Below, in pieces: positions 1 through 64,000 of a stretch of DNA of 64,000 nucleotides. Where the stretch lies: positions 1,622 to 65,621 of the forward strand of contig JACQRA010000088.1 in NCBI GenBank assembly GCA_016206725.1, given 5' to 3'. A program made the translations under genes and the position numbers. The notes under the pieces are model-generated. The model made no database searches, was not told where the DNA came from, and worked only from the letters and a program-made list of their open reading frames with translations. The first letter of the stretch is position 1. The number at the start of each line of letters is the position of its first letter. This DNA is from Candidatus Omnitrophota bacterium (lineage in GTDB: Bacteria > Omnitrophota > Gorgyraeia > Aquiviventales > Aquiviventaceae).

Positions 1-938
1 ATCGTCCGCCGCAATCCTTCTTCAAGCGAAACCGCGGGTTTCCAGCCGAGGAGCTGCTGAGCCAGCGTCGTGTCCGCCAAAAGCCGTTCCACCTCACTGC
101 CTTGCGGCCGCAGACGCTGCGCCTCCTGCTCAACGGCGCCAGCCTTCCCGAGCCGCGTCAGAATCATCCGGGCCAGCTCCCCGATGCTCGTCTCCCGGCC
201 TGACCCCAGGTTGATCGCGCGCCCGACCGCTTCAGGGACGGTCGCCGCCAAGACAAAGCCTTCCACGGTATCACTGACGTAATTCAAGTCTCTCTTCGGG
301 CTGAGATTGCCCAACCGCACCGTCCCGTTGCCCAGGCCCTGCGTGATGATGGTCGGAATGATCGCCCGAGCCGACTGACGAGGCCCAAAGGTATTGAACG
401 GCCGGATCGTTACCACCGGCAGTTCATAGGAACGCCAAAACGATTCAGCCAGCTTGTCCGCCCCGATCTTGCTGGCGGCGTAGGGCGACTGGGCCTGGAG
501 CGGATGCGCTTCATCCATCGGCACATACTGCGCGGTTCCATAGACTTCGCTGGTAGAGGTGTGCACGACCCGCCCCACGCCGCCGGCACGGGCCGCCTGC
601 AAGACATTCAAGGTTCCCACGACGTTGGTCTGGACGAACGAGCTTGGCGCCTGATAGGAATAGGGAATCGCGATGAGCGCCGCCAGGTGAAACACGACCT
701 CGGTTCCCTGCACCGCCTGCAGGACGAGATCCCGATCGGCCAAGTCTCCCGCCACCACCTCCAACTCCTCCTTCAGCGGTGATGTATCCAGCCAACCCCA
801 CGAGCCGTCTCCGCGATAGTGGACGAAGGCGCGCACGGTGGCGCCAAGTTCCACCAACCGTTCCGTGAGGTGGCTGCCGATGAATCCCCCGGCTCCCGTC
901 ACCAAGACCCGTTTCCCTTGCCACATGCTGGTGCTCAT
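1..938 (-). CDS. NAD-dependent nucleotide-sugar 4,6-dehydratase/epimerase (SDR fold); C-terminus runs off window edge
   Basis: Minus-strand frame is open from 938 to position 1, so it is absent from the ORF table. The N-terminus MSTSMWQGKRVLVTGAGGFIGSH is a Rossmann motif, and TSE...YAASK matches the catalytic triad region. The start overlaps the stop of 935..2056 as ATGA. Confidence 0.75.
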   Translation of the reverse strand, partial: MSTSMWQGKRVLVTGAGGFIGSHLTERLVELGATVRAFVHYRGDGSWGWLDTSPLKEELEVVAGDLADRDLVLQAVQGTEVVFHLAALIAIPYSYQAPSSFVQTNVVGTLNVLQAARAGGVGRVVHTSTSEVYGTAQYVPMDEAHPLQAQSPYAASKIGADKLAESFWRSYELPVVTIRPFNTFGPRQSARAIIPTIITQGLGNGTVRLGNLSPKRDLNYVSDTVEGFVLAATVPEAVGRAINLGSGRETSIGELARMILTRLGKAGAVEQEAQRLRPQGSEVERLLADTTLAQQLLGWKPAVSLEEGLRRT

Positions 939-2056
939 GACACAGTTTTCTGAAACGGCGCGGCGCGATGCTTCGCCTTACGCCGAGATTGCTCCCACCG
1001 TTTCACCTGTTCTTGAGCTTCGGCGTAGTCATCGAGCTGACCGATGTCCAGCCAATGCTCCCGAATCGGAAAACTCACCACGGTCCGTCCGGACTTGATG
1101 AGTTGCTGGATGAGCTCCGTCATATCCATCCGTTCTCCCTTGGGGATGAACTGGTAGACGTCAGGCTCCAGCAGATAGGTCCCCGCATTCACGAACGAAC
1201 TCACGAGCGGCTTCTCACTTAACCCCGTGACACGAAATCCCTCGCACCGCACCAATCCATATGGAACCTTCAGTTCATAATGGCGGACGCAGACGGTGAA
1301 GTCCGCCTCGTGCTCCCGGTGGTAGGCCAACATCGCCCGGAAATCCACCTGCGTGAGGATATCGCCGTTCATGACGAGGGTCGTCGTGTCGGGAGGCTCC
1401 TGCAGTCCCAGCGCGCCTGCGGTCCCGAGGGGACGGTCCTCCGTCACATAGGACAGCTCAACGCCAAACTGCTTGCCATCGCGAAAATGCGCTTCGATCT
1501 TCTCCGGCTTATGGTGGGTACTCAGCTTCACGTGCCGCACGCCGGCGTCCCGCAACTGCTCAATGATGAGTTCCAGCAGCGGCCGATCGCCCACGGGAAG
1601 CATGGGCTTCGGGATCTCTTCGGTCAAGGGACTGAGCCGGCTGCCCATCCCGCCCGCCATCACGACCGCCCGCAACGACAGCGGCTGGTTCGGCAGAAAC
1701 TCCTCCATCGTCACCACCCCGACGACTCGATCGGCCTCATCCAGCAACGGCAGATGGAGAATCCCGTGGCGCTTGAGGAGCGCCAGATACGCCCCGCTCT
1801 CCTGCCCCATCCGGGCGGTGATCGGCGTCGCGTAGGGCGTACCGGCTTTCCTCGCCAGGAGCGAACGGATCGGCTGCTCGAGCGCGAGCTTCGTCAAGAG
1901 CGCGCGCCGGATGTCGCCATCCGTGATGGTGCCGATCAGCCGGCGCTGCCCATCCACAACCAGGACGATGCCCAAGCGATTGGCGTCCATCTGGACCACC
2001 GCCGGGTACAGCGCCTGGTCTTGAGACACGCACAGTGTCGCCAGGTCGGTATACAT
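935..2056 (-). CDS. CBS-pair domain plus sugar-1-phosphate nucleotidyltransferase (PtmE-like NDP-hexosamine pyrophosphorylase)
   Basis: 373-aa ORF. The N-terminal half has tandem CBS-like repeats, and the C-terminal half has the nucleotidyltransferase motif AVVMAGGMGSRLSPLT. Confidence 0.75.
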   Translation of the reverse strand: MYTDLATLCVSQDQALYPAVVQMDANRLGIVLVVDGQRRLIGTITDGDIRRALLTKLALEQPIRSLLARKAGTPYATPITARMGQESGAYLALLKRHGILHLPLLDEADRVVGVVTMEEFLPNQPLSLRAVVMAGGMGSRLSPLTEEIPKPMLPVGDRPLLELIIEQLRDAGVRHVKLSTHHKPEKIEAHFRDGKQFGVELSYVTEDRPLGTAGALGLQEPPDTTTLVMNGDILTQVDFRAMLAYHREHEADFTVCVRHYELKVPYGLVRCEGFRVTGLSEKPLVSSFVNAGTYLLEPDVYQFIPKGERMDMTELIQQLIKSGRTVVSFPIREHWLDIGQLDDYAEAQEQVKRWEQSRRKAKHRAAPFQKTVS

Positions 2057-2057
2057 C

Positions 2058-3317
2058 TCACGCGACCTCGTGGCGTAAGGACCACCGGCCGCCCTCGCGC
2101 GTCCAGAGATGCGGCGAGCGGAACTCGTCGCACAGCTCCATGAACCGCTCGACGGTCAGCCCCAAGGCTTCCAGCACCTCTCGAACATATCGCCCTGGCT
2201 GCTCGCCGTCGAAGCGGCGCACCAGGGCGATGCCTTCCTCGCGCGTGAGATGCTTGTTGCGAATCTCCTGCGAGGCGTCATACGACGCCCGGCCAAGGCC
2301 GAACTTGATGTGCGTCGTGTAGTAGTGCAGATCGTCGATCTTGTCATCAATGCTGTTGTACTTGCTGTAGGTTCCCTCGGTGCGGAACGGGCGGGCTTGG
2401 AAGCCGGTGTGTTCGACCGCGTAGTAATACGCCTCTTGAGGCGTCCACTTGATGTAGTAGCCCATGTAGTGCACTTCGATGTTGGAGCGGGCCAACTCCT
2501 CGGCGTCCGCCGGCAGGTAGGCCATGAAATCGTTCAGCGAGAGCTGGTGGCGCTCCATCAGCTCGGGCAGCGGCAGGCCGGCCAGGTAGAGCTCATCGAG
2601 GTGGCGCATGGTGTAGTAGGAGGTGTCGCGCAACGAGCTGGCGGTCTCCGCGATGGGACTGCCGTACTCCGCCTCCGGTTCGCCGAAGAACACCAACGGG
2701 ATCTGGTAGCGCAGCGCCACCTTGGGCGCCAGGTTTTTCTGACCCAGGATGAACGTCTGGAACGGATGCAGGAGATGCTCGATCGCCAGGCGGGTCAGCA
2801 GACGATGGACGCGGCCGTTCGGCTTGAAGGTCACATTGTCGAAGCCGCCCACCTCGATCCAATTCTGAAAATTTTTCCAGCCGTAGTCCGTGTACAGAAT
2901 CGGCGGCCAGGTCACGGTGAGAGGGTGCATGCCGTATGTGTACTTGAGCAGATGCGCCGCGTAGGCGCTGTCCTTCCCTCCGCTGCCCGGCACGAGGCAA
3001 TCATACGCGCCGTCGCTTCGGCGGTACCGGTCGAGCAGCGCGAGGAGTTCCTGCTCGCGCCGCGTCCAGTCAATCGTTTCCTTGCGCTGCGCGTATCGGC
3101 AGGCGTCGCACACGCCCTCCTCGTCAAGATGGAGATACTTCGCGCCCTGGCGGTCCGGCCGGTGCCGAAACTCCGGAATGGAGGAGGGACGCTGGTTGGA
3201 CATCACGCACCCGCGGCAAAAGATCACCTCGCGCGGCAGGCCGTATTTGACCTCCGGCGCGTCAGAGCGTTCTAACGCGGGCTTACGGGTCGCTGACTTC
3301 AGCATGTTGCACCTCAT
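2058..3317 (-). CDS. N-acetyl sugar amidotransferase (WbpG-like, PP-loop ATP pyrophosphatase)
   Basis: Contains the SGGKDS PP-loop and an N-terminal CxxC...NQRP...GVCDAC signature. The ORF runs to 3404, but the likely start is the internal Met near 3317/3305, just after the HisH-like stop at 3283. Confidence 0.75.
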   Translation of the reverse strand: MRCNMLKSATRKPALERSDAPEVKYGLPREVIFCRGCVMSNQRPSSIPEFRHRPDRQGAKYLHLDEEGVCDACRYAQRKETIDWTRREQELLALLDRYRRSDGAYDCLVPGSGGKDSAYAAHLLKYTYGMHPLTVTWPPILYTDYGWKNFQNWIEVGGFDNVTFKPNGRVHRLLTRLAIEHLLHPFQTFILGQKNLAPKVALRYQIPLVFFGEPEAEYGSPIAETASSLRDTSYYTMRHLDELYLAGLPLPELMERHQLSLNDFMAYLPADAEELARSNIEVHYMGYYIKWTPQEAYYYAVEHTGFQARPFRTEGTYSKYNSIDDKIDDLHYYTTHIKFGLGRASYDASQEIRNKHLTREEGIALVRRFDGEQPGRYVREVLEALGLTVERFMELCDEFRSPHLWTREGGRWSLRHEVA

Positions 3318-4008
3318 GGGATGGCGCGGTGATCCGCGCGGCGAGACGACGATACATGCGAAGACCGAGAGGCCCGCTGCGTTCCGGATGGTACTGGCTG
3401 GCAAACACGTGATCCTGTTGGAGTGTCGAGCAGAATGTCGTCGACCCGTAGCGCGTGACCGACAAGACGACCCGCGGATCCACCGGACGGAGATAGAAGG
3501 AATGGACGAAATACATGGCGGAGCCGTCCGTCAACCCCTCCAGCAACGAGCCGTCCCACGACCGCGCCTGCCGCTCGATTCGGTTCCATCCGATGTGGGG
3601 AACTTTGAGGACACGGCCCTGCTCGGTGGAGACGGCCAGCCGCACGACATCGCCCTCAATGATTCCCAAGCCCTTGTGCCGACCGAACTCTTCGCTTTCG
3701 CTCATCAACAACTGCATCCCCAAGCAGATTCCCATGAGGGGCGCGCCGGAGACGGCCGCGTCCCGCAACGGGCTGATCAGATCCAGCCGTCGCAGCGCCT
3801 CCATCGCATCACCGAAGGCGCCCACGCCAGGCAGGATCACGGCGTTCGCCGAGACGATCTGCTCCGAGGAGGAGGTAATGGCCGCGGACAGCCCGACCGC
3901 CTCGCAGGCGTGCTTGACGCTGAACAGGTTGCCCATCCCATAGTCCACGATGGCGACGCGTCCCACCACCTGGCGCGGCCCTACTCCTTCAGGCATAGTC
4001 GACCTCAC
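3283..4008 (-). CDS. HisH-like glutamine amidotransferase subunit (WbuY type)
   Basis: Class I GATase motifs VAIVDYGMGNLFSV and GICLGMQLL. Sits beside a HisF-like gene and a WbpG-like amidotransferase. Confidence 0.8.
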   Translation of the reverse strand: MRSTMPEGVGPRQVVGRVAIVDYGMGNLFSVKHACEAVGLSAAITSSSEQIVSANAVILPGVGAFGDAMEALRRLDLISPLRDAAVSGAPLMGICLGMQLLMSESEEFGRHKGLGIIEGDVVRLAVSTEQGRVLKVPHIGWNRIERQARSWDGSLLEGLTDGSAMYFVHSFYLRPVDPRVVLSVTRYGSTTFCSTLQQDHVFASQYHPERSGPLGLRMYRRLAARITAPSHEVQHAEVSDP

Positions 4009-4849
4009 GGCAGGGGATGCCCCCCGAGCGCATGGCGTCGCGGATCTCCGGCAGGGTCGCCACGTGGATGCTCAAGAACCCTCCGCGACGCTTCGTCAGG
4101 TATTCGACATTCCCTTCAGCGGAGAAATCCCCCACGACCTCATGGTGCCGCACCGTGTGATAGTGCAGCACGGACGCGAGGCACACCGCATTGGCGTGGC
4201 CCTCAGCCACCACGTCGCAGACGTGCTGTACGCTGCCCGCACCGCCGCAGGCAATGACCGGAATCGAGACCGCATCGGCGATCTGCCGCGTGAGTTCCAC
4301 GTCGAAGCCGCGGCCCGTTCCTTCCCGGTCAATGGACGTCACGAGCAGCTCCCCCGCCCCCAACGCGGCCGCCTCCACCGCCCAAGCCACTGCGTCGCGG
4401 CCGGTTTCCTGCCGGCCGTTATCGGTATAGGCTTCGTATCGGCCGTCGGATTTCTTGATCGCCTCAACGGAGACCACGATGGTGGAGGAGCCAAACCGAT
4501 GGGCGGCCTGACGGATCAGTTCCGGCTCGCGAATCGCCGCCGTGTTGAGCGAGACCTTGTCGGCGCCGGCGCAGAGAACCTTGCGAATGTCGTCCAAGGT
4601 TCTGAGGCCGCCGCCGACGGTCAGCGGAATGAAAATCTCTTTTGAGGTGCGCGCCACAATATCCAAGAGGTTGTGGCGTCCGTAGAGACTAGCGACCACG
4701 TCCATGTAGAGCAGCTCATCGGCTCCTTGCTCATAGTAGCAGCGCGCAAACGCCTCGGGCTTGCCCAACACGCGAAGCCCTTCCAGGTGAACGCCTTTCA
4801 CCAGATTGGGTCCCTTGATGTCCAGCCGGGGAATAATCCGCACGCTCAT
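3989..4849 (-). CDS. HisF-like cyclase subunit (WbuZ type)
   Basis: N-terminus RIIPRLDIKG and TIM-barrel HisF-like sequence. The start forms an ATGA overlap with the NeuC-like stop. Confidence 0.8.
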   Translation of the reverse strand: MSVRIIPRLDIKGPNLVKGVHLEGLRVLGKPEAFARCYYEQGADELLYMDVVASLYGRHNLLDIVARTSKEIFIPLTVGGGLRTLDDIRKVLCAGADKVSLNTAAIREPELIRQAAHRFGSSTIVVSVEAIKKSDGRYEAYTDNGRQETGRDAVAWAVEAAALGAGELLVTSIDREGTGRGFDVELTRQIADAVSIPVIACGGAGSVQHVCDVVAEGHANAVCLASVLHYHTVRHHEVVGDFSAEGNVEYLTKRRGGFLSIHVATLPEIRDAMRSGGIPCREVDYA

Positions 4850-6021
4850 GGGGTGACCAATGCTTCAGAAGGCCAATCCACAAATGACTTGGCGATGAAC
4901 CGATGATCCAGCACAACGCCCCGCAGATGGTCCACCATCACGTCCGCCGCGCGTCCCTCACCATACGGGTTGACCATGTTCTTGAGGCACTCGCGGGTCT
5001 CCGGCGCGAGGGCGCGGCGAATACCCTGGAGGATGGCTTCTCGTCCATAGCCGACGTCAATCACGTTCTCCGCCCTCAATCGTCCCGCCTGCCGGGTGCC
5101 GATATTGACGACTGGCAGCTTGAACGACGGCGCTTCGATGAGTCCGCTGGACGAATTTCCGATCATCGCCGCGGCGTGCGCCATGAGGCTGAAATAGGCT
5201 TGTGTGCCCAGGGCGTCGACCACGACCGACGAAGGGCGGCTTGCGACAAACGCCTCGATGGCCCGGCGAATCACCCGGCCGTTGGTGTCCGCATTGGCCG
5301 CCGTGAAGACCACCGGCCGATCCACGACTTCCAGGACGGCGAGCAATTCGCCGATCTGCCAAACCGCCTGTTCGTATTCGAGCGTCACCGGATGATACGT
5401 GACTAACAGCGGGGCCGTCTTCAGCGGCTTGCCGAGGGAGAAAGCGATCTCTTCCAGCGTGAGCAGCTTGACGGTGCGAAGATTGTCTAACCCCGGCGCC
5501 CCCGACACGACGACCCGCCACGGTTCTTCCCCCATCTGGAGCACGCGGCGGCGAGCCTCTTCGGTGGCGACGAAGTGGAGATGGCTCATCTTGGTCATCG
5601 CGTGGCGCCAAGCGTTGTCAATCGCTCCATTCGTCAGCTCCCCGCCATGGAGATGGGCCAGCGGGATGGCAAACGGCACCGCCGCCACCGCCGCCGCGTG
5701 CATCTCGAACCGGTCCCCCAACAGGACGAGCACATCCGGACGGCATCGCCCATAGGCCTGCGAGAACCCCAGCGTGCCACGCCCCATGGCGGCGGCGATG
5801 CCGGCAGGGCTGTCGTCGCCCAAGCCCATGGGAATCCGCTCGGCAATGGGAAATCCATCAACCTCAATGGCGCGCACCGTCAGACCGAACGACGGCTCCA
5901 GATGCGTGCCCGTGACGAACAGGCGCAGCGCCAACCCCTCAGCCTGTTGAATCGCCCGCAACACCGGCCGATAGATGCCGTAGTCTGAACGACCGACGGT
6001 CACCACGCCAATCGTTCTCAT
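4846..6021 (-). CDS. neuC: UDP-N-acetylglucosamine 2-epimerase, hydrolysing type (NeuC/LegG-like)
   Basis: 391 aa with GDRFEMHAAAVAA, HLHGGE and a NeuC-family layout. Confidence 0.8.
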   Translation of the reverse strand: MRTIGVVTVGRSDYGIYRPVLRAIQQAEGLALRLFVTGTHLEPSFGLTVRAIEVDGFPIAERIPMGLGDDSPAGIAAAMGRGTLGFSQAYGRCRPDVLVLLGDRFEMHAAAVAAVPFAIPLAHLHGGELTNGAIDNAWRHAMTKMSHLHFVATEEARRRVLQMGEEPWRVVVSGAPGLDNLRTVKLLTLEEIAFSLGKPLKTAPLLVTYHPVTLEYEQAVWQIGELLAVLEVVDRPVVFTAANADTNGRVIRRAIEAFVASRPSSVVVDALGTQAYFSLMAHAAAMIGNSSSGLIEAPSFKLPVVNIGTRQAGRLRAENVIDVGYGREAILQGIRRALAPETRECLKNMVNPYGEGRAADVMVDHLRGVVLDHRFIAKSFVDWPSEALVTP

Positions 6022-7073
6022 CAGCGGAGCATCTCCAACGCGATCAAGGCATCCGCCGGAATATCCTGGGCCGCGATGCGCCCGATCACCTGAGGCAACA
6101 GGGAGGGCGGCAATCCGATGCCCGGCCGCTTGGTCGTAATCAACGCCTCGGTCAATCGCGTGCCGGCACGCACATCGCAGGCGGCCACCAGGCTCTTGCG
6201 GGCCACCGCCGCCGTTTCCAACTCGCGGGCGGCCGGCTCTTTGCGCCCATGGCCGAGCGCACGCTCCACGAGTCGGATGCCCCGCACCAACGCCGCCAAT
6301 TCATCCGGCTCAAGGGACATCTGATGATCCGGACCCGGCAGGTTGCGATTCAGCGTGACATGTTTCTCAATCACGCAGGCCCCCAGCGCCACCGCGGCCA
6401 AGGCGACCTCGATGCCCGGCGTGTGATCCGAGTAGCCCACCGGCACGCCGAAGGCGCGAGTCAAGCTGGCCATCGCTCGCAGATTGGCATCGGCCGGATC
6501 CGCCGGATAGTTGCTGACGCAATGCAGCAGAATGAGCGGCGGGTTGCCGGCCTCGCGAATGACACGGACCGCTTCAGCCACTTCCGCTTCCGTGCTCATG
6601 CCGGTGGAGACAATCATCGGCCGTCCTTTCTGCGCGATGTGGCGCAGGTACGGCAGATTGGTCACTTCACCCGAGGGCACTTTGAAGACCGCCACGTCGA
6701 GCGTCTCGAGAAAATCGGCGCTCTCTTCATCGAAGGGTGTGCACATGTACCAAATCCCCTGCTGCCTGCAGTAGGCGGAAATGGTCCGATTCGCTTCCTG
6801 GGAAAATTCCAGGCGCCGCAACATCTCGAGTTGGGACTCGCCGCCTCCGGTCGTCTCCGCTTGGTAGTGCGCCTTCGGCGCGCAGGCGGCGGCCAGGCGC
6901 TCGGCCTTAAAGGCTTGGAACTTGACCGCATCAGCTCCGGCCGATTTGGCCGCATCCACCAGCCGGCGCGCCATGTCCAGATCCCGATTGTGGTTGACCC
7001 CGACTTCCGCCACGATGAAACACGGCTCCCCGGGGCCAACCCAACGTCCGGCAATCTCCACAGGCTTCACCAT
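6021..7073 (-). CDS. neuB: nonulosonic acid synthase (NeuB family, with C-terminal SAF domain)
   Basis: From the internal Met: MVKPVEIAGRWVGPGEPCFIVAEVGVNHN, followed by a SAF-like C-terminus. The table ORF extends upstream in-frame, but the homology start is at about 7073. Confidence 0.85.
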   Translation of the reverse strand: MVKPVEIAGRWVGPGEPCFIVAEVGVNHNRDLDMARRLVDAAKSAGADAVKFQAFKAERLAAACAPKAHYQAETTGGGESQLEMLRRLEFSQEANRTISAYCRQQGIWYMCTPFDEESADFLETLDVAVFKVPSGEVTNLPYLRHIAQKGRPMIVSTGMSTEAEVAEAVRVIREAGNPPLILLHCVSNYPADPADANLRAMASLTRAFGVPVGYSDHTPGIEVALAAVALGACVIEKHVTLNRNLPGPDHQMSLEPDELAALVRGIRLVERALGHGRKEPAARELETAAVARKSLVAACDVRAGTRLTEALITTKRPGIGLPPSLLPQVIGRIAAQDIPADALIALEMLR

Positions 7074-7858
7074 ATCGTCCACCCGCCATCCACGACCAGG
7101 TTGTGCCCTGTCACATACGCGGAGAGATCGCTCGCCAGATACGCAACGGCCCCCTTGAGATCTTCCTCCGTCGCCATCCGACCCAGCGGCGTGCGCGTGT
7201 GATATCGGCGGCGGAATGCGGCCGGTTGATGGCGCCACACACCTCCCGGCGAGACGGCATTCACGCGAATGCGCGGGGCCAAGGTTGTGGCCAGGTAGCG
7301 GATCAGTTGCAGGATCCCGCCTTTGGACGCGGCATAGCCGGCCGGCTGGGCCATGGCCGTTCCGTCATAGAGCCGCCAATCCGGCCCCACCAGCCCATAG
7401 ATAGAGGAAAGAAGGATGACAGAACCGTGCCCGGAGGCAGCCAGGGCGTTTCGAGCCTCTTGAACCATGACGAAGGCTGAGGTCACATTGACCCGCATCG
7501 CCGCGTCCCACGCTTCCACGGTCTGCTGCGAGAACGGCACCGCCCAGCCCGGCTTCTTGGTCGCTCCCACATAGGCGGCGCAATGGATGAGAATCTCGAG
7601 TCCGCCCATCCGCTTGATGGCGGCTCGGATCGCCTGGCGGGTCGCGCGCTCATCGCGCAAGTCGCACCGCATCGCATCGGCACGGCCGTGAGCGCGTACA
7701 TCCAATATCATGACACGACTGCCCGTTTCTTCAAGTGCCTTGGTGATGACGGTGCCGATATGGCCAGCCCCGCCGGTCAACAGGACCCTCCGGCCGGTCA
7801 GATCCATGAGCTGTGCCACCGACCGCTCCATCAGACTCGCACCGCCTCGCTGAGCCAC
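7067..7858 (-). CDS. short-chain dehydrogenase/reductase (SDR) oxidoreductase
   Basis: TGGAGHIG Rossmann motif, YAASK catalytic motif and SPGGV. Coupled to neighbours by overlaps. Confidence 0.7.
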   Translation of the reverse strand: MAQRGGASLMERSVAQLMDLTGRRVLLTGGAGHIGTVITKALEETGSRVMILDVRAHGRADAMRCDLRDERATRQAIRAAIKRMGGLEILIHCAAYVGATKKPGWAVPFSQQTVEAWDAAMRVNVTSAFVMVQEARNALAASGHGSVILLSSIYGLVGPDWRLYDGTAMAQPAGYAASKGGILQLIRYLATTLAPRIRVNAVSPGGVWRHQPAAFRRRYHTRTPLGRMATEEDLKGAVAYLASDLSAYVTGHNLVVDGGWTIW

Positions 7859-8583
7859 GGCAAGGTAATCAGCCCGCTCCTCACCATGGCTTCGGCCCGC
7901 GCAAATTGCTTCGCATCATCAATCGACATCGCCCGTATCTCGGGAATCTCATGCAGCAGGTAACGCCCACCGCGCTGCCATGATCCCTGATGCACCCGCA
8001 CAAAGGCTGCGCGCCAGAGATAGATGGAGCCGTTGATCCGATACACCGTCGGGACGTCCTGGCGGCGCGTAAACTGCCCCCCCGACTCGATGAGCTGAGC
8101 CATACAGCCGTCGCGCTCCACGACACAATGCCAGATCGGATTGAACTCCGGCTCGGACACCCCGATGATGCCGTCGGCCTCGGGCGACTCGCGCAGCTTC
8201 CGCAGCGCGACGGTCACGTCCAACGGCTCGCGGGCCGGCGAGGTGGGATCGAGCAGCAAGATCTCCTTGTAGAATCTCCTTTCCTCCTTTTCGACAAACG
8301 CCAGCGCGTGCTGGACGACCATCCAGAGTGGCGTGTCATCTTGCGCCAACTCGGAGGGTCGGGAACAGGGCGTTTCGGCGCCAAACCGCTTCGCGACCTC
8401 CGCAATCTCTTGGACATCAGTCGAGACCACACACCGGTCAATCTCCGGACACATCTTGGCAAACAAGATGGAATGCGCGATGAGCGGCAGACCGAGAAAC
8501 GGCCGGATGTTTTTGCCCGGCAGCCCCTTGGATCCGCCGCGCGCCGGGATGACGGCCAGCAGCCCCTGCTCCGCGTCGCTCAT
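7831..8583 (-). CDS. neuA: acylneuraminate cytidylyltransferase (CMP-nonulosonate synthetase, NeuA family)
   Basis: LAVIPARGGSKGLPGKN motif. The likely start Met21 is at 8583 and forms ATGA with the upstream stop. Confidence 0.8.
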   Translation of the reverse strand: MSDAEQGLLAVIPARGGSKGLPGKNIRPFLGLPLIAHSILFAKMCPEIDRCVVSTDVQEIAEVAKRFGAETPCSRPSELAQDDTPLWMVVQHALAFVEKEERRFYKEILLLDPTSPAREPLDVTVALRKLRESPEADGIIGVSEPEFNPIWHCVVERDGCMAQLIESGGQFTRRQDVPTVYRINGSIYLWRAAFVRVHQGSWQRGGRYLLHEIPEIRAMSIDDAKQFARAEAMVRSGLITLPWLSEAVRV

Positions 8584-9569
8584 GAGGCATACTCCACTCG
8601 TTCCTCCCGCCGACTGTGGGAAGCAATGCGGGCGGCGTCGCACACCGCCAACGCCATCACCCCCTCCTGTCCGGTCGCCAAACGCGGATCGTGCGCGCCG
8701 CCGCAGGCGGCAAGAAAGGCTTGCGCTTGAGCGGTGAACATCGCATCGCGCGTTTGCGAGGACCGCCGGGTGATCGCCTCCGTCCCGTTGGCGGCGAGCG
8801 TGACCGTTCCCGCGACCCCATCCCAGCTCAGCGTGCCGTGTTCACCGCACGCCCGCATGGCGCGCCGCGGCGGCGTCGTCAAATAGTCCACGCACAGGCA
8901 GATGAGACATCCTTCGGCAGTTTCCCACGACACCTCCGCGATTTCCTCCGCGCTAATCCCCAACCGCCCCAGGTTTCGCACGCGCGCCTGCACCGCGCGC
9001 GGCCAGCCATACAGCCATCCGGCGTAATCCACCTCATGAATCAGATCCCGCAACACGCCGCCCTCATCCATATGAGCCGAATAGCGCTCACGGCATGGAC
9101 GGCCACCCGGATGCCAATCCGGCAGATACGACTGGCACTCGATCCGCACCGCATGGAGCCGTCCCAGCGACGGCAACCGTTCGCGGAACCAGCCCAACGA
9201 CTCGCTGAACCGCATCACGCAGCCCGTGAAGAGCCTCCGCTCGGCAGCCTGCGCGCGCGCGGCGAGCTCGCGCGCCTGCGCCGCATCACACGCCAGCGGC
9301 TTCTCAACGAGCAGATTCAGTCCCTGATCGAGCGCGTCGAGCCCATCCCGCAGGTGACGGCCGGTGTCGGTCGCAATGATCGCCGCCGTCGCGCCCAACT
9401 CGGCCGCCTCCCGCACATCGGCGGCCGTTGAAAATCCTTGCGCGGCCAGCTCGCCCCTGCGTTCGGCCCGAATCGGCACCGCAATGGGGCACAGCCCACC
9501 GCTCTGCGTCAAGACCCGTAGGTGCCTCGTCCCAATGCTGCCGGTTCCCACCACCGCAATGGCACTCAT
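8580..9569 (-). CDS. Gfo/Idh/MocA family NAD(P)-dependent oxidoreductase
   Basis: IAVVGTGSIG Rossmann motif and EKP motif. The ORF extends to 9608; the internal Met gives a conventional N-terminus. Confidence 0.7.
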   Translation of the reverse strand: MSAIAVVGTGSIGTRHLRVLTQSGGLCPIAVPIRAERRGELAAQGFSTAADVREAAELGATAAIIATDTGRHLRDGLDALDQGLNLLVEKPLACDAAQARELAARAQAAERRLFTGCVMRFSESLGWFRERLPSLGRLHAVRIECQSYLPDWHPGGRPCRERYSAHMDEGGVLRDLIHEVDYAGWLYGWPRAVQARVRNLGRLGISAEEIAEVSWETAEGCLICLCVDYLTTPPRRAMRACGEHGTLSWDGVAGTVTLAANGTEAITRRSSQTRDAMFTAQAQAFLAACGGAHDPRLATGQEGVMALAVCDAARIASHSRREERVEYAS

Positions 9570-9591
9570 CACCGAAGCAAGGGCGTTGTCG

Positions 9592-11010
9592 TTACCGACG
9601 CCATCCAAGGTTCTCCCGAAGATCCGCGACGCGAAACGTCTGGATTAAGTTCATGCGGTTGCCGGCTCGCGGATAGCCCACCGCGGTCACCAGAATGATG
9701 TCTTCGTCCGTCAGCTGCTCTCTCCGCCAGAGCACCTCGAGACATCGGGGGATGTGATCGGTGCTCGTGCGTGAAAAGGGCACGTCCACGTGAACGCCTT
9801 CCGTGCCGGCGAACAGTTGGAAGCTTCTGGCCGCGGCAGCGTCATCGCTCACGGCGAGAATCGGCTGGACAGGGTGGTGGGTCGCGATCGCGCGCGCCGC
9901 ATATCCCGATTTCGTAATGGCCACGATCTTGGTGATGGGCAGCTGGCGGCACAGCAGGGCGATGGCTTCTCCGACCGCTTCCGGGATGGTCCGCGAGGAC
10001 GCCGCAATCTCCTCGGCCGCTCGACTGCGGTGGAGGCTCACCGCATCCACAATGCGGCGCATCGTCTTCACCGCCTCGATCGGATACGCGCCCACCGCGG
10101 TTTCTGCGGAGAGCATGACCGCCGACGCGCCATCCAGGACGGCATTGCTGATGTCGCTGACCTCGGCTTTCGTCGGAACAGGCGCGCGCACCATCGAGTG
10201 GAGCATTTCCGTGGCGATGATCACCGGCTTGTACACCCGCCTGGCCGAGGCGAGGATGCGCTTCTGGTGCAACACCACCCGCTCCAAATCCCGCGTCTCC
10301 GTCGAGAGATCGCCGCGATCAATCATGATGGCATCGGCGGATTCCAGGATCTCCTCGAGCTGCTGCATCGCCTTGGGCGTTTCGATCTTCGCGATAATCC
10401 GCGGCCGTTCCGAGCCGATGAGCATCCGAATCGCCTCAAGCTGCTGCGCGGAATCAATGAAGCTGGCGCCGATAAAATCCACGCCCGCTTCGCACGCGAA
10501 GGCGATGAGGCGTTTGTCCGCTTCGGTCGTCAAGCCGCTCCACAACGCCGTGGGAATCGAAAGGCCCTTGGCGCTCGTCAGCGTGCCGCTGGTCTGCGCT
10601 TGGCAGACGAGGTCATGTTCGCCGACATCCACCACCGTGAACGCGAATTGCCCGTCATCCACCAGGACGCTGTCTTGCTTCGACACGACGCCGTGGAGCG
10701 CCGGGGCGTTGATCGGCACTTTGTCGCCGCCGCCGTCCTGCGCCGTGGTGAACACAATCGTATCCCCGGCTTGGAATCGCACATCAGTCGGCAGATTCGC
10801 CACGCGGATCTTCCGGCCAGGCAGATCCAACAGGATGGGCACGGCGGGAGCCATCTCGCGCAGCCGTTCGATCACTGTGCGGTGCCAGTCGAGCTGGTTG
10901 TGCGAACCGTTCAAGCGGGCGATGTCCATGCCGGCTTCGCAGAGGGCGCCGAGGGTGACCGCGTCACAGGTGGTCGGCCCAATGGTTGCCACGATCTTGA
11001 TTCGGCTCAT
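9592..11010 (-). CDS. pyruvate kinase family protein
   Basis: 472 aa with PK motifs KIVATIGP, RLNGSH, VLVDDG, GVDFIGASFI, IIAKIE, MIDRGDL, VIIATEMLHSM, AEVSDISNAV and MLSAETA. Variant DLPGRKIR in place of the canonical DTKGPEIR. Confidence 0.75.
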   Translation of the reverse strand: MSRIKIVATIGPTTCDAVTLGALCEAGMDIARLNGSHNQLDWHRTVIERLREMAPAVPILLDLPGRKIRVANLPTDVRFQAGDTIVFTTAQDGGGDKVPINAPALHGVVSKQDSVLVDDGQFAFTVVDVGEHDLVCQAQTSGTLTSAKGLSIPTALWSGLTTEADKRLIAFACEAGVDFIGASFIDSAQQLEAIRMLIGSERPRIIAKIETPKAMQQLEEILESADAIMIDRGDLSTETRDLERVVLHQKRILASARRVYKPVIIATEMLHSMVRAPVPTKAEVSDISNAVLDGASAVMLSAETAVGAYPIEAVKTMRRIVDAVSLHRSRAAEEIAASSRTIPEAVGEAIALLCRQLPITKIVAITKSGYAARAIATHHPVQPILAVSDDAAAARSFQLFAGTEGVHVDVPFSRTSTDHIPRCLEVLWRREQLTDEDIILVTAVGYPRAGNRMNLIQTFRVADLRENLGWRR

Positions 11011-12092
11011 GGGGAGGCCTCCTCTTCTTCTTCAATAAAGCACGGCAGGGCCGTAATGCTTTGCAGCACTTCCGGACGAATGAGCTCCGGGGCCGGGGGA
11101 CTTCCGCCGCCCAGGAGCGCGCGCACCGACGTCCCGCTGATATGGCGGATCGCCTCCGGCGCGCTCGCCCCATGCGGGCAGGAGCGCTCCGTGACGATGC
11201 CCCCGCAGATGGTGCAGTGGTACGGGCCGGAGCAGCGCAGCACCTCGATGCCCAGCTGCCCGTCAAACTGCCGCGTGAGCTCGTGCGCCGCGTATCTCCC
11301 GTAATAGTTCCCCACCCCGGCATGATCCCGACCGACGATGAAATGAGTGCAGCCGTAGTTGCGGCGGATAATCGCGTGGAAGACCGCTTCCCGCGGTCCG
11401 GCATAGCGCATGGCCGTGGACAGTACCCCCAGCACCACGCGGTCTTTCGGAAGGAAACGGTCAATGAGCGTGCGATAGGCCGTGAGGATCGCCTTCGGCG
11501 TGTAATCCCCACGCTGCTTGAATCCAACCAGCGGCTGGATAAAGAGTCCCTCGGAGAATTCCAGCGCCAATCGCAGGAGATACTCGTGCGCCCGATGCGG
11601 CACGTTGCGGGTCTGGAAACCGACGACGGTTTTCCACCCGCGACGGGCGAACTCCGCGCGGGTCTGCTGGGGCGTGAGCTCATGATCGGAGAACTCGCAC
11701 CGCGCCCGCGCGAGCAGTGTCACCGGCCCGCCGACGAACCACTCCTTCAACCGGAAGAAGTACGCGACACCGGGATGAGCGGTGTCGTCGGTCCCATAGA
11801 CCTGCCGGGCCACGGCGGCCCTGTCGCACCGGTAGACGCTCTGCGGCGTCAGCTCGCCGACTTCCTGACCTTCGTACATCAACCGCGCCTGGTCGCTGCG
11901 GCGCAACGCGCGCGCGTCCGACACGTCCAATACAACGGGAAGCGGAAACACGGCGCCGTTGGGCAGCCGCATCGTTGAGACCACGGACTGAAACTCCGCC
12001 TCCGTCATGAAGCCGCCCAATGGCGCGAACGCTCCCAGGGCGAGCTTCTCCAATTCCAGATACTGATGGCGATTCAGGACCAACGTCGTCAT
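11007..12092 (-). CDS. sat: sulfate adenylyltransferase (ATP sulfurylase, Sat type)
   Basis: 361 aa with QTRN and GRDHAG(VG) motifs. ATGA overlap with the PK start at 11010. Confidence 0.8.
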   Translation of the reverse strand: MTTLVLNRHQYLELEKLALGAFAPLGGFMTEAEFQSVVSTMRLPNGAVFPLPVVLDVSDARALRRSDQARLMYEGQEVGELTPQSVYRCDRAAVARQVYGTDDTAHPGVAYFFRLKEWFVGGPVTLLARARCEFSDHELTPQQTRAEFARRGWKTVVGFQTRNVPHRAHEYLLRLALEFSEGLFIQPLVGFKQRGDYTPKAILTAYRTLIDRFLPKDRVVLGVLSTAMRYAGPREAVFHAIIRRNYGCTHFIVGRDHAGVGNYYGRYAAHELTRQFDGQLGIEVLRCSGPYHCTICGGIVTERSCPHGASAPEAIRHISGTSVRALLGGGSPPAPELIRPEVLQSITALPCFIEEEEEASP

Positions 12093-13153
12093 GCGTGTCC
12101 GTTCGTTGGATACCCGAAGAGCGACTCGGCGAAGCGCGCCAGCGCCGCCGCCTGGCGCAACGACACCAACGGAACCGCCGCGCGAACTCTCGCTTCAAGT
12201 GCTGACGCGGTCTGCTCAACAAACCCCACCTTCACGGTTGGGTCGACCGCGACGACGGGCATCGCCTCCCACTCAGCCAAGGGGGCGCGGCGCCGAAGGA
12301 CCTGTTCCAGTGGACCGTGCCGATAGGACGACACCGACGTGTGAACCTCCACCGACCATCGCCCCGTGGATCCCCAATCCGCATGGTACGCAAAGGGAAT
12401 CCCATGCTCCGAGACGCCAGAGCCGACGAACACCGAGCCAGTCGGATGCCATGACACGGCCGTCCCCCCGCGGTGACCATGCCACTGCGCCGGCATGCCG
12501 ATGAGGGCATGGGCCATGCTCATGACGTGCAGGCTATTGGCAATTCCCCAACGAGCCAGCTCCTCGGCTGTGAAGAGCTGCGGCCAATCCGGCTTGATGA
12601 ATTCCGTGAAGGTATAGGTACAGGAGGTGATGCCGCCCTCCTGCGCCGCCAGGGCTCGCACCTCCTGGAGTGCCGGGTAGGCCACGCGGTTATAGGCGCA
12701 CCACGCCTCAGCGCCTGCGCGCTCAAGCGACTCCGTGAGCCGTTCGATGGCGCCTGACCAGAGCGAGACCGGCTTTTCAATAAGCAGCCGGCGGTAGCCG
12801 AGGGACACGAGATGCTCAGTGGCCTCTACCAACCGATCGATCGGCACCGCCACAATGCCTAGCTCGCCTGGACGTCCCTGCCGCGCCATCCGCTCAAACC
12901 CGCCGGCCATCAGTTCCACACCGTCCATTCCGCGCAAGGGCTGCAGCCTCGCCTCTGATCGGGAACAGACACGGATACGTTTCACGCCGAGGATGCGCAG
13001 CGCCTTGACGTATTGCGCGCCCATGCCGCCGTAGCCGATCACGGTCGCCGCGCAGGCGGAGAAGTCTTCCGCACGGATCGCCTGAGCGAGCGCCGCCGAG
13101 GACAGCACCGGCGAAACGCGGAGGTCGCCTGCAGCGGACGGATTACTGCTCAT
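12089..13153 (-). CDS. Gfo/Idh/MocA-like oxidoreductase
   Basis: VIGYGGMGAQY Rossmann motif and IEKP motif. Confidence 0.55.
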   Translation of the reverse strand: MSSNPSAAGDLRVSPVLSSAALAQAIRAEDFSACAATVIGYGGMGAQYVKALRILGVKRIRVCSRSEARLQPLRGMDGVELMAGGFERMARQGRPGELGIVAVPIDRLVEATEHLVSLGYRRLLIEKPVSLWSGAIERLTESLERAGAEAWCAYNRVAYPALQEVRALAAQEGGITSCTYTFTEFIKPDWPQLFTAEELARWGIANSLHVMSMAHALIGMPAQWHGHRGGTAVSWHPTGSVFVGSGVSEHGIPFAYHADWGSTGRWSVEVHTSVSSYRHGPLEQVLRRRAPLAEWEAMPVVAVDPTVKVGFVEQTASALEARVRAAVPLVSLRQAAALARFAESLFGYPTNGHA

Positions 13154-13841
13154 AGCAGGCGACCCCTAAATGTTTGGTGCGCCGGATGGTGGTCAGCGTC
13201 CTCTTGCGGCCGTCAATCGCTCCCGCGGCAAGTCGCGCCAGGAATTCCGGGACCCCATAGTGGCCGGGCACCGTCAGGCCAACGTCATGAAACGCAATCA
13301 GCCCGCCGGGCTTGACCAGCGGGCTGTAGAGCAGCCAGTCGGTCAGCACCGACGCGTACTGGTGGTCGCCGTCAATGAAGAGCAGGTCCACCCCCCCGCA
13401 GGCGACCTGATAGGTTTTCGCCACGGTCGCCGGCTCATACGACATGCCGATGATAAAGGCGCTGCGCCGATCGCCCAGCGCCCACCGGTCGTGGAAGGCC
13501 CGCATATTCGTTCCGAAGATACGGATGCGCTCGTGCGATTTCTCGATGGTGATGATCCGCTTGAACAGCAGACGCCACAGGAAGTGGGTGCTGCCGTAAT
13601 ACCCCAGCCCTACCTCCAGCGCAGTGCCCAGCCGTTTCCGCGACAACAACAGCGAGACGAACTCCTTGATCTCGTCGCGGTCCTGCTGGATGCCCGCGTC
13701 ATCCGGAATCATGAAATCTTGCATCGGGACCCAGTCGCCCCGCTCGTACTTGCCGTTGCCGTGACGGGCCACCCAGGCATCCAGTTGCTTCATCACGCGG
13801 TTGACGGTCGAGCGCCCTGCGTCCTCACGTAACCGGGGCAT
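13143..13841 (-). CDS. class I SAM-dependent methyltransferase (CmcI-like fold)
   Basis: GxGxG-like LEVGLGYYG and an LFIDGDH motif. Confidence 0.55.
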   Translation of the reverse strand: MPRLREDAGRSTVNRVMKQLDAWVARHGNGKYERGDWVPMQDFMIPDDAGIQQDRDEIKEFVSLLLSRKRLGTALEVGLGYYGSTHFLWRLLFKRIITIEKSHERIRIFGTNMRAFHDRWALGDRRSAFIIGMSYEPATVAKTYQVACGGVDLLFIDGDHQYASVLTDWLLYSPLVKPGGLIAFHDVGLTVPGHYGVPEFLARLAAGAIDGRKRTLTTIRRTKHLGVACYEQ

Positions 13842-14817
13842 CGGCCAGCTCCTTTCCCATCAAGCGATTGAAGTGCGGCTGCAACTCACCCAAAATGAAC
13901 CGATGGGAGACTAACGACTCCTCCAGAGCGGGCAAATCACACCGGCCTGACGCGATGATCTCGGATGCAAACGTCATCGTCATGCGGCTGACCAGCATCT
14001 CGTCACCAAATGGAATGGCGCGCCACTGCCCTCCTGACGCCGCCTCGCTTTCGACCGCCCACCGCTGGATGTGATCAACGATGCAGCGATAGCTCCGGCT
14101 GCTGATTGAGAGTTGTTCTGAGAGTCGGTGGTCGCCGGCATAGGTCATCGTCAACCGGCTACCTTTCTCGGTCGAGCCCTGGAGGGTTCCGCTGAGGTCC
14201 CATTGGCCTCTTGCGGTTCGGTGGAGCATCGGATCGATTGAGGAACCGGTGCCGTCGATGCGACTCGCCCCGTCGTAGAACGCGAAGAGGTCGGCATTGT
14301 GGATTCCATTGGTGGCCAATCCGAGATTGCCCCCCACCACGTTGAGGATCAGCGGTTCTTCAGGCTGCAACCGCGCTTTGACTCGTTGATGGAACGGGTA
14401 GGCCCGCGTCTGACAGTTCACCCACACAGACAGGCCTCTGGTGCTTGAATAATCGACCATGTCTTCACATTCAGCGACCGACGGCGCCACGAGCTTCTCC
14501 ACGAGAAAGTGGGTGTAGCTGAGCGTCTCCGCCACCTGCCGAAGGAGTTGAGAGCGTCCCTGCGCTTGGGTCGCGATGATGCACAATGCTCCCCCGCGGC
14601 CGGCATCCTCAACTGAAGACAGCCATCGCACCGTGGTGGAACGGCATCGCCCTGGCGTTTCAGCCAACCGTTCGCGGCCAAGCCGCAGCGCCTCAGGACG
14701 AGGATCCACCACTTCGATCTCCCGGACCTGCGCAAGCGAGGCAACCGCCTGGAGGTGGTAGCTGCCCATCGTGCCGCAGCCGACGATCAGCACGCGAGCG
14801 TCGTTAGGTTGGCTCAT
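13825..14817 (-). CDS. Gfo/Idh/MocA family oxidoreductase
   Basis: VLIVGCGTMGSYH Rossmann motif and VEKL motif. Confidence 0.65.
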   Translation of the reverse strand: MSQPNDARVLIVGCGTMGSYHLQAVASLAQVREIEVVDPRPEALRLGRERLAETPGRCRSTTVRWLSSVEDAGRGGALCIIATQAQGRSQLLRQVAETLSYTHFLVEKLVAPSVAECEDMVDYSSTRGLSVWVNCQTRAYPFHQRVKARLQPEEPLILNVVGGNLGLATNGIHNADLFAFYDGASRIDGTGSSIDPMLHRTARGQWDLSGTLQGSTEKGSRLTMTYAGDHRLSEQLSISSRSYRCIVDHIQRWAVESEAASGGQWRAIPFGDEMLVSRMTMTFASEIIASGRCDLPALEESLVSHRFILGELQPHFNRLMGKELADAPVT

Positions 14818-14856
14818 ACCACGCGATCCCGAGATGTTTCGTGCGTCGAATCGTCT

Positions 14857-16830
14857 TCATTGTTCTCGGACGGCCGCCAGCTTCGCGCCATCGAGCACCC
14901 ACAGCCTCCCGCGCCAGCGCCGATCCATCTCGCCGACCTGCCGGAGGATCAGATCGCGGTAACTGGTCACGTCATGCTCATGGATCCACATCCGGCTGGA
15001 GGCGATCGTCTTGAACGACGCGACGGCATAGCGGTCGATGGTCTTCGATGCGAACAACCGGTTCAACTCGGGATCGTCGGCAAAGTCCCCCCGGGCGATG
15101 GCGTCGCGGTCCGTCGACATATCAAACCCTTTCGCGCTCGTGCTGGGCACGACGACGTAGCCCTCGGTCACCTCGCCCAGCGTCCGCACGTACCGAATCT
15201 GGAAGCGCTCGCGCACCCGCGGCGGCCAGACGCCGATGAACCCTTGGTTGTACGACGTATCGTAGGTCGCGAAGGATCGAATCGCCATCCGCTCCAGCGT
15301 GCGGTGCAGCCACGTCGAGGCCATGCGCGCCGGCCACACATCGGTCACGAAGATCCAGACATTCCACCCGACGCCGAGGGCGACCAGCCCGACCATCCCG
15401 CCCCACCAGACGCCCCGCACCCCGAGGGGAAACCGCGCGGCGGCCAGCGCGCCCGCATACCCGACGGCCAGCAAGAATCCGACCAGCGATGGAAAATAGG
15501 TCCGGCTGCACTGCGGCGACTGGGTCAGCTCGGCATACACGATTGGCGAAAGGCTCAGGAGCCCGAGCAGCGCCGCACCGACGACCTCGTGCGGTTCCCC
15601 ACCTCCCAGGCCGACCGTGGTCACGATGGTAGCCATGCTCACCCCGTAGGCCGCCACGTGGAAGGGCAAGGTTCGCCAGAAGAACGGCCACAGCCACCGC
15701 AGCCCCACGCGCATCTCGCCGGGGCGCAGAATCCTCCCGACGCTCGCGAAGAACTCTCGATAGAGCGGGTAGTGCGTCCACCGCTGCGCCGCCTGCCAGT
15801 AGCCCAGGTAACCCTTGAGGTTCCAGACGACGTTCGGCGCGGTGAAGAAGAGCGCGGCCAATCCGATCCCTACGAACAGGAGGCCATGCGCCACGTAGAA
15901 GGCGGGGGCTCGCGTCACCACCAGGCACGCCAGCAGATATCCGAGGAACCCCACTCCCAACCTGGTGACGACCCGCGTCACGACGGCTTCCTTCCCCAGA
16001 TAGTAGGCCAGCGGCAACTGGGCGCGCGCCGTGATAAGGCGGTTGAGCGCGCCGGCAGCCCGCTCGAAGTAGATCGCCGTCACAAGGCGCCGGAACCACC
16101 ACCGTCCCCACACGGCGACGCTGCCGAGGGCCGCCGCCAGAACGGCCGCGACGGCCAACAGCCACGGCCCCATCCCCTCTCCCAACGACGCCCATCCGCG
16201 CCCGCCGATGCCGAGCAAAGCCATCGTCTCCCGCTGGCTGTAGAGGAACGCCCCGGCGGCCAGCGGAAGGAACTTGCGCCCCGAGGCCGAGGCGAACATC
16301 ATCGCCCCCAGCCACGCCCCCGCCGCCACATACCAGAGCGCCCCGCCATCCGGCGCGGCGGACGCCTGCTGCAGAGACCAGACCGCACCGAGCAGCAGCA
16401 TCTGCGCCAACCCCTGGAACCCGCCGAGGAGGACAATTTGATACGGCCAGTAGCAGCCCATATACCAGACGAAGAGCAGGCCGGCCGCGGGCGCGCCCCA
16501 GTACGACCGGGCCACCGCAAAGAGCAGCACGGCGGAGACGGCGTGGACCAGGAGGGCCAAGACCGTCAGCGGCCGCCCCGTCTCGGTGTCCTTGAGCACC
16601 CGCTGCAGCAGTGCGACTCCCAGCAGCCCCACATCCTTCATCCAGGCCTTGTCCGTCGCGAACCGGTGCATGTCCGACGGCCACCGCCACTCCCGCGAGC
16701 GGGCGGCAGCGCGCACCTGCTTCTCCTGATCGGTGTGCGTCGCCACAAACAGGATGCCACGCGTCATGCGCCCGATGACCAGGGCAGTACTCACCGACAC
16801 CGCCACCACGCCGAGAAACATACCGTCCAT
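14857..16830 (-). CDS. polytopic integral membrane protein with C-terminal soluble domain; candidate glycan polymerase or GT-C-like transferase
   Basis: 657 aa with at least 10 hydrophobic helices, then a hydrophilic tail of about 170 aa. No confident family assignment. Confidence 0.4.
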   Translation of the reverse strand: MDGMFLGVVAVSVSTALVIGRMTRGILFVATHTDQEKQVRAAARSREWRWPSDMHRFATDKAWMKDVGLLGVALLQRVLKDTETGRPLTVLALLVHAVSAVLLFAVARSYWGAPAAGLLFVWYMGCYWPYQIVLLGGFQGLAQMLLLGAVWSLQQASAAPDGGALWYVAAGAWLGAMMFASASGRKFLPLAAGAFLYSQRETMALLGIGGRGWASLGEGMGPWLLAVAAVLAAALGSVAVWGRWWFRRLVTAIYFERAAGALNRLITARAQLPLAYYLGKEAVVTRVVTRLGVGFLGYLLACLVVTRAPAFYVAHGLLFVGIGLAALFFTAPNVVWNLKGYLGYWQAAQRWTHYPLYREFFASVGRILRPGEMRVGLRWLWPFFWRTLPFHVAAYGVSMATIVTTVGLGGGEPHEVVGAALLGLLSLSPIVYAELTQSPQCSRTYFPSLVGFLLAVGYAGALAAARFPLGVRGVWWGGMVGLVALGVGWNVWIFVTDVWPARMASTWLHRTLERMAIRSFATYDTSYNQGFIGVWPPRVRERFQIRYVRTLGEVTEGYVVVPSTSAKGFDMSTDRDAIARGDFADDPELNRLFASKTIDRYAVASFKTIASSRMWIHEHDVTSYRDLILRQVGEMDRRWRGRLWVLDGAKLAAVREQ

Positions 16831-16833
16831 GCG

Positions 16834-17679
16834 TCAGCTCTTGATGATGAGTCCCTGGCCGGTGGGGCTGGCGAAAATCTCGCACCCCAGCTCCTCCACC
16901 AACCGATCCATCCCCTGTTTCTGTTCCCCGCGCCCCGGCTGGCCGTAATCGTCCAAGACGACCCAGGCGCCCCGGCTCAGCCGAGGCCAGAAATGCCGCA
17001 GCGCTTCCACCTCAGGGTAGACCGCATTCATGTCAAGGTGGAGAAACGCCACCGTGGGGATCTCCACGCGCGAGAGCGACTCGGGGACGTATCCCTTGAT
17101 GAACACCACCGACGGGAACGAGGAGAATGCGCGCTGGACCTCTTCATAGTAGCCGGTGTACGACTGATTGACCCCATCCAACCCCCTCCCATACAGCACG
17201 GTGCGTTCGTAGTCGGTCAGCTGGCCGTTCAACAACCCTTCCCAGCTATCAAAGAGGAAGAAACGCTTGTGGTGTCGCTGCCAATCCAGACTCGCGACAA
17301 TGCTCGCGGCGGCAAACCCTCTGGCGGTCCCGCACTCCACGAAATCGCCTTCCACCGTCACCGCTTGTCGAGCCGCCCACTGCAGCAGATAGGCACTCCA
17401 CATGGGACGCTCCTGGGCGGTCATCTGTTGGGCAAATCGGTGGCCTTTGAGAAAGCGCTCATCCGTCATGAAATCGCAGTTATGACGGCTGATGAGCTGA
17501 TTGTCTGCGTAGGTCGCGACATACCAATAGCGATGCAGCCGGAACAAACGGTTGAGTTGTGCCACGGTCATCTCTTTGCGAAACACCTGCTTCATCAGCG
17601 TGCCCTGAACACGGCTGCGAATCGTCCGCAGCGGTTTCTTGATGGGCTCTGGGAGGTAGCGTGTCAGCGGTCTCATCAT
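16834..17679 (-). CDS. TylF/MycF-family sugar O-methyltransferase
   Basis: DSWEG, LHLDMN and LDDYG motifs typical of macrocin O-methyltransferase-like enzymes. Confidence 0.65.
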   Translation of the reverse strand: MMRPLTRYLPEPIKKPLRTIRSRVQGTLMKQVFRKEMTVAQLNRLFRLHRYWYVATYADNQLISRHNCDFMTDERFLKGHRFAQQMTAQERPMWSAYLLQWAARQAVTVEGDFVECGTARGFAAASIVASLDWQRHHKRFFLFDSWEGLLNGQLTDYERTVLYGRGLDGVNQSYTGYYEEVQRAFSSFPSVVFIKGYVPESLSRVEIPTVAFLHLDMNAVYPEVEALRHFWPRLSRGAWVVLDDYGQPGRGEQKQGMDRLVEELGCEIFASPTGQGLIIKS

Positions 17680-18767
17680 CTTCTTTCGGTCATCGCTCGG
17701 TACATCGGCATGAAATCTTCATGATAGGGCGAGCGAGCCTTCAGCAGCGCCGACAACGAGATGGTGTCGCGCCGTCCAGGAAGCCGCGGACCCACCGCCC
17801 GCCACACCGACCGTGCCCCTGGAACGTTTCGAAGCCACTCGCGGGTGCGCCTCGTCAGGGACGGCCGCGGCGCGTCGCAGCCGCCGTTCGCCTTGTTGGA
17901 CAACACCCGAAGGGCGTAACACCAGAACGCCTGCGTGGCCACAGCCTCGGCGCGCTCTTGCGCGATGCCCTCCGCATCCTTCAACGCCTCGGCAAGACAG
18001 GACCTGAAGGCAGCGTACTTTCCGGCAAAGCTGGCTTCGGTGAACCATTCAATGACGTCCGTCGCCCTCGTGGTCTCGCGCGCGCCATCGAGATTCCGCA
18101 CCGAGCGGATCCACGCGTCCGGCCCGTCATGAATCTCTTTCAGGAGGTAGAGTTGATGGAGGCAATGCGCCTTGCCCTGAATGACATCCAGACCACCCAG
18201 CGCGAGCTCGCCCCACGCGTAGCCAAAACTATGAGCGCAGCAACGGCGGACGTTCTCGCGCAACAACGCCGTGCGATGGACGGAATAGTTCAGCACCGCG
18301 CCATAGCGTGTGAAATGATCCAGCAGACGCTCCGACGCCGTCGGCTGAGCGATCGCGCGCTGCGGATACACCGCGACCCACTCCATGGTCCCTCGAGAAG
18401 CTCCCGGCTTGAACGTCGCGCTTCGGCCATGCGCCAGGCTGTAATCCGGATGCGCCTCCAAGAACTGCGCGCCAAGCCTGAGGGTACGCGGCACCAAAAA
18501 ATCGTCATCGTTCCAGACCACGGTGTAGGGCGTGGTCACATGCGCGAGGCCGTCCGCGAGTTTCTCCATGGGAGGCATCGCCGGATCGTAACGCCGATGG
18601 ACAACTCCCTCCTCTGCCAGCGCCCTCCGCAGCGGGCCTTCCGGAAGCGCGTGAGCACTCGAATCCAACACATCCACTCGGCCAGGCCGTCCCACCGATG
18701 TGAGGTAGGCCAGCAGCCGCGTCAGTTCCTCATAACGGTTGTAGGTCGGGATGAGGACGGTCAGCAT
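17676..18767 (-). CDS. glycosyltransferase family 2-like protein
   Basis: N-terminus LTVLIPTYNRYEEL, which resembles a GT2 motif. Confidence 0.5.
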   Translation of the reverse strand: MLTVLIPTYNRYEELTRLLAYLTSVGRPGRVDVLDSSAHALPEGPLRRALAEEGVVHRRYDPAMPPMEKLADGLAHVTTPYTVVWNDDDFLVPRTLRLGAQFLEAHPDYSLAHGRSATFKPGASRGTMEWVAVYPQRAIAQPTASERLLDHFTRYGAVLNYSVHRTALLRENVRRCCAHSFGYAWGELALGGLDVIQGKAHCLHQLYLLKEIHDGPDAWIRSVRNLDGARETTRATDVIEWFTEASFAGKYAAFRSCLAEALKDAEGIAQERAEAVATQAFWCYALRVLSNKANGGCDAPRPSLTRRTREWLRNVPGARSVWRAVGPRLPGRRDTISLSALLKARSPYHEDFMPMYRAMTERR

Positions 18768-20497
18768 CGCGCGGTGACCAGTGTTCTCCGGCTGAGGCGG
18801 CGCTTGTGGCTTCGCCGTAAGATCTCCACGAGCGCGTCACAGACCATTGCCACCTCCGACTCGCCCAGTGTGGCGGCCGACGGCAGACAGACGCCATAGG
18901 GTGACAACGCGTACGACACCGGGTTGACGGTTCGCATGTCGCGGCCCCGACAGAACGGCTTGAAGGGCGGCATCGAGCTGAGCGGATAGAAAAACGGTCG
19001 CCCCCCGATGCCGCGCTGCTCCAGTGCTCGGACGATCGCTTCCTTCCGCAAACCGTAGGCGCGGCTGACCATCACCGCCGTGATCCAGAAGGTGCTGCGG
19101 CTTCCCGGCGTCTCCTGGTTCAAGCTGAGCCCCTCGACACCGTGCAGCCGTTGCGCGTACCAATGGAAGATTCTGCGACGCTGTTCCACCAACTCTTCCA
19201 AGCGATCCAATTGGGCCAGCCCCAACGCGGCCTGGACGTTCGTGTATTGGTACTTGTAGCCCAGCTCATGCGACCAGTAATAGCGCGCGCCAGGCGCTTT
19301 GTTGATCCCGTGATGCGCCAGCCGCTTGGCCCGTTCGTAGAGCCGCTTGTCGTCTGTCACCAGCATGCCCCCTTCGCCGGTCACCAACAGCTTGGTCCCG
19401 TTGAAGCTGTAGACGCCGACCGCCCCGAACGCCCCGGCCGGTTTGCCGAGGTAGAGTGCCCCAAGCGACTCGGCCGCGTCCTCGATCATCGGGATGCGAT
19501 GCCGGGCCGCGATGGCCGTGAGGGCGTTCACGTCCGGCATGTTGCCCAGCAGCCCCACCACGATGATCGCTTTGGTCCGTTTCGTGATCGAGGCCTCAAG
19601 CGCCTCAGGGCTCAGGCACCAACTGTGCCGATCAATATCCACGAGCACCGGCCGCGCCCCCACATAGCAGACCGGAGCCGCCTAGGCGACCCACGTCAAA
19701 TCCGGCGCACTCACCTCATCGCCCGGCCCGATTCCCAAGCTCATCAGCGCCACATGGATCGCGCCTGTGCAACTGCTCAGCGCAAGCGCATAGCGCCTGC
19801 CGGCATGAGCCGCCATCCGTCGTTCAAACTCATCAATCTCTCGGCGCATGTTCGTGTACCAGCCGTCCTGAACCGCCTGACTGACCCGCCGCACCTCCCA
19901 CTCGGTCATCGAGGGTCCAGCCGAAGGGATGAAGGCGCGTCGCGCCGACTCCAGTGCCGTCTCTCGCGGTTTCACTTTCGCAACCCGAATCGAATCCATA
20001 TGCGCCCCACCGATGAAGAAATGGTCCTTGTAGACCCCTTCGATCTGGAACCCCGCTTTGGCGAAGAGCCTCGCCGAGGCCGCGTTCTCGGCGTAATAGT
20101 CCGCATGAAGGCGGTGCAGTCCCCACGCGTTGAACGCATGATCCACCACGGCCTCAAGCGCCTCGGTCGCGCAGCCGTGGGACCATTGCGACTTGTCAAA
20201 GATCATCAAACTGAGTTCCGCGCGCCGATCAACCGGATGGATATTGAACAATCGGATGCCGCCGATATGCCGCCCGGAATCCTTGAGGAAGATCCCCAAC
20301 AACACGGATGCCCCCGGCTCGTTCGAACGTGTGATGTACGCCGCCGCGCTGGCCTCATCCCATCGTTGATGGCGCGCCTCGGTCCATCGCACCACCTCGG
20401 GATCGTTGAGCGCCTCGAGGTAGGCGGGTGTGATGTCCTCCGCGGTCAGCGGCCGAAGGGTCTGGTGTTCGGTGACGATCGGCTCCATCTGGCTCAT
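18761..20497 (-). pseudogene. GNAT N-acetyltransferase fused to DegT/DnrJ/EryC1 sugar aminotransferase, interrupted by in-frame TAG at 19682-19684
   Basis: ORFs 19682..20686 and 18761..19663 are in the same frame. They are separated by one TAG plus 6 codons (...PDLTWVA*AAPVCYVGARPVLVDID) inside the conserved DegT FVAT-ANA region. The N-terminus is a RimL-like GNAT. The likely start is Met64, forming ATGA with the upstream stop. Confidence 0.65.
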
Positions 20498-21567
20498 GTG
20501 AGGGTGGCCACCGGTGAGCCCGCCTTCAAGAGCGACTCCAGGTATTGCACCCGGTAGAACCTGATGTCCTGAAGCTGCGTCTGCGTCAACCCCAGCGCGC
20601 GTAATTCCCCGATCAGACGCTCGATCCCTCGCGCCACCGGCCACGCGCACGCAAACCCGGGGAGCGCTTCCTTCACGCGCTCGCACGCGACCCGGTAGGT
20701 CCTCCGATCAACGCCGTCCTGGATCTTCCGATCCCGGACGAGCTCCAGGCCGTCATCCGACCTCTGACGGCCCTGCGGGAGAAACTCCAGCTCGCACCCT
20801 GGAACCTGGCGCTGGATCATCTCGGCCACCTCGAGGATCCGATGACTCTGCCCCGTGTCGCCGATGTTCAGCCGCAGGGGCCCGCGCGGAGGGAGCGGCA
20901 TGTTGAGGCATCGTCGAATCGCCTCGCACGCATCCTCGATATGGACGAGCGGCCGCCAGGCCTTCCCGTCCGAGTTCAAGATGATCTTCTGGTTGGTCAA
21001 TGCCATCCCGACACACATGTTCACGACGAGGTCAAAGCGCATCCGAGGCGACAGGCCGAACACCGTGGCGAATCGCAAGATGATCGGCGCAAATGTCCCA
21101 TCGCTCATCGCGGTGAGATCCTGCTCAATCTGGAGCTTGTTCAGCGAATAGGGCGTCTGCGGGAACGTCGGCGACTCCTCCGTCACCAGCGCCTCGCCCC
21201 CGATCCCATACACCGAACAGCTCGAAGCAAAAATGAACCGGATCCCCATCGCCCTGCAGAGCGTCGCCAACCGGGCCGTGTACGCCCGCGTCGGATCGTA
21301 GACCGCCTCAGCGCTCAAGGAGCCGAACGGGTCATTGGAGATCCCCGCCAAATGGACCAGCGTCTCGGCGCCCGCGAGATCCTGTTCGGTGAGCTCGCGC
21401 ACGTCCTTAAAGATCGTCGCCTCCTGGGACGGATACAGCGTGCAGTCGCGAAAGAACCCAGCGTCGTATTCGCGCACGCGAATGCCCCGCTCCTTAAGGT
21501 ACGGCACAAGCCGGCTACCGATGTACGATTGGGACCCCGTGATCACGACCGTCTTCGACATCACCAT
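20494..21567 (-). CDS. NAD-dependent epimerase/dehydratase (SDR fold)
   Basis: MVMSKTVVITGSQSYIGS Rossmann motif and YSLNK catalytic motif. The upstream in-frame extension to 21639 is P/R-rich and has poor GC3, so it was judged non-coding. Confidence 0.7.
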   Translation of the reverse strand: MVMSKTVVITGSQSYIGSRLVPYLKERGIRVREYDAGFFRDCTLYPSQEATIFKDVRELTEQDLAGAETLVHLAGISNDPFGSLSAEAVYDPTRAYTARLATLCRAMGIRFIFASSCSVYGIGGEALVTEESPTFPQTPYSLNKLQIEQDLTAMSDGTFAPIILRFATVFGLSPRMRFDLVVNMCVGMALTNQKIILNSDGKAWRPLVHIEDACEAIRRCLNMPLPPRGPLRLNIGDTGQSHRILEVAEMIQRQVPGCELEFLPQGRQRSDDGLELVRDRKIQDGVDRRTYRVACERVKEALPGFACAWPVARGIERLIGELRALGLTQTQLQDIRFYRVQYLESLLKAGSPVATLT

Positions 21568-21698
21568 TGACGCAGGAGTTTTTTGAATTCGATCTCGCGG
21601 CCGGTGGATTGGGGGCACATGGGGCATTTGAGATTGCAACCGCCGGCCATCTCCAGGTTAATCTGTTTAATCTCGCCGATCGCGTAGGGCGATCCCAT
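21561..21698 (-). CDS. 45-aa ORF with radical-SAM-like CxxxCxxC motif (MGSPYAIGEIKQINLEMAGGCNLKCPMCPQSTGREIEFKKLLRQW)
   Basis: Perfect GAGGAGG sits 7 nt upstream of the ATG, embedded in the end of the rpe-like gene. GC3 is about 70%. The stop overlaps the next gene's start (ATGGTGA). Too short for the ORF table. Confidence 0.45.
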   Translation of the reverse strand: MGSPYAIGEIKQINLEMAGGCNLKCPMCPQSTGREIEFKKLLRQW

Positions 21699-21702
21699 AC
21701 GG

Positions 21703-22383
21703 TTACCTCCTCACGGGCTGTTGAACGTCACAGGGTTCGCGTAACGCGGCAATCGCCTGCCCAAACGCCTCGCAGGAAAAAATCGGATAGCCCGCCACCA
21801 GCGCCGTCGCGCCGGACTCCACGAGTTGCGGCCGCGTTTGCAGGGAAACGGCTCCGTCCACTTGAATCACCACGTCGCGCCCCTGTTGTTGGATCGCCTC
21901 AGCCAATTCCTTTAGGTTCCGGACGCCGCCGGCTTCCAAGGCGCCAGGACGGCCTGGTGCTACGGTCATCACGTTCACGACATCGCAGGCGGCCAGATGC
22001 GGCATGACGGCGCGAGCCGGGGTGGCCGGCGCGATGGCCAGGCCGGCCTGCCGCCTCTGCGCTCGAATCCGCTCCAACGTCACGGTCGGCTCCGCGCTGG
22101 TTTCAATGTGGATCAGCACGCCATCCGCGCCAGCGTCCACATACTGCGCCCAGCACGCCTCCGGCTCCTGGACGAGCAGGTGCACCTCGAAGGGCAGCCG
22201 CGTAGAACGGCGCAAGCCGCGAATGAACGACGGGCCCATGCACAACTCCGGGACAAACCGCCCGTCCATGACATCAAAATGCAGTGCGTCAATTCCTCCG
22301 GCTTCCAGCCGATGAATCTGATCCGCTAAATGACCCATGTCGGCGGAGCGCATGGCGGCTTTGATCAACAGGCGTGCCATCAC
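21703..22383 (-). CDS. rpe: ribulose-phosphate 3-epimerase family protein
   Basis: HFDVMDGRFVP signature in a 226-aa TIM barrel. Confidence 0.75.
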   Translation of the reverse strand: MMARLLIKAAMRSADMGHLADQIHRLEAGGIDALHFDVMDGRFVPELCMGPSFIRGLRRSTRLPFEVHLLVQEPEACWAQYVDAGADGVLIHIETSAEPTVTLERIRAQRRQAGLAIAPATPARAVMPHLAACDVVNVMTVAPGRPGALEAGGVRNLKELAEAIQQQGRDVVIQVDGAVSLQTRPQLVESGATALVAGYPIFSCEAFGQAIAALREPCDVQQPVRR

Positions 22384-23309
22384 GCGGCCTCTGCTCGGAC
22401 GAGACTCATCTCACGCTCCATCTCCGTGAGGCTTTCGTCCAGCGAGAGTAACCTCGTCCGGCGCAACACACCCTGAACCTTCGCTAGATGAAAGCCGGAT
22501 TGCAAAGGCCGAGGCCCGCGCTGTTCCAGCTCAGCCGTTGAAACGCCGTGGATGAGTGTTCGGTTCAATCCAAAACGCTCCGCGGTCTTCAGCGCCCACT
22601 CATACTTGGAACAGCGCGTCGTGCCGGCGACATGAAATAGACCCTGCTGTCCCAGCTCGACCAACTCCACCAGGGCTTCGGCGAACGTCGGCGCATACGT
22701 GACGTTTCCCACCTGATCATTCGGAACTCGCATCAGACGACCGGCGCGATCGTTGTCCAAGAGCTGCATGATGAAATTCTTGGCCGACACATGCGGCGCC
22801 CAACTGAAGACAAAGGACGTCCGCAGCACCAGCGCCTCCGGCAGGCGTTCCATCACGTAGCACTCCGCCATCAGCTTGGCGCGCCCCAACTGAGAGAGCG
22901 GATGGGGCGGATCGGTTTCGGCGTACGGCCCGGCCTGCCCATCGAAGACGTAATCGGTTGAGATCTGGATGAAGCGCGCGTTCACGGCCACCACGGCGTC
23001 AACGAGATGGCGCACTGTGTCATAGTGCGCGCGGATCGCAAGAGTTGGATCCGCTTCACACGCATCCGTGCCGCCTTGCGCGTTCAGGCTGTTCACGATC
23101 AGCCATGGGCGCCATTGCTCAATAAGCCGGCGCACCGGCTTGTCGTCCGTGGCGTCAAGCGCGACCGCTCCCGGCTGGGGATTCCGGTAGAAGGTCGGTA
23201 CGCAGGCCCAGCCTCGGTTCCGACACGCCTCCGCGAGACGCCAGCCGATTTGTCCGGAGCCGCCCACGATCAGGACCGGCTGCTCCTCGACCCTGCGCTT
23301 AGCCACCAT
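22380..23309 (-). CDS. RmlD-family nucleotide-sugar 4-reductase (dTDP-4-dehydrorhamnose reductase-like)
   Basis: From the internal Met: VLIVGGSGQIG, plus RmlD-like STDYVFDG. Confidence 0.65.
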   Translation of the reverse strand: MVAKRRVEEQPVLIVGGSGQIGWRLAEACRNRGWACVPTFYRNPQPGAVALDATDDKPVRRLIEQWRPWLIVNSLNAQGGTDACEADPTLAIRAHYDTVRHLVDAVVAVNARFIQISTDYVFDGQAGPYAETDPPHPLSQLGRAKLMAECYVMERLPEALVLRTSFVFSWAPHVSAKNFIMQLLDNDRAGRLMRVPNDQVGNVTYAPTFAEALVELVELGQQGLFHVAGTTRCSKYEWALKTAERFGLNRTLIHGVSTAELEQRGPRPLQSGFHLAKVQGVLRRTRLLSLDESLTEMEREMSLVRAEAA

Positions 23310-24300
23310 GATCCCTCGCCAACAACACGCACGAACCGTTGGCTTCGTAACCAACCCGCACTTCTTGCATGTCATGCAGCGCCAGGCGGATCGCGTCCTG
23401 GCGATCCTGAGGGCTCACCAGGAGCAGGAATCCGCCTCCGCCGGCCCCGCAGATTTTCCCGCCGACCGCGCCGGCCTCTTTCGCCCGCTCATACCACGCA
23501 TCAATGCGGTCATTCGAGATGCGGCTGGCCAGTTGGCGCTTGCGCTGCCAGGTCGTATCAAGGAGGCGCCCGAACGCCAGCGGATCGAATCCGTTGTGCA
23601 ACAACCCTTGGAGGAAACGGGCGTCTTCCCGCATGGTTTGCAGCACAGGAAATTTCTCAGGAATGTTGTCCTGTTGCTCTTTCAAGACGGAGGCCGCGTC
23701 GCGGCTCATCGCCGTCCAAAACATGACGAGATGATCGAACAATCGCTGCACTGCACCCTCCGGTAGATGCTGCGGCTCCACCGTCACCCGCCCGTCTGGC
23801 TGGAAACAGAAGAAATTGAGACCCCCAAAGGCGGCCGCATAGTGGTCTTGCTTGCCGATGGGACGCTTCAACACGTCCATCTCGATGTGCGACGCTTCTT
23901 CGGCCAATTGGACCGCCGAGGCGCGCTCTCCGCGAAAGACATGGAGGGCGTTCAGGAGGCCGACCGAAAAACTGCTAGAGGAACCCAATCCGGAAAACTC
24001 CGGAATGTCCGCCACGGTATTGATGTAGAGCGGGGGCTCCACGGGCACCAACCGAAGACACTCGCGCGCAATGTGGTTCTTGATCGCCTCCATCTGCTGG
24101 ACATGCTCGGTTTCCGAATAGTTCAACCGAAAGGCCTCATTGAACAGGCGACCGTGCCGTTTCACCGTCACATAGAGGTACTTGTCAATGGTCGTGCTCA
24201 ACACCGCGCCGTGTTCCCGTTCGTAGAAGGCCGGCAGATCCGTCCCCCCACCGGCGAAACTGATGCGCAATGGCGTGCGAGTGACCACCAACTCAACCAT
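23299..24300 (-). CDS. hddA: GHMP kinase, D-glycero-alpha-D-manno-heptose 7-phosphate kinase-like (HddA)
   Basis: RISFAGGGTD, GLGSSSS and GAGGGGF motifs. The likely start is the MVELVV Met. Confidence 0.7.
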   Translation of the reverse strand: MVELVVTRTPLRISFAGGGTDLPAFYEREHGAVLSTTIDKYLYVTVKRHGRLFNEAFRLNYSETEHVQQMEAIKNHIARECLRLVPVEPPLYINTVADIPEFSGLGSSSSFSVGLLNALHVFRGERASAVQLAEEASHIEMDVLKRPIGKQDHYAAAFGGLNFFCFQPDGRVTVEPQHLPEGAVQRLFDHLVMFWTAMSRDAASVLKEQQDNIPEKFPVLQTMREDARFLQGLLHNGFDPLAFGRLLDTTWQRKRQLASRISNDRIDAWYERAKEAGAVGGKICGAGGGGFLLLVSPQDRQDAIRLALHDMQEVRVGYEANGSCVLLARDHGG

Positions 24301-24742
24301 GCTTGAGCCCCCAGTCGTAGGGGATCTCGTTCGTGAACGGATCAAGATGGATGATCTCCTCAGGATCGTGCGGCTCAGTCGCGCAGTTGGCGAGAATCAC
24401 CAGCTTGTCCCCGTAGGCCTTGTAGCCGTTCGTGATGCCGGGAGGAATCTGCACGAGGCAGTAGTGGTCTTCGCCCAAGAAGATCTCCTGGATCTGGCCT
24501 TTCGTCGAAGAATGCTCACGTCCGTCATAGAGGACGAGTTTGGCCCGGCCGGAAATCACCGCATTGTTGAGCGTCATCGTCTTGTGCACGTGCCACGCCT
24601 TGATCGTGCCGGGCCACGCGCACGAAAAGTACATCTCCCCGAAGCGGATGAAATGCGGATCGGTCGCTTTGAGCATCAGCATGACCTTGCCCCGCTCATC
24701 GACAACCTGCTTGAGTGGAATGATCTTCACCCCCTCGATCAT
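24293..24742 (-). CDS. RmlC-like cupin (dTDP-4-dehydrorhamnose 3,5-epimerase family)
   Basis: 149 aa. The cupin core carries the conserved His (WHVHKTM). Confidence 0.65.
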   Translation of the reverse strand: MIEGVKIIPLKQVVDERGKVMLMLKATDPHFIRFGEMYFSCAWPGTIKAWHVHKTMTLNNAVISGRAKLVLYDGREHSSTKGQIQEIFLGEDHYCLVQIPPGITNGYKAYGDKLVILANCATEPHDPEEIIHLDPFTNEIPYDWGLKHG

Positions 24743-25959
24743 CCCCCCACCTCCGCGGGAACGCGGCTCAGTTCGGGTTTCCGGTAGAGACGCGCTTCGA
24801 GCGTCTCATCCCAGTGCTGCTCACGTGTCATCAACTCAAATGCTGAATGGGTCGTCAACACGGCATGGATATAGTCGTTATCAACAAATCCGTTGTCCCC
24901 TGTCCAATAGCCTTTCACTCGCTGGCGATAATTTTCATGCAGAAAATACGTTCGAGTGATCCGATCAATGTGACGCAGATACTCATTAACCGAACCGGAA
25001 GGCATCTCTCCAAGACTCGCGGAATTCAAGCACAGGTCGACACTCTGCTCAGGCCAACGAGGCAACAGGTAGTGCGGCAGTAGAATCACGTCATACGCAT
25101 GCAGCAGCGCATCATAATCCAACGCATCAAGACATCCCTCCTCAAGAAAGAAGCAGGATTTCCCAGGCAAACTGTTCAGGAGAAAATACTTGGCCATGAG
25201 CAGGCTCTCTGGAAGATCGAAACCCACGTACGTCGTGTTGGCCTCGTCGCGCAACAGATAGTACGCATACAGCCCGAACCCTCCGCCAATTTCTGCGACG
25301 ACACGGCGTTGGCGATGTGCGAGGAGTTGGGCTGTTGTGACGCTGTAATAATGCACGCGGGGCGCCACGGAGAGAATCACCTGCCCGTCGTGCAGATACC
25401 CGAATGGATTGCCAATGGACGGAATGCCTAATCGGTCGTACTGCCGTTCGCCGGTCAGTGACGACCACACCTCAAGATGCTGAAGCACTCGATTGATATA
25501 CGACATTTTCAGGAGCCGGTTCCCGTCTTGCAATCCCAGCCGGCCATGCGTGGAGTTAAAATCGCCAATCCCGAAGTACGTCGCGCCTCCGTTGCGAAAA
25601 AACGAGTTGAACAACTGCTGCAACCCTTGCGCATCCCTTCGTTCAATGGCACTGAGATACGGCTCCCAATACCGATGGATGACTTCCTTGAGTTCGGCGC
25701 AGATCGCGTAGGCATCACCAGCGTCGCGTGGCTGAAGTGATGTTTCCACGAGATACGACTCGACAAGTCGTGCCAGAAGATCCGGCTGAGGAGCTGGCTG
25801 CGGCTGACGAGATTCGCACCCCTGTTTCAGCGCATCGAGTTTTGCCGTATTGGTGGTGTAATGCCGATAAAACGCAACCCATTGAGCGGCTCGTGCGCGA
25901 GCGAGCGCAAGGTTCCGTGTGGCGCGGTCAAGCCACGCTGTGATGCCTTGCGTGCTCAT
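24739..25959 (-). CDS. putative SAM-dependent sugar O-methyltransferase
   Basis: AEIGGGFGLYAYYLL is a Rossmann MTase motif in a 406-aa protein. Family assignment is uncertain. Confidence 0.45.
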   Translation of the reverse strand: MSTQGITAWLDRATRNLALARARAAQWVAFYRHYTTNTAKLDALKQGCESRQPQPAPQPDLLARLVESYLVETSLQPRDAGDAYAICAELKEVIHRYWEPYLSAIERRDAQGLQQLFNSFFRNGGATYFGIGDFNSTHGRLGLQDGNRLLKMSYINRVLQHLEVWSSLTGERQYDRLGIPSIGNPFGYLHDGQVILSVAPRVHYYSVTTAQLLAHRQRRVVAEIGGGFGLYAYYLLRDEANTTYVGFDLPESLLMAKYFLLNSLPGKSCFFLEEGCLDALDYDALLHAYDVILLPHYLLPRWPEQSVDLCLNSASLGEMPSGSVNEYLRHIDRITRTYFLHENYRQRVKGYWTGDNGFVDNDYIHAVLTTHSAFELMTREQHWDETLEARLYRKPELSRVPAEVGG

Positions 25960-25977
25960 CTCCCAGCTCTCCTCATC

Positions 25978-27027
25978 TTAGCTGTTGATCGCTGCGATCG
26001 CCTGCCACCGCAGGGAGTCGTCCAACCGCCCGCTCTCCAACAAATGCCGCAGCCATTTCAGCCGCGTAAACCGTTGATCCGTGAAGTCCTCATACGTCAG
26101 CCCCGTCGAGTGAAACGCGTCAGCCAGCCCCCGCGCGCCCTCTTCGACGCTCCACGTGAAGCGAAAATCTGGAAACGTGCGGGTGAACTTGCCGAAATCC
26201 GTCTTGTACGTGCGCTGATCCGCATCCGCGCTGGCCACACATTCAATCCGGCAGCCCGGCACGATCTGTGCCACGGTCTCGGCGAGCTCTCGGACCTGGT
26301 GATTCATGCGCGCCTCGCCGTTATTGAAGGCCTGGTTGTGCACCAGCTCGATGGGAGCCTCCAGGACATGGAGAAACGCCCGCGCAATGTCTTGCACGTG
26401 CGCCACCGGACGCCAGGGCGTGCCGTCACTGTGCAAGACGATCTTCCCTGTGGTGACCGCGGCGGTCACCAGGTTGTTCAGGACCGTGTCAAAGCGCATC
26501 CGCGGCGAGAGGCCGTAGATCGTGCCGTTGCGCAAAAACGTCGGCGAGAACGTGTCATCCGCCAGCCGGGCAATGGCCTGCTCGCTTTGCACTTTGGAGC
26601 GTGCATACGCCGTCTTCGGATCCAAGGGCGAGTCCTCATTGACCGTGACCGCCTCGGAGACGCCGTACATGATGCAGGAGGAGGAAAAAAGAAACCGCCT
26701 CACCCCCGCCTCCTTCGCCAATTCGGCGAGACGCACTGAGGCCTGACAATTGATCGCCTCGGTCCATTGCGGATTCAGATTACCGATTGGATCATTGCTC
26801 AACGCGGCCAGATGGATCACCGTCTCAGCCCCTTCCAGGTCTTGAATCGCCGCGTCTCGGAGATCTTTCTGGATCCAGGGAACCTGCACGGCATCAGGGA
26901 TGAGCGTGCACTCCGAAAAATATCCGGTATCCAGGCCGACGACGTTGTAGCCGGCTTCCACAAGGAGAGGGGTCATGACAGAACCGAGATACCCGTTGTG
27001 ACCGGTGACGACCACGCGCCTAGACAT
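25978..27027 (-). CDS. NAD-dependent epimerase/dehydratase
   Basis: Internal start MSRRVVVTGHNGYLGS. The C-terminal tail resembles that of 20494..21567, so the two may be paralogs. Confidence 0.7.
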   Translation of the reverse strand: MSRRVVVTGHNGYLGSVMTPLLVEAGYNVVGLDTGYFSECTLIPDAVQVPWIQKDLRDAAIQDLEGAETVIHLAALSNDPIGNLNPQWTEAINCQASVRLAELAKEAGVRRFLFSSSCIMYGVSEAVTVNEDSPLDPKTAYARSKVQSEQAIARLADDTFSPTFLRNGTIYGLSPRMRFDTVLNNLVTAAVTTGKIVLHSDGTPWRPVAHVQDIARAFLHVLEAPIELVHNQAFNNGEARMNHQVRELAETVAQIVPGCRIECVASADADQRTYKTDFGKFTRTFPDFRFTWSVEEGARGLADAFHSTGLTYEDFTDQRFTRLKWLRHLLESGRLDDSLRWQAIAAINS

Positions 27028-28312
27028 GCACGCACTCCGGCTGTGAGCCCACGATGTCGTGGACGACGTCCAGCAATGGCCGCTGGAGAGACACGCGCCT
27101 CCATGGACAGCCCGCCGCGTCAGCCGCTTGTCCGTCACGCTCGTCATCGCCGATGAACGGGGTGCGGCTCAAATCGAGATGGAACTCCCGCTGCGCGGCA
27201 ACGAGCATGCCGGGTTTCGGTTTGCGGCACTCGCAACCCTCATCCCATCCGTGGGGACAGTAGTAGATCGCGTCAATCCGTCCGCCAGCCGCCTCGACCT
27301 CAGCCTTCAGGCGTTCATGAACGGCCGTCAGATCCGCTTCCGTCATGGCTCCGCGGGCGATGCCGGCTTGGTTGGACACGACGATGACTCGATAGCCGGT
27401 CTCGCGAAGTCGCCGCAGGGCTTCCAACGCCCCCGGCAACCACTGCCAATCGTTCCATGAGCGAACATACTCGGCTCGAGGCGGCTTGACGTTCAAGACA
27501 CCGTCCCGATCCAGAATGACCGTCGGGCTCCTCGCCAAGAATCGTTGTGTGAGCGGGAGTCGCTCATGAGAGCTGACGCTGTAATAGCGATGGTCGGTGA
27601 CAAACGCGGCTAGGTGGCGTGACGCGATCAATCGCGGATAGATGACGCGCTCAAAACAGACGTTCTCATCCGGGATGTCGTCCAGGACCTCGTGTTGGAA
27701 GATGCCAAAGCCGATGTCCACCCCACGCAGGCTCGGGGCGCGACGCTCTTTGTCGTACACCGCAATGAAACCTTGCTCGTCCACTCGGACGTTGTCGCGG
27801 CTGTAGCCCTCGGCGTTTCGATACACCGTCAGCATCGCCGGCACATTCAACGACCGGTAGCGCGTCCACATCACCTCGAACGACATCGGCCAGTAGTTGT
27901 CGCAGTACATGAAGAGAAAACGGGGCTCAACGCGCGAAGCCGCGAGTTTGAGCCGCCGTCCTGTATCATCGCCCACCGCTGAGACCGCATAGTCAATCGC
28001 CAGTCCCCATCGGCGGCCGTCCTCGCAATACGATTGGATCACGTCAGGACGATACCCCAGCAACAGCAGCACGCGCTCGAATCCCTGCTCGCGCAACAGC
28101 TCAAGCAGATAGCCCAGGAACGGCTGACCGTGAAATTCGATCATCGGCTTGGGCGTGGTGTCGGTGAGCGGCCGAAGACGGCTTCCGCGCCCCCCCGCCA
28201 AGATCACCGCCTGCCGAGGTCGTCCCTCGACTCGCTGCGCTCGCTCGGGATGACCCTGAGCAAGGGCGCGTGACTGAAAGCTATAGCCCGCGTCGAAGGG
28301 TCGCTCCATCAC
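27020..28312 (-). CDS. bifunctional heptose-1-phosphate nucleotidyltransferase (HddC-like) / D,D-heptose 1,7-bisphosphate phosphatase (GmhB, HAD)
   Basis: N-terminal ILAGGRGSRLRPLT, and C-terminal ILDRDGVLN ... CRKPKPGM HAD motifs. Confidence 0.75.
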   Translation of the reverse strand: MMERPFDAGYSFQSRALAQGHPERAQRVEGRPRQAVILAGGRGSRLRPLTDTTPKPMIEFHGQPFLGYLLELLREQGFERVLLLLGYRPDVIQSYCEDGRRWGLAIDYAVSAVGDDTGRRLKLAASRVEPRFLFMYCDNYWPMSFEVMWTRYRSLNVPAMLTVYRNAEGYSRDNVRVDEQGFIAVYDKERRAPSLRGVDIGFGIFQHEVLDDIPDENVCFERVIYPRLIASRHLAAFVTDHRYYSVSSHERLPLTQRFLARSPTVILDRDGVLNVKPPRAEYVRSWNDWQWLPGALEALRRLRETGYRVIVVSNQAGIARGAMTEADLTAVHERLKAEVEAAGGRIDAIYYCPHGWDEGCECRKPKPGMLVAAQREFHLDLSRTPFIGDDERDGQAADAAGCPWRRVSLQRPLLDVVHDIVGSQPECVHV

Positions 28313-28950
28313 ACTCCCGATGGTTTCGCCGGGTACTCGGCCTTCCCGATGATCACATCCACCAGCGCCAAGAGCCAGAAGTGATGCGCCATCTCCACGA
28401 GGTTGTAGGCACGACTATCCACCCAGAAATTCTCATCACCCAGTTGGCGCAACGGGTTGTCCGCAGACAAGCCGGAGAACGTGACGACCGCGGCGAATGT
28501 CATGCGCCTGGCTGCCTCGCAGGCGTTGAGGATGTTCGGGGACTTTCCGCTGGACGAAATCGCGATCAGGACATCGCCGGCGTCGCCGTACTGTTCGACG
28601 GCTTTGGCCATCCACTGCTCGTAGCCGTAATCGTTGGCGAAGCACGTAATGAGATCGGCCTCATTGAAATTGATGGCGCGCACGCCGGCGTTCTTCGTCA
28701 AGTCCACCGCGACGTGGCTCGCCATCGCCGCACTGCCGCCGTTACCGATCAGGATGGTCTTGCGGCCGTGGCGAGCAGCCGTGACGACGAGATCCCGCAG
28801 CCGGATCAACCGGGGAATCCACGACCCATCACCCTGGCAGAGTCGTTGAAACTGCTCGGTATACTGCCGGAGGAACACTTCGGCCTCTTTCGAGCGGTCG
28901 CTCGTTCCTGCACGGGACATTCGGGTTGATCGGCTAACTGACACGGGCAT
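28309..28950 (-). CDS. gmhA: sedoheptulose-7-phosphate isomerase (SIS domain)
   Basis: ILIGNGGSAA and ISSSGKS motifs. Confidence 0.8.
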   Translation of the reverse strand: MPVSVSRSTRMSRAGTSDRSKEAEVFLRQYTEQFQRLCQGDGSWIPRLIRLRDLVVTAARHGRKTILIGNGGSAAMASHVAVDLTKNAGVRAINFNEADLITCFANDYGYEQWMAKAVEQYGDAGDVLIAISSSGKSPNILNACEAARRMTFAAVVTFSGLSADNPLRQLGDENFWVDSRAYNLVEMAHHFWLLALVDVIIGKAEYPAKPSGV

Positions 28951-31495
28951 AGTCGGGTCTCCTCTCAGCTTCTGTGTAGAGTCTGGCGTAGAAGGCGCCC
29001 TGCTGCATCAGGGTCTCATGCGTCCCGTGCTCCACCACGCGGCCGCCGTCAAGGACCATGACGTGATCGGCGTCTCTCACCGTGCTGAGCCGATGAGCGA
29101 TCACGATCACGATGGCGTCCTGATGCAGCGTCTTGATGGCCTCGTACACCGCCCGTTCCGTCAAGTTGTCCAGCGCGCTGGTGGCTTCATCAAAGATCAG
29201 CACGTCGGGCCGTCTCAGAATCGCTCGGGCGATCGCCAATCGTTGACACTGTCCGCCCGAGAGCCGCACGCCACGGTCTCCCACCATGGTGTCGTAGCCC
29301 TCAGGCAGCGAACCGATGAAGCCATCCAGTTGGGCGATACGGGTTGCCCACTCCACGTCAGATCGAGGAACCGTTTCATCACCGAGGGCGATGTTGTCTC
29401 GAATCGAAGCGCTGAAGACAAACACGTCCTGAGGGACATAACCGATCCGCTCTCGCCAGGCGCGCAGGTCCACCTCGCGCAGATCCACACCGTTGATGAG
29501 GACCGCCCCGTCGCCTGGCTCGTAGAGTCCCAACAGGAGGTTGGCCAACGTGCTCTTGCCGGAGCCTGTTGGTCCCACGAGCGCGGTGACGCTGCCCCGA
29601 GTCATGGAGGCGCTGATCCCCCGTAACACGTCCTGATCCGGACGCGCCGCGTACGTGAAGCTCGCCTCCCGCAGCTCGATCCGGTCGACTCGCTCCACGG
29701 CTCGACCTCCCCGACGCTCTTGGGGCAGATGCGTGAGGACCTCCTCCATCACCTCTAATTTCCGTTTGTGTTGGTTCAGCTCCACGCTGGCCTGATTCAC
29801 CATCGCCAACGACGGCGCGATGCGCCGGATACCCATCAGGAACGCCGCCAGCATCGAAAACCGCAGCCCAACCGAGGGGAACAGGAAGGTCGCAGCGCCA
29901 AGCCCCAGGACAATCACCACGGCGATGACTTCGTTCACCAGCATAGGCCCATGGCGGAAGACGACAAGTTGGAGCTCGGGTCGCCACTCAGCCATCGACA
30001 ACGCGTCCTGCCGCTGGACCATCTGCGGTTCCAGACGGTGGGCTTTGACGACCTTCACTCCATCAATCCCCTCAAGCTGGAGCTTTGATTGTTCGCTGCG
30101 AAGGCCGTAGAGCGTCCGCCCATGAGCCGCCGAGCGTCTGTCGGCGAAGACTCGCCACCCCTCCACGCCGATGAACGCGAAGAGCCCGATGATCAGTGTC
30201 ACCCACCATGAGAGGCACAATAACAGCGCCACCATGAGCGCACTACTGAGGATGCCCATCAGGAAGTGGCTCAACTGGGTGATGACGGCGGCCAACGACT
30301 CCGACGGTTGTTCGATATCGTTGAGGATGGCTCCCCGCGAGCGGCGTGTCATCTCCTCGTACCGCGCGTTCAGGAACCGTTCGAAGAGCGAGACCTTGAC
30401 ACGTCGGCGAAGCTTCACCGCGATGGCGGAGGTCCAGTACCAACTCAACAGAAAACATAGCCCGCGGATCACGAAGAAGAGACTGGCAACCGCCAACAGC
30501 GTGAACACCACCACGCTCATCGTGGTCGGCATGCCCAGCGCATGCAGCATGGCGGTAACCGCCGACACCACAGGACTCGCCTGTCCCCGTTCTGGTGCCG
30601 TCAGGACATCAAGCAGGGGCACCGTCAGACCGACCGTCGCAACGTCCAAGAGCGCTGCGCCAAGGATCAGCACCAGGAGTGTGGCTGACTCTCGCGGGTA
30701 GGGCTTCACCGCGATACGCCACGAAAAGGCCAGGGTGCCCAATGGTTTCGTGCCACCGAGGTTGGGAGAGAGTCGTCCTCGGATGATGCGCCAGCCGCTT
30801 CCGGCGATCAGCACAACGTTCTTCCACGTCAGCGCCTTCGAATGGCTTCGGGAACGGGCCTTGTTGGGAATCTGCACTTCCACGACCGATTTCCCTTCCC
30901 GGAGGAGTTGACACAGCAGCTCCGCCTGGTATCCGAATCCCGATGACCGGAATCCTCTGCGGCGCACATTGGCCGTCTTGTGGAGCACGGGACCGTTGTA
31001 GTACTGGAGCCTCGTGCCACTGAACCCTCTCACCAGGCGCACGAAGACTCGGCTGAGGGCACGCCGAAACGGACCACGCGCGTCCAACACTCCGAAGTAG
31101 GGGACGATCATCTCGGCTCGCCCCAGATGATCGAGTAGAATCCGCAGGGCTTCCGGTGGTTCCGCCCCATCTCCGCAGACCATCATGTAGTACTCCCCGA
31201 TGGCTTCATCGGCCGCCCGGAAGTAGCCGGCGCCGAGGCCGCAGCAAACCGGGTTGCGGAGCACGCAAATGCGACACGCCGGATAGCGACGGCATCGATC
31301 GAGCGCCTCCTCGACCGATCCATCCATCGAGGCATCATCCACCACCAGGATTTCGTAGGGGTTGTGTCGCCCGTCCATCACGTCAACGATCGTATCAATC
31401 GTGCGACCCACATTGCCCTCTTCGTTGCGGCAGGGCACGAAGAACGTGAGTGACGGCTCGGCTGACATCGCGTTATCCTTCCAAGGCTCCACCAA
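28934..31495 (-). CDS. fusion protein: GT2 polyprenyl-phosphate glycosyltransferase-like domain + ABC exporter (transmembrane domain + nucleotide-binding domain)
   Basis: 853 aa. N-terminal FFVPCRNEEGNV...VVDDASMDGS (DPM1/GtrB-like GT2). The middle is a 6-TM exporter domain. The C-terminus has Walker A GPTGSGKST, the LSGGQCQR signature and Walker B ILIFDEATSALD. Ends in TAG. Confidence 0.75.
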   Translation of the reverse strand: MVEPWKDNAMSAEPSLTFFVPCRNEEGNVGRTIDTIVDVMDGRHNPYEILVVDDASMDGSVEEALDRCRRYPACRICVLRNPVCCGLGAGYFRAADEAIGEYYMMVCGDGAEPPEALRILLDHLGRAEMIVPYFGVLDARGPFRRALSRVFVRLVRGFSGTRLQYYNGPVLHKTANVRRRGFRSSGFGYQAELLCQLLREGKSVVEVQIPNKARSRSHSKALTWKNVVLIAGSGWRIIRGRLSPNLGGTKPLGTLAFSWRIAVKPYPRESATLLVLILGAALLDVATVGLTVPLLDVLTAPERGQASPVVSAVTAMLHALGMPTTMSVVVFTLLAVASLFFVIRGLCFLLSWYWTSAIAVKLRRRVKVSLFERFLNARYEEMTRRSRGAILNDIEQPSESLAAVITQLSHFLMGILSSALMVALLLCLSWWVTLIIGLFAFIGVEGWRVFADRRSAAHGRTLYGLRSEQSKLQLEGIDGVKVVKAHRLEPQMVQRQDALSMAEWRPELQLVVFRHGPMLVNEVIAVVIVLGLGAATFLFPSVGLRFSMLAAFLMGIRRIAPSLAMVNQASVELNQHKRKLEVMEEVLTHLPQERRGGRAVERVDRIELREASFTYAARPDQDVLRGISASMTRGSVTALVGPTGSGKSTLANLLLGLYEPGDGAVLINGVDLREVDLRAWRERIGYVPQDVFVFSASIRDNIALGDETVPRSDVEWATRIAQLDGFIGSLPEGYDTMVGDRGVRLSGGQCQRLAIARAILRRPDVLIFDEATSALDNLTERAVYEAIKTLHQDAIVIVIAHRLSTVRDADHVMVLDGGRVVEHGTHETLMQQGAFYARLYTEAERRPDYARVS

Positions 31496-31967
31496 GGAGT
31501 CGCGTCAGCCTCTGCGCCCCCCGCGACAGCGCTCGTCCCACCGGGGTCAGGCTGACAGACTCCTCCTCGAGACGCAATAAGCCTGTGTCGTGCATCAACC
31601 GGATTCGGTCGTCAAATCGCCTCGAAGCGACGTACTCCTCAAGGAGCGTGTCAAACTCCACGGACTCCGCTCGGTGTGGGAGAAGGCGGGAGAGCAGCGT
31701 GACTGACACGGACCTTGCCAGCCCCGCATAGATAAAGAAGTAGAGGGTCGACCAGAACCCTGTCAGCCACAGCACGGCACAGGCGTCGATCCATGGCAAC
31801 CGGTTCACACCAACAGCCATCCATCCTGCGACCACCATGCCCATCACGGCCAGTCCTGTCAACCGTACTATTCGGGGTGCATTCGAAGGCCTCGCCCGCC
31901 AGATCAGCACATGCAGGAGGAAGAAGACTCCAAGACCGATGGCAACCGAAGACAGCACGCGGTCCAT
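31473..31967 (-). CDS. small integral membrane protein (hypothetical)
   Basis: About 164 aa from the MDRVLSS Met, with hydrophobic helices then a soluble tail. TGATG overlap with the upstream gene. The ORF-table N-terminal extension overlaps its neighbour out of frame. Confidence 0.45.
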   Translation of the reverse strand: MDRVLSSVAIGLGVFFLLHVLIWRARPSNAPRIVRLTGLAVMGMVVAGWMAVGVNRLPWIDACAVLWLTGFWSTLYFFIYAGLARSVSVTLLSRLLPHRAESVEFDTLLEEYVASRRFDDRIRLMHDTGLLRLEEESVSLTPVGRALSRGAQRLTRLLGGALEG

Positions 31968-32491
31968 CAGCCCACCACCTCCAGTCGCAAGAACTTGCGC
32001 ATCCCGACCATCATCGTCGCACAGCACACGCCCAGCGCCGTCAGCGGTCCCACGCGCCGCCCATCGAATTGCACAAGATGCCATTGCGCCAGGCCGGTCA
32101 GCCGACGCGTCAGCAGGCCGCGCATCCCCATGCCGTTGCTGTAGCCGTCCTGCAGGCGCGACACGCTGACACCTTCCGGTTGGTCCAGCGCATCGACCAG
32201 AATTCTCAGCGAATAGCCGCGCGAGAGCAGCGAACGCACCTCCACATACACGATCACGCCGGTCAGATAGAAGCCGATCGATCCGACCTGTAGGACCAGC
32301 GGCATCGTGCTCATGCCGATCAACAACCCTGCGAGACCGGCTCCGATCATGACGGCCAGGATCGCCGCTGAGACCGCCGGCGCATTCGGATGCCTGATCG
32401 CCTTCAGGCACCTCAAGGCGGCGATGTGCAGAGCCGCCAGCGCCAGCCACATCAGCGCAACAAGCGCACACGCGGTTCCGATTACGACCAT
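31967..32491 (-). CDS. small integral membrane protein (hypothetical)
   Basis: 174 aa with the same architecture as 31473..31967 (helices plus a SLLSR-containing tail). Confidence 0.45.
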   Translation of the reverse strand: MVVIGTACALVALMWLALAALHIAALRCLKAIRHPNAPAVSAAILAVMIGAGLAGLLIGMSTMPLVLQVGSIGFYLTGVIVYVEVRSLLSRGYSLRILVDALDQPEGVSVSRLQDGYSNGMGMRGLLTRRLTGLAQWHLVQFDGRRVGPLTALGVCCATMMVGMRKFLRLEVVG

Positions 32492-33513
32492 GTGATCACC
32501 GGACGTCCCGGCTCGTCATCATCCAGCGCCGCCAGTGCCTCGTTGACCTGCTCAAGCGGAAAGCGCCGGCCCATCAGCAAGCGATGGTTCACCATCCCCT
32601 GCGCCATCATCTGAACCAACTGAGGGATGTCGTGGTCAGGATTGATGCCGCCGCCCCAACTGCCCCAGAGTGAGCGGCCGGCGATCAGATCAAATGGATT
32701 CACGGCAAACGTCTTGCCGGTCTCAAGGTTGCCCACAATGACCACCTTGCCTCCGCGGGGCTTGGCGAGCCGCAGCGCGCTCTCCATGGACGGCACGCTG
32801 CCTGCGCATTCCACCACGAGGTCAAATCCATGTCCATCCGTGATCCGTCGCGCCGCCTCTTCGAGGTCCTCCTCACCGACCTGGATGGTGTGGGTCACAC
32901 CCAGCTCTCGCGCCCGTGCTAGCCGCGCCGGACGGACATCTGCCACCGCGATCAGCGGCCATCCGGCGACCATCGCCCCACAGACCGCCGCCAGCCCCAC
33001 GCCGCCTGCGCCAAGAATGCAGATGCCGCCATGTGGGTTGGCCGGCATCGCCTGCAGCACAGTCCCGGCACCGGTCGGCACCGCGCAGCCAGCCAAGACC
33101 GCGAGCTCCGGATCAACCGGTGGGTCAATGGGCGTCACACACTGTTCTGAGACGATCGGCGACTCGCAGAAGGTCGCGATCGGCCCCGCATTCACGCAGT
33201 CATTCGCCGAGCGATAGGCCACAGGACCGCCGTCCCGCCCTGAGCCGCGGATCCACGACAGCACCACCTGATCGCCTGGCTGGGCTTTGGTGACATCCGG
33301 ACCGATGTCTTCTACGATCCCGACCCCCTCATGTCCGATCAGATGCGGGAGAAACCGGTCCGGCCCACGCCCCCCAGAAACCTCCAGTTTTTGCGAATGG
33401 CACACGGCCGCTCGTTGCATGCGCACGACCAGCTGTCCGGACGCGAGCGGCGGCAACCGCAGCTCTTCAAGCTGCAACGGTTTGCCGAGTTCGCGCAGGA
33501 CAGCGGCTCTCAT
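32482..33513 (-). CDS. zinc-dependent alcohol dehydrogenase (MDR family)
   Basis: MRAAVLRELGKP start, then CHSQ, GHEGVG and GAGGVG motifs. Confidence 0.75.
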   Translation of the reverse strand: MRAAVLRELGKPLQLEELRLPPLASGQLVVRMQRAAVCHSQKLEVSGGRGPDRFLPHLIGHEGVGIVEDIGPDVTKAQPGDQVVLSWIRGSGRDGGPVAYRSANDCVNAGPIATFCESPIVSEQCVTPIDPPVDPELAVLAGCAVPTGAGTVLQAMPANPHGGICILGAGGVGLAAVCGAMVAGWPLIAVADVRPARLARARELGVTHTIQVGEEDLEEAARRITDGHGFDLVVECAGSVPSMESALRLAKPRGGKVVIVGNLETGKTFAVNPFDLIAGRSLWGSWGGGINPDHDIPQLVQMMAQGMVNHRLLMGRRFPLEQVNEALAALDDDEPGRPVITWS

Positions 33514-33598
33514 GGTTCGACTCCACTCACCATGATCCTGCCTCGCACCGAGTGCGCTCGGCACGAGGTGAGCAACGCCGAAAGGCTGAGTCGAAGGA

Positions 33599-34315
33599 TC
33601 ATTCGGTAATCGTCCAGTACACGTCGCCGGTATAACCCTCTTCGGCCAGCAACTGTTTCCAGTGGTCGGTGCTGTAGATCAGCTCAGCCGTCAACTGCCA
33701 CTGTTCGAGATTGATCCGCTCTTGCTCGTTGCGGAACGAATCCACCTGCAAGTACTTGTGCCGACGCCCGACGCGCTCCATTTCCCGAATCGCCTGCCGG
33801 CACAAGGCGTCCGGCAAATTGTGGACCACATTGATCGAGATCACCACATCAAAGGACCGATCTGGAAACGGCAGATGCGTCGCGTTGCCCTGCTGGAGAA
33901 ACGGCTTGACGTCTTCCATCGCATGATCCAAGGCGTAACGGGACACGTCGATCCCCGCCACGCGCACCCCCGGCAGGAGCTCCCGGAAGTCGTGGAGGAA
34001 AAACCCCTTCGCGCAGCCGATGTCCAGGATGGATTCGGCGCCGGTCAATCCATCGTGGTCGATCATCCGGCGCGCCACCGCTTTCCACCGGCCGTCATAG
34101 CGGTAGCCGCCATAGCCCTGGGCGCGGGTGCCGTCAAAATATTCGAGGCCGAACTGTTTTGCGATGAGGCGGTTTTCCGGCGTCCGCGCTTTCCACTCGG
34201 CCCGCTCGGCGAGATTGCGCTTCATCCGCGGATAGACGTCCAGCAAGTTCACCTCGCGGAAGCCTTCGTCGGCCGTCGGCGTCGACGCGCGCATGGGGTC
34301 AGACACGGTGGACAT
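33599..34315 (-). CDS. class I SAM-dependent methyltransferase
   Basis: ILDIGCAKG motif I. The ORF-table N-terminal 170 aa is R/S-rich out-of-frame overlap with 34299..35294. Confidence 0.65.
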   Translation of the reverse strand: MSTVSDPMRASTPTADEGFREVNLLDVYPRMKRNLAERAEWKARTPENRLIAKQFGLEYFDGTRAQGYGGYRYDGRWKAVARRMIDHDGLTGAESILDIGCAKGFFLHDFRELLPGVRVAGIDVSRYALDHAMEDVKPFLQQGNATHLPFPDRSFDVVISINVVHNLPDALCRQAIREMERVGRRHKYLQVDSFRNEQERINLEQWQLTAELIYSTDHWKQLLAEEGYTGDVYWTITE

Positions 34316-35294
34316 ACTCCAGCGCCTCCTGGAGGATCGGCTCCGAGTGGTCCTCCACCCACGCGATGGTCTCGCGCACACCCGCTTCGAAGTCCACGTG
34401 CGCTCGCCAACCCAACTCGCGCTGGGCTCTCGTGGCGTCCAACCAATACCGCGCATCCTGCCCCAGCCGCTCCGCCGCCGGCTCCGCGACATCCTCGAAG
34501 GTGCGGCCCATGAGGCGTGCCACGGTCCGCACGACCTCCGCGATGGTCCGATCATCGGCCGTGGAAAAATGATAGACGGTACCCGGCGTGCCTCGGCGCA
34601 TCGCCGCCAGGGCGCCCTGGACCACGTCGCGGACGTGGACAAACGACTTGATCGCCCGGCCCCCGCCGTGCAGGGGGACCTTCTTTCCCTGCTTGATGGC
34701 GAGGATCGTCCGCGGGATGATCTTGAAGAGTTGTTGATGCTTTCCATACACGTTCGTGGAACGGACGATGAAAGCGGGAAATCCGAAATTATTGACCAGC
34801 GTTGAGAGATAGAGATCCGCCGCGGCCTTGGAGACGGCATACGGCGTGCTGGGACGCAGCGGCGCGTCCTCCGCCACCGGATGTTCGCAGGAGCCGTAGA
34901 CCTCGGCCGAGGAGATGTGGAGATAACGTTTCAGGTACGGCCGCGTCCTGAGGAAATTCGCCAGACGCACCACACCCACCGTATTGGTCTCAAAGTATTC
35001 CACCGGACTGGTATTGCTTAACGCCACCTCGCTGAGTGCCGCCACGTTGATCACGCAGGCTGGCTGCAGCTCATCCAACAGCGTCTGCACCGCCTCCGCC
35101 TGGCGGACCAGATCGATTTGGTAAAACGTCCACCGGCTCATGTCCCGTTGCCGATAGGGAGCGAACAGCGCCCCCTGTTCCGGCGAGCGGCTGATGCCGA
35201 CGACCTCGTAGGCCGGATCCTGAAGCAGCGCGTCAACAAAGTGACTGCCGGTAAAACAATTACTGCCGATGACAACACCCAGCGTTCGACTCAT
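34299..35294 (-). CDS. NAD-dependent nucleotide-sugar 4,6-dehydratase/epimerase
   Basis: VVIGSNCFTGSH start and YAVSKAAAD catalytic motif. Confidence 0.75.
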   Translation of the reverse strand: MSRTLGVVIGSNCFTGSHFVDALLQDPAYEVVGISRSPEQGALFAPYRQRDMSRWTFYQIDLVRQAEAVQTLLDELQPACVINVAALSEVALSNTSPVEYFETNTVGVVRLANFLRTRPYLKRYLHISSAEVYGSCEHPVAEDAPLRPSTPYAVSKAAADLYLSTLVNNFGFPAFIVRSTNVYGKHQQLFKIIPRTILAIKQGKKVPLHGGGRAIKSFVHVRDVVQGALAAMRRGTPGTVYHFSTADDRTIAEVVRTVARLMGRTFEDVAEPAAERLGQDARYWLDATRAQRELGWRAHVDFEAGVRETIAWVEDHSEPILQEALEYVHRV

Positions 35295-36439
35295 CGGTTC
35301 CCGTAGAAGGTTCGGATCATCTCCACCACATAGGCGCGCTCTTCCGACGTCAGGTGCTGATCCACCGGCACGGTGATCAACGAGGTGGACTGCCGTTCCG
35401 CCTCCGGAAAGTCGCCCCGCTTGTAGCCCAGATGCGCCAAGCCCCGCTGGAGCGGCAACGGAATCGGATAATGGATCTTGGCCTCGATGCCCTGCGCGAG
35501 CAGGTACTCAAACAGCGCATCACGGTCGCGCGCGTAGACCTGATAGAGATGAAACACTCGGCGGATTCCTGGACGGCGCGGCGGCAGCGCCAGGTCGCCG
35601 GCCATGGCGCCGAACGCCACGTCGTACGCGGCGGCGTTGTCGATCCGGCGCTGGTTGATGTCCGGCAGATGCGTCATCAGCCAGTTGCCGACGATCGCCT
35701 GGAGGGTATCCAAACGGCTGTTGTACCCCAAGAGGGCGATTTCATTGCGGCCCTGCAGGCCGTGGTTGCGCAACAGGCGCAATCGTTCGTTGAGCGCCGC
35801 GTCGTTCGTCACGATGACCCCCCCATCGCCCCAGACGTTCAGGTTCTTGAGCGGATGGAGGCTGAACGCCCCGCAGGCGCCCATCCCGCCGGCCGGCTGG
35901 CCGTGGTAGGTGGCCCCGATCGCCTGGCAGGCGTCCTCCACGACCGCCAGGCCTCGGCACGAGGCGAGCTCACGGATGGCCTCCATGTCGGCGACGTCCC
36001 CCGTCAGGTGGACCGGAAGGATCGCTTTCGTGCGCGGCGTGATCGCCCGTTCGATTCGCGCCGGATCGAGCGTGAAATAGGGCGTGACATCCACCAGCAC
36101 GGGCCGTGCGCCGGCGGCCTGGATGGCTCCGACGGTGGCCACAAACGTGCTGGCGGCGGTGATGACTTCGTCCCCCTGGCCGATGCCCAGCGCCTTGAGG
36201 CTCAGCATCAAGGCATCGGTCCCGTTGGCGACGCCAATCGCATGTCGGACGCCGAGAAAGGAGGCGAACGCCTGCTCGAACTGCTCCACGGCAGGACCGA
36301 GCGTGTACTGGCCCGTTGTCACCAGCGCGCGGATCTGCTCCAGGATCTCGTCCGGCTGCGCGAACTGCCGCTGCAGATACGAATAACCCACCCGCATACG
36401 GGGTCGGGACGACGGTTTCACGATCGTGGCGTCAGCCAA
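35291..36439 (-). CDS. DegT/DnrJ/EryC1/StrS PLP-dependent sugar aminotransferase
   Basis: Full-length DegT pattern (GDEVITAASTFVATVGAI..., SLHPLKNL). Confidence 0.8.
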   Translation of the reverse strand: MADATIVKPSSRPRMRVGYSYLQRQFAQPDEILEQIRALVTTGQYTLGPAVEQFEQAFASFLGVRHAIGVANGTDALMLSLKALGIGQGDEVITAASTFVATVGAIQAAGARPVLVDVTPYFTLDPARIERAITPRTKAILPVHLTGDVADMEAIRELASCRGLAVVEDACQAIGATYHGQPAGGMGACGAFSLHPLKNLNVWGDGGVIVTNDAALNERLRLLRNHGLQGRNEIALLGYNSRLDTLQAIVGNWLMTHLPDINQRRIDNAAAYDVAFGAMAGDLALPPRRPGIRRVFHLYQVYARDRDALFEYLLAQGIEAKIHYPIPLPLQRGLAHLGYKRGDFPEAERQSTSLITVPVDQHLTSEERAYVVEMIRTFYGNR

Positions 36440-37451
36440 CGAACAGCTCCTCCTGTTGCAACAGCTGCTGCATCATGTTCAGATTGTGGTAGCGCGGGTC
36501 GGTAAGAGGATTGGGGATCTTCCCGTCCCGATACGCCTCGCACAGTCCCTGCACCGCCTCCTCGATCGTCCACCGGGGCGCAAACCCCACGGCTTGCCGG
36601 ATGCGGTCCGCATTGATGTGGTACGACCGCACGTCATCCGTCGGCCGCACCTCGATGCGCGCCGCGGGATCGCCGAGCTGCCGGCGCACCAGCTCGGCCA
36701 ACTCCATCACGGACCGGTTCTGGTAACCCACATTCCAAGTCTGCCCATGCACGAGATCTCCCGGCGCTTCCAGCATCGCGCGATACGCGGCGACCATGTC
36801 GTGGATATGGAGATTTGGCCGCAGCTGCGTGCCGCCGAAGACGGTGATGACGCGGTTGACCAGCGCGTGGATCGTCAGCAGGTTCACCGTCAGATCCAGG
36901 CGCAGCCGTGGCGCCCAGCCGCAGACGGTGGCCGGCCGAAGAATCACCCATTCACACGACCCCAGACCTTCGTCCCGAAGCTGTTGTTCGCACAGCCACT
37001 TGTACCGCGAATAGTCGGTGAGCGGCTCACAGGCGTCCTCTTCCCGCACGTCCGGCTGGTCCTTCACCCCGTAGACGCTCGAACTCGACGCGTAGATGAA
37101 TCGTTTCACGCTGTTGGCTCGGACCGCCCGCAGCACTCCGGCAAACGCATCGTAGTTGATGGACTTGCCCAGTCGCGGATCCAATTCAAAGCTTGGGTCG
37201 TTCGAGATGCAGGCCAAGTGAACCACCGCCTCCATCCCTTGGAGGGCGGCGGTCAGCGCGCGCTCATCCCGGATGTCGAGCCGCACGGGATGGAGGCACG
37301 GGTGGCCGCGGAGACCGTCGAAGACGTGGTCCCCGTAGAAAAAACAATCGAGCACCGTCACGTCGTAGCCCGCCTCCACCAGCGCCGGCACGAGGGCGCT
37401 GCCGACATAGCCCGCCCCACCCGTCACGGCCACACGGCTGAATGGCGTCAT
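36432..37451 (-). CDS. NAD-dependent epimerase/dehydratase
   Basis: Internal start MTPFSRVAVTGGAGYVGS. ATGA overlap with the upstream stop. Confidence 0.75.
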   Translation of the reverse strand: MTPFSRVAVTGGAGYVGSALVPALVEAGYDVTVLDCFFYGDHVFDGLRGHPCLHPVRLDIRDERALTAALQGMEAVVHLACISNDPSFELDPRLGKSINYDAFAGVLRAVRANSVKRFIYASSSSVYGVKDQPDVREEDACEPLTDYSRYKWLCEQQLRDEGLGSCEWVILRPATVCGWAPRLRLDLTVNLLTIHALVNRVITVFGGTQLRPNLHIHDMVAAYRAMLEAPGDLVHGQTWNVGYQNRSVMELAELVRRQLGDPAARIEVRPTDDVRSYHINADRIRQAVGFAPRWTIEEAVQGLCEAYRDGKIPNPLTDPRYHNLNMMQQLLQQEELFVG

Positions 37452-38977
37452 CGCAGTAGGCTCGTCACGAACTTCTGCAGCAGGATCGGATCCACCGGGT
37501 CGCGGTTGCAGACGATCTCCACCGCCAGGGCGCCGACGCAATTGCCGATAAACCCGACCAACTCCACCGGAAGTCGCCGGTAGACGCAGGGCGAGGCGAT
37601 GGCAAAGAGCGCATCGCCCGCGCCGGTGCGATCGACCACTTTCGTCGCCAACGCCGGGGTCTCCACGGCCTGAGCTCCGTCCGAGAGGATCAGCGACCCG
37701 CCCGGCCCGCGGCTGACCAGCATGGCGCCGGTGCGAAGGCGGGCTTTCACCTGCTCGGCCATCATCGGCAAGGCCCCGTACTGGCTGCCGGCCGCCAACT
37801 TCAGCTCCGGTTCGTCAATGCAGACGAAATCGGCGCGGGCATACTTGGTCACGGGGTTGAAACCGAGATTCGCGCTGTTGCTCTGGCTGTTGAGGGCCAG
37901 GAACGCCCCGCAGGTGGAGAGGAACTGCCGGAGAGGTTCCGTCATCAGGCCGTGCCCGAAATCGCTGACGGCCACCATGTCATGCGCCGGCTGCAGGCGC
38001 TGCAATCGCTCGTGCAGCGTCCGCTCCACCGGCTCAGGAATCGGGGCATCGTCGAGGTACTCCACCTCAAACATCTTGGTGAGGAAGTTCGGCTCCAGGT
38101 AACGGCGCTTTCGAATCGTGGGACGTTCCTCCGTGATGACCACTTCCAACCGGACGTTCGATTTCAGTTTGGATCGAATGAACGCCTGTTGTGCGGCCTC
38201 GGCGCCGAGGGCCGTCAGGAGCGTCACCTCGCGGCAGAACCCCGCGAGGTGATTCGCCACGGCCAGCGAGCCGCCGGCGAAATGCTCTTCGGAGACGAAT
38301 CGCGTCGAGACAATCGTTTCTTTTGGCGACTTCCCCATCGGGAAACAGTAACAGTACTGATCCAGAATCGCCTCGCCAACGACCAGCACCCGCAAGTCCT
38401 CCAGGCGCTTGAGCGCGTCGATGACCTGCTCGGCGCGGTAGCGCTGACGGAAGGCCTGGAGGTACTGTTGGGTGTGGTCGGGATAGGCGCTGAAGAAGCG
38501 GTTGAGGATGTGGCTCGAGCTGAATGCCTCCTCGTTCGTGAAGACCAGCCGACCGCCCACCGCCTTGACCGCCGCTTCTTCATCCACGATCCGGCCCGTG
38601 ACATCTGAGGCGGCCTGCGCGTAGTCCTGGCCTTTCACATACACGTGGGGCTTGAGCCGCTGGATCGTTTCCACGGCGGTCGGCCACTCGTTGAGCGCCG
38701 CGTAATCCACGGTTTCCAAGGCCGCGATCGACTCCAGCCGGAGGCGTTGGTTGAACACCGGCCGGCCGGGGCCTTTACGGACGAATCGGTCCGGCGTCAC
38801 GGTGACTACCAGGAGATCGCCTTGTTTGCGCGCTTCCTTGAAATGGAGGATGTGCCCGGGATGCAGGAGGTCAAAGACACCGTGGCAGTGGACGACCCGA
38901 CGGCCGTCAGCGCGGGCCGCCTCGAGAATCCTCTGCAACTCGCCCAGTGCTTTGATCTTCTGGTCGTTGTCCATCAT
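37448..38977 (-). CDS. bifunctional cytidylyltransferase-like nucleotidyltransferase (HldE domain II/TagD-like) + PfkB-family sugar kinase (HldE domain I-like); domain order reversed relative to E. coli HldE
   Basis: N-terminal HCHGVFDLLHPGHILHFKEARKQGDLLVV (HxGH cytidylyltransferase fold). C-terminal PfkB motif DRTGAGDALFA. Confidence 0.7.
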   Translation of the reverse strand: MMDNDQKIKALGELQRILEAARADGRRVVHCHGVFDLLHPGHILHFKEARKQGDLLVVTVTPDRFVRKGPGRPVFNQRLRLESIAALETVDYAALNEWPTAVETIQRLKPHVYVKGQDYAQAASDVTGRIVDEEAAVKAVGGRLVFTNEEAFSSSHILNRFFSAYPDHTQQYLQAFRQRYRAEQVIDALKRLEDLRVLVVGEAILDQYCYCFPMGKSPKETIVSTRFVSEEHFAGGSLAVANHLAGFCREVTLLTALGAEAAQQAFIRSKLKSNVRLEVVITEERPTIRKRRYLEPNFLTKMFEVEYLDDAPIPEPVERTLHERLQRLQPAHDMVAVSDFGHGLMTEPLRQFLSTCGAFLALNSQSNSANLGFNPVTKYARADFVCIDEPELKLAAGSQYGALPMMAEQVKARLRTGAMLVSRGPGGSLILSDGAQAVETPALATKVVDRTGAGDALFAIASPCVYRRLPVELVGFIGNCVGALAVEIVCNRDPVDPILLQKFVTSLLR

Positions 38978-39978
38978 GAGATCATGGCCGCGGGTGAGAG
39001 ATGCTCAAACCACGTCCGCGTCGCCTGCTCAATCGTTTCCGGCGTCCAGACGGGCGCGTCGCGCCAATCCTCTAGATGCTCTAACAGACATCGCACACCG
39101 GTCTCAAAATTGACGCGAGGCTCCCAGCCCAACGTTCGGCGGATCTTTGTGGTGTCAGCGAACGTGCAGTCCGGCTCTGCCGGCCGTTTGGGAATGTGGA
39201 CGATCGGACCGCCGAGCAACTCCACGAGCCGGTTGACCGTCGAGGTGGAGCCGGAGCCGACGTTGAACACCTCGCCGGTGACCTCGGACGTCGCGGCCCG
39301 CAGGAAGGCTTCGACGACATCCGTCACGTAGGTAAAATCCCGCGTCTGCGAGCCGTCCCCTACGACGGTGAACGGCTGGCCCGCCAGCTTCTGCGCCAGA
39401 AACACGCCGAAGACGGCGCCGTAGGCGCCGGAGGTCCGGGCCCGTGGGCCGTACACATTAAAGAGGCGCAACGACACCACCGGCAACCGATATACCTGCG
39501 CCCAGTGGAGGACGAGCTGTTCGCCCAACCATTTCGTCAACGCGTACGGATATTGCGGCCGGATCGGCGCGTCTTCAGGCGTGGGGTGCACGTCTGGAAT
39601 CCCATAGCAGGATGAGGAAGCGGCGTAGAGCAACCGCTTGACGCCGACGGCACGGGCGGCCTCCAACATGGAGAGCGTCCCTTCCACGTTCGCCCGGTAG
39701 TACGCCCACGGCCGCTCAATCGAAGGGACGATATCCGCCAGGGCGGCCAGATGAAACACCCACTCGGTTCCCGCCATCAGCCGACGAACTTCCGGCTGGT
39801 TGGTCACGTCCACCTGATGGATCACCAGGCGCGTCTGGTCTGTGACGGACGCCAGATTGCTGAGGCGGCCGGTGGACAGGTTATCCAGCGCCACAACCTG
39901 ATGGCCATCGGCGAGTAGCCGCTCGACCAGATGACTCCCGATAAACCCTGCCCCTCCCGTCACCAGCGTGCGCATCAT
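38974..39978 (-). CDS. NAD-dependent epimerase/dehydratase (UDP-glucose 4-epimerase/UXS-like)
   Basis: [16 protein letters not shown] start and YALTK catalytic motif. Confidence 0.75.
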   Translation of the reverse strand: MMRTLVTGGAGFIGSHLVERLLADGHQVVALDNLSTGRLSNLASVTDQTRLVIHQVDVTNQPEVRRLMAGTEWVFHLAALADIVPSIERPWAYYRANVEGTLSMLEAARAVGVKRLLYAASSSCYGIPDVHPTPEDAPIRPQYPYALTKWLGEQLVLHWAQVYRLPVVSLRLFNVYGPRARTSGAYGAVFGVFLAQKLAGQPFTVVGDGSQTRDFTYVTDVVEAFLRAATSEVTGEVFNVGSGSTSTVNRLVELLGGPIVHIPKRPAEPDCTFADTTKIRRTLGWEPRVNFETGVRCLLEHLEDWRDAPVWTPETIEQATRTWFEHLSPAAMIS

Positions 39979-41024
39979 CAGACTGTTCCGGCCAGCGCGC
40001 GCGGCCGAGCCGCGGCGGCGCGAGCCGGAAGCGTTTCCTCGGACGATTCACAAAAGATGATCCGACTGCCGCCGGTCTCGAACCGGAACGGCACGTGCAA
40101 CACGCCCCGCAGCGCGGCTTGCACGCGATCCTGCTCCTCGGGCCGCACGAATAATAAGAGGAAGCCCCCACCGCCGGCGCCGAGGAGCTTGCCGCCGATG
40201 GCACCGGCGGCTCGCGCCGTCTCGTAGAGGGTGTCGATCTGCGGCGTGGAAATCCGGCTAGTCAGACTGCGTTTCACCTGCCAGCCCTCATGGAGCAACC
40301 GCCCGAACGCTGTGAGATCGATCTCTTCCTGTAGAATCCGAATGGCTTCATCCACCATCTGTTGCATCGCGCGCAGCTCCGCGGTCTTCTTCGGCGTCGC
40401 CTGGATCTGGTCGCGGGCGATGTCCGAGGCCGTGCGCGAAAACCCCGTAAAGAAGAGCATCAGGTGTTCCTGGAGGCGCGTACGCCGCGTCTCATCGATC
40501 ATGACCGGTGAGACCTGAAAACGGTGGTCGGTCGGAAAGTCAATCCGATTGAATCCCCCAAAGGCGGCGACGATCTGATCTTGTGACCCCACAGACTCTT
40601 TGAGCACCTCTTGCTCGATGTGGATCGCCTCGCGCGCGAGCTGCATCTTGGTGGGCATCCGACCCTTGAGGCCATGAAGGGCGTGCAAGAAACCAACCGT
40701 AAAAGCGGAACTCGACCCTAGGCCCGTCCTGGCGGGCAAGTCTCCGTCGTGGTGGATTTCCAGTCCTTCCGTGATGTGGAGAGCACGCAGCACCCCCCGG
40801 ACCGCGGAGTGCTCGATCTGATCGTTCGATGCCACCGACTCGACCTTCGAGTAGACGATCCGGCTTTTGTGTTCGAAGAACGGCGGCAGATACCGGCAGG
40901 TGAGGTAGCAGTATTTATCAATGGTCGTCGCCAACACCGCGCCTCCGTGCTCCTGGAACCACACCGGATAGTCGGTGCCGCCTCCAAAAAATGAGATCCG
41001 GTACGGCGTGCGGCTGATGATCAT
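39978..41024 (-). CDS. GHMP kinase, second HddA-like heptose-7-phosphate kinase paralog
   Basis: RISFFGGGTD, GLGSSSA and GAGGGGF motifs. Architecture is the same as 23299..24300. Confidence 0.7.
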   Translation of the reverse strand: MIISRTPYRISFFGGGTDYPVWFQEHGGAVLATTIDKYCYLTCRYLPPFFEHKSRIVYSKVESVASNDQIEHSAVRGVLRALHITEGLEIHHDGDLPARTGLGSSSAFTVGFLHALHGLKGRMPTKMQLAREAIHIEQEVLKESVGSQDQIVAAFGGFNRIDFPTDHRFQVSPVMIDETRRTRLQEHLMLFFTGFSRTASDIARDQIQATPKKTAELRAMQQMVDEAIRILQEEIDLTAFGRLLHEGWQVKRSLTSRISTPQIDTLYETARAAGAIGGKLLGAGGGGFLLLFVRPEEQDRVQAALRGVLHVPFRFETGGSRIIFCESSEETLPARAAAARPRALAGTV

Positions 41025-42538
41025 GCTGCGACGGGCGCGTGCTGCCTTGTCAGCTTATGCGACGCCATCTGTCGGATGTGCGCCACGGTTTCTTCGCCGA
41101 ACTTCTGGCGGATCATCTCCAGGTACCTGGACGAGGTGAAGTACGTCTCGAAGGCGTGATCGCGAAACCGCAACACCTCCGCCCCTGAGAGGTAGTTCGT
41201 CGGCAGCGGCAGGGTGTCCACCGCATGCTGGGAGTAGCCGGACCACCGCTGCGGCAGCGGCCAGCCATTCTGAATGGCCAGTTCATACAGCGCGCTTCCA
41301 GGGTAAGACATACAGGAATAGAAATTGGCGAACTCACAGTTGAGCTCGAGTGCCAGATCGAGTGTTTCCTGCATCGTGGCGAGGTCGTCTTCGGGCAAGC
41401 CGAACATGTAGTTGCCGATCACGTAGATGCCGGCCTCCCGCACCCGAGTGATGGTCTTGGCGATGTCCTCTTGATCGAAGCCTTTCTGCACGTGATCCCG
41501 TACCCGCGCGTTGGCCGCCTCGATCCCGAACGCCAGCCAGTGGAAACCGGCACGTTTGAGCACCTCCACCATCTCTTCCCGCACCGTATCGACTCGCGCG
41601 TAGGCCCAGATGTTCAGATCGTAGCCGCGCGCGATGATGGCTTCGCAGATTCCGAGGACATGCTTGGGGTGAAGCACAAACATCTCATCCGCGATCTTGA
41701 CGTGCCGTACCCCGTACTGATTGACCAGGGTGTCAAGCTGTGCCATCACGGATTCGATACTCCAGAATCTGTAGCTGTTCGTCGTGGCTTTCAGTCCAAG
41801 CTCCTTTTCCCCACTCTTGAACGGAATTTGGATACAGCAGAACTGACAATGGAACGGACACCCAAGGGTTGTATATAAACTCGCATACGGCTGACGCGAC
41901 GGCTCGCCGAGGGCATGCCAGTTATGCGCGCGGTATTTTTCCATCGGCAACAGATCCCACGCAACGCCAGGCATCTCGCCGGCGAGGTCTTTGAGCAGGG
42001 GTGCTGCGGGATTGTGCCGGATGGCGCCGTCTTCGCGATACCACAGGTCCCGAACCTTCTGCAGCTCGGGATGCGGGGTCTTCAACGCCTCGATCAATTC
42101 CCACATCGTGTAGAGCCCCTCGCCGCTGCAGACGAAATCCCCTGCCTCCTCGCGCAGGGTGCGCTCAGGCAGCGCGGCGACATGACCGCCAACTAAGAGC
42201 ACGGCCTGCTCGGGATGACGCCGCTTGATTGCGGTGCAGATCGCCCCGGCCGCGGTCATGTTCTGGGTCGAGGCAGAGGGCTGGTGGCCGTAGACGACCA
42301 CGGCGATCAGGCGCGGTTTCATCGCGATGGCTCGCGCTGCCGCCGCGTCGGGTGTGAGTTCTTCAGCTTCGGCATCGAGAACGGCCACGGAGCAGCCTTT
42401 CCGACGGAGAAACGTCGCCATCAATCCCGCCCACACCGGCGGCTCAATCGCGGTCAACGTCGTGCCAAGCCCCTGATAGACCTGGGCGCGACTCCCCGGA
42501 TTGATCAGCACCACGTCGAGGTCCGGCGCTGCCCTCAT
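41021..42538 (-). CDS. B12-binding (cobalamin-dependent) radical SAM enzyme
   Basis: N-terminal B12-binding-like domain (VVLINPG...), then CPFHCQFC, a CxxxCxxC motif. ATGA overlap with the UbiA stop. Confidence 0.75.
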   Translation of the reverse strand: MRAAPDLDVVLINPGSRAQVYQGLGTTLTAIEPPVWAGLMATFLRRKGCSVAVLDAEAEELTPDAAAARAIAMKPRLIAVVVYGHQPSASTQNMTAAGAICTAIKRRHPEQAVLLVGGHVAALPERTLREEAGDFVCSGEGLYTMWELIEALKTPHPELQKVRDLWYREDGAIRHNPAAPLLKDLAGEMPGVAWDLLPMEKYRAHNWHALGEPSRQPYASLYTTLGCPFHCQFCCIQIPFKSGEKELGLKATTNSYRFWSIESVMAQLDTLVNQYGVRHVKIADEMFVLHPKHVLGICEAIIARGYDLNIWAYARVDTVREEMVEVLKRAGFHWLAFGIEAANARVRDHVQKGFDQEDIAKTITRVREAGIYVIGNYMFGLPEDDLATMQETLDLALELNCEFANFYSCMSYPGSALYELAIQNGWPLPQRWSGYSQHAVDTLPLPTNYLSGAEVLRFRDHAFETYFTSSRYLEMIRQKFGEETVAHIRQMASHKLTRQHAPVAA

Positions 42539-43491
42539 CTCATGCGTTCTCCGTAGAGAATCACGCCGGCGGTCGCCACCCACAACAGCAGATTCACCAT
42601 CATCGGGCGGTCCGTCAGAATGCTCTGGGTCGGGTCTCCCCCTTCTTCCTTGTGATAGACCAAATAGAGGTAACGGAAGAACCCATACAAGACAAACGGG
42701 ACGGTCAGCAGCAGCCCTGGCGAACCAAATCGCCCGACGATCTCCTCGCTCACGGTGTAGAGCGTGTAGCTGACCAGTGCGGAAGCCGTGATAATGCCGA
42801 CCATCGCATCGAGAAACGGCAGAGGGTAATCCGTCAGGACTTGCCGGTGATTCGGCGCGCCGTCCTCGAGGAGCACGAGCTCATGGCGACGTTTGCAGAG
42901 GGCGATGAACAACGCCAACAACGTCGTGCAAATCAGCACCCACGCGCTCATCGTCACTTGGAGCACGACGGCCCCGGCAAGCACCCGCAAGAGATAGCCG
43001 GCTGCGACCACGAAAACATCCAGGATGACGGCATGCTTGAGCCTCCAGGCATAGAGCAGGTTCAGTCCCCAATAGGTTGAGAGGACAAGGGCTAAGGACA
43101 CGCTCAAGGCGGCCCCACCCAACAGACTCAGCAGCAACAACCCCACAACCGCGGCTCGGGCGATCCCCACACGCAGCAGCCCCGCGGCCAGCGGGCGGCG
43201 GCGCTTTTCCGGATGGAGGCGGTCCTGTGCGCAATCGGTGAGATCATTCAAGAGGTAGATCGAACTGCTGGCGAGGCAGAAACATCCACAGGCCGCGAGG
43301 CTGCGCAGGAGTGCGTCCAGGGAAAAGACGTGCGGCGAAAAGAAGAGCGGAGCCAACACGAAGAAATTTTTCACCCACTGCGTGGGTCGCAGCTCAACCC
43401 AGAGGGCCCGCAGCGGACCTGGTGGGGGAGGCCGGTTCGGCTCGGCCTGGCTCACAGGCGTTTCCAAGACCAGCGAATCAGGAGACATCAT
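42535..43491 (-). CDS. UbiA-family prenyltransferase, decaprenyl-phosphate phosphoribosyltransferase-like
   Basis: NDLTDCAQDRLHPEKRRRPLAAG motif (NDxxDxxxDR...HP.K..RPL), about 8 TM helices, 318 aa. Confidence 0.7.
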   Translation of the reverse strand: MMSPDSLVLETPVSQAEPNRPPPPGPLRALWVELRPTQWVKNFFVLAPLFFSPHVFSLDALLRSLAACGCFCLASSSIYLLNDLTDCAQDRLHPEKRRRPLAAGLLRVGIARAAVVGLLLLSLLGGAALSVSLALVLSTYWGLNLLYAWRLKHAVILDVFVVAAGYLLRVLAGAVVLQVTMSAWVLICTTLLALFIALCKRRHELVLLEDGAPNHRQVLTDYPLPFLDAMVGIITASALVSYTLYTVSEEIVGRFGSPGLLLTVPFVLYGFFRYLYLVYHKEEGGDPTQSILTDRPMMVNLLLWVATAGVILYGERMR

Positions 43492-43494
43492 CGG

Positions 43495-44541
43495 TTAAAA
43501 GGGTCCTTTGAACCGCTGCTCATGGCTGTAGAACGATTCGCCGCTCAGATCGGCCGGCTCAAGCTTCAGCATGTGCTCCGCGGTGCGGAGGATGCTGACC
43601 GCGTTGGGATAAAACAGGTTCTCCAGCGGCCGCGTGGTGGGACAGGGGACCTGCGCAAATCCGAGCCGTTCAACCGCCCGCTCCAAGATCTCGAAGCAGC
43701 GATGGCTGATGAGCGCCGCCGCCTCCGCCGCAAACCCGCAGAAGGTCCAGTCGTAGTCGGCGACGATGCACCGGCGCGTCCGCTTCACCGAATCGACCAG
43801 CGTCGCCTCATCCAACGGCACCACGCTACGCACATCCACGACCTCCAGCTCGACACCCCGCTTGGCCATGACCTCGGCGGCCTTCATCGCCTCGACCGTC
43901 ATCCACGACGTCGCGATCACCGTCAGGTCCTTGCCGAATCGCCGCACCGTCGCCTCGCCCAACGGCAGACGGCGGCTGCGATCCACCTCGCCCTCCACGT
44001 CATACAGCCATCGATGCTCCAGGAAGATGACGGGATTGTCATCGCGAATCGCGGCGCGCAAGAGACTGTAGGCATCCTGGGGCGTGGTGGGCAGAACCAC
44101 TTTCAAACCTGGAAAATGGCTAAAGAGACCGTGGAGCGACTTGCTGTGTTGGGCCGACTGCCCCCAACCCCGCCCAATGACCGCCCGGATCACCAGCGGC
44201 AGGCGAAGCTGCCCACCGCTCATGTAGCGGAGACTCGAAAGCATGTTGCCGATCTGGTTCATCGCCAGCAGCATAAAATCCGCCCGGATATGCACATGCA
44301 CCGGCCGAAGACCGGAGACCGCAGCCCCGATCGCCACACCGGTCATGCTCTCTTCAGAGAGTGGGGTGATAAAGCACCGCCGGTCTCCAAACCGCTCTAC
44401 CAGTCCTGCGGTGGAGCCGAAGATGCGCTTGTGGTCCGAGACGTCCAGGCCGAACACGAACACCGAGGGATCCGCGTCCATCTCATCGGCTAACGCGGCC
44501 GCGAGGGCATCCCGAAAGGTGGTGCGAGTCGCTAGGCCCAT
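43495..44541 (-). CDS. thiamine-diphosphate-dependent dehydrogenase E1 component, beta subunit (transketolase C-terminal-like)
   Basis: 348 aa. VFVFGLDV ... TPLSEESMTGVAIGAA matches the E1 beta pattern. Confidence 0.75.
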   Translation of the reverse strand: MGLATRTTFRDALAAALADEMDADPSVFVFGLDVSDHKRIFGSTAGLVERFGDRRCFITPLSEESMTGVAIGAAVSGLRPVHVHIRADFMLLAMNQIGNMLSSLRYMSGGQLRLPLVIRAVIGRGWGQSAQHSKSLHGLFSHFPGLKVVLPTTPQDAYSLLRAAIRDDNPVIFLEHRWLYDVEGEVDRSRRLPLGEATVRRFGKDLTVIATSWMTVEAMKAAEVMAKRGVELEVVDVRSVVPLDEATLVDSVKRTRRCIVADYDWTFCGFAAEAAALISHRCFEILERAVERLGFAQVPCPTTRPLENLFYPNAVSILRTAEHMLKLEPADLSGESFYSHEQRFKGPF

Positions 44542-45566
44542 ACGTCGGTTGAGAGTTCAGCAGGGGACGCAAACGGCGCCTGTTGAGCCGCTCGAACGCT
44601 GCGAGTCAGTTGTTCGTCCACCGACAGGCGCAGCGCCTCCAGCTCGTGGTCGGTGACACCATCTTCACGCAGTGCTTGCTCAAAGCGCCGGACTGGATCG
44701 AGACGGGCTAACTCGTCCGGCGACGGTTTCTGGCGATACCCCGCGTGAAAATCTTCCAGGGGACCCACATGCTCGAGGAATCGGAAATAGGTCAGGTGCA
44801 AGAACCCCGGACGCGGATCGGTTTCCATCCGCTCAAGGAGTGTGTGAGCGGAGGTCATGACCGTCCGGAGATCGTACCCCGCCCCGCTCATGACATGACA
44901 GCGAAATCCCCGCACGACATCTGGAATGGAGCGGAATCCTTGCCGCTGGCTGGTCGGGATATGGATGGCCAGGTCGTTGTCTTCACACACAAAGAGGATG
45001 CGCAGCCGCTTCAAACAGGCGAAGTTCAGACTTTCCCAAAACGCGCCCTCTTCCACGGCGCCGTCCCCAAAGAACGACACCACCAGCGTCGGCTCATCGC
45101 GGTACTGATGAGCCAGCGCCGCACCCACCGCGAGCGGAATGGTGGTGGCGACCACTGCGGAGGTGGCGATCAACCCGTGCTGAGGAGCCGCCAGGTGCAT
45201 GGAGCCGGCTTTCCCTTTGGCCGCACCAATGGCCTTGCCATAGAGCTCGCCGAAGAACCGGTCGGTCTCGCCGGTCATCGCCAGATACCACGCGTGATTC
45301 CTGTAGGTCCCAAACGCCCTGGCGCCAGGCGGCGCCGCGTGGCAGACCCCCACCGCAATGGCTTCCCCCCCGATGCCGAGGTGGACCGGTGTCTTCATGT
45401 CATTGGTGGGGTATTCTTCGCGGATCTTCTCTTCCGCGCGGCGCACCAACAACAGCTTCCGGTACAGCGCCAAGGCTTCCGCGTGCTTCACGGAGGCCTC
45501 ACGGGCCGCTGGCGCCTCACGCAAAGTAGGAGGCGACGCTTTCTGCAGCATAGGCGATGTCGTCAT
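44532..45566 (-). CDS. thiamine-diphosphate-dependent dehydrogenase E1 component, alpha subunit
   Basis: LYRKLLLVRRAEEKI and GDGAVEEGAFWESLNFA (the ThDP-binding GDG...N motif). The exact start is uncertain. Confidence 0.75.
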   Translation of the reverse strand: MTTSPMLQKASPPTLREAPAAREASVKHAEALALYRKLLLVRRAEEKIREEYPTNDMKTPVHLGIGGEAIAVGVCHAAPPGARAFGTYRNHAWYLAMTGETDRFFGELYGKAIGAAKGKAGSMHLAAPQHGLIATSAVVATTIPLAVGAALAHQYRDEPTLVVSFFGDGAVEEGAFWESLNFACLKRLRILFVCEDNDLAIHIPTSQRQGFRSIPDVVRGFRCHVMSGAGYDLRTVMTSAHTLLERMETDPRPGFLHLTYFRFLEHVGPLEDFHAGYRQKPSPDELARLDPVRRFEQALREDGVTDHELEALRLSVDEQLTRSVRAAQQAPFASPAELSTDVWA

Positions 45567-46674
45567 CCGTCAAGTACTGATGCACGCCGAAGTGCAACCC
45601 CGTCTCTCCGATTCGCTCGGCGACGGGGAATTGCCCGAGACGATAGCCGAGGAAGGCCAAGGCGCGATGTTGGGTCGGCAATGATCCGAAGAGCGTCTTG
45701 CATTGAATCCCTCGGCCCTCCAAATGCTCATAGAGTCCTTCGATGGAACGCGACGCGTCTCGCAACACCAACGGAAAGGCATGGGGACAGATCACCTCAC
45801 CAGGCCCGTCCGGGTACAGGATCAGACGATCCTCCATCGGACGCAACAGCTCCCACAACCGCGCCAGATGGCGACGCCGAACGGCGAAGGTCCGATCAAA
45901 TAGCTCCAAGCCCTCAAGGCCGATCGCGGCTTCGAGGTCGTTCATCTTCGAGTTGAATCCCACTCGATCAAAGTGGAAGGCGGGTTGCCCGTCTCGGCGA
46001 CCATGGGTGCGAATCGAGCGGCACAGCAACGCCCACTCGTCCTCGCTGGCGGCGATCATCCCCCCCTCCCCGCTACAGATCATGTGAGCCGCATAAAAGC
46101 TGAAGAGCGCCATGTCGCCGAAAGAACCGACGACCTGGCCGTTCAACGTCGCCCCGTGCGCTTCGCAGCAATCTTCAATCACCGCTCGACGATGGCGCTT
46201 GGCGATGGCCAGGATGTCTCTCATTCGGCACGGCTTACCCATCGTGTGGACCACCTGGATCGCGCGCGTGTGAGGCGTGATGGCCGCTCCAATCAGGGCG
46301 GGATTGATAGTGAGCGTCTCCAGTTCGACGTCGACGAATTTCGGCGTGAGGCCGGCGGCTAGAATGCAGTTGGCGGTCGCCACAAACGCCAGCGCCGGCG
46401 TGATCACCTCATCGCCGCGCGCAGCCCCGCGCTCCAACAACGCACTCATCGCCACGATGCCGGCATCCGTCCCGGAGCTGGTTGCGACCGCGTGGCGATA
46501 GCCGAACGCCCTAGCAAACTCTCGCTCGAAGCGCTGCACATTCAGCCCTTCCGAAACCCAATGGCGGTCAAGCGCGTCGTTCAGCCATCGTCTGGCGGTC
46601 TCGCCGATTTCAATGTGACCGAAGGTTATTCGATAGGGCGTTTTGGGAGCCACACTCGTCACGGCCGTGTGCAT
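45517..46674 (-). CDS. DegT/DnrJ/EryC1/StrS sugar aminotransferase
   Basis: From the internal Met MHTAV...; GDEVITPALAFVATANCI and FSFYAAHMICSGEGG motifs. The ORF-table N-terminal 99 aa is out-of-frame overlap. Confidence 0.8.
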   Translation of the reverse strand: MHTAVTSVAPKTPYRITFGHIEIGETARRWLNDALDRHWVSEGLNVQRFEREFARAFGYRHAVATSSGTDAGIVAMSALLERGAARGDEVITPALAFVATANCILAAGLTPKFVDVELETLTINPALIGAAITPHTRAIQVVHTMGKPCRMRDILAIAKRHRRAVIEDCCEAHGATLNGQVVGSFGDMALFSFYAAHMICSGEGGMIAASEDEWALLCRSIRTHGRRDGQPAFHFDRVGFNSKMNDLEAAIGLEGLELFDRTFAVRRRHLARLWELLRPMEDRLILYPDGPGEVICPHAFPLVLRDASRSIEGLYEHLEGRGIQCKTLFGSLPTQHRALAFLGYRLGQFPVAERIGETGLHFGVHQYLTDDDIAYAAESVASYFA

Positions 46675-46675
46675 A

Positions 46676-47383
46676 CTAATGGCTGCGCGGCTCGGCCAGC
46701 GAGATGGCCTCGGAGGTCTCGGGCAGCGATACCGCCGAGGCGTGGTTGGCCAACATGCGGTCAAGCGCCGCGGTTTGAACGTTCGGATTCGCAAACCCGG
46801 ATTCAGGCAGGACGATGAGACGCTCCATCGGCACCCCCAGGGCAGCCAGGCGGTCCAGGCCGCCGTCACCCCAGCGCAGCGAGGCGACAACCATCCGGTC
46901 GTAGGCGAAGGCGCCGATCTCGGCGACGGAGCGAACGGAACGACCAAGAAATTGCTGGCGGCTTGGGGCATCGTCCACTACCCCCACGAGCTCAAGTCCC
47001 ATTTCGTGAATCGTGAGAAAGGCAATCTCGGCCAACTCGTTGGTGCCGCACAGCACGATCCGCCGGTGGCCGGCCTTCGCGACCTGTGTGAGCTGTTCGC
47101 GCAGAAAGGAGCGGACGCGGCCGTAGAGCTGCAGAGAGTAGTGGATGAATTCGTACGTCAGGCGGGACTTTTCGAGGATGCCTTGCGGCGTGATCAGGTA
47201 CCGGATCCGGCTGCGCTTGGTCCCCGTAATCTTGATGTAGCCTTTCTTGGCCAGGCGGCGCAGCATCAGGTTGGTCAGACCCAGCGCCGCGCCGATCCGT
47301 TGGGAAAGTTCCCGCTGGGTGGCATCCGGCGAGTTGGTCACCTCGTTCAGCAGATGCATGTCCCGGTATGTGCTTTGCTTCAT
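46676..47383 (-). CDS. winged-helix transcriptional regulator with C-terminal Rossmann-like (CoA/nucleotide-binding) domain
   Basis: N-terminal MarR/wHTH-like TQRELSQRIGAALGLTNLMLRRLAKKGYI and C-terminal RIVLCGTNELAEIA. It is the first gene after a 132-nt promoter gap. Confidence 0.6.
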   Translation of the reverse strand: MKQSTYRDMHLLNEVTNSPDATQRELSQRIGAALGLTNLMLRRLAKKGYIKITGTKRSRIRYLITPQGILEKSRLTYEFIHYSLQLYGRVRSFLREQLTQVAKAGHRRIVLCGTNELAEIAFLTIHEMGLELVGVVDDAPSRQQFLGRSVRSVAEIGAFAYDRMVVASLRWGDGGLDRLAALGVPMERLIVLPESGFANPNVQTAALDRMLANHASAVSLPETSEAISLAEPRSH

Positions 47384-47399
47384 GCGCCTCTTTCTCTGG

Positions 47400-47485
47400 G
47401 GGGATGTTCACAGCGTGAACGGAAGCTGTTCAAAACATGAACATATTGAAGATACTCTAAACGATCTGAAGTCCTTGTCAAGAGA
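47400..47485 (-). promoter_or_regulatory. candidate sigma70-like promoter (-35 TTGACA, 16-nt spacer, -10 TAGAGT on the minus strand) followed by two inverted repeats with TGTTCA/TGAACA half-sites before the regulator start codon
   Basis: On the plus strand, tgtcaa is at about 47476-47481 and actcta at about 47454-47459. IR1 gttcac-agc-gtgaac is at about 47406-47420. IR2 tgttca-aaaca-tgaaca is at about 47427-47443. An AAGAGG-like RBS lies just before the ATG at 47383. Confidence 0.45.
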
Positions 47486-47515
47486 AAATGCACGGCGTGA
47501 GGGATGATCGCGCCG

Positions 47516-48013
47516 TCAGCGCCGGAGGGCGGATCGCCTGGCTACAGCGAGGGTCGTCGCCACGATGGCGAGGGCGGCAGCCGTCAGGAGAAGCCACGGC
47601 CCAACGTACAGGACGAAGGAGTGGTAGGTATACAACTCAACCGCTTGAAGCCCTCCCCAACCTCTGTGCTTGCAAAAACGCAGGAACGCCACGACCCCGA
47701 TCGCGCAACTTGTCAAGACGGCCCAGCGCCCTAACATCGTGACACGGAGGTCGATACTGGAACGGTTGTTATCGTCCGACAACCTGGTGAGTCGCTCGAT
47801 CCAGATCCAGCACCGTCGCGTCGGTTCCTTCACGAGCAAGGCGCAGCCTCCTCCGGCCAGGATCATCAGGCCGATCACGAGTTGGCGCTTTAGCACATCC
47901 GCCGCATCTGTGGAATCCGCAAACGTCAAGGCAATGACGAGCAGCGTGACCATCGCGCTCCATAAGACCCAGTGCAGTCCCGTGAATACGCGGATCATCC
48001 CCTGCCGGCCCAT
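47516..48013 (-). CDS. small integral membrane protein (hypothetical)
   Basis: 165 aa with 4 predicted hydrophobic helices. It is the last gene before the intergenic promoter region. Confidence 0.45.
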   Translation of the reverse strand: MGRQGMIRVFTGLHWVLWSAMVTLLVIALTFADSTDAADVLKRQLVIGLMILAGGGCALLVKEPTRRCWIWIERLTRLSDDNNRSSIDLRVTMLGRWAVLTSCAIGVVAFLRFCKHRGWGGLQAVELYTYHSFVLYVGPWLLLTAAALAIVATTLAVARRSALRR

Positions 48014-48015
48014 GG

Positions 48016-49671
48016 TCAGAATCGCTTGACGCGACGCAGCGTCCCGTGAGGATCAGTGAGCAGATAATACAGAATCCCGGAATGCGCCGAGGTGATGGCG
48101 AATCTCAGGGGACGCTGGGACAACTCCCACGTCTGATCAGGATCGGTCACCGGGATGCCGGCAAAGTGAAAGGGCGCCGGGTCAATGCCAAGATGCGCCA
48201 GGATGGTCGGCAGCACATCCACTTGCTGAATCGGCGCCGCAAACACCCGGCCCGCTCGTTGCCCGGGACGTTTGATCGCCAGAAAAATCCGCACCAAGTC
48301 GGGATGGATCGTCAGCGTGTCGAGCGACTCCCCCTTAGACCCCACTGACCTGACAAACGGATCGTGGCCGCTATCGGAGCCGATGAAGATGAGTGAACGA
48401 TCGTACAGGCCCGAGGCCCGAAGTTGATCGAGAAACTCTCCCAAAGCGGTATCGAACGGACGGAGGGATTCCCGTGCCGCTTCCAACTCCTCATGGTACT
48501 CGGCCGCGGACTGGGGCGCATCGCCCCTGAGTACGGAGGTGGTCACCGGTGAATCATAGGTCATGAAGTTGTGTGCGAGGTAGAGCGCTGGAGCTTGGCC
48601 GTCGGCCAGGACCAACGCCCTCAGGCGCTCCCACTGGCGCAGGCCCACGTCGACGTGGGAGCCAATCTCCACGTCCCACAGCTGGCTCACGATGTTGACG
48701 GCATGCAAGCCGAGCGCCCGCTCGCCCTGCGGGCCGATCACCCGCACCAGTCGCGCTTGAACGTACGGTGGGAGGATGGAGTGGAGATACGTGCCGTACC
48801 AGCCCCGCAGCAGGGCGCGGCTCGTGAAACCCTCCTGCCCGACCACCCGTTCGCAGACGGCGGGCGGGCGGCAGTACTCCGGGAGCATCTCCGTGACAAT
48901 GTGCGTTCTGCGGCCGGCTCCGAGGATCGAGACCAGGGTGGGATAGCCCACCCATTTTCGCTCTCTGGTCCAGTAGCGTCCGGAATACAGGGTCTTGAGC
49001 GAATAGGCCGTCGCCGTATGGTTGGCGTACGCCTTGGGGTAGTAGTCCGCCTCCGCCACGAACCGGGCCAGGTTGGGGAGACGATCCGCCAGAATGCGCC
49101 CGTCCTCATCGGCCACATAACTGGCCACCAATTTCTCAGAGGTGAGAAAAAAGACCGTGGGGGTGTCGTGGGTCAGGGAGAGGACGTCGGGGGCTGGCGG
49201 CAATGCCATCGTCAGACGCGAGGGGGCGGCCTCAGCCGCAAAGAAGGCGAAAATCGCCACCCCAAACAGACCGGACACCTTCAGCACCCGGATCACCTGC
49301 TGTCGGTATCGGAGCAAGGGCACGATGAGCAGCAGGAAGAGGACCGCGAACAACGGACGCTTCCAGGGAGCGCGCAGGAAGTAGACGTGTAAATAATAGA
49401 AGTTGATTTGGCCGGCGACCATAAAGCTGATCCCCATCGCCATCAGGAGGAGGCAGCTCTTAGGATACAGGGAATACAGGCTGGCCAGCATGATGCCAAG
49501 GCCAATCGGGATGGCCAAAAACGTGAGAACAGAGAAGACGAGAAACGTCGGGTTGTTCCACACCCCTATGTGCAGCGTTTGGGGATCATCCAAGATCATC
49601 TTGACGATCGGCAGCTGCACAAAGAGGGCGACCAACCCAAACGCCGCCCAGAACAAATCCCGTTTCCTCAT
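48016..49671 (-). CDS. membrane-anchored sulfatase/alkaline-phosphatase-superfamily transferase (LtaS/EptA-like)
   Basis: N-terminal multi-TM region plus a C-terminal sulfatase-like domain (FIGSDSGHD region). 551 aa. Confidence 0.6.
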   Translation of the reverse strand: MRKRDLFWAAFGLVALFVQLPIVKMILDDPQTLHIGVWNNPTFLVFSVLTFLAIPIGLGIMLASLYSLYPKSCLLLMAMGISFMVAGQINFYYLHVYFLRAPWKRPLFAVLFLLLIVPLLRYRQQVIRVLKVSGLFGVAIFAFFAAEAAPSRLTMALPPAPDVLSLTHDTPTVFFLTSEKLVASYVADEDGRILADRLPNLARFVAEADYYPKAYANHTATAYSLKTLYSGRYWTRERKWVGYPTLVSILGAGRRTHIVTEMLPEYCRPPAVCERVVGQEGFTSRALLRGWYGTYLHSILPPYVQARLVRVIGPQGERALGLHAVNIVSQLWDVEIGSHVDVGLRQWERLRALVLADGQAPALYLAHNFMTYDSPVTTSVLRGDAPQSAAEYHEELEAARESLRPFDTALGEFLDQLRASGLYDRSLIFIGSDSGHDPFVRSVGSKGESLDTLTIHPDLVRIFLAIKRPGQRAGRVFAAPIQQVDVLPTILAHLGIDPAPFHFAGIPVTDPDQTWELSQRPLRFAITSAHSGILYYLLTDPHGTLRRVKRF

Positions 49672-50876
49672 GAGGAGAACCCTCTGGAACAGCCGACCGC
49701 CGCGAGGAGTCCCTCGGCCGGCTCGTCCGTGATACCGTCTGCGAGGGCGGCGATCTCTCGCGCCCCGACCGCACCGCTGCTGCCGACGTGAAAGACCATC
49801 TGCTGCCGCAACACCTGAATGCGCGCTCTGAACGACTCAGGCGCGGCGCAGAGCGCTTCGATGTGACGCGGGACCTCGGCCAGCCGCTTCGGATCCACGA
49901 TCGCGCCGATCTCACTCCGAATCTTGACCTCCATCGGCTCGCAGGAAATGTCCGCGTAGCGGGGGTTGTTGACTTTCTTCGGCACATCAATGAACAGGAC
50001 GGGCCGCTCCATCGCAAACGCATACTCCAGCGCCGCTCCGGACCAGTCGCTGATCATGATCTCCACCGCGTGGAGCGATTCTTGTGAGGCCACATCGGTT
50101 TCCAGCGCACAGGACGGATGGGCGCTCAGGAGGGCGCTCAATCGCCGTAACAGCTCGGGGTGCTTCCATTGGGTCATGGGGTGCGGCCGCACGGTCACCT
50201 GATAGCCGGCTTCGACGAGAATCCGAACCAATTCCTCTCCGCACGTCTCCAGCAATGCGTGAGGCCCCCACGACGGCGCGACCAGCACGCGGCGGGGCGC
50301 ACCAGGCCTCACGGTTTGAGAGATGGTGCGACGGTCCCGCTCGCGCAGCAAGGCTTCCAAGCGACCATGCCCGTGCGACACTAAGCGTTTGGGGGGCAAC
50401 CCGTAGCGCGCCTCAGTGGCGCGGATTTCTTGAAGATGATGCGGCCCAACGCAGAAGATGGTGTCGAAATGATCAAAGGCCCCGCGGCGAAAGACCATGT
50501 GCGTGCTGAGCATGTTATGGAACACGTACACGTAGTGGACCGAGTGCGCCCTTGAGCGCTTGATGTGGAAGGTCTCGAGGTCCGGCATCGTCATCACCAT
50601 GACGCCGGCGTGGAGATTCAGAAATACCCATGTCCGGCAGGCGCCCTCGCCAATATAGAACGGACGGATCCGCGGGTGCTCGGTTTGAAGGATGGGATCC
50701 GCCAGGCTCGAGGTCAAATAGCAGAGGTCTCGTTCGAGGGGTCCGGTCAGCTCTTGGATGATGGTTTCCCAGTGAACCCAGGACGCGGCGTCTTCCGCAT
50801 AGAAGACAATCGAGCGGGCCTTTGGTTCCAGGGCGAAAAACACCCTCGCTTGCTGCCAGGCGGTCCACCATGTCAT
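49668..50876 (-). CDS. CDP-glycerol glycerophosphotransferase family protein (TagB/TagF-like)
   Basis: ISDWSGAALEYAFAMERPVLFID resembles the TagF DYSS...P.LF motif region. ATGA overlap with the upstream gene. Confidence 0.5.
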   Translation of the reverse strand: MTWWTAWQQARVFFALEPKARSIVFYAEDAASWVHWETIIQELTGPLERDLCYLTSSLADPILQTEHPRIRPFYIGEGACRTWVFLNLHAGVMVMTMPDLETFHIKRSRAHSVHYVYVFHNMLSTHMVFRRGAFDHFDTIFCVGPHHLQEIRATEARYGLPPKRLVSHGHGRLEALLRERDRRTISQTVRPGAPRRVLVAPSWGPHALLETCGEELVRILVEAGYQVTVRPHPMTQWKHPELLRRLSALLSAHPSCALETDVASQESLHAVEIMISDWSGAALEYAFAMERPVLFIDVPKKVNNPRYADISCEPMEVKIRSEIGAIVDPKRLAEVPRHIEALCAAPESFRARIQVLRQQMVFHVGSSGAVGAREIAALADGITDEPAEGLLAAVGCSRGFSS

Positions 50877-50885
50877 CAGATCGTG

Positions 50886-51053
50886 TCAGGACCGCGGGGG
50901 ATTTTTCTTGCGGCTAAAGCGCTCTGTGAACCACGCCTTGGAGTTCCGGAAGGTCACGAAGACGCCCGCGACACCGACCAGGAGGAATTGCAGCAGGAGG
51001 CTGCCGGTTCCTGGATTGATGTACGCCACACACGAGCCGAGTTCTGCGATCAT
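50886..51053 (-). CDS. 55-aa single-TM small protein (MIAELGSCVAYINPGTGSLLLQFLLVGVAGVFVTFRNSKAWFTERFSRKKNPPRS)
   Basis: GAGGAGG sits 7 nt upstream of the ATG, the same spacing as the 45-aa ORF. One hydrophobic helix. The table ORF 50886..51074 extends 7 codons upstream. Confidence 0.4.
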   Translation of the reverse strand: MIAELGSCVAYINPGTGSLLLQFLLVGVAGVFVTFRNSKAWFTERFSRKKNPPRS

Positions 51054-51169
51054 CGGTGTTCCTCCTCGTTGCATTGTGCAAGAAATCTCATTGGATCAAA
51101 CCGCTTCGCGGTCTGACAAGGCGGAAACGGCGCAGGCGCTGGCGCCTAAGGGAGAAGACGCGCCAGGTC

Positions 51170-52618
51170 TCATGGCGCAGAGATGACAGGACCGCCTGAG
51201 GGGATGGCTTTCGGATTGGCGGTATAGCGACGGGAGTCGACGTATTTGCCCGTGATCTTGTACATCCCAAGTAAATTGAACACCCTCCGGAAGAAATACC
51301 GGTATTGATCCCATCTGATGCGCGTGAGCAAACAGAAGATGGTGCTCGGCTTGAGGTAAAATTTCCGGTTGGCACGGCGTTGGATCGTTGAGAGCTCCTC
51401 AGAGCTGACCTTGGCCATTTTTGGATTAAACGTATAAAAATTAAATGTCGACCAATCCACCTCTTCTCCCTGAGCATACTCCTGTTTCCACAGCTCGTAG
51501 AGCTCCGTCCCGGGAAGCGGCGTCACCTTGGTAAAATTGGCACGAGAGAGCGGAAGGGAGAGCGCAAAGTCCACCGTTTGTTGAATCTCTTCGCGAGTTT
51601 CTGTCGGAAATCCAATCATGAAAAACCCGCAGGACTCGATCCCGGCATCGCTGACCCACCCGACGACTTTTCGAACCAGCTCGACATTGAGTCGCTTCTT
51701 GACGAGGTCGAGGATCCGTTGGTTGGCGGATTCGATCCCCAGGGACATGAGGTAACAGCCGGCACGTTTCATGATCGCCAGCATTTCCGGATCCAACCGA
51801 TCGATCCGCACCCCGTTGGGGAGACTCCAGATGACGTCGAGCTTCTTGCGGATCAGGGCCTCGCAGAACTCGAACACCCGATCTCGTTTGATCGTGAAGT
51901 TATCATCCTCAATTTGAATTTCACGCACGCCGTATTGCTCATGCAGCATCGCGATCTCGCTGACGACGGCGTTGACGCTTCGCCAGCGCATCTTTTTGCC
52001 GGCGGTGATCGGGGCGCTGCAATAGGTGCAGGAATACGGACAGCCTCGGGAGGTGATGATGGGGGCGAGGGGAAACCGCCGCGCAATCATCCCATGCGGG
52101 GCTTTCGGGTAGCTTCGCGGGTCAATGAGATCCCAGGCGGGTTGGCCGAAATCATCGATGTCAGGATAGAAGGTCGGTTTGGCGCAGGTTCGAAAGGGTG
52201 CGCCATCTTTCCAATACACCAGTCCCTCAATGTCTGATGGAGCCTTCCCTTCGACCAGCTCGTTGAGCAGCACCTCCCCTTCTGCCATACACGCAAAATC
52301 AGCTCCTGACTGGACGAGCGCTTGTTCAGGATTGGCAATGGTATGGGGTCCACCGATCACGGTCGGCAGGCCGAATGATTTGGCCCGTTTGACTTCTTCA
52401 ACCATTTCCGGGAAGTAGGTCGTCATCGAGGTCAACCCGACCCAATCGTATTCCTGAGGGTCGTAGCGCACGTCTTCCCGAAGGCCATCGATCGCGCGGA
52501 CCGAGTGCCCTCGTTTCAGGAGGGCGGACGCGAGGTAGCCAAGCCCGAGATGGGGTGCGACGATATATCCGTTATACTTGGGGCTGATGAGGAGCACTCT
52601 GGCCATTGCGAGACTCAC
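51170..52618 (-). CDS. B12-binding (cobalamin-dependent) radical SAM enzyme
   Basis: N-terminal B12-binding-like domain (VLLISP...), then SRGCPYSCTYC, a CxxxCxxC motif. 482 aa. Confidence 0.75.
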   Translation of the reverse strand: MSLAMARVLLISPKYNGYIVAPHLGLGYLASALLKRGHSVRAIDGLREDVRYDPQEYDWVGLTSMTTYFPEMVEEVKRAKSFGLPTVIGGPHTIANPEQALVQSGADFACMAEGEVLLNELVEGKAPSDIEGLVYWKDGAPFRTCAKPTFYPDIDDFGQPAWDLIDPRSYPKAPHGMIARRFPLAPIITSRGCPYSCTYCSAPITAGKKMRWRSVNAVVSEIAMLHEQYGVREIQIEDDNFTIKRDRVFEFCEALIRKKLDVIWSLPNGVRIDRLDPEMLAIMKRAGCYLMSLGIESANQRILDLVKKRLNVELVRKVVGWVSDAGIESCGFFMIGFPTETREEIQQTVDFALSLPLSRANFTKVTPLPGTELYELWKQEYAQGEEVDWSTFNFYTFNPKMAKVSSEELSTIQRRANRKFYLKPSTIFCLLTRIRWDQYRYFFRRVFNLLGMYKITGKYVDSRRYTANPKAIPSGGPVISAP

Positions 52619-52627
52619 GACCTCATA

Positions 52628-54430
52628 CTATTGTGATGGAGCCTTTGGGTTTGTCAATGAGAAACTTACGAGGCGGAAGAACCCATAGGCGGCCAGCATG
52701 ATGAGGAACGGCTCGAGCGGAGTTCGGTGTCGGTACGCGCACTCGAAAAAGAGGTGCACGACACTGCGCGAAGCCAGCACGACGAGCAGCAGCCACCAGT
52801 CTAATCGCTTGACCGGTTCGCGCAAGGAGCGCCAGAGCACCACACCGAACCCCACCCACGCCGCCGCGTAGGCATACCACCACATCCAGGACCAATAGAG
52901 GCTGCCCCGCATGAGGAAGATGGGATCAAAGGCGCCAAACCCATGGGAAAAGAACAGCACGCGAGCATTCCCCGCAACCGCGGCGGCCATGTTCACCATC
53001 ACGTTCAAGGGCTGAGTCCTGAAGAGCGCCCAAGCCCCCTGGGGATCGCGCCATGGATTGAGCCACACATGCATGTTCACGGGTGAGTTCATCGAGACAA
53101 ACCACTGCATGTTGAGGCGTCCCGCCCCTTGGAAGTGAAGCGACCCGTCGTGGACGCTCAGCGCAAATGGGGCCAGGATGACGAGGAACCCGAGCGACAA
53201 TCCCAGGCCATGGATCACGGCGGTACGCCAGCCCAGCTTGGCCCGGATGCCAAGCAGGAACCAGCCGATGAGGAAGAACCAGAACATGATATTGCTTTCA
53301 CGCGTTACAGCCGCCCACCCCAACAAGCCGCCAATTCCAACGATCCATCTGCCCCACCGATGAGGATCCTCCACATATCTGAGGAGGCACCAGACGACCA
53401 ACAGCGTCCAGAAGGGATCCACGGCTTGGTGTCCGATCGCAGCCGCGGAAAAGATCATGAGAAAATCCAATGCCCCGAACACCGCGGCAATCCGCGCCAC
53501 CATCCGACCAAATAGCCGTTTGGCCACGTCGTACAGGAGGAGACACGTGAGCGCCCCGATCACCGATTGCACGGCACAGACCAGAAAATAGGACCTCCCG
53601 CCCAGCCAGTAGATCAGCGCGAGGAACCGAACGTAGCCCGGCGCAAAGAGGGGGATGTCCGACCAGGGCGTCTTTCCACCGTGCAGCAACGACATCGCCA
53701 GCGCATCATACGCCGGTCCGTCTGAGCCGGTCTCCCAATAATTCGGATCCGACATCACGCGGGTCGTGTAAAACAGCCGGAACGCCAGCGCGACAAGGAA
53801 CACGACCGCAAGGAACACCGGCTCGCTCGCGAGGGCGGTTCGGATGCGGGCACTCCACGCCTTGACGATCCGGGTCGAGGCCATCACGCTTCCCGCCACA
53901 CCCAGGAGGGTTGCACAAACGGTGAACCAGCGAGCGACCACCAGCGAAACAGCCCACAGCGCCGCGTATCCTAAGATAAGCGGGAGGAAGAAGAGCGAGG
54001 GATCCTCTGTACCCCTGCGGCGCCACCGCGCGAGAAGCTGCGCGCCCGCCACCATCCCCGCGACCAGCACGCCACCCCACAACGCGAAGCAGTACCGCAC
54101 GTACCAGGGAGAGAAGGTCGCAACACCCGGCTCGTGCGTCAAGTGCCAGACGAAGCTTGCGAAGAGGCCGAACAGATGGAGGGAGAGCCCGAGTCGTATC
54201 GCCCAACGCCAGCGCGCGCGGAGGGAACGGTCGAAGAAGACGCTGAAGGACCAGGCATAGAGCGCGACGCTCGCCCAGTACAAGAGTGGGACCGGAACCA
54301 CCACCCCTTCCATGAGCGGAACCGAAAGGCGAACCAGTCCGCCGTCCCACCAGATGATTTCAGCAACGAGGGCCGCGCAGAGCCCGCCCCCCAACAACAT
54401 CACGAGGAACCCGCGTGCGTTGGTGGACAT
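52628..54430 (-). CDS. GT-C superfamily glycosyltransferase (ArnT/PMT_2-like) with N-terminal multi-TM extension
   Basis: PMT_2-like segment GSDGPAYDALAMSLLHGG after 5-6 extra helices. About 600 aa with at least 14 helices. Confidence 0.55.
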   Translation of the reverse strand: MSTNARGFLVMLLGGGLCAALVAEIIWWDGGLVRLSVPLMEGVVVPVPLLYWASVALYAWSFSVFFDRSLRARWRWAIRLGLSLHLFGLFASFVWHLTHEPGVATFSPWYVRYCFALWGGVLVAGMVAGAQLLARWRRRGTEDPSLFFLPLILGYAALWAVSLVVARWFTVCATLLGVAGSVMASTRIVKAWSARIRTALASEPVFLAVVFLVALAFRLFYTTRVMSDPNYWETGSDGPAYDALAMSLLHGGKTPWSDIPLFAPGYVRFLALIYWLGGRSYFLVCAVQSVIGALTCLLLYDVAKRLFGRMVARIAAVFGALDFLMIFSAAAIGHQAVDPFWTLLVVWCLLRYVEDPHRWGRWIVGIGGLLGWAAVTRESNIMFWFFLIGWFLLGIRAKLGWRTAVIHGLGLSLGFLVILAPFALSVHDGSLHFQGAGRLNMQWFVSMNSPVNMHVWLNPWRDPQGAWALFRTQPLNVMVNMAAAVAGNARVLFFSHGFGAFDPIFLMRGSLYWSWMWWYAYAAAWVGFGVVLWRSLREPVKRLDWWLLLVVLASRSVVHLFFECAYRHRTPLEPFLIMLAAYGFFRLVSFSLTNPKAPSQ

Positions 54431-54431
54431 G

Positions 54432-55385
54432 TCACCCGCGCGAAGGAGAGAGCCCTGCATATCGGCTGAGCCACGCGATCGTCTTTGACAACCCTTCCTC
54501 AAGATCAATCGCCGGCTGCCACTTCAGGAGGGTCTTGGCTTTCGTCACATCCGGTTGACGCTGCTTGGGATCATCCTGGGGTAACGGGCGGAACTCGATC
54601 CGGCTGGCCGTCTCCTTACAATACGTCAGCACCCGCTTGGCGATCTCCAGGATGGCGCACTCATCCGGATTGCCGAGATTCACCGGCTCATGGAGGTCGC
54701 TGTCCATCAGTCGGCGGATGCCTTCGATCAGATCATCAATGTAACAGAAGCTCCGCGTCTGGCTCCCATCACCATACACCGTCAGCGGCTCGCCCCGCAA
54801 GGCTTGAGCGATGAAGGTGGGAATCGCCCGCCCGTCATCGAGCCGCATCCGCGGTCCATACGAGTTGAAGATGCGCACGATCCTCGTGTCCACTCCATGC
54901 TCACGGTGGTACGCCATGGTCAAGGCTTCCGCGAACCGCTTGGCTTCGTCGTAGACCCCTCGAGGCCCGACCGGATTGACATGGCCCCAGTAGCCCTCCG
55001 GTTGGGGATGCACCTGCGGGTCGCCGTACACTTCCGATGTGGAGGCCAAGAGGAACTTGGCGCCTTTCGCTTTCGCAATGCCCAGGGCATTCAAGGTGCC
55101 GAGCGAACCCACCTTCAGGGTCTGGATAGGATATTTCAGGTAATCCGGGGGGCTGGCGGGTGAGGCAAAGTGCAGGATATGGTCGAGAGGTCCCTCGACG
55201 TCAAGCGGCTGGCTGATGTTGTGCTCGAGGAATTGGAAACGCCCGTGTGACTGCAGGTGCGACACGTTGACGCGCGTTCCGGTGATGAGGTTGTCCACAC
55301 AGATGACGTGGTGCCCTTCTGCGACGAGCCGCTCGCAGAGATGCGATCCGATAAAGCCGGCTCCTCCGGTGATGAGGACGTTCAT
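54432..55385 (-). CDS. uxs: UDP-glucuronate decarboxylase (UDP-xylose synthase family)
   Basis: From the internal Met: [15 protein letters not shown], plus YDEAKR catalytic motif and UXS-like length. ATGA overlap with the upstream gene. Confidence 0.8.
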
Positions 55386-56314
55386 ACGTTGGCGTACGTG
55401 TTGCGACGGATCACGTGATAGCCTTTGATCAGTTCGGCGATGCCGTCTTGGAGGGAAACCTTCGGCCGAAAGCCGGTACGCTCGATCTTTTCGTTGCTCA
55501 CGATGTAGTTGCGCTTGTCGGGGTCTTCCCCGATCGCCGCTTCGACGTAGTAGAACGCCGGGAGCTGTTTTTTGATCTCCGCGCACAGCTCCAGCTTGGA
55601 GAGATTGGCATCGCTTAATCCGACGTTGTAGGGCTGCCCGTTCATCTGATCGAAATGCCCGAGGGCATGGAGCAATGCCCTGGCGATATCCCGCACGTGG
55701 ATGTAATTGCGCTTGAAATGTCCTTGGAAGACCACGAGGAATCGATCGGTGAGGGCGCGGTAGACGAAGTCATTGACCAGCAAATCCAGCCGCATGCGGG
55801 GACTGATTCCAAAGGCGGTGGCGAGACGCAGCGTGACACTATGGCCGGCTTCGAGCACGGCCTCTTCCGCCTCGACCTTGAGCTGTCCATAGAGCGAGAC
55901 GGGACGCAGGGGGGTCTGCTCCGTACAATGGAGACCCTCTTGGCCGATGCCATAGCCGCTGTTTGTCGTCGGAAAAATGAGGACTTGTGAACGACTGCGC
56001 AATTCCAGCAGCAATCGAATGGCCTCCAGATTGATCCCGCGAGCCTCGGAGGGCGTGCGATCGCACGCCGGCGCACCGGTCAGGCAGGCCAGCGGCATGA
56101 TCACATCAACCCGTTTCAGTCGATCCGCCACGACGCGGCGATCTCGCACATCAGCTCGAATGATCGTCAGACCGGCCTGATGACAACAGTCAAGCAGCGA
56201 GGTCTGCCCATACATGAAATTGTCGATCACGGCGACGTGATGGCCCTCTTGCAGCAAGAGAGGGACTAAGACCGAACCGATATACCCCGCTCCCCCCGTC
56301 ACCAGAACGTTCAT
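55382..56314 (-). CDS. NAD-dependent epimerase/dehydratase
   Basis: Internal start [18 protein letters not shown] overlap with the upstream gene. Confidence 0.75.
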
Positions 56315-57255
56315 GAGGTGGCGTCTCCTGCGCCGCTCAGTTCGTGTTCGAGGAACCAGCGATAGGTCTGTTCGATTCCACCGCGTAGATTGGTCCTCGG
56401 CCGCCACCCCATCGCCTGGATCAGCGACGAGTCAAGCCGTTTCTCCGGCGCCCCGTCCGGACGAGAGGCATCCCAGCGGACGGTCCCGCGGAAGCCGACG
56501 ACCTCTGCGATGAGATCCGCCAGCTCGCGGATCGTCCACGACGCCCCCGATCCCACGTTGATGGGGCTGGCCGCCTCATCGTGGTCGAGCAGCAGTGCAC
56601 AGGCTTCCGCCAAGTCATCCGTGAATAAGAACTCGCGTCGCGCCTGCCCGCTGCCCCACAACGTCACCTCGCCACGGCCCTGCTCGGCCGCCTCGTACAA
56701 CTTCCGCAGGAGCGCGGAGAGCACATGGGCATCCTCCGGATCAAACGAATCGCCCGGCCCATAGACCGTCGCGGGGATGACGGTGACGTACCGCGTGCCA
56801 TACTGACGGTTGTACGAGTCGCACAGCGACAATCCCGCCCACTTGGCCATGGCGTAAGGCTCGCTGGTGGGCTCCATCGGTCCGGTCATGAGATGCTCAG
56901 CGCGCATGGGTTGTGGGCAGCGTTTCGGATACATGCAGCTGCTGCCGAAATTCAACAACCGCTTGACCCCGGCCTTCCACGCCCCATGGATCAGATTCAT
57001 TTCCATGATGAGATTCTCGTAGATGAACTCCGCCGGGTAGCGGCGGTTCGCTTCGATGCCGCCGACCCGTCCGGCGGCGATGATCACGACATCGGGATGA
57101 ACCCGCGGCAACCACGTCTCGACCGCCTCCTGGCGGGTCAGATCCACCTCGGCGCGGGTCGCGGTGACCACGGACCACGTCGGCTCTTTGGAGAACCGAC
57201 GCATCAAGGCCGAGCCGACTAAGCCGGTATGTCCTGCGACGTAGAGACGTGGCAT
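56311..57255 (-). CDS. fcl: GDP-L-fucose synthase family 3,5-epimerase/4-reductase (Fcl/WcaG-like)
   Basis: MPRLYVAGHTGLVGSAL start and YAMAK catalytic motif. Length is about 314 aa. Confidence 0.75.
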   Translation of the reverse strand: MPRLYVAGHTGLVGSALMRRFSKEPTWSVVTATRAEVDLTRQEAVETWLPRVHPDVVIIAAGRVGGIEANRRYPAEFIYENLIMEMNLIHGAWKAGVKRLLNFGSSCMYPKRCPQPMRAEHLMTGPMEPTSEPYAMAKWAGLSLCDSYNRQYGTRYVTVIPATVYGPGDSFDPEDAHVLSALLRKLYEAAEQGRGEVTLWGSGQARREFLFTDDLAEACALLLDHDEAASPINVGSGASWTIRELADLIAEVVGFRGTVRWDASRPDGAPEKRLDSSLIQAMGWRPRTNLRGGIEQTYRWFLEHELSGAGDATS

Positions 57256-58619
57256 TGTTGTGCAATCACGGAGGCGGCATCGCGCAAATCGTCCGCCACG
57301 ACATCCGGCGTCAGCGAAGGATCGCCGGCCGCCCGCGCGCCGTAGCCGGTACGCACCAGGACGGTCGTCGCGCCCACCGCTCGACCGAGATCAATGTCGC
57401 ATGCCTTATCGCCGATCACGAAACAGTCCTGCAATTCGAAGCGCAGCTCACGAGCGGCACGCTTCAGCAGGCCAGCCTTCGGTTTGCGACACGCGCACGC
57501 CTCTTGGGGACGATGGGGACAGACATACACGCCGTCAAGGCGGACGCCCTCCGCCTGGAGGAGTTCGCGCATCCGCTGGTGAACCGCTTCCAATCGAGCC
57601 ACGTCGAACATCCCGCGCCCAATCGCGGATTGGTTCGTGATCACCACGAGGCCCAGCCCCATGGCCTGCAGTCGGCGAAGTCCTTCCGCCGCGCCCTCGA
57701 CCAACTCGACCTGGTTCGGATCGGAGAGGTAATGCTTCTCGACGAGGATCGTCCCGTCCCGATCCAGCATGACAAACCGTCGCTTCCTCTTGCCCTCTCC
57801 GACCCTCTCCGGCCTTCTCCGGCCTTCTTGTCTGACAAACGTTTCTGCCATCCGATAACTCTCCGGCGTGCCGATATCCAAAAAGCGCCCGCGGCTGCAG
57901 TAGCCGTACAATCCACGGCCGGCTAATGTCGGAAACACGTCGTGCTCCATCGACACCGGGCCGTCGCTGGGGATGGCCTCGATCACCTGACGACCCAACA
58001 GATAGACGCCCGCGTTGATCCATCCCTCTCCTGCGACGGATTTCTCGTCAAATCCTTGCACGCATCCCGCTCGATCGATCCGCACGCGCCCATACCGACT
58101 GGTGTCAGCCGCCCACATCAACACGATCGACGTGACCGCCCCTCGACGATGATGCCAGCGCCAAAATGCCTGGAGGTCCGCGTCCCAGAAGGCATCACCG
58201 TTCATCGCGAGCACGACGTCGGTCTTGCACAATGGCAGGGCCTGTCGCAACGCCCCCGCGGTTCCCAACGGGGCGGCCTCTTGGGAATACCGCAGTCGCA
58301 TCGGCCCGTAGGAGTCGCCAAAGGCCTGTTGAATCTGCTCGCCGCGATAGCCGGTGCAGAGCACTACGTCCTTGATGCCCGCGGTCTTCAACCGATCGAG
58401 CTGATAACTCAAAAACGGCCGTCCCGCAACCTCCGCCAACGCCTTGGGACGACCGGGAAGCTGCGCGCGTAATCGCATCCCTAGTCCGCCGACCAAGATG
58501 GCCGCCGTCACCGAGCACAGATTCGTCTCAGTTCCTGAGTCACGTAACCACTTTGCCACTGAGTCACCTTGCCACTTAGCCACTTCTTTGGAGGGCGTTC
58601 GCGAGTTGTTGAACCACAT
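57219..58619 (-). CDS. bifunctional sugar-1-phosphate nucleotidyltransferase / GmhB-like HAD phosphatase (second copy)
   Basis: ILVGGLGMRLRAQLPGRPKAL nucleotidyltransferase motif. C-terminal MLDRDGTIL ... CRKPKAGL HAD motifs. The exact start is uncertain. Confidence 0.7.
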   Translation of the reverse strand: MWFNNSRTPSKEVAKWQGDSVAKWLRDSGTETNLCSVTAAILVGGLGMRLRAQLPGRPKALAEVAGRPFLSYQLDRLKTAGIKDVVLCTGYRGEQIQQAFGDSYGPMRLRYSQEAAPLGTAGALRQALPLCKTDVVLAMNGDAFWDADLQAFWRWHHRRGAVTSIVLMWAADTSRYGRVRIDRAGCVQGFDEKSVAGEGWINAGVYLLGRQVIEAIPSDGPVSMEHDVFPTLAGRGLYGYCSRGRFLDIGTPESYRMAETFVRQEGRRRPERVGEGKRKRRFVMLDRDGTILVEKHYLSDPNQVELVEGAAEGLRRLQAMGLGLVVITNQSAIGRGMFDVARLEAVHQRMRELLQAEGVRLDGVYVCPHRPQEACACRKPKAGLLKRAARELRFELQDCFVIGDKACDIDLGRAVGATTVLVRTGYGARAAGDPSLTPDVVADDLRDAASVIAQQCHVSTSQDIPA

Positions 58620-59745
58620 CGTTGATTTGGACGGCAGTCAGCTCAGGATACATGGGCAGCGAGAGGACTTCAGCCGCGGCGCGACGAGCCGTGGGGCATA
58701 CGCTCACCGACCGAGCCCGACGGCGCAGCGCCGGCTGCTCCGGCAAGATGGATGGATACGCCACTTGGGTCGAGATGCCGGCAGCCTCAAGTGCCTGTTG
58801 GACACGGTCTCGATCCGCCACGCGAATCGTATAGAGATGGTAGACATGTTCGCAACCTGCGCGCTCCCCCGGGAGCTCCACGTGCGTCAGATGCTGCTGC
58901 TCAATCGCCTGGGCGTAGGCGAGGGCATGACGTCGTCGAGCCAGATTCCACTCATCCAAATGCCGCAGCTTGATCCTCACAATCGCCGCCTGCATCTCAT
59001 CTAACCGGCTGTTTCTCCCCAGCACGTCGTGATGGTATCGCTGCACGCTTCCATGGGCGCGCAGCAAGCGAACCTGCCGTGCGCAGACCTCGTCATTGGT
59101 GAGCACCATCCCTCCGTCACCGTAGGCACCGAGGTTCTTGCTCGGGTAAAAACTCACGATGGCGGCGTCGCCGAATGACCCCACCAGCTTACCCCGACAC
59201 CGCGCGCCGATGGCCTGGGCGCAATCTTCGAGGACCAGCAGGCGATGACGGCGGGCGAGGGCGAGGATCGGCTCCATGTCACACGGATGCCCGAAGAGAT
59301 GCACTGGAATGATCGCTTTGGTCTTCGAGGTGATGGCGTCGACCGCCTGCCCCGGGTCCAGTGCGAAGGTCTGGGCATCAATATCCACGAAGACCGGTGT
59401 GGCCCCCACCGCAACGACCGCCTCTGCCGCCGCGATAAACGAAAAGGCGCTGGTGATCACCTCATCGCCGCGCCCGATCCCCCAGGCGCGCAACGCCAAC
59501 TCCAGCGCATCGGTCCCGGAGGCCACCCCCACCGCGTAGCGCGTCCCGCAATACGCCGCGACCTCGCGCTCGAGCGCCTCCACCTCGGGACCGAGGATGA
59601 ATTGGCCGCGATCCAACACCTGCTGAATCGCGCCGTCGATCTCGCCCTTCATGGCGCGGTATTGCGCCACGAGATCAATCAACGGGACGGGCACGGAACC
59701 ACTCCACGGTACGGCGCAACCCTTCAGTAAATCCCACGTGGCCAT
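58576..59745 (-). CDS. DegT/DnrJ/EryC1/StrS sugar aminotransferase
   Basis: PLIDLVAQY ... GDEVITSAFSFIAAAEAV ... SFYPSKNLGAYGDGG. The exact start is uncertain. Confidence 0.8.
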   Translation of the reverse strand: MATWDLLKGCAVPWSGSVPVPLIDLVAQYRAMKGEIDGAIQQVLDRGQFILGPEVEALEREVAAYCGTRYAVGVASGTDALELALRAWGIGRGDEVITSAFSFIAAAEAVVAVGATPVFVDIDAQTFALDPGQAVDAITSKTKAIIPVHLFGHPCDMEPILALARRHRLLVLEDCAQAIGARCRGKLVGSFGDAAIVSFYPSKNLGAYGDGGMVLTNDEVCARQVRLLRAHGSVQRYHHDVLGRNSRLDEMQAAIVRIKLRHLDEWNLARRRHALAYAQAIEQQHLTHVELPGERAGCEHVYHLYTIRVADRDRVQQALEAAGISTQVAYPSILPEQPALRRRARSVSVCPTARRAAAEVLSLPMYPELTAVQINDVVQQLANALQRSG

Positions 59746-60616
59746 TCCAACTTAACCGTCGCTTCGCGTGGGAGGGATCGGCCAGTGTCCGTCGCATGTC
59801 GCCGGGCCGAGCGGGTTGAAAGGCGGGGGGGACGGAGGTCCCCACGATGTCATGGAGTTCCTGCAGCAACTCCAGCACGCTGTGCTCCTCGCCGAGCGCG
59901 ACGTTGAACACCTCCCCGCTGAGGTCGGGGACCCTGGCCGCCAAGAGCGTGGCCTCGACCACATTCTCCACATAGGTGAAGTCACGGGATTGCCGGCCGT
60001 CACCATAGATCGGGGGTGATTCGCCGCGAAGCAGGCAGGTGATAAATTTGGGGACCACGACGGCATACTCGTTCTCCAGACTCTGTCGCGGCCCGAAGAC
60101 GTTGAAGTATCGCACACAGACGGTCGGAAGACCATAGCTGCGCGCAAACATCCCGCACATCATCTCCGCCGCCAGTTTGGAGGCGGCATAGGGAGAGATC
60201 GGACGGGTCGGCTGATCTTCTCGCAACGGCATCTGGTCCGTGTCCCCGTAGACCGAGCTGGAAGACACGCCCACCACGCGCTTGACCTTCGCCTGCGCCG
60301 CAGCTTCCAACACGTTGATGGTTCCAACGACGTTGACCTCGGCATACCCTGCGGGGTCGCGCATCGATTTCGGAACGCTGCGCAGCGCGGCTTCATGAAT
60401 GACGGCATCGACCCCGAGGCAGGCGCGCGCCGTGACCTCCCGATCGCGCACGTCGCCCTCGATGAATTCCAGGCGGGCACGCACCGGCTGCAGATTGTCC
60501 AACCGTCCCGTGGAGAGATTGTCGAGGACGCGCACCGCGTGGCCGTCCTTCACCAGACGGTCAACGACATGCGAACCGATGAACCCCGCCCCGCCCGTCA
60601 CGAGATAGCGCGCCAT
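59675..60616 (-). CDS. UDP-sugar 4-epimerase (WbpP/TviC-like)
   Basis: Real start [16 protein letters not shown] at 60616. The table ORF begins at a TTG at 60667 by reading through the intergenic palindrome. Confidence 0.75.
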   Translation of the reverse strand: MARYLVTGGAGFIGSHVVDRLVKDGHAVRVLDNLSTGRLDNLQPVRARLEFIEGDVRDREVTARACLGVDAVIHEAALRSVPKSMRDPAGYAEVNVVGTINVLEAAAQAKVKRVVGVSSSSVYGDTDQMPLREDQPTRPISPYAASKLAAEMMCGMFARSYGLPTVCVRYFNVFGPRQSLENEYAVVVPKFITCLLRGESPPIYGDGRQSRDFTYVENVVEATLLAARVPDLSGEVFNVALGEEHSVLELLQELHDIVGTSVPPAFQPARPGDMRRTLADPSHAKRRLSWNGHVGFTEGLRRTVEWFRARPVD

Positions 60617-60627
60617 CAGAACAAATC

Positions 60628-60665
60628 GGGGACACAAACAAATTTCCAAATTTGTTTGTGTCCCC
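60628..60665. repeat. perfect 38-nt AT-rich palindrome GGGGACACAAACAAATTTCCAAATTTGTTTGTGTCCCC (stem about 16-18 bp) in the dehydrogenase-epimerase spacer
   Basis: Read directly. The arms are exact reverse complements. The reading is consistent with the ORF-table translation across it (GTQTNLEICLCP). Confidence 0.8.
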
Positions 60666-60707
60666 AATCTCCCGCTCCACCGGTCACGAGGTATCGGGGC
60701 ATCGCCG

Positions 60708-62051
60708 TCACAGGCTGATCAACCGGGCTGGCCGTTCGGTCAGATGGCGGTAGTGGTTACGGGTGTCGAGAAGCAACGACGCGTGGCGCAGGACACCGTC
60801 GTAGTCCACATTGGAGTGATCGGTGAGAATCGCCACGCAGTCGCTGCGTTTCAATTCATCAGGCGTGAGCGCCACGGAGCACGCCCTCAAGCCATTCAGA
60901 CAGGCCGTGGGCACATAGGGATCGTGGTAGACGACCTGCGCGCCCCGCTCGGAGAGCGCCTGGGCAATCTCAAACGCGGGGGAGTCGCGTGTGTCATTGA
61001 CGTCCTTCTTGTACGCGAGGCCGATGAGCAGAATCCGTGAGCCGTTGAGCGCTTTCTTGCGACCGTTCAGGGCGCGGTTGATCTTTTCCACGACGTAATG
61101 AGGCATCGAGTGGTTTAATTGATCCGCCAGCTCGATGAACCGCGCCTCAAACCCATGGACGCGCGCCTTCCACGCCAAGTACATCGGGTCCGCTGGGATA
61201 CAATGTCCCCCGATGCCGGGACCGGGATAAAACGGCATGAAGCCAAATGGCTTGGTCTTGGCGGCCTCGATCACCTCCCACACATCGAGCCCTAGCTTAT
61301 CGCACATCAGCGCGATTTCGTTGACGAGGCCGATGTTGACCGCGCGGAAGGTGTTCTCCAAGAGCTTCACCATCTCGGCGACCTTCGTCGAGGAGACCGG
61401 CACGACGGTGCGAATGATTTGGCTGTAGAGCAAGACGGCGAGCCGCTGGCAGGTTGGTGTGACACCCCCCACGACTTTAGGGATCGTCCGCGTGGTGTGG
61501 CGCGTATTCCCCGGATCAATGCGCTCCGGGGAAAACGCCAGCGCGAAATCGCGCCCCACCTTCAGACCCTTAGCTTCCAGCATCGGCAAGATGACTTCGT
61601 CGGTCGTGCCCGGGTAGGTGGTGCTCTCCAAGACGATGAGTTGACCTCGCCGCAGCGACGTGGCAATCGCCTGTCCCGCGGACAAAATAAACGACATATC
61701 CGGCTCCCGGGTTTTCCGCAAGGGGGTGGGCACGCAGATGATGATCGCATCGCAGGAAGACAGCGCGCGGAATTCGGCTGAGGCCGACAGGCGCTTGGTG
61801 CGTGCGAGCTGGATGAGGTCGTCGCTGGGGACATCGGGGATGTACGACCGACCGCGATTGACGCCCTCGATCCGGCTCGAATCCAGATCAAAGCCGAGGA
61901 CCGTCAATCCCTCTTTGGCAAACTCCACCGCCAAGGGCAATCCGACATAGCCCAAGCCGATGACACCTACGCGAGCGGTCTTGGCGCGAATCCGCTTGGC
62001 TAATTGATCCAGTGACGCGCTCTGAGATACGCGTGCAACGCCTCGTCCCAT
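60708..62051 (-). CDS. nucleotide-sugar 6-dehydrogenase (UDP-glucose/UDP-GlcNAc dehydrogenase family; WbpO/TviB-like)
   Basis: VGVIGLGYVGLPLA N-terminus and the catalytic Cys region GGHCIP. 447 aa. Confidence 0.8.
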   Translation of the reverse strand: MGRGVARVSQSASLDQLAKRIRAKTARVGVIGLGYVGLPLAVEFAKEGLTVLGFDLDSSRIEGVNRGRSYIPDVPSDDLIQLARTKRLSASAEFRALSSCDAIIICVPTPLRKTREPDMSFILSAGQAIATSLRRGQLIVLESTTYPGTTDEVILPMLEAKGLKVGRDFALAFSPERIDPGNTRHTTRTIPKVVGGVTPTCQRLAVLLYSQIIRTVVPVSSTKVAEMVKLLENTFRAVNIGLVNEIALMCDKLGLDVWEVIEAAKTKPFGFMPFYPGPGIGGHCIPADPMYLAWKARVHGFEARFIELADQLNHSMPHYVVEKINRALNGRKKALNGSRILLIGLAYKKDVNDTRDSPAFEIAQALSERGAQVVYHDPYVPTACLNGLRACSVALTPDELKRSDCVAILTDHSNVDYDGVLRHASLLLDTRNHYRHLTERPARLISL

Positions 62052-62902
62052 GGTCGCAGTCCTTTTCCAATGAGGCCGTCAAGATACCGGCTCGTGAGCA
62101 CTGAATTCGCCGGCCGCGGGGCTGGGCGGCGTTGTTCGGCCATCCGAATCGGCGTCACCAATGCTGCTGGACGTCCGAGCCATTCCACCACTCGGGATGC
62201 GAACTCGACGCGCGAACATCCCCCCGCGTTGGTCATGTGATAGATGGGTGACGTCGGCGGCGAGCGCCGCTGCGCCAGGACCGAGATGAGCCGGCCAATC
62301 CCGTCCGCCAAATCCTCGGTATACGTCGGAGACGTGCGCTGATCGGTGTACGCGTGGATCGCCTGCCCCTGCTGCGCGCGCTCGACAATCGCGTCGCAGA
62401 AATTCATCCGTCCGCACCCAAAGAGCGTGCTGGGCCGAATCACATAGGTGTGCGGATGCCGTAAGGCTACCCGTTCGCCGTCCAGCTTGCTCCGGCCATA
62501 CACGCTGACGGGATGGGGTTCATCCGCTTCATCGTACGGGCTCGCCTTGGTGCCGTCGAACACATAGTCGGTGCTGAGCGCGATGACCGGCGTCACTCGA
62601 GCGCGCAGGGCGTGGCAGAGGTGCTCGACGGTCCGCACATTCATTCCATACGCCAGCTCCGGCTCGAGCTCGCATCGATCCACGTCCGACAACGCCTGCG
62701 TGTGCACTACGACATCGGGAGCCGTCTCTCGGACCGCCCGCCGGGCGGCCTGCGCATCGGTCAGATCGCACACGACGTGCGCCGATTCGCCCGGCATCTG
62801 GACGTCGTGCCGAGACAGACCGACGACCTCACCGCTCAACGCGAGCCGTTTGACCAGGGCTTGCCCCAGCAGCCCGGTTGAGCCAGTGATAAGGATCGTC
62901 AT
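62000..62902 (-). CDS. rmlD: dTDP-4-dehydrorhamnose reductase
   Basis: MTILITGSTGLLGQAL start, STDYVFDG motif and YGRSK catalytic motif. 300 aa. Confidence 0.8.
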   Translation of the reverse strand: MTILITGSTGLLGQALVKRLALSGEVVGLSRHDVQMPGESAHVVCDLTDAQAARRAVRETAPDVVVHTQALSDVDRCELEPELAYGMNVRTVEHLCHALRARVTPVIALSTDYVFDGTKASPYDEADEPHPVSVYGRSKLDGERVALRHPHTYVIRPSTLFGCGRMNFCDAIVERAQQGQAIHAYTDQRTSPTYTEDLADGIGRLISVLAQRRSPPTSPIYHMTNAGGCSRVEFASRVVEWLGRPAALVTPIRMAEQRRPAPRPANSVLTSRYLDGLIGKGLRPWDEALHAYLRARHWIN

Positions 62903-63863
62903 GGAGTCGGTCTTTCAACGGTTGCCACCAGGCCGGCTGGCCGCGATACCACTCGATGGTACGCTGCAATCCGTCCTCAAACGACACCTGGGGCGCCCAC
63001 CCCAACGCGCGCAGGCGCCGATCGTCCAGCGCATAGCGCCGGTCGTGCCCGGGGCGGTCCTCAACACGCCTCAGGAGGCTCTCCGGTTTGCCCAAGACCC
63101 TCAGGATCGCGCGGGCCACCTCCAGGTTCGGAAATTCCGAACCGCTGCCCACGTTGTAGATCGAGCCGACCTCCCCGCGCTGGATGATGAGCTCGATGGC
63201 CCGGCACAGATCCTCGATGAAGAGCCAGGCCCTCCGTTGCTGCCCGTCGCCGTAAATCGGCAGTGGGGCGTCGCGGAGCGCGTTGGTGATGGACAACGGG
63301 ATGAATTTTTCCGGAAACTGGCTTGGTCCAAAGACGTTGGTCGGACGCACCACGACCGTTGGCAGGCCGTAGGTCGCCCAAAAGGCCTGCACCAGGAGAT
63401 CGCCGGCCGCTTTGCTCGCCGCGTACGGGCTGCGAGGATTCAGCCGTGCGTCTTCCGTCGGACTCCCCTCCAGAATGGGACCGTAGACCTCATCCGTGCT
63501 GACATGGAGAAACCGCCTGACGCCGAGTTCCATGGCGGCCTGGAGGAGGACCCGCGTGCCTTCGACATTGGTGCGGAGGAACGGCGCCGCGTTGGTGATC
63601 GATCGGTCCACATGGGTCTCGGCGGCGAAATGCACGACGGCCTCGCACCCCTCCATGGCCCGCTTCACGGTGGAGACCTCGCAGATGTCGCCCTGGACAA
63701 AGCGATGCCGAGGATCGCCGCCAATCTCCTCAAGGCGGCTCCGCAACCCGGCATAGGTCAGCAGGTCGAGCGTCACCACCGCATCATCAGGATGGCGGGT
63801 GAGCCAATGCCGCACGAACTGCGATCCGATAAAGCCCGCCCCACCCGTTACGAGAAGTCTCAT
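62829..63863 (-). CDS. rmlB: dTDP-glucose 4,6-dehydratase
   Basis: [14 protein letters not shown] start, VSTDEVYG and YAASKAAGD motifs. Confidence 0.85.
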   Translation of the reverse strand: MRLLVTGGAGFIGSQFVRHWLTRHPDDAVVTLDLLTYAGLRSRLEEIGGDPRHRFVQGDICEVSTVKRAMEGCEAVVHFAAETHVDRSITNAAPFLRTNVEGTRVLLQAAMELGVRRFLHVSTDEVYGPILEGSPTEDARLNPRSPYAASKAAGDLLVQAFWATYGLPTVVVRPTNVFGPSQFPEKFIPLSITNALRDAPLPIYGDGQQRRAWLFIEDLCRAIELIIQRGEVGSIYNVGSGSEFPNLEVARAILRVLGKPESLLRRVEDRPGHDRRYALDDRRLRALGWAPQVSFEDGLQRTIEWYRGQPAWWQPLKDRLHDDPYHWLNRAAGASPGQTARVER

Positions 63864-63885
63864 CAATTCGCAATCCGCACGAAAG

Positions 63886-64000
63886 TCATGTACTCACCGA
63901 CACTGGATGAGTGTGTCCTTGTCGTTTGAGCGCCTGCTCGCGCACTAAGGTCGTCGCCCGGTAGAGCGTCTCCGGCAGACCGGCGTCCGTCCACCAGCCC
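63886..64000 (-). CDS. rmlA: glucose-1-phosphate thymidylyltransferase, C-terminal fragment (N-terminus beyond window)
   Basis: The minus-frame tail ...GWWTDAGLPETLYRATTLVREQALKRQGHTHPVSVST* resembles the RmlA C-terminus (W.DTG...L..A...V...EKRQG). It is absent from the ORF table because it is edge-truncated. Confidence 0.5.
   Translation of the reverse strand, partial: GWWTDAGLPETLYRATTLVREQALKRQGHTHPVSVST

Follow-up and report, generated by a model that had tools for sequence, protein, structure and literature searches.

A polyprenyl-phosphate phosphoribosyltransferase-like UbiA protein in an Omnitrophota glycan locus: a candidate donor synthase for periplasmic pentofuranosylation

The stretch of DNA analyzed here (64,000 nucleotides from an uncultivated Omnitrophota MAG; hereafter the window) encodes a UbiA-fold polyprenyl-phosphate 5-phosphoribosyltransferase (PPPRS/DPPRS-like), as judged from family models, the known structure 8j8j, substrate-binding residues and phylogeny. 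Its most likely role, to which we assign a probability of roughly 0.6, is that of a polyprenyl-phosphate phosphoribose synthase whose product supplies a GT-C glycosyltransferase for pentofuranosylation in the periplasm, in keeping with the three-component scheme (PMC11127046). The first-pass annotation had suggested periplasmic pentofuranosylation through a lipid-linked donor, and the present analysis, which is purely computational, favors this role. Four properties were computed: the family to which the protein belongs, how well its catalytic and PRPP-binding residues are conserved, the fold of the partner GT-C, and the presence of both genes on shared contigs in close relatives. The family evidence, the GT-C fold and the shared contigs together lead us to propose this role.

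The UbiA gene is an exact open reading frame on the minus strand (42535..43491) that starts with ATG and encodes a 318-aa product with about 8-9 TM helices. Pfam recognizes only the generic UbiA family (PF01040, 60.6 bits, cut-off 34.2). Two NCBIfam equivalog models, both titled "decaprenyl-phosphate phosphoribosyltransferase", match above their cut-offs: NF008977 with 273.9 bits (cut-off 234) and NF008978 with 222.3 bits (cut-off 207). The score against the mycobacterial-type model NF008976 lies below its cut-off (160.6 bits vs 474), and other UbiA-type NCBIfam models give at most 47 bits. The structure of Rv3806c (PDB 8j8j) matches residues 22-311 with E=6e-37 and about 32% identity. The NDxxDxxxDR...HPxKxxRPL signature of DPPR synthases, noted in the first-pass annotation, is borne out by the motifs NDLTDCAQDR (residues 82-91) and HPEKRRRPL (residues 93-101) along with the two NCBIfam matches. 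By sequence, therefore, the protein is a member of the DPPR/PPPR synthase family, and PRPP-dependent transfer is predicted. The suggestion that such a "non-mycobacterial" locus is unusual was overstated, since the family comprises about 2300 clusters (50% identity) at E<=1e-30 and the NCBI record of this protein already carries the decaprenyl-phosphate phosphoribosyltransferase name.

Mutagenesis and cryo-EM of Rv3806c have defined residues for Mg, ribose, 5'-phosphate, PPi and lipid phosphate: R22, K28, Y70, N73, D77, K87, R90, Q135, Y138, K143, Y157 and K191 (PMC10994848). The equivalents in the UbiA protein are, in the same order, R35, K41, Y79, N82, D86, K96, R99, N144, Y147, K152, Y166 and K200. 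Eleven of the 12 functionally tested residues are kept; the exception is the Gln-to-Asn replacement of Q135 by N144, and Asn is typical of most non-mycobacterial members at this position. All 12 mapped positions are invariant (n=17 homologs). The Mg/PPi motif N-D-x-x-D-x-x-x-D corresponds to N82, D83, D86 and D90, and the K/R cluster (R35, K96, R99 and K152) is present and invariant in homologs as well. The phosphoribose and 5'-phosphate residues that set Rv3806c apart from prenyltransferases are K28, Y70, Q135 and Y157, with K191 serving the lipid phosphate (PMC10994848); their counterparts are K41, Y79, N144, Y166 and K200. K41, Y79, K96 and K200 are DPPRS-specific and missing from E. coli UbiA, MenA and CyoE.

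These residues bear on the alternative that the protein is an ordinary UbiA-superfamily prenyltransferase, which would serve quinone or heme O synthesis or act on some other aromatic or lipid acceptor, and whose gene lies in the glycan operon by chance. The generic Pfam match would fit such an enzyme, as would the JGI automatic label "4-hydroxybenzoate polyprenyltransferase" carried by many homologs. However, the scores against TIGR01475 (19.1 bits vs a cut-off of 180.8) and PRK12884 (46.8 vs 269) fall far short, identity to E. coli UbiA, MenA and CyoE is 19% as against 30-37% to reference DPPRS proteins, and BLAST searches of the window with the three E. coli proteins gave no hit at E<=1. In a neighbor-joining tree the protein falls inside the DPPRS clade, apart from the E. 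coli trio. Tree, BLAST, HMMs and residues thus agree in placing the protein among DPPR synthases rather than quinone or heme-O prenyltransferases; the opposite clustering, which the first-pass annotation had named as a refutation, was not obtained, and a prenyltransferase function is highly improbable.

The prime candidate user of the lipid-linked pentose is encoded at 52628..54430 on the minus strand. The product is a GT-C fold glycosyltransferase (PMT_2/GT39-like) with an N-terminal multi-TM-helix extension; it has 12 hydrophobic segments and a PMT_2 match of 44.2 bits, and its AF2 model has a pLDDT of 88.5 and a pTM of 0.89. The top Foldseek matches of the model in the PDB are all GT-C enzymes (AglB, STT3, Pmt4, PglB, ALG9, ArnT [5f15], AftB and EmbC), with AftB, AftD and EmbC matching weakly (E 0.25 to 0.68). 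Right after the TM helix located at about residue 226 comes a DGxxYD loop that is invariant. The domain match, the hydrophobic segments and the predicted fold uphold the earlier claim of at least one ArnT/PMT-like GT-C at this position. Directly upstream on the same strand lies an SDR epimerase/dehydratase (54432..55586; Epimerase PF01370, 174 bits), whose true start is probably at about 55380. A 69%-identical ortholog also lies directly upstream of the GT-C gene in the related locus L001. The best NCBIfam matches of this SDR are generic and under cut-off, and it is a possible pentose epimerase.

Whether this GT-C is the partner of the UbiA protein is where the main alternative enters. The UbiA protein could make polyprenyl-P-ribose(-5-P) while the GT-C uses a polyprenyl-P-hexose made by the GT2 domain of a GT2-ABC fusion, or some other donor, and the pentose is moved by another enzyme, for instance the 657-aa protein encoded at 14857..16830 or the product of a gene outside the window. 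The window indeed encodes a GT2 domain fused to a flippase-type MsbA/PglK/HepA-like ABC exporter (28934..31495, minus strand; Glycos_transf_2, ABC_membrane and ABC_tran), and this fusion could provide the GT-C with a different lipid-linked donor. In addition, 9 kb separate the GT-C and UbiA genes in the window, and GT-C homologs at 46% and 38% identity lie in glycan loci with no UbiA gene within 10 kb. The candidate GT-Cs beside DPPRS genes of Lactococcus, Rhizobium, Marivivens and Tsukamurella do not resemble the GT-C of the window in sequence, and the GT-C partners next to reference DPPRS genes lack a Pfam match. The 657-aa product (minus strand) is a polytopic membrane protein with about 9 hydrophobic segments and no match in Pfam, NCBIfam or the PDB, and is a possible second lipid-donor-dependent transferase.

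Against this separation of the two enzymes, homologs of the GT-C (50-84% identical) and of UbiA share a contig in every one of the seven cases observed among close relatives, comprising the window itself, the loci L001 and L003, and contigs with lengths of 162391, 180987, 52527 and 11249 bases. The L003 locus has its GT-C gene located between E1beta and UbiA, parted from UbiA by one gene, and in L097 a GT87-type GT-C lies immediately upstream of E1alpha-E1beta-UbiA. Further, no GT2 was seen in the 20-kb cassettes of L001, L002 and L003, and searches of the 657-aa protein detected no GT-C signature (hhalign probability against a GT-C profile 1.9%; its single-sequence AF2 model, with pLDDT 42, is unusable). 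We consider a separate donor for the GT-C unlikely, though deserving of serious attention, and favor the pairing of the UbiA protein with the GT-C at 52628..54430.

The lipid-linked pentose might alternatively be destined for a core polymeric component of the envelope, as in mycobacterial arabinan, and not for side-chain decoration. Many distant UbiA homologs are found among housekeeping genes (MutL, RecO, methylmalonyl-CoA mutase) or adjoin the gene of a conserved DUF362 protein; their location outside glycan islands suggests a constitutive role in some lineages, and the contigs of some relatives encode two paralogous GT-Cs. In the clade studied here, however, UbiA sits in a variable locus that is rich in sugar-nucleotide genes and under a MarR_EPS-type regulator, and the window has one confirmed GT-C and no Emb- or Aft-like polymerases (Tsukamurella AftA finds no match in it). 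A core-polymer function is therefore improbable, and decoration of a surface glycan or protein remains the preferred destination.

Other parts of a lipid-linked pentose pathway were sought across the window. No PAP2, DUF212 or PRP-type HAD was found as a 5'-phosphatase, so the proposed search for an Rv3807c analog near UbiA came out negative for the window. Its HAD domains, the one kind of phosphatase domain that it contains, are all of the GmhB type, fused to nucleotidyltransferases of a heptose cassette, and do not resemble the PRP-type HADs from DPPRS loci in Lactococcus and Rhizobium. No MATE, SMR, EamA or GtrA domain occurs in any window ORF, the GtrA and EamA proteins of reference loci have no BLAST match, and the sole small membrane ORF (47516-48013, 4 TM) matches nothing. 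A candidate flippase for the lipid-linked sugar is the ABC exporter portion of the GT2 fusion, which scores 357 bits against a HepA-family model and 333 bits against MsbA, both under cut-off; ABC orthologs with 58-61% identity are found in the relatives' cassettes. As the first-pass annotation had noted, there is no obvious DprE1/DprE2 pair: domain searches of the window found no FAD_binding_4 or ALO protein and no DprE2-like protein, and the Rhizobium DprE1- and DprE2-like proteins have no BLAST match there. An ORF13-type epimerase could not be identified in the window. These absences weigh against the proposed role. Such functions do adjoin related UbiA genes, which speaks in its favor. At sister loci (UbiA 44-49% identical) the neighbors include DprE1-like FAD oxidases as well as DprE2-like SDRs and small transporters of the SMR type, a 55%-identical UbiA homolog has a DUF212 (divergent PAP2) gene next to it, and reference plasmid loci show the canonical arrangement, in which PAP2 or HAD phosphatases occur together with GtrA or EamA transporters.

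Two further gene types had been brought into the pentose argument and are indeed present: an Rpe-like epimerase (21703..22383; PF00834, 161.5 bits) and three Gfo/Idh/MocA oxidoreductases (8580-9608, 12089-13153 and 13825-14817), the second of them marginal at 25.4 bits against a cut-off of 24. A link of either to the pentose is not supported, as nothing ties them to it.

The immediate neighbors of UbiA appear to belong to another pathway. Upstream lie PDH-type TPP-dependent E1 beta (43495-44541) and E1 alpha (44532-45566) genes (E1_dh, Transket_pyr, Transketolase_C), and downstream a 505-aa B12-binding radical SAM enzyme (41021..42538; B12-binding and Radical_SAM domains), whose true start is Met16 of the listed ORF, giving the length of its homologs; these are 67-78% identical across phyla. 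Also on the minus strand are an HddA-like GHMP sugar kinase (39978..41024; GHMP_kinases_N and GHMP_kinases_C, 142.8 bits against the HddA model, under cut-off), the pair SDRb (55382-56407) and Fcl-like SDRa (56311-57255; 416.7 bits against the GDP-L-fucose synthase model NF047922, cut-off 500), and a nucleotidyltransferase fused to a GmhB-type HAD phosphatase (57219..58619; NTP_transferase, HAD), of which a second copy lies at 27020-28312. The same genes, 42-70% identical, are clustered in the cyanobacterial locus L100 and in L101, which is from a Zixibacterium, in both with no UbiA gene within 10 kb. Identities to the window are 69-70% for the radical SAM enzyme, 60-61% for the GHMP kinase, 53-54% for SDRb, 44-45% for SDRa and 42-47% for E1alpha/beta, and the 57219..58619 fusion is 53-62% identical to separate NTP and HAD genes. 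Both loci also have a DegT protein, merely 28-32% identical to that of the window, and the cyanobacterium has a SIS isomerase in addition. By sequence comparison, then, the B12-radical SAM, E1alpha/beta, GHMP kinase and two SDR genes are a widespread cassette for a nucleotide-activated heptose-type sugar. The radical SAM enzyme is accordingly predicted to be part of it and not of the pentose pathway, and UbiA appears to be a clade-specific insertion.

A contrary case can be made that these neighbors tailor the lipid-linked pentose before transfer, through C-methylation or rearrangement by the B12-radical SAM enzyme, C2-branching by the TPP-dependent E1alpha/beta, or epimerization by SDRa and SDRb. 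Five Omnitrophota-type relatives keep the order E1alpha-E1beta-UbiA-SDRa-SDRb-B12 radical SAM-GHMP kinase at 60-75% identity, with the two SDR genes directly after UbiA (in the window they lie beside the GT-C gene), and a dedicated epimerase is not otherwise recognizable. The UbiA stop codon and the radical SAM start codon overlap as ATGA at 42535-42538. This overlap, which had been taken as translational coupling, is real, but it says little by itself because nearly every junction of the operon overlaps likewise (ATGA, 1-10 bp). Moreover, cassette genes are missing from the vicinity of all 69 DPPRS-like loci examined at greater evolutionary distance, SDRa strongly resembles GDP-fucose synthase, and the radical SAM enzyme and its flanking genes occur in other phyla without UbiA, for which reason we find no support for the suggestion that the lipid-linked pentose is a substrate of the radical SAM enzyme. 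Tailoring by the neighbors is very improbable. A related long shot is that, with UbiA captured inside the cassette in this clade, some of the enzymes have been recruited to epimerize, branch or C-methylate the lipid-linked pentose and the MsbA/PglK-type ABC exporter flips it where other systems use a MATE, SMR or GtrA transporter; if true, both the type of lipid-linked pentofuranose donor and the variant of the pathway would be new.

The data presented above have led us to propose a model in which the UbiA protein, at the cytoplasmic face of the membrane, would use PRPP to place ribose-5-phosphate on a polyprenyl phosphate carrier (probably undecaprenyl phosphate), releasing pyrophosphate and yielding polyprenyl-P-beta-D-ribofuranose-5-P. 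The 5-phosphate would then be removed, and the lipid-linked sugar may be epimerized. A flippase, for which the ABC exporter is a candidate, would move the lipid-linked pentofuranose across the membrane, allowing a periplasmic GT-C, best represented by the 52628-54430 product, to add the pentose to an acceptor that is probably a surface glycan or protein.

If correct, this model extends glycosylation from PRPP-derived lipid-linked pentofuranose to the uncultivated phylum Omnitrophota, in a version with no recognizable phosphatase or small flippase in the locus, and would be of practical use for annotation and for the choice of enzymes in glycoengineering. The pathway concept itself is unchanged, since this type was described in 2024 as widespread (PMC11127046) and the protein already bears its NCBI name; the UbiA gene is a fairly ordinary addition, from an uncultivated phylum, to a known and annotated type of system. 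Of greater interest is a by-product of the analysis, the conserved cross-phylum cassette, which, with GDP-heptose-type activation, PDH-type E1alpha/beta, DegT and a B12-radical SAM enzyme, has the appearance of a pathway, as yet undescribed, that leads to a heavily modified sugar.

The closest experimentally established counterpart is the three-component pentofuranosylation of Citrobacter youngae (Kelly et al., PNAS 2024, PMC11127046). Its O1/O2 components are a PPPRS-PRP (ORF15), a MATE flippase (ORF14), a GT136 GT-C (ORF12) and an optional SDR epimerase (ORF13) (PMC11127046). The two systems share a UbiA-fold PRPP-dependent synthase (predicted here) with the N-D-x-x-D-x-x-x-D and K-R-x-x-E loops, a GT-C encoded in the glycan locus along with the synthase, neighboring genes of the SDR epimerase type and the lack of DprE1/E2. 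In contrast to C. youngae, the window has no fused or adjacent HAD-type phosphoribose phosphatase, an MsbA/PglK-type ABC exporter in place of a MATE flippase, a PMT_2/GT39-like GT-C with an N-terminal multi-TM extension, and a synthase gene embedded in a heptose-type sugar cassette where C. youngae has a compact three-gene module.

The decaprenyl-phospho-arabinose pathway of M. tuberculosis comprises Rv3806c, Rv3807c, DprE1, DprE2, Rv3789 and Emb/Aft enzymes (PMC10994848). The UbiA protein shares the fold, family and nearly all tested substrate-binding residues of Rv3806c, whereas the window lacks a PAP2 phosphatase, DprE1, DprE2, a GtrA-like Rv3789 and an Emb/Aft-type arabinosyltransferase, and the lipid carrier is presumably other than decaprenyl phosphate. 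The pilin arabinofuranosylation cluster of Pseudomonas aeruginosa PA7/Pa5196 contains a PPPRS, DprE1/E2 homologs and the GT-C TfpW (PMC11127046). By that description it resembles the present locus in a PPPRS with no fused phosphatase, a GT-C partner and a Gram-negative-type envelope; it differs in having DprE1/E2 homologs and a separate phosphatase, neither of which is in the window, and in its acceptor, pilin, for which the window has no gene. Finally, the ArnC/ArnT and GtrA/GtrB/GtrV systems follow the same general logic, in which a lipid-monophosphate-linked sugar is flipped and then transferred by a GT-C; their donor is made by a GT2 from a nucleotide sugar, whereas here it is predicted to be made by a UbiA-fold enzyme from PRPP.

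About 57 genes run along the minus strand of the window in a single long operon-like array, with a GC content of about 0.63. Within it, the ORF at 42535..43491 (minus strand) encodes a UbiA-type protein of 318 aa with about eight hydrophobic segments. Pfam assigned this protein to the generic UbiA family only (60.6 bits). With NCBIfam it scored 273.9 bits on NF008977 (cut-off 234) and 222.3 bits on NF008978 (cut-off 207), both equivalog models for decaprenyl-phosphate phosphoribosyltransferase; it missed the cut-offs of the mycobacterial-type NF008976 (160.6 vs 474 bits) and the HAD-fused-type NF006088 (189 vs 351 bits), and other UbiA-type prenyltransferase models gave at most 47 bits. A sequence search of the whole PDB returned only the entries for Rv3806c, the Mycobacterium tuberculosis decaprenyl-phosphate phosphoribose synthase (DPPRS): 8j8j (E=6e-37) and 8j8k, with an end-to-end alignment covering residues 22-311.

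The substrate contacts of Rv3806c have been defined by cryo-EM and mutagenesis (PMC10994848), allowing a residue-by-residue comparison. The Mg2+ contacts Asn73 and Asp77 correspond to N82 and D86 in the window protein; the ribose contacts Asn73 and Gln135 to N82 and N144; the 5'-phosphate contacts Lys28, Tyr70 and Tyr157 to K41, Y79 and Y166; the pyrophosphate contacts Arg22, Lys87, Arg90, Lys143 and Tyr138 to R35, K96, R99, K152 and Y147; and the lipid phosphate contacts Lys28, Tyr157 and Lys191 to K41, Y166 and K200. Eleven of the 12 distinct positions are identical; the twelfth is a Gln to Asn replacement, Asn being present in most non-mycobacterial members as well. None of the 12 varies among 17 aligned homologs. 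Lys41, Tyr79, Lys96 and Lys200, which are missing from E. coli UbiA, MenA and CyoE, distinguish phosphoribosyl from prenyl transfer.

A neighbor-joining tree was built with Rv3806c, the DPPRS proteins of Tsukamurella (neighbors PAP2 and AftA), Lactococcus (HAD and GtrA) and Marivivens ("divergent PAP2"), a Rhizobium HAD-UbiA fusion (neighbors GtrA, DprE1-like and DprE2-like genes), and, as outgroup, UbiA, MenA and CyoE of E. coli. The window protein fell well inside the DPPRS clade and not with the prenyltransferases. The first-pass annotation of the protein as DPPRS-like is therefore upheld by the phylogeny it had called for, as well as by the two NCBIfam models and the retained Rv3806c residues, and the protein is very probably a PRPP-dependent polyprenyl-phosphate phosphoribosyltransferase, a strong prediction. 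The assignment is not new: NCBI had already named an identical protein from a "Candidatus Omnitrophica bacterium" MAG "decaprenyl-phosphate phosphoribosyltransferase".

The family is very large, with 2,318 clusters at 50% identity (E<=1e-30) and homologs in more than 592 species-representative genomes of many phyla; plasmids of haloarchaea, rhizobia and lactococci carry it too, as does one phage contig. Among 69 distant DPPRS-like loci (43-52% identity), the commonest neighbor is a DUF362 protein encoded directly downstream (25 of 69), followed by SMR-like transporters (7), DprE1-like FAD oxidases (4) and DprE2-like SDRs (4). The DUF362 protein is about 362 aa long, and the median distance of its gene from the UbiA-type gene is 13 bases (L065:10911-12029 and 24 others of the L009-L088 set), in genomes labelled, for example, Bacteroidota, Acidobacteriota and Aminicenantes. 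UbiA-DUF362 is thus a conserved gene pair; the window has no DUF362 gene. At L008:5841-8972, a DPPRS-like gene (54-56% identity) adjoins a GH127 beta-L-arabinofuranosidase-like gene and a gene whose 450-aa product matches no family. Genes for integrase, RepA and transposase lie on the same contig, and the locus is a possible mobile module for pentofuranose.

Five Omnitrophota-type relatives keep the order E1alpha-E1beta-UbiA-SDRa-SDRb-B12-radical SAM-GHMP kinase, with DegT, SIS, ABC exporter and NTP-transferase/HAD fusion genes close by; the exception is L005, where SDRb alone follows UbiA and the ortholog of SDRa is found upstream of E1alpha. In the window, E1alpha/E1beta (43495..45566), the B12-radical SAM gene (41021..42538) and the GHMP kinase gene (39978..41024) surround UbiA on the same strand, and SDRa (56311-57255) and SDRb (55382-56407) are relocated beside a GT-C gene. 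The radical SAM family is extremely well conserved and widespread: none of the best 120 matches, among them some from cyanobacteria, Zixibacteria and Terriglobales, falls below 67% identity.

The first-pass annotation had offered the alternative that the lipid-linked pentose is itself the substrate of radical SAM chemistry. The UbiA and radical SAM genes do share an ATGA overlap, but like overlaps occur at most junctions of the operon. Furthermore, cassette genes lie side by side in a cyanobacterium (L100) and a Zixibacterium (L101), where tblastn detected no UbiA homolog within 10 kb. Identities to the window orthologs in these two loci are 69-70% for the B12-radical SAM protein, about 61% for the GHMP kinase, 53-62% for the NTP-transferase and HAD, 53-54% for SDRb, 47% for E1beta, 44-45% for SDRa and 42-44% for E1alpha. 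Orthology of their DegT proteins is doubtful because these are only 28-32% identical to the window DegT; the SIS isomerase is present in L100, and the L101 cassette is without it. Conversely, none of the 69 distant DPPRS-like loci has cassette genes near its UbiA-type gene. The proposed action of the radical SAM enzyme on the lipid-linked pentose is therefore unsupported and highly improbable, and E1alpha/E1beta-UbiA-radical SAM was likewise rejected as a functional unit. Our literature search found no published link between DPPRS-like and radical SAM enzymes. UbiA appears instead to be an insertion into the cassette that is specific to this clade. The position of SDRa and SDRb after UbiA in the relatives had raised the idea that they act as lipid-pentose epimerases in place of DprE1/DprE2; this was dropped as the default, since SDRa strongly resembles GDP-L-fucose synthase (416.7 bits on that model) and both SDRs occur in the cassettes lacking UbiA.

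SIS, GHMP kinase, HAD and nucleotidyltransferase proteins correspond to the GmhA, HddA, GmhB and HddC activities of the GDP-D-glycero-alpha-D-manno-heptose pathway. These activities, together with the fucose-synthase-like SDRa, suggest that the cassette makes a nucleotide sugar with tailoring, probably one derived from a heptose. The cassette (window 39978-46971, 55382-58619 and 27020-28950; L100:1202-11506; L101:2538-11539) spans Omnitrophota, a cyanobacterium and a Zixibacterium and combines GDP-heptose-type activation genes, an Fcl-like SDR, a second SDR, a PDH-type TPP-dependent E1alpha/E1beta, DegT and the B12-radical SAM protein. A literature search on this combination found nothing relevant. 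It has the look of an undescribed pathway whose product, a heavily modified sugar, is perhaps branched or C-methylated and may carry an amino group; of the by-products of this analysis, it most deserves a second look. Several fused or intein-bearing proteins were seen among the related loci: a B12-radical SAM ortholog with an intein (L096:12855-15599; 914 aa, Hint and Intein_splicing domains), E1alpha and E1beta fused into one 690-aa protein (L096:7926-9998), an MsbA/PglK-type ABC exporter fused to a B12-radical SAM domain (L005:17780-20942; >1109 aa) and, on an Omnitrophica contig, a UDP-glucose dehydrogenase with an intein carrying a LAGLIDADG domain (L098:623-3418).

The proposed transferase at 52628..54430 (minus strand) matches PMT_2 and has about 12 hydrophobic segments. 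Drawing on 37 homologs, AlphaFold2 gave a confident model (pLDDT 88.5, pTM 0.89), with about 200 residues of extra helices N-terminal to the GT-C core. The best PDB matches of the model are all GT-C enzymes (AglB, STT3, Pmt4, PglB, ALG9, ArnT, AftB, AftD and EmbC); the top 30 have probability 1.00 and modest TM-scores of 0.35-0.40. Two invariant residues, Asp237 and Asp242, occupy the loop that follows a TM helix, where GT-C enzymes usually have their catalytic acid. The family match and modelled fold agree with the first-pass prediction of a GT-C-type enzyme. No such case could be made for the 657-aa membrane protein at 14857-16830, which had no family or PDB match, an hhalign probability of only 1.9% against the GT-C profile and a single-sequence AF2 model too poor to use (pLDDT 42).

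In close relatives (UbiA 60-75% identity), the GT-C family is always found on the contig that carries UbiA: five genes upstream of it in L001, between E1beta and a methyltransferase-UbiA pair in L003, and on contigs of 162,391, 180,987, 52,527 and 11,249 bases, identified by pairing the UbiA and GT-C homolog lists by contig base count. The 180,987- and 11,249-base contigs each carry two GT-C paralogs. In the relative L097, a different GT-C protein (GT87) is encoded immediately upstream of E1alpha-E1beta-UbiA. However, more distant homologs of the window GT-C in two glycan loci (L098, 46% identity; L099, 38%) have no UbiA within 10 kb, for which reason the link between GT-C and UbiA is suggestive, not proven. 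A less likely reading is that the donor is correctly identified and a different transferase uses it. Two other candidate users of a lipid-linked sugar, the LtaS/sulfatase-like protein (48016-49671) and a weakly glycerophosphotransferase-like protein (49668-50876), found no support and show no conservation across the cassettes of the relatives.

The remaining expected components were sought among the ORFs of the densely packed operon. Every ORF was scanned against Pfam and many also against NCBIfam; gaps above 60 bases occur only at 1-934, 21640-21702, 24346-24738, 47384-47515 and 50877-51169 and over the final 134 bases. These scans revealed no PAP2 or DUF212 phosphatase, PRP-type HAD, MATE, SMR, EamA or GtrA transporter, FAD-dependent DprE1 or DprE2-type SDR, and BLAST with the phosphatase, transporter and DprE components of four reference loci gave no window match. 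The window thus lacks a DprE1/DprE2 pair, as first noted, and the suggested search for an Rv3807c-like phosphatase came back empty. Its two HAD domains are each fused to a nucleotidyltransferase (27020-28312 and 57219-58619) and are parts of heptose-type activation pathways. A 165-aa, 4-TM ORF (47516-48013) was considered for the role of PAP2 phosphatase or of GtrA flippase and rejected, having no Pfam or NCBIfam match, PAP2 motifs or meaningful BLAST match. By domain matches, the sole plausible flippase candidate is an MsbA/PglK/HepA-like ABC exporter (28934-31495) with an N-terminal GT2 domain, an unusual fusion.

Two further gene groups had been drawn into the proposal. The Rpe homolog (21703-22383) is real (PF00834, 161.5 bits), although it scores below the cut-off of the Rpe equivalog TIGR01163 (173 vs 212.6 bits) and shows no tie to PRPP or lipid-linked pentose; RmlD-like reductase and SDR genes flank it, with a second GHMP kinase gene alongside, the neighborhood noted with it being 22380-24345. 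Oddly placed for a pentose-phosphate enzyme, it may epimerize a ketose phosphate from which an unusual sugar is made. The three Gfo/Idh/MocA proteins are all present, 27-35 kb from UbiA among nonulosonic-acid and sulfation genes (NeuB, 2-epimerase, CMP-transferase, ATP sulfurylase). ATP sulfurylase, a pyruvate kinase homolog and TylF-type methyltransferases (9592-13153 and 16834-17679) hint at a sulfated and methylated glycan, as does L007:10987-14730, where a 59%-identical UbiA homolog precedes TylF methyltransferase, sulfotransferase, ATP sulfurylase and APS kinase genes. A DegT-type aminotransferase is split over ORFs 19682-20686 (GNAT domain and DegT profile positions 3-76) and 18761-19663 (positions 84-359), i.e., over 18761-20686, suggesting a frameshift, sequencing error or broken fusion. 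GC dips to 0.56-0.58, compared with about 0.63 in the rest, in two places. One, at 24001-26000, covers ORF 24739-25959 (a weak methyltransferase signal and nothing else); the other, at 50001-52000, lies around the 293-base gap 50877-51169 and the second B12-radical SAM gene. Recent acquisition or an internal promoter region may account for these stretches.

The main interpretation of the first-pass annotation, pentofuranosylation of the glycan through a lipid-linked donor, is the three-component scheme demonstrated biochemically in Citrobacter youngae, where alpha-ribofuranose or xylofuranose side chains are added to the O antigen (Kelly et al., PNAS 2024, PMC11127046). There, a UbiA-fold, PRPP-dependent polyprenyl phosphoribose synthase with a fused HAD phosphoribose phosphatase acts with a MATE flippase and a GT-C transferase of family GT136, and an optional SDR epimerase alters the pentose; according to the authors, such systems are widespread and occur also in glycans whose structure is not known (PMC11127046). 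The SDR encoded directly upstream of GT-C (54432-55586), kept in the window and L001, is a possible ORF13-like epimerase indistinguishable from a nucleotide-sugar enzyme. On present evidence the window pathway is incomplete without a phosphatase; this is not fatal, since the ORF15 D18A phosphatase mutant still gives some ribosylation (PMC11127046). We consider the full pathway plausible, at a probability of about 0.6, given its fit to a proven scheme, with co-location as its only basis and three expected components not found. The finding is a modest one: a system of a known kind, already so annotated, in a poorly known phylum.
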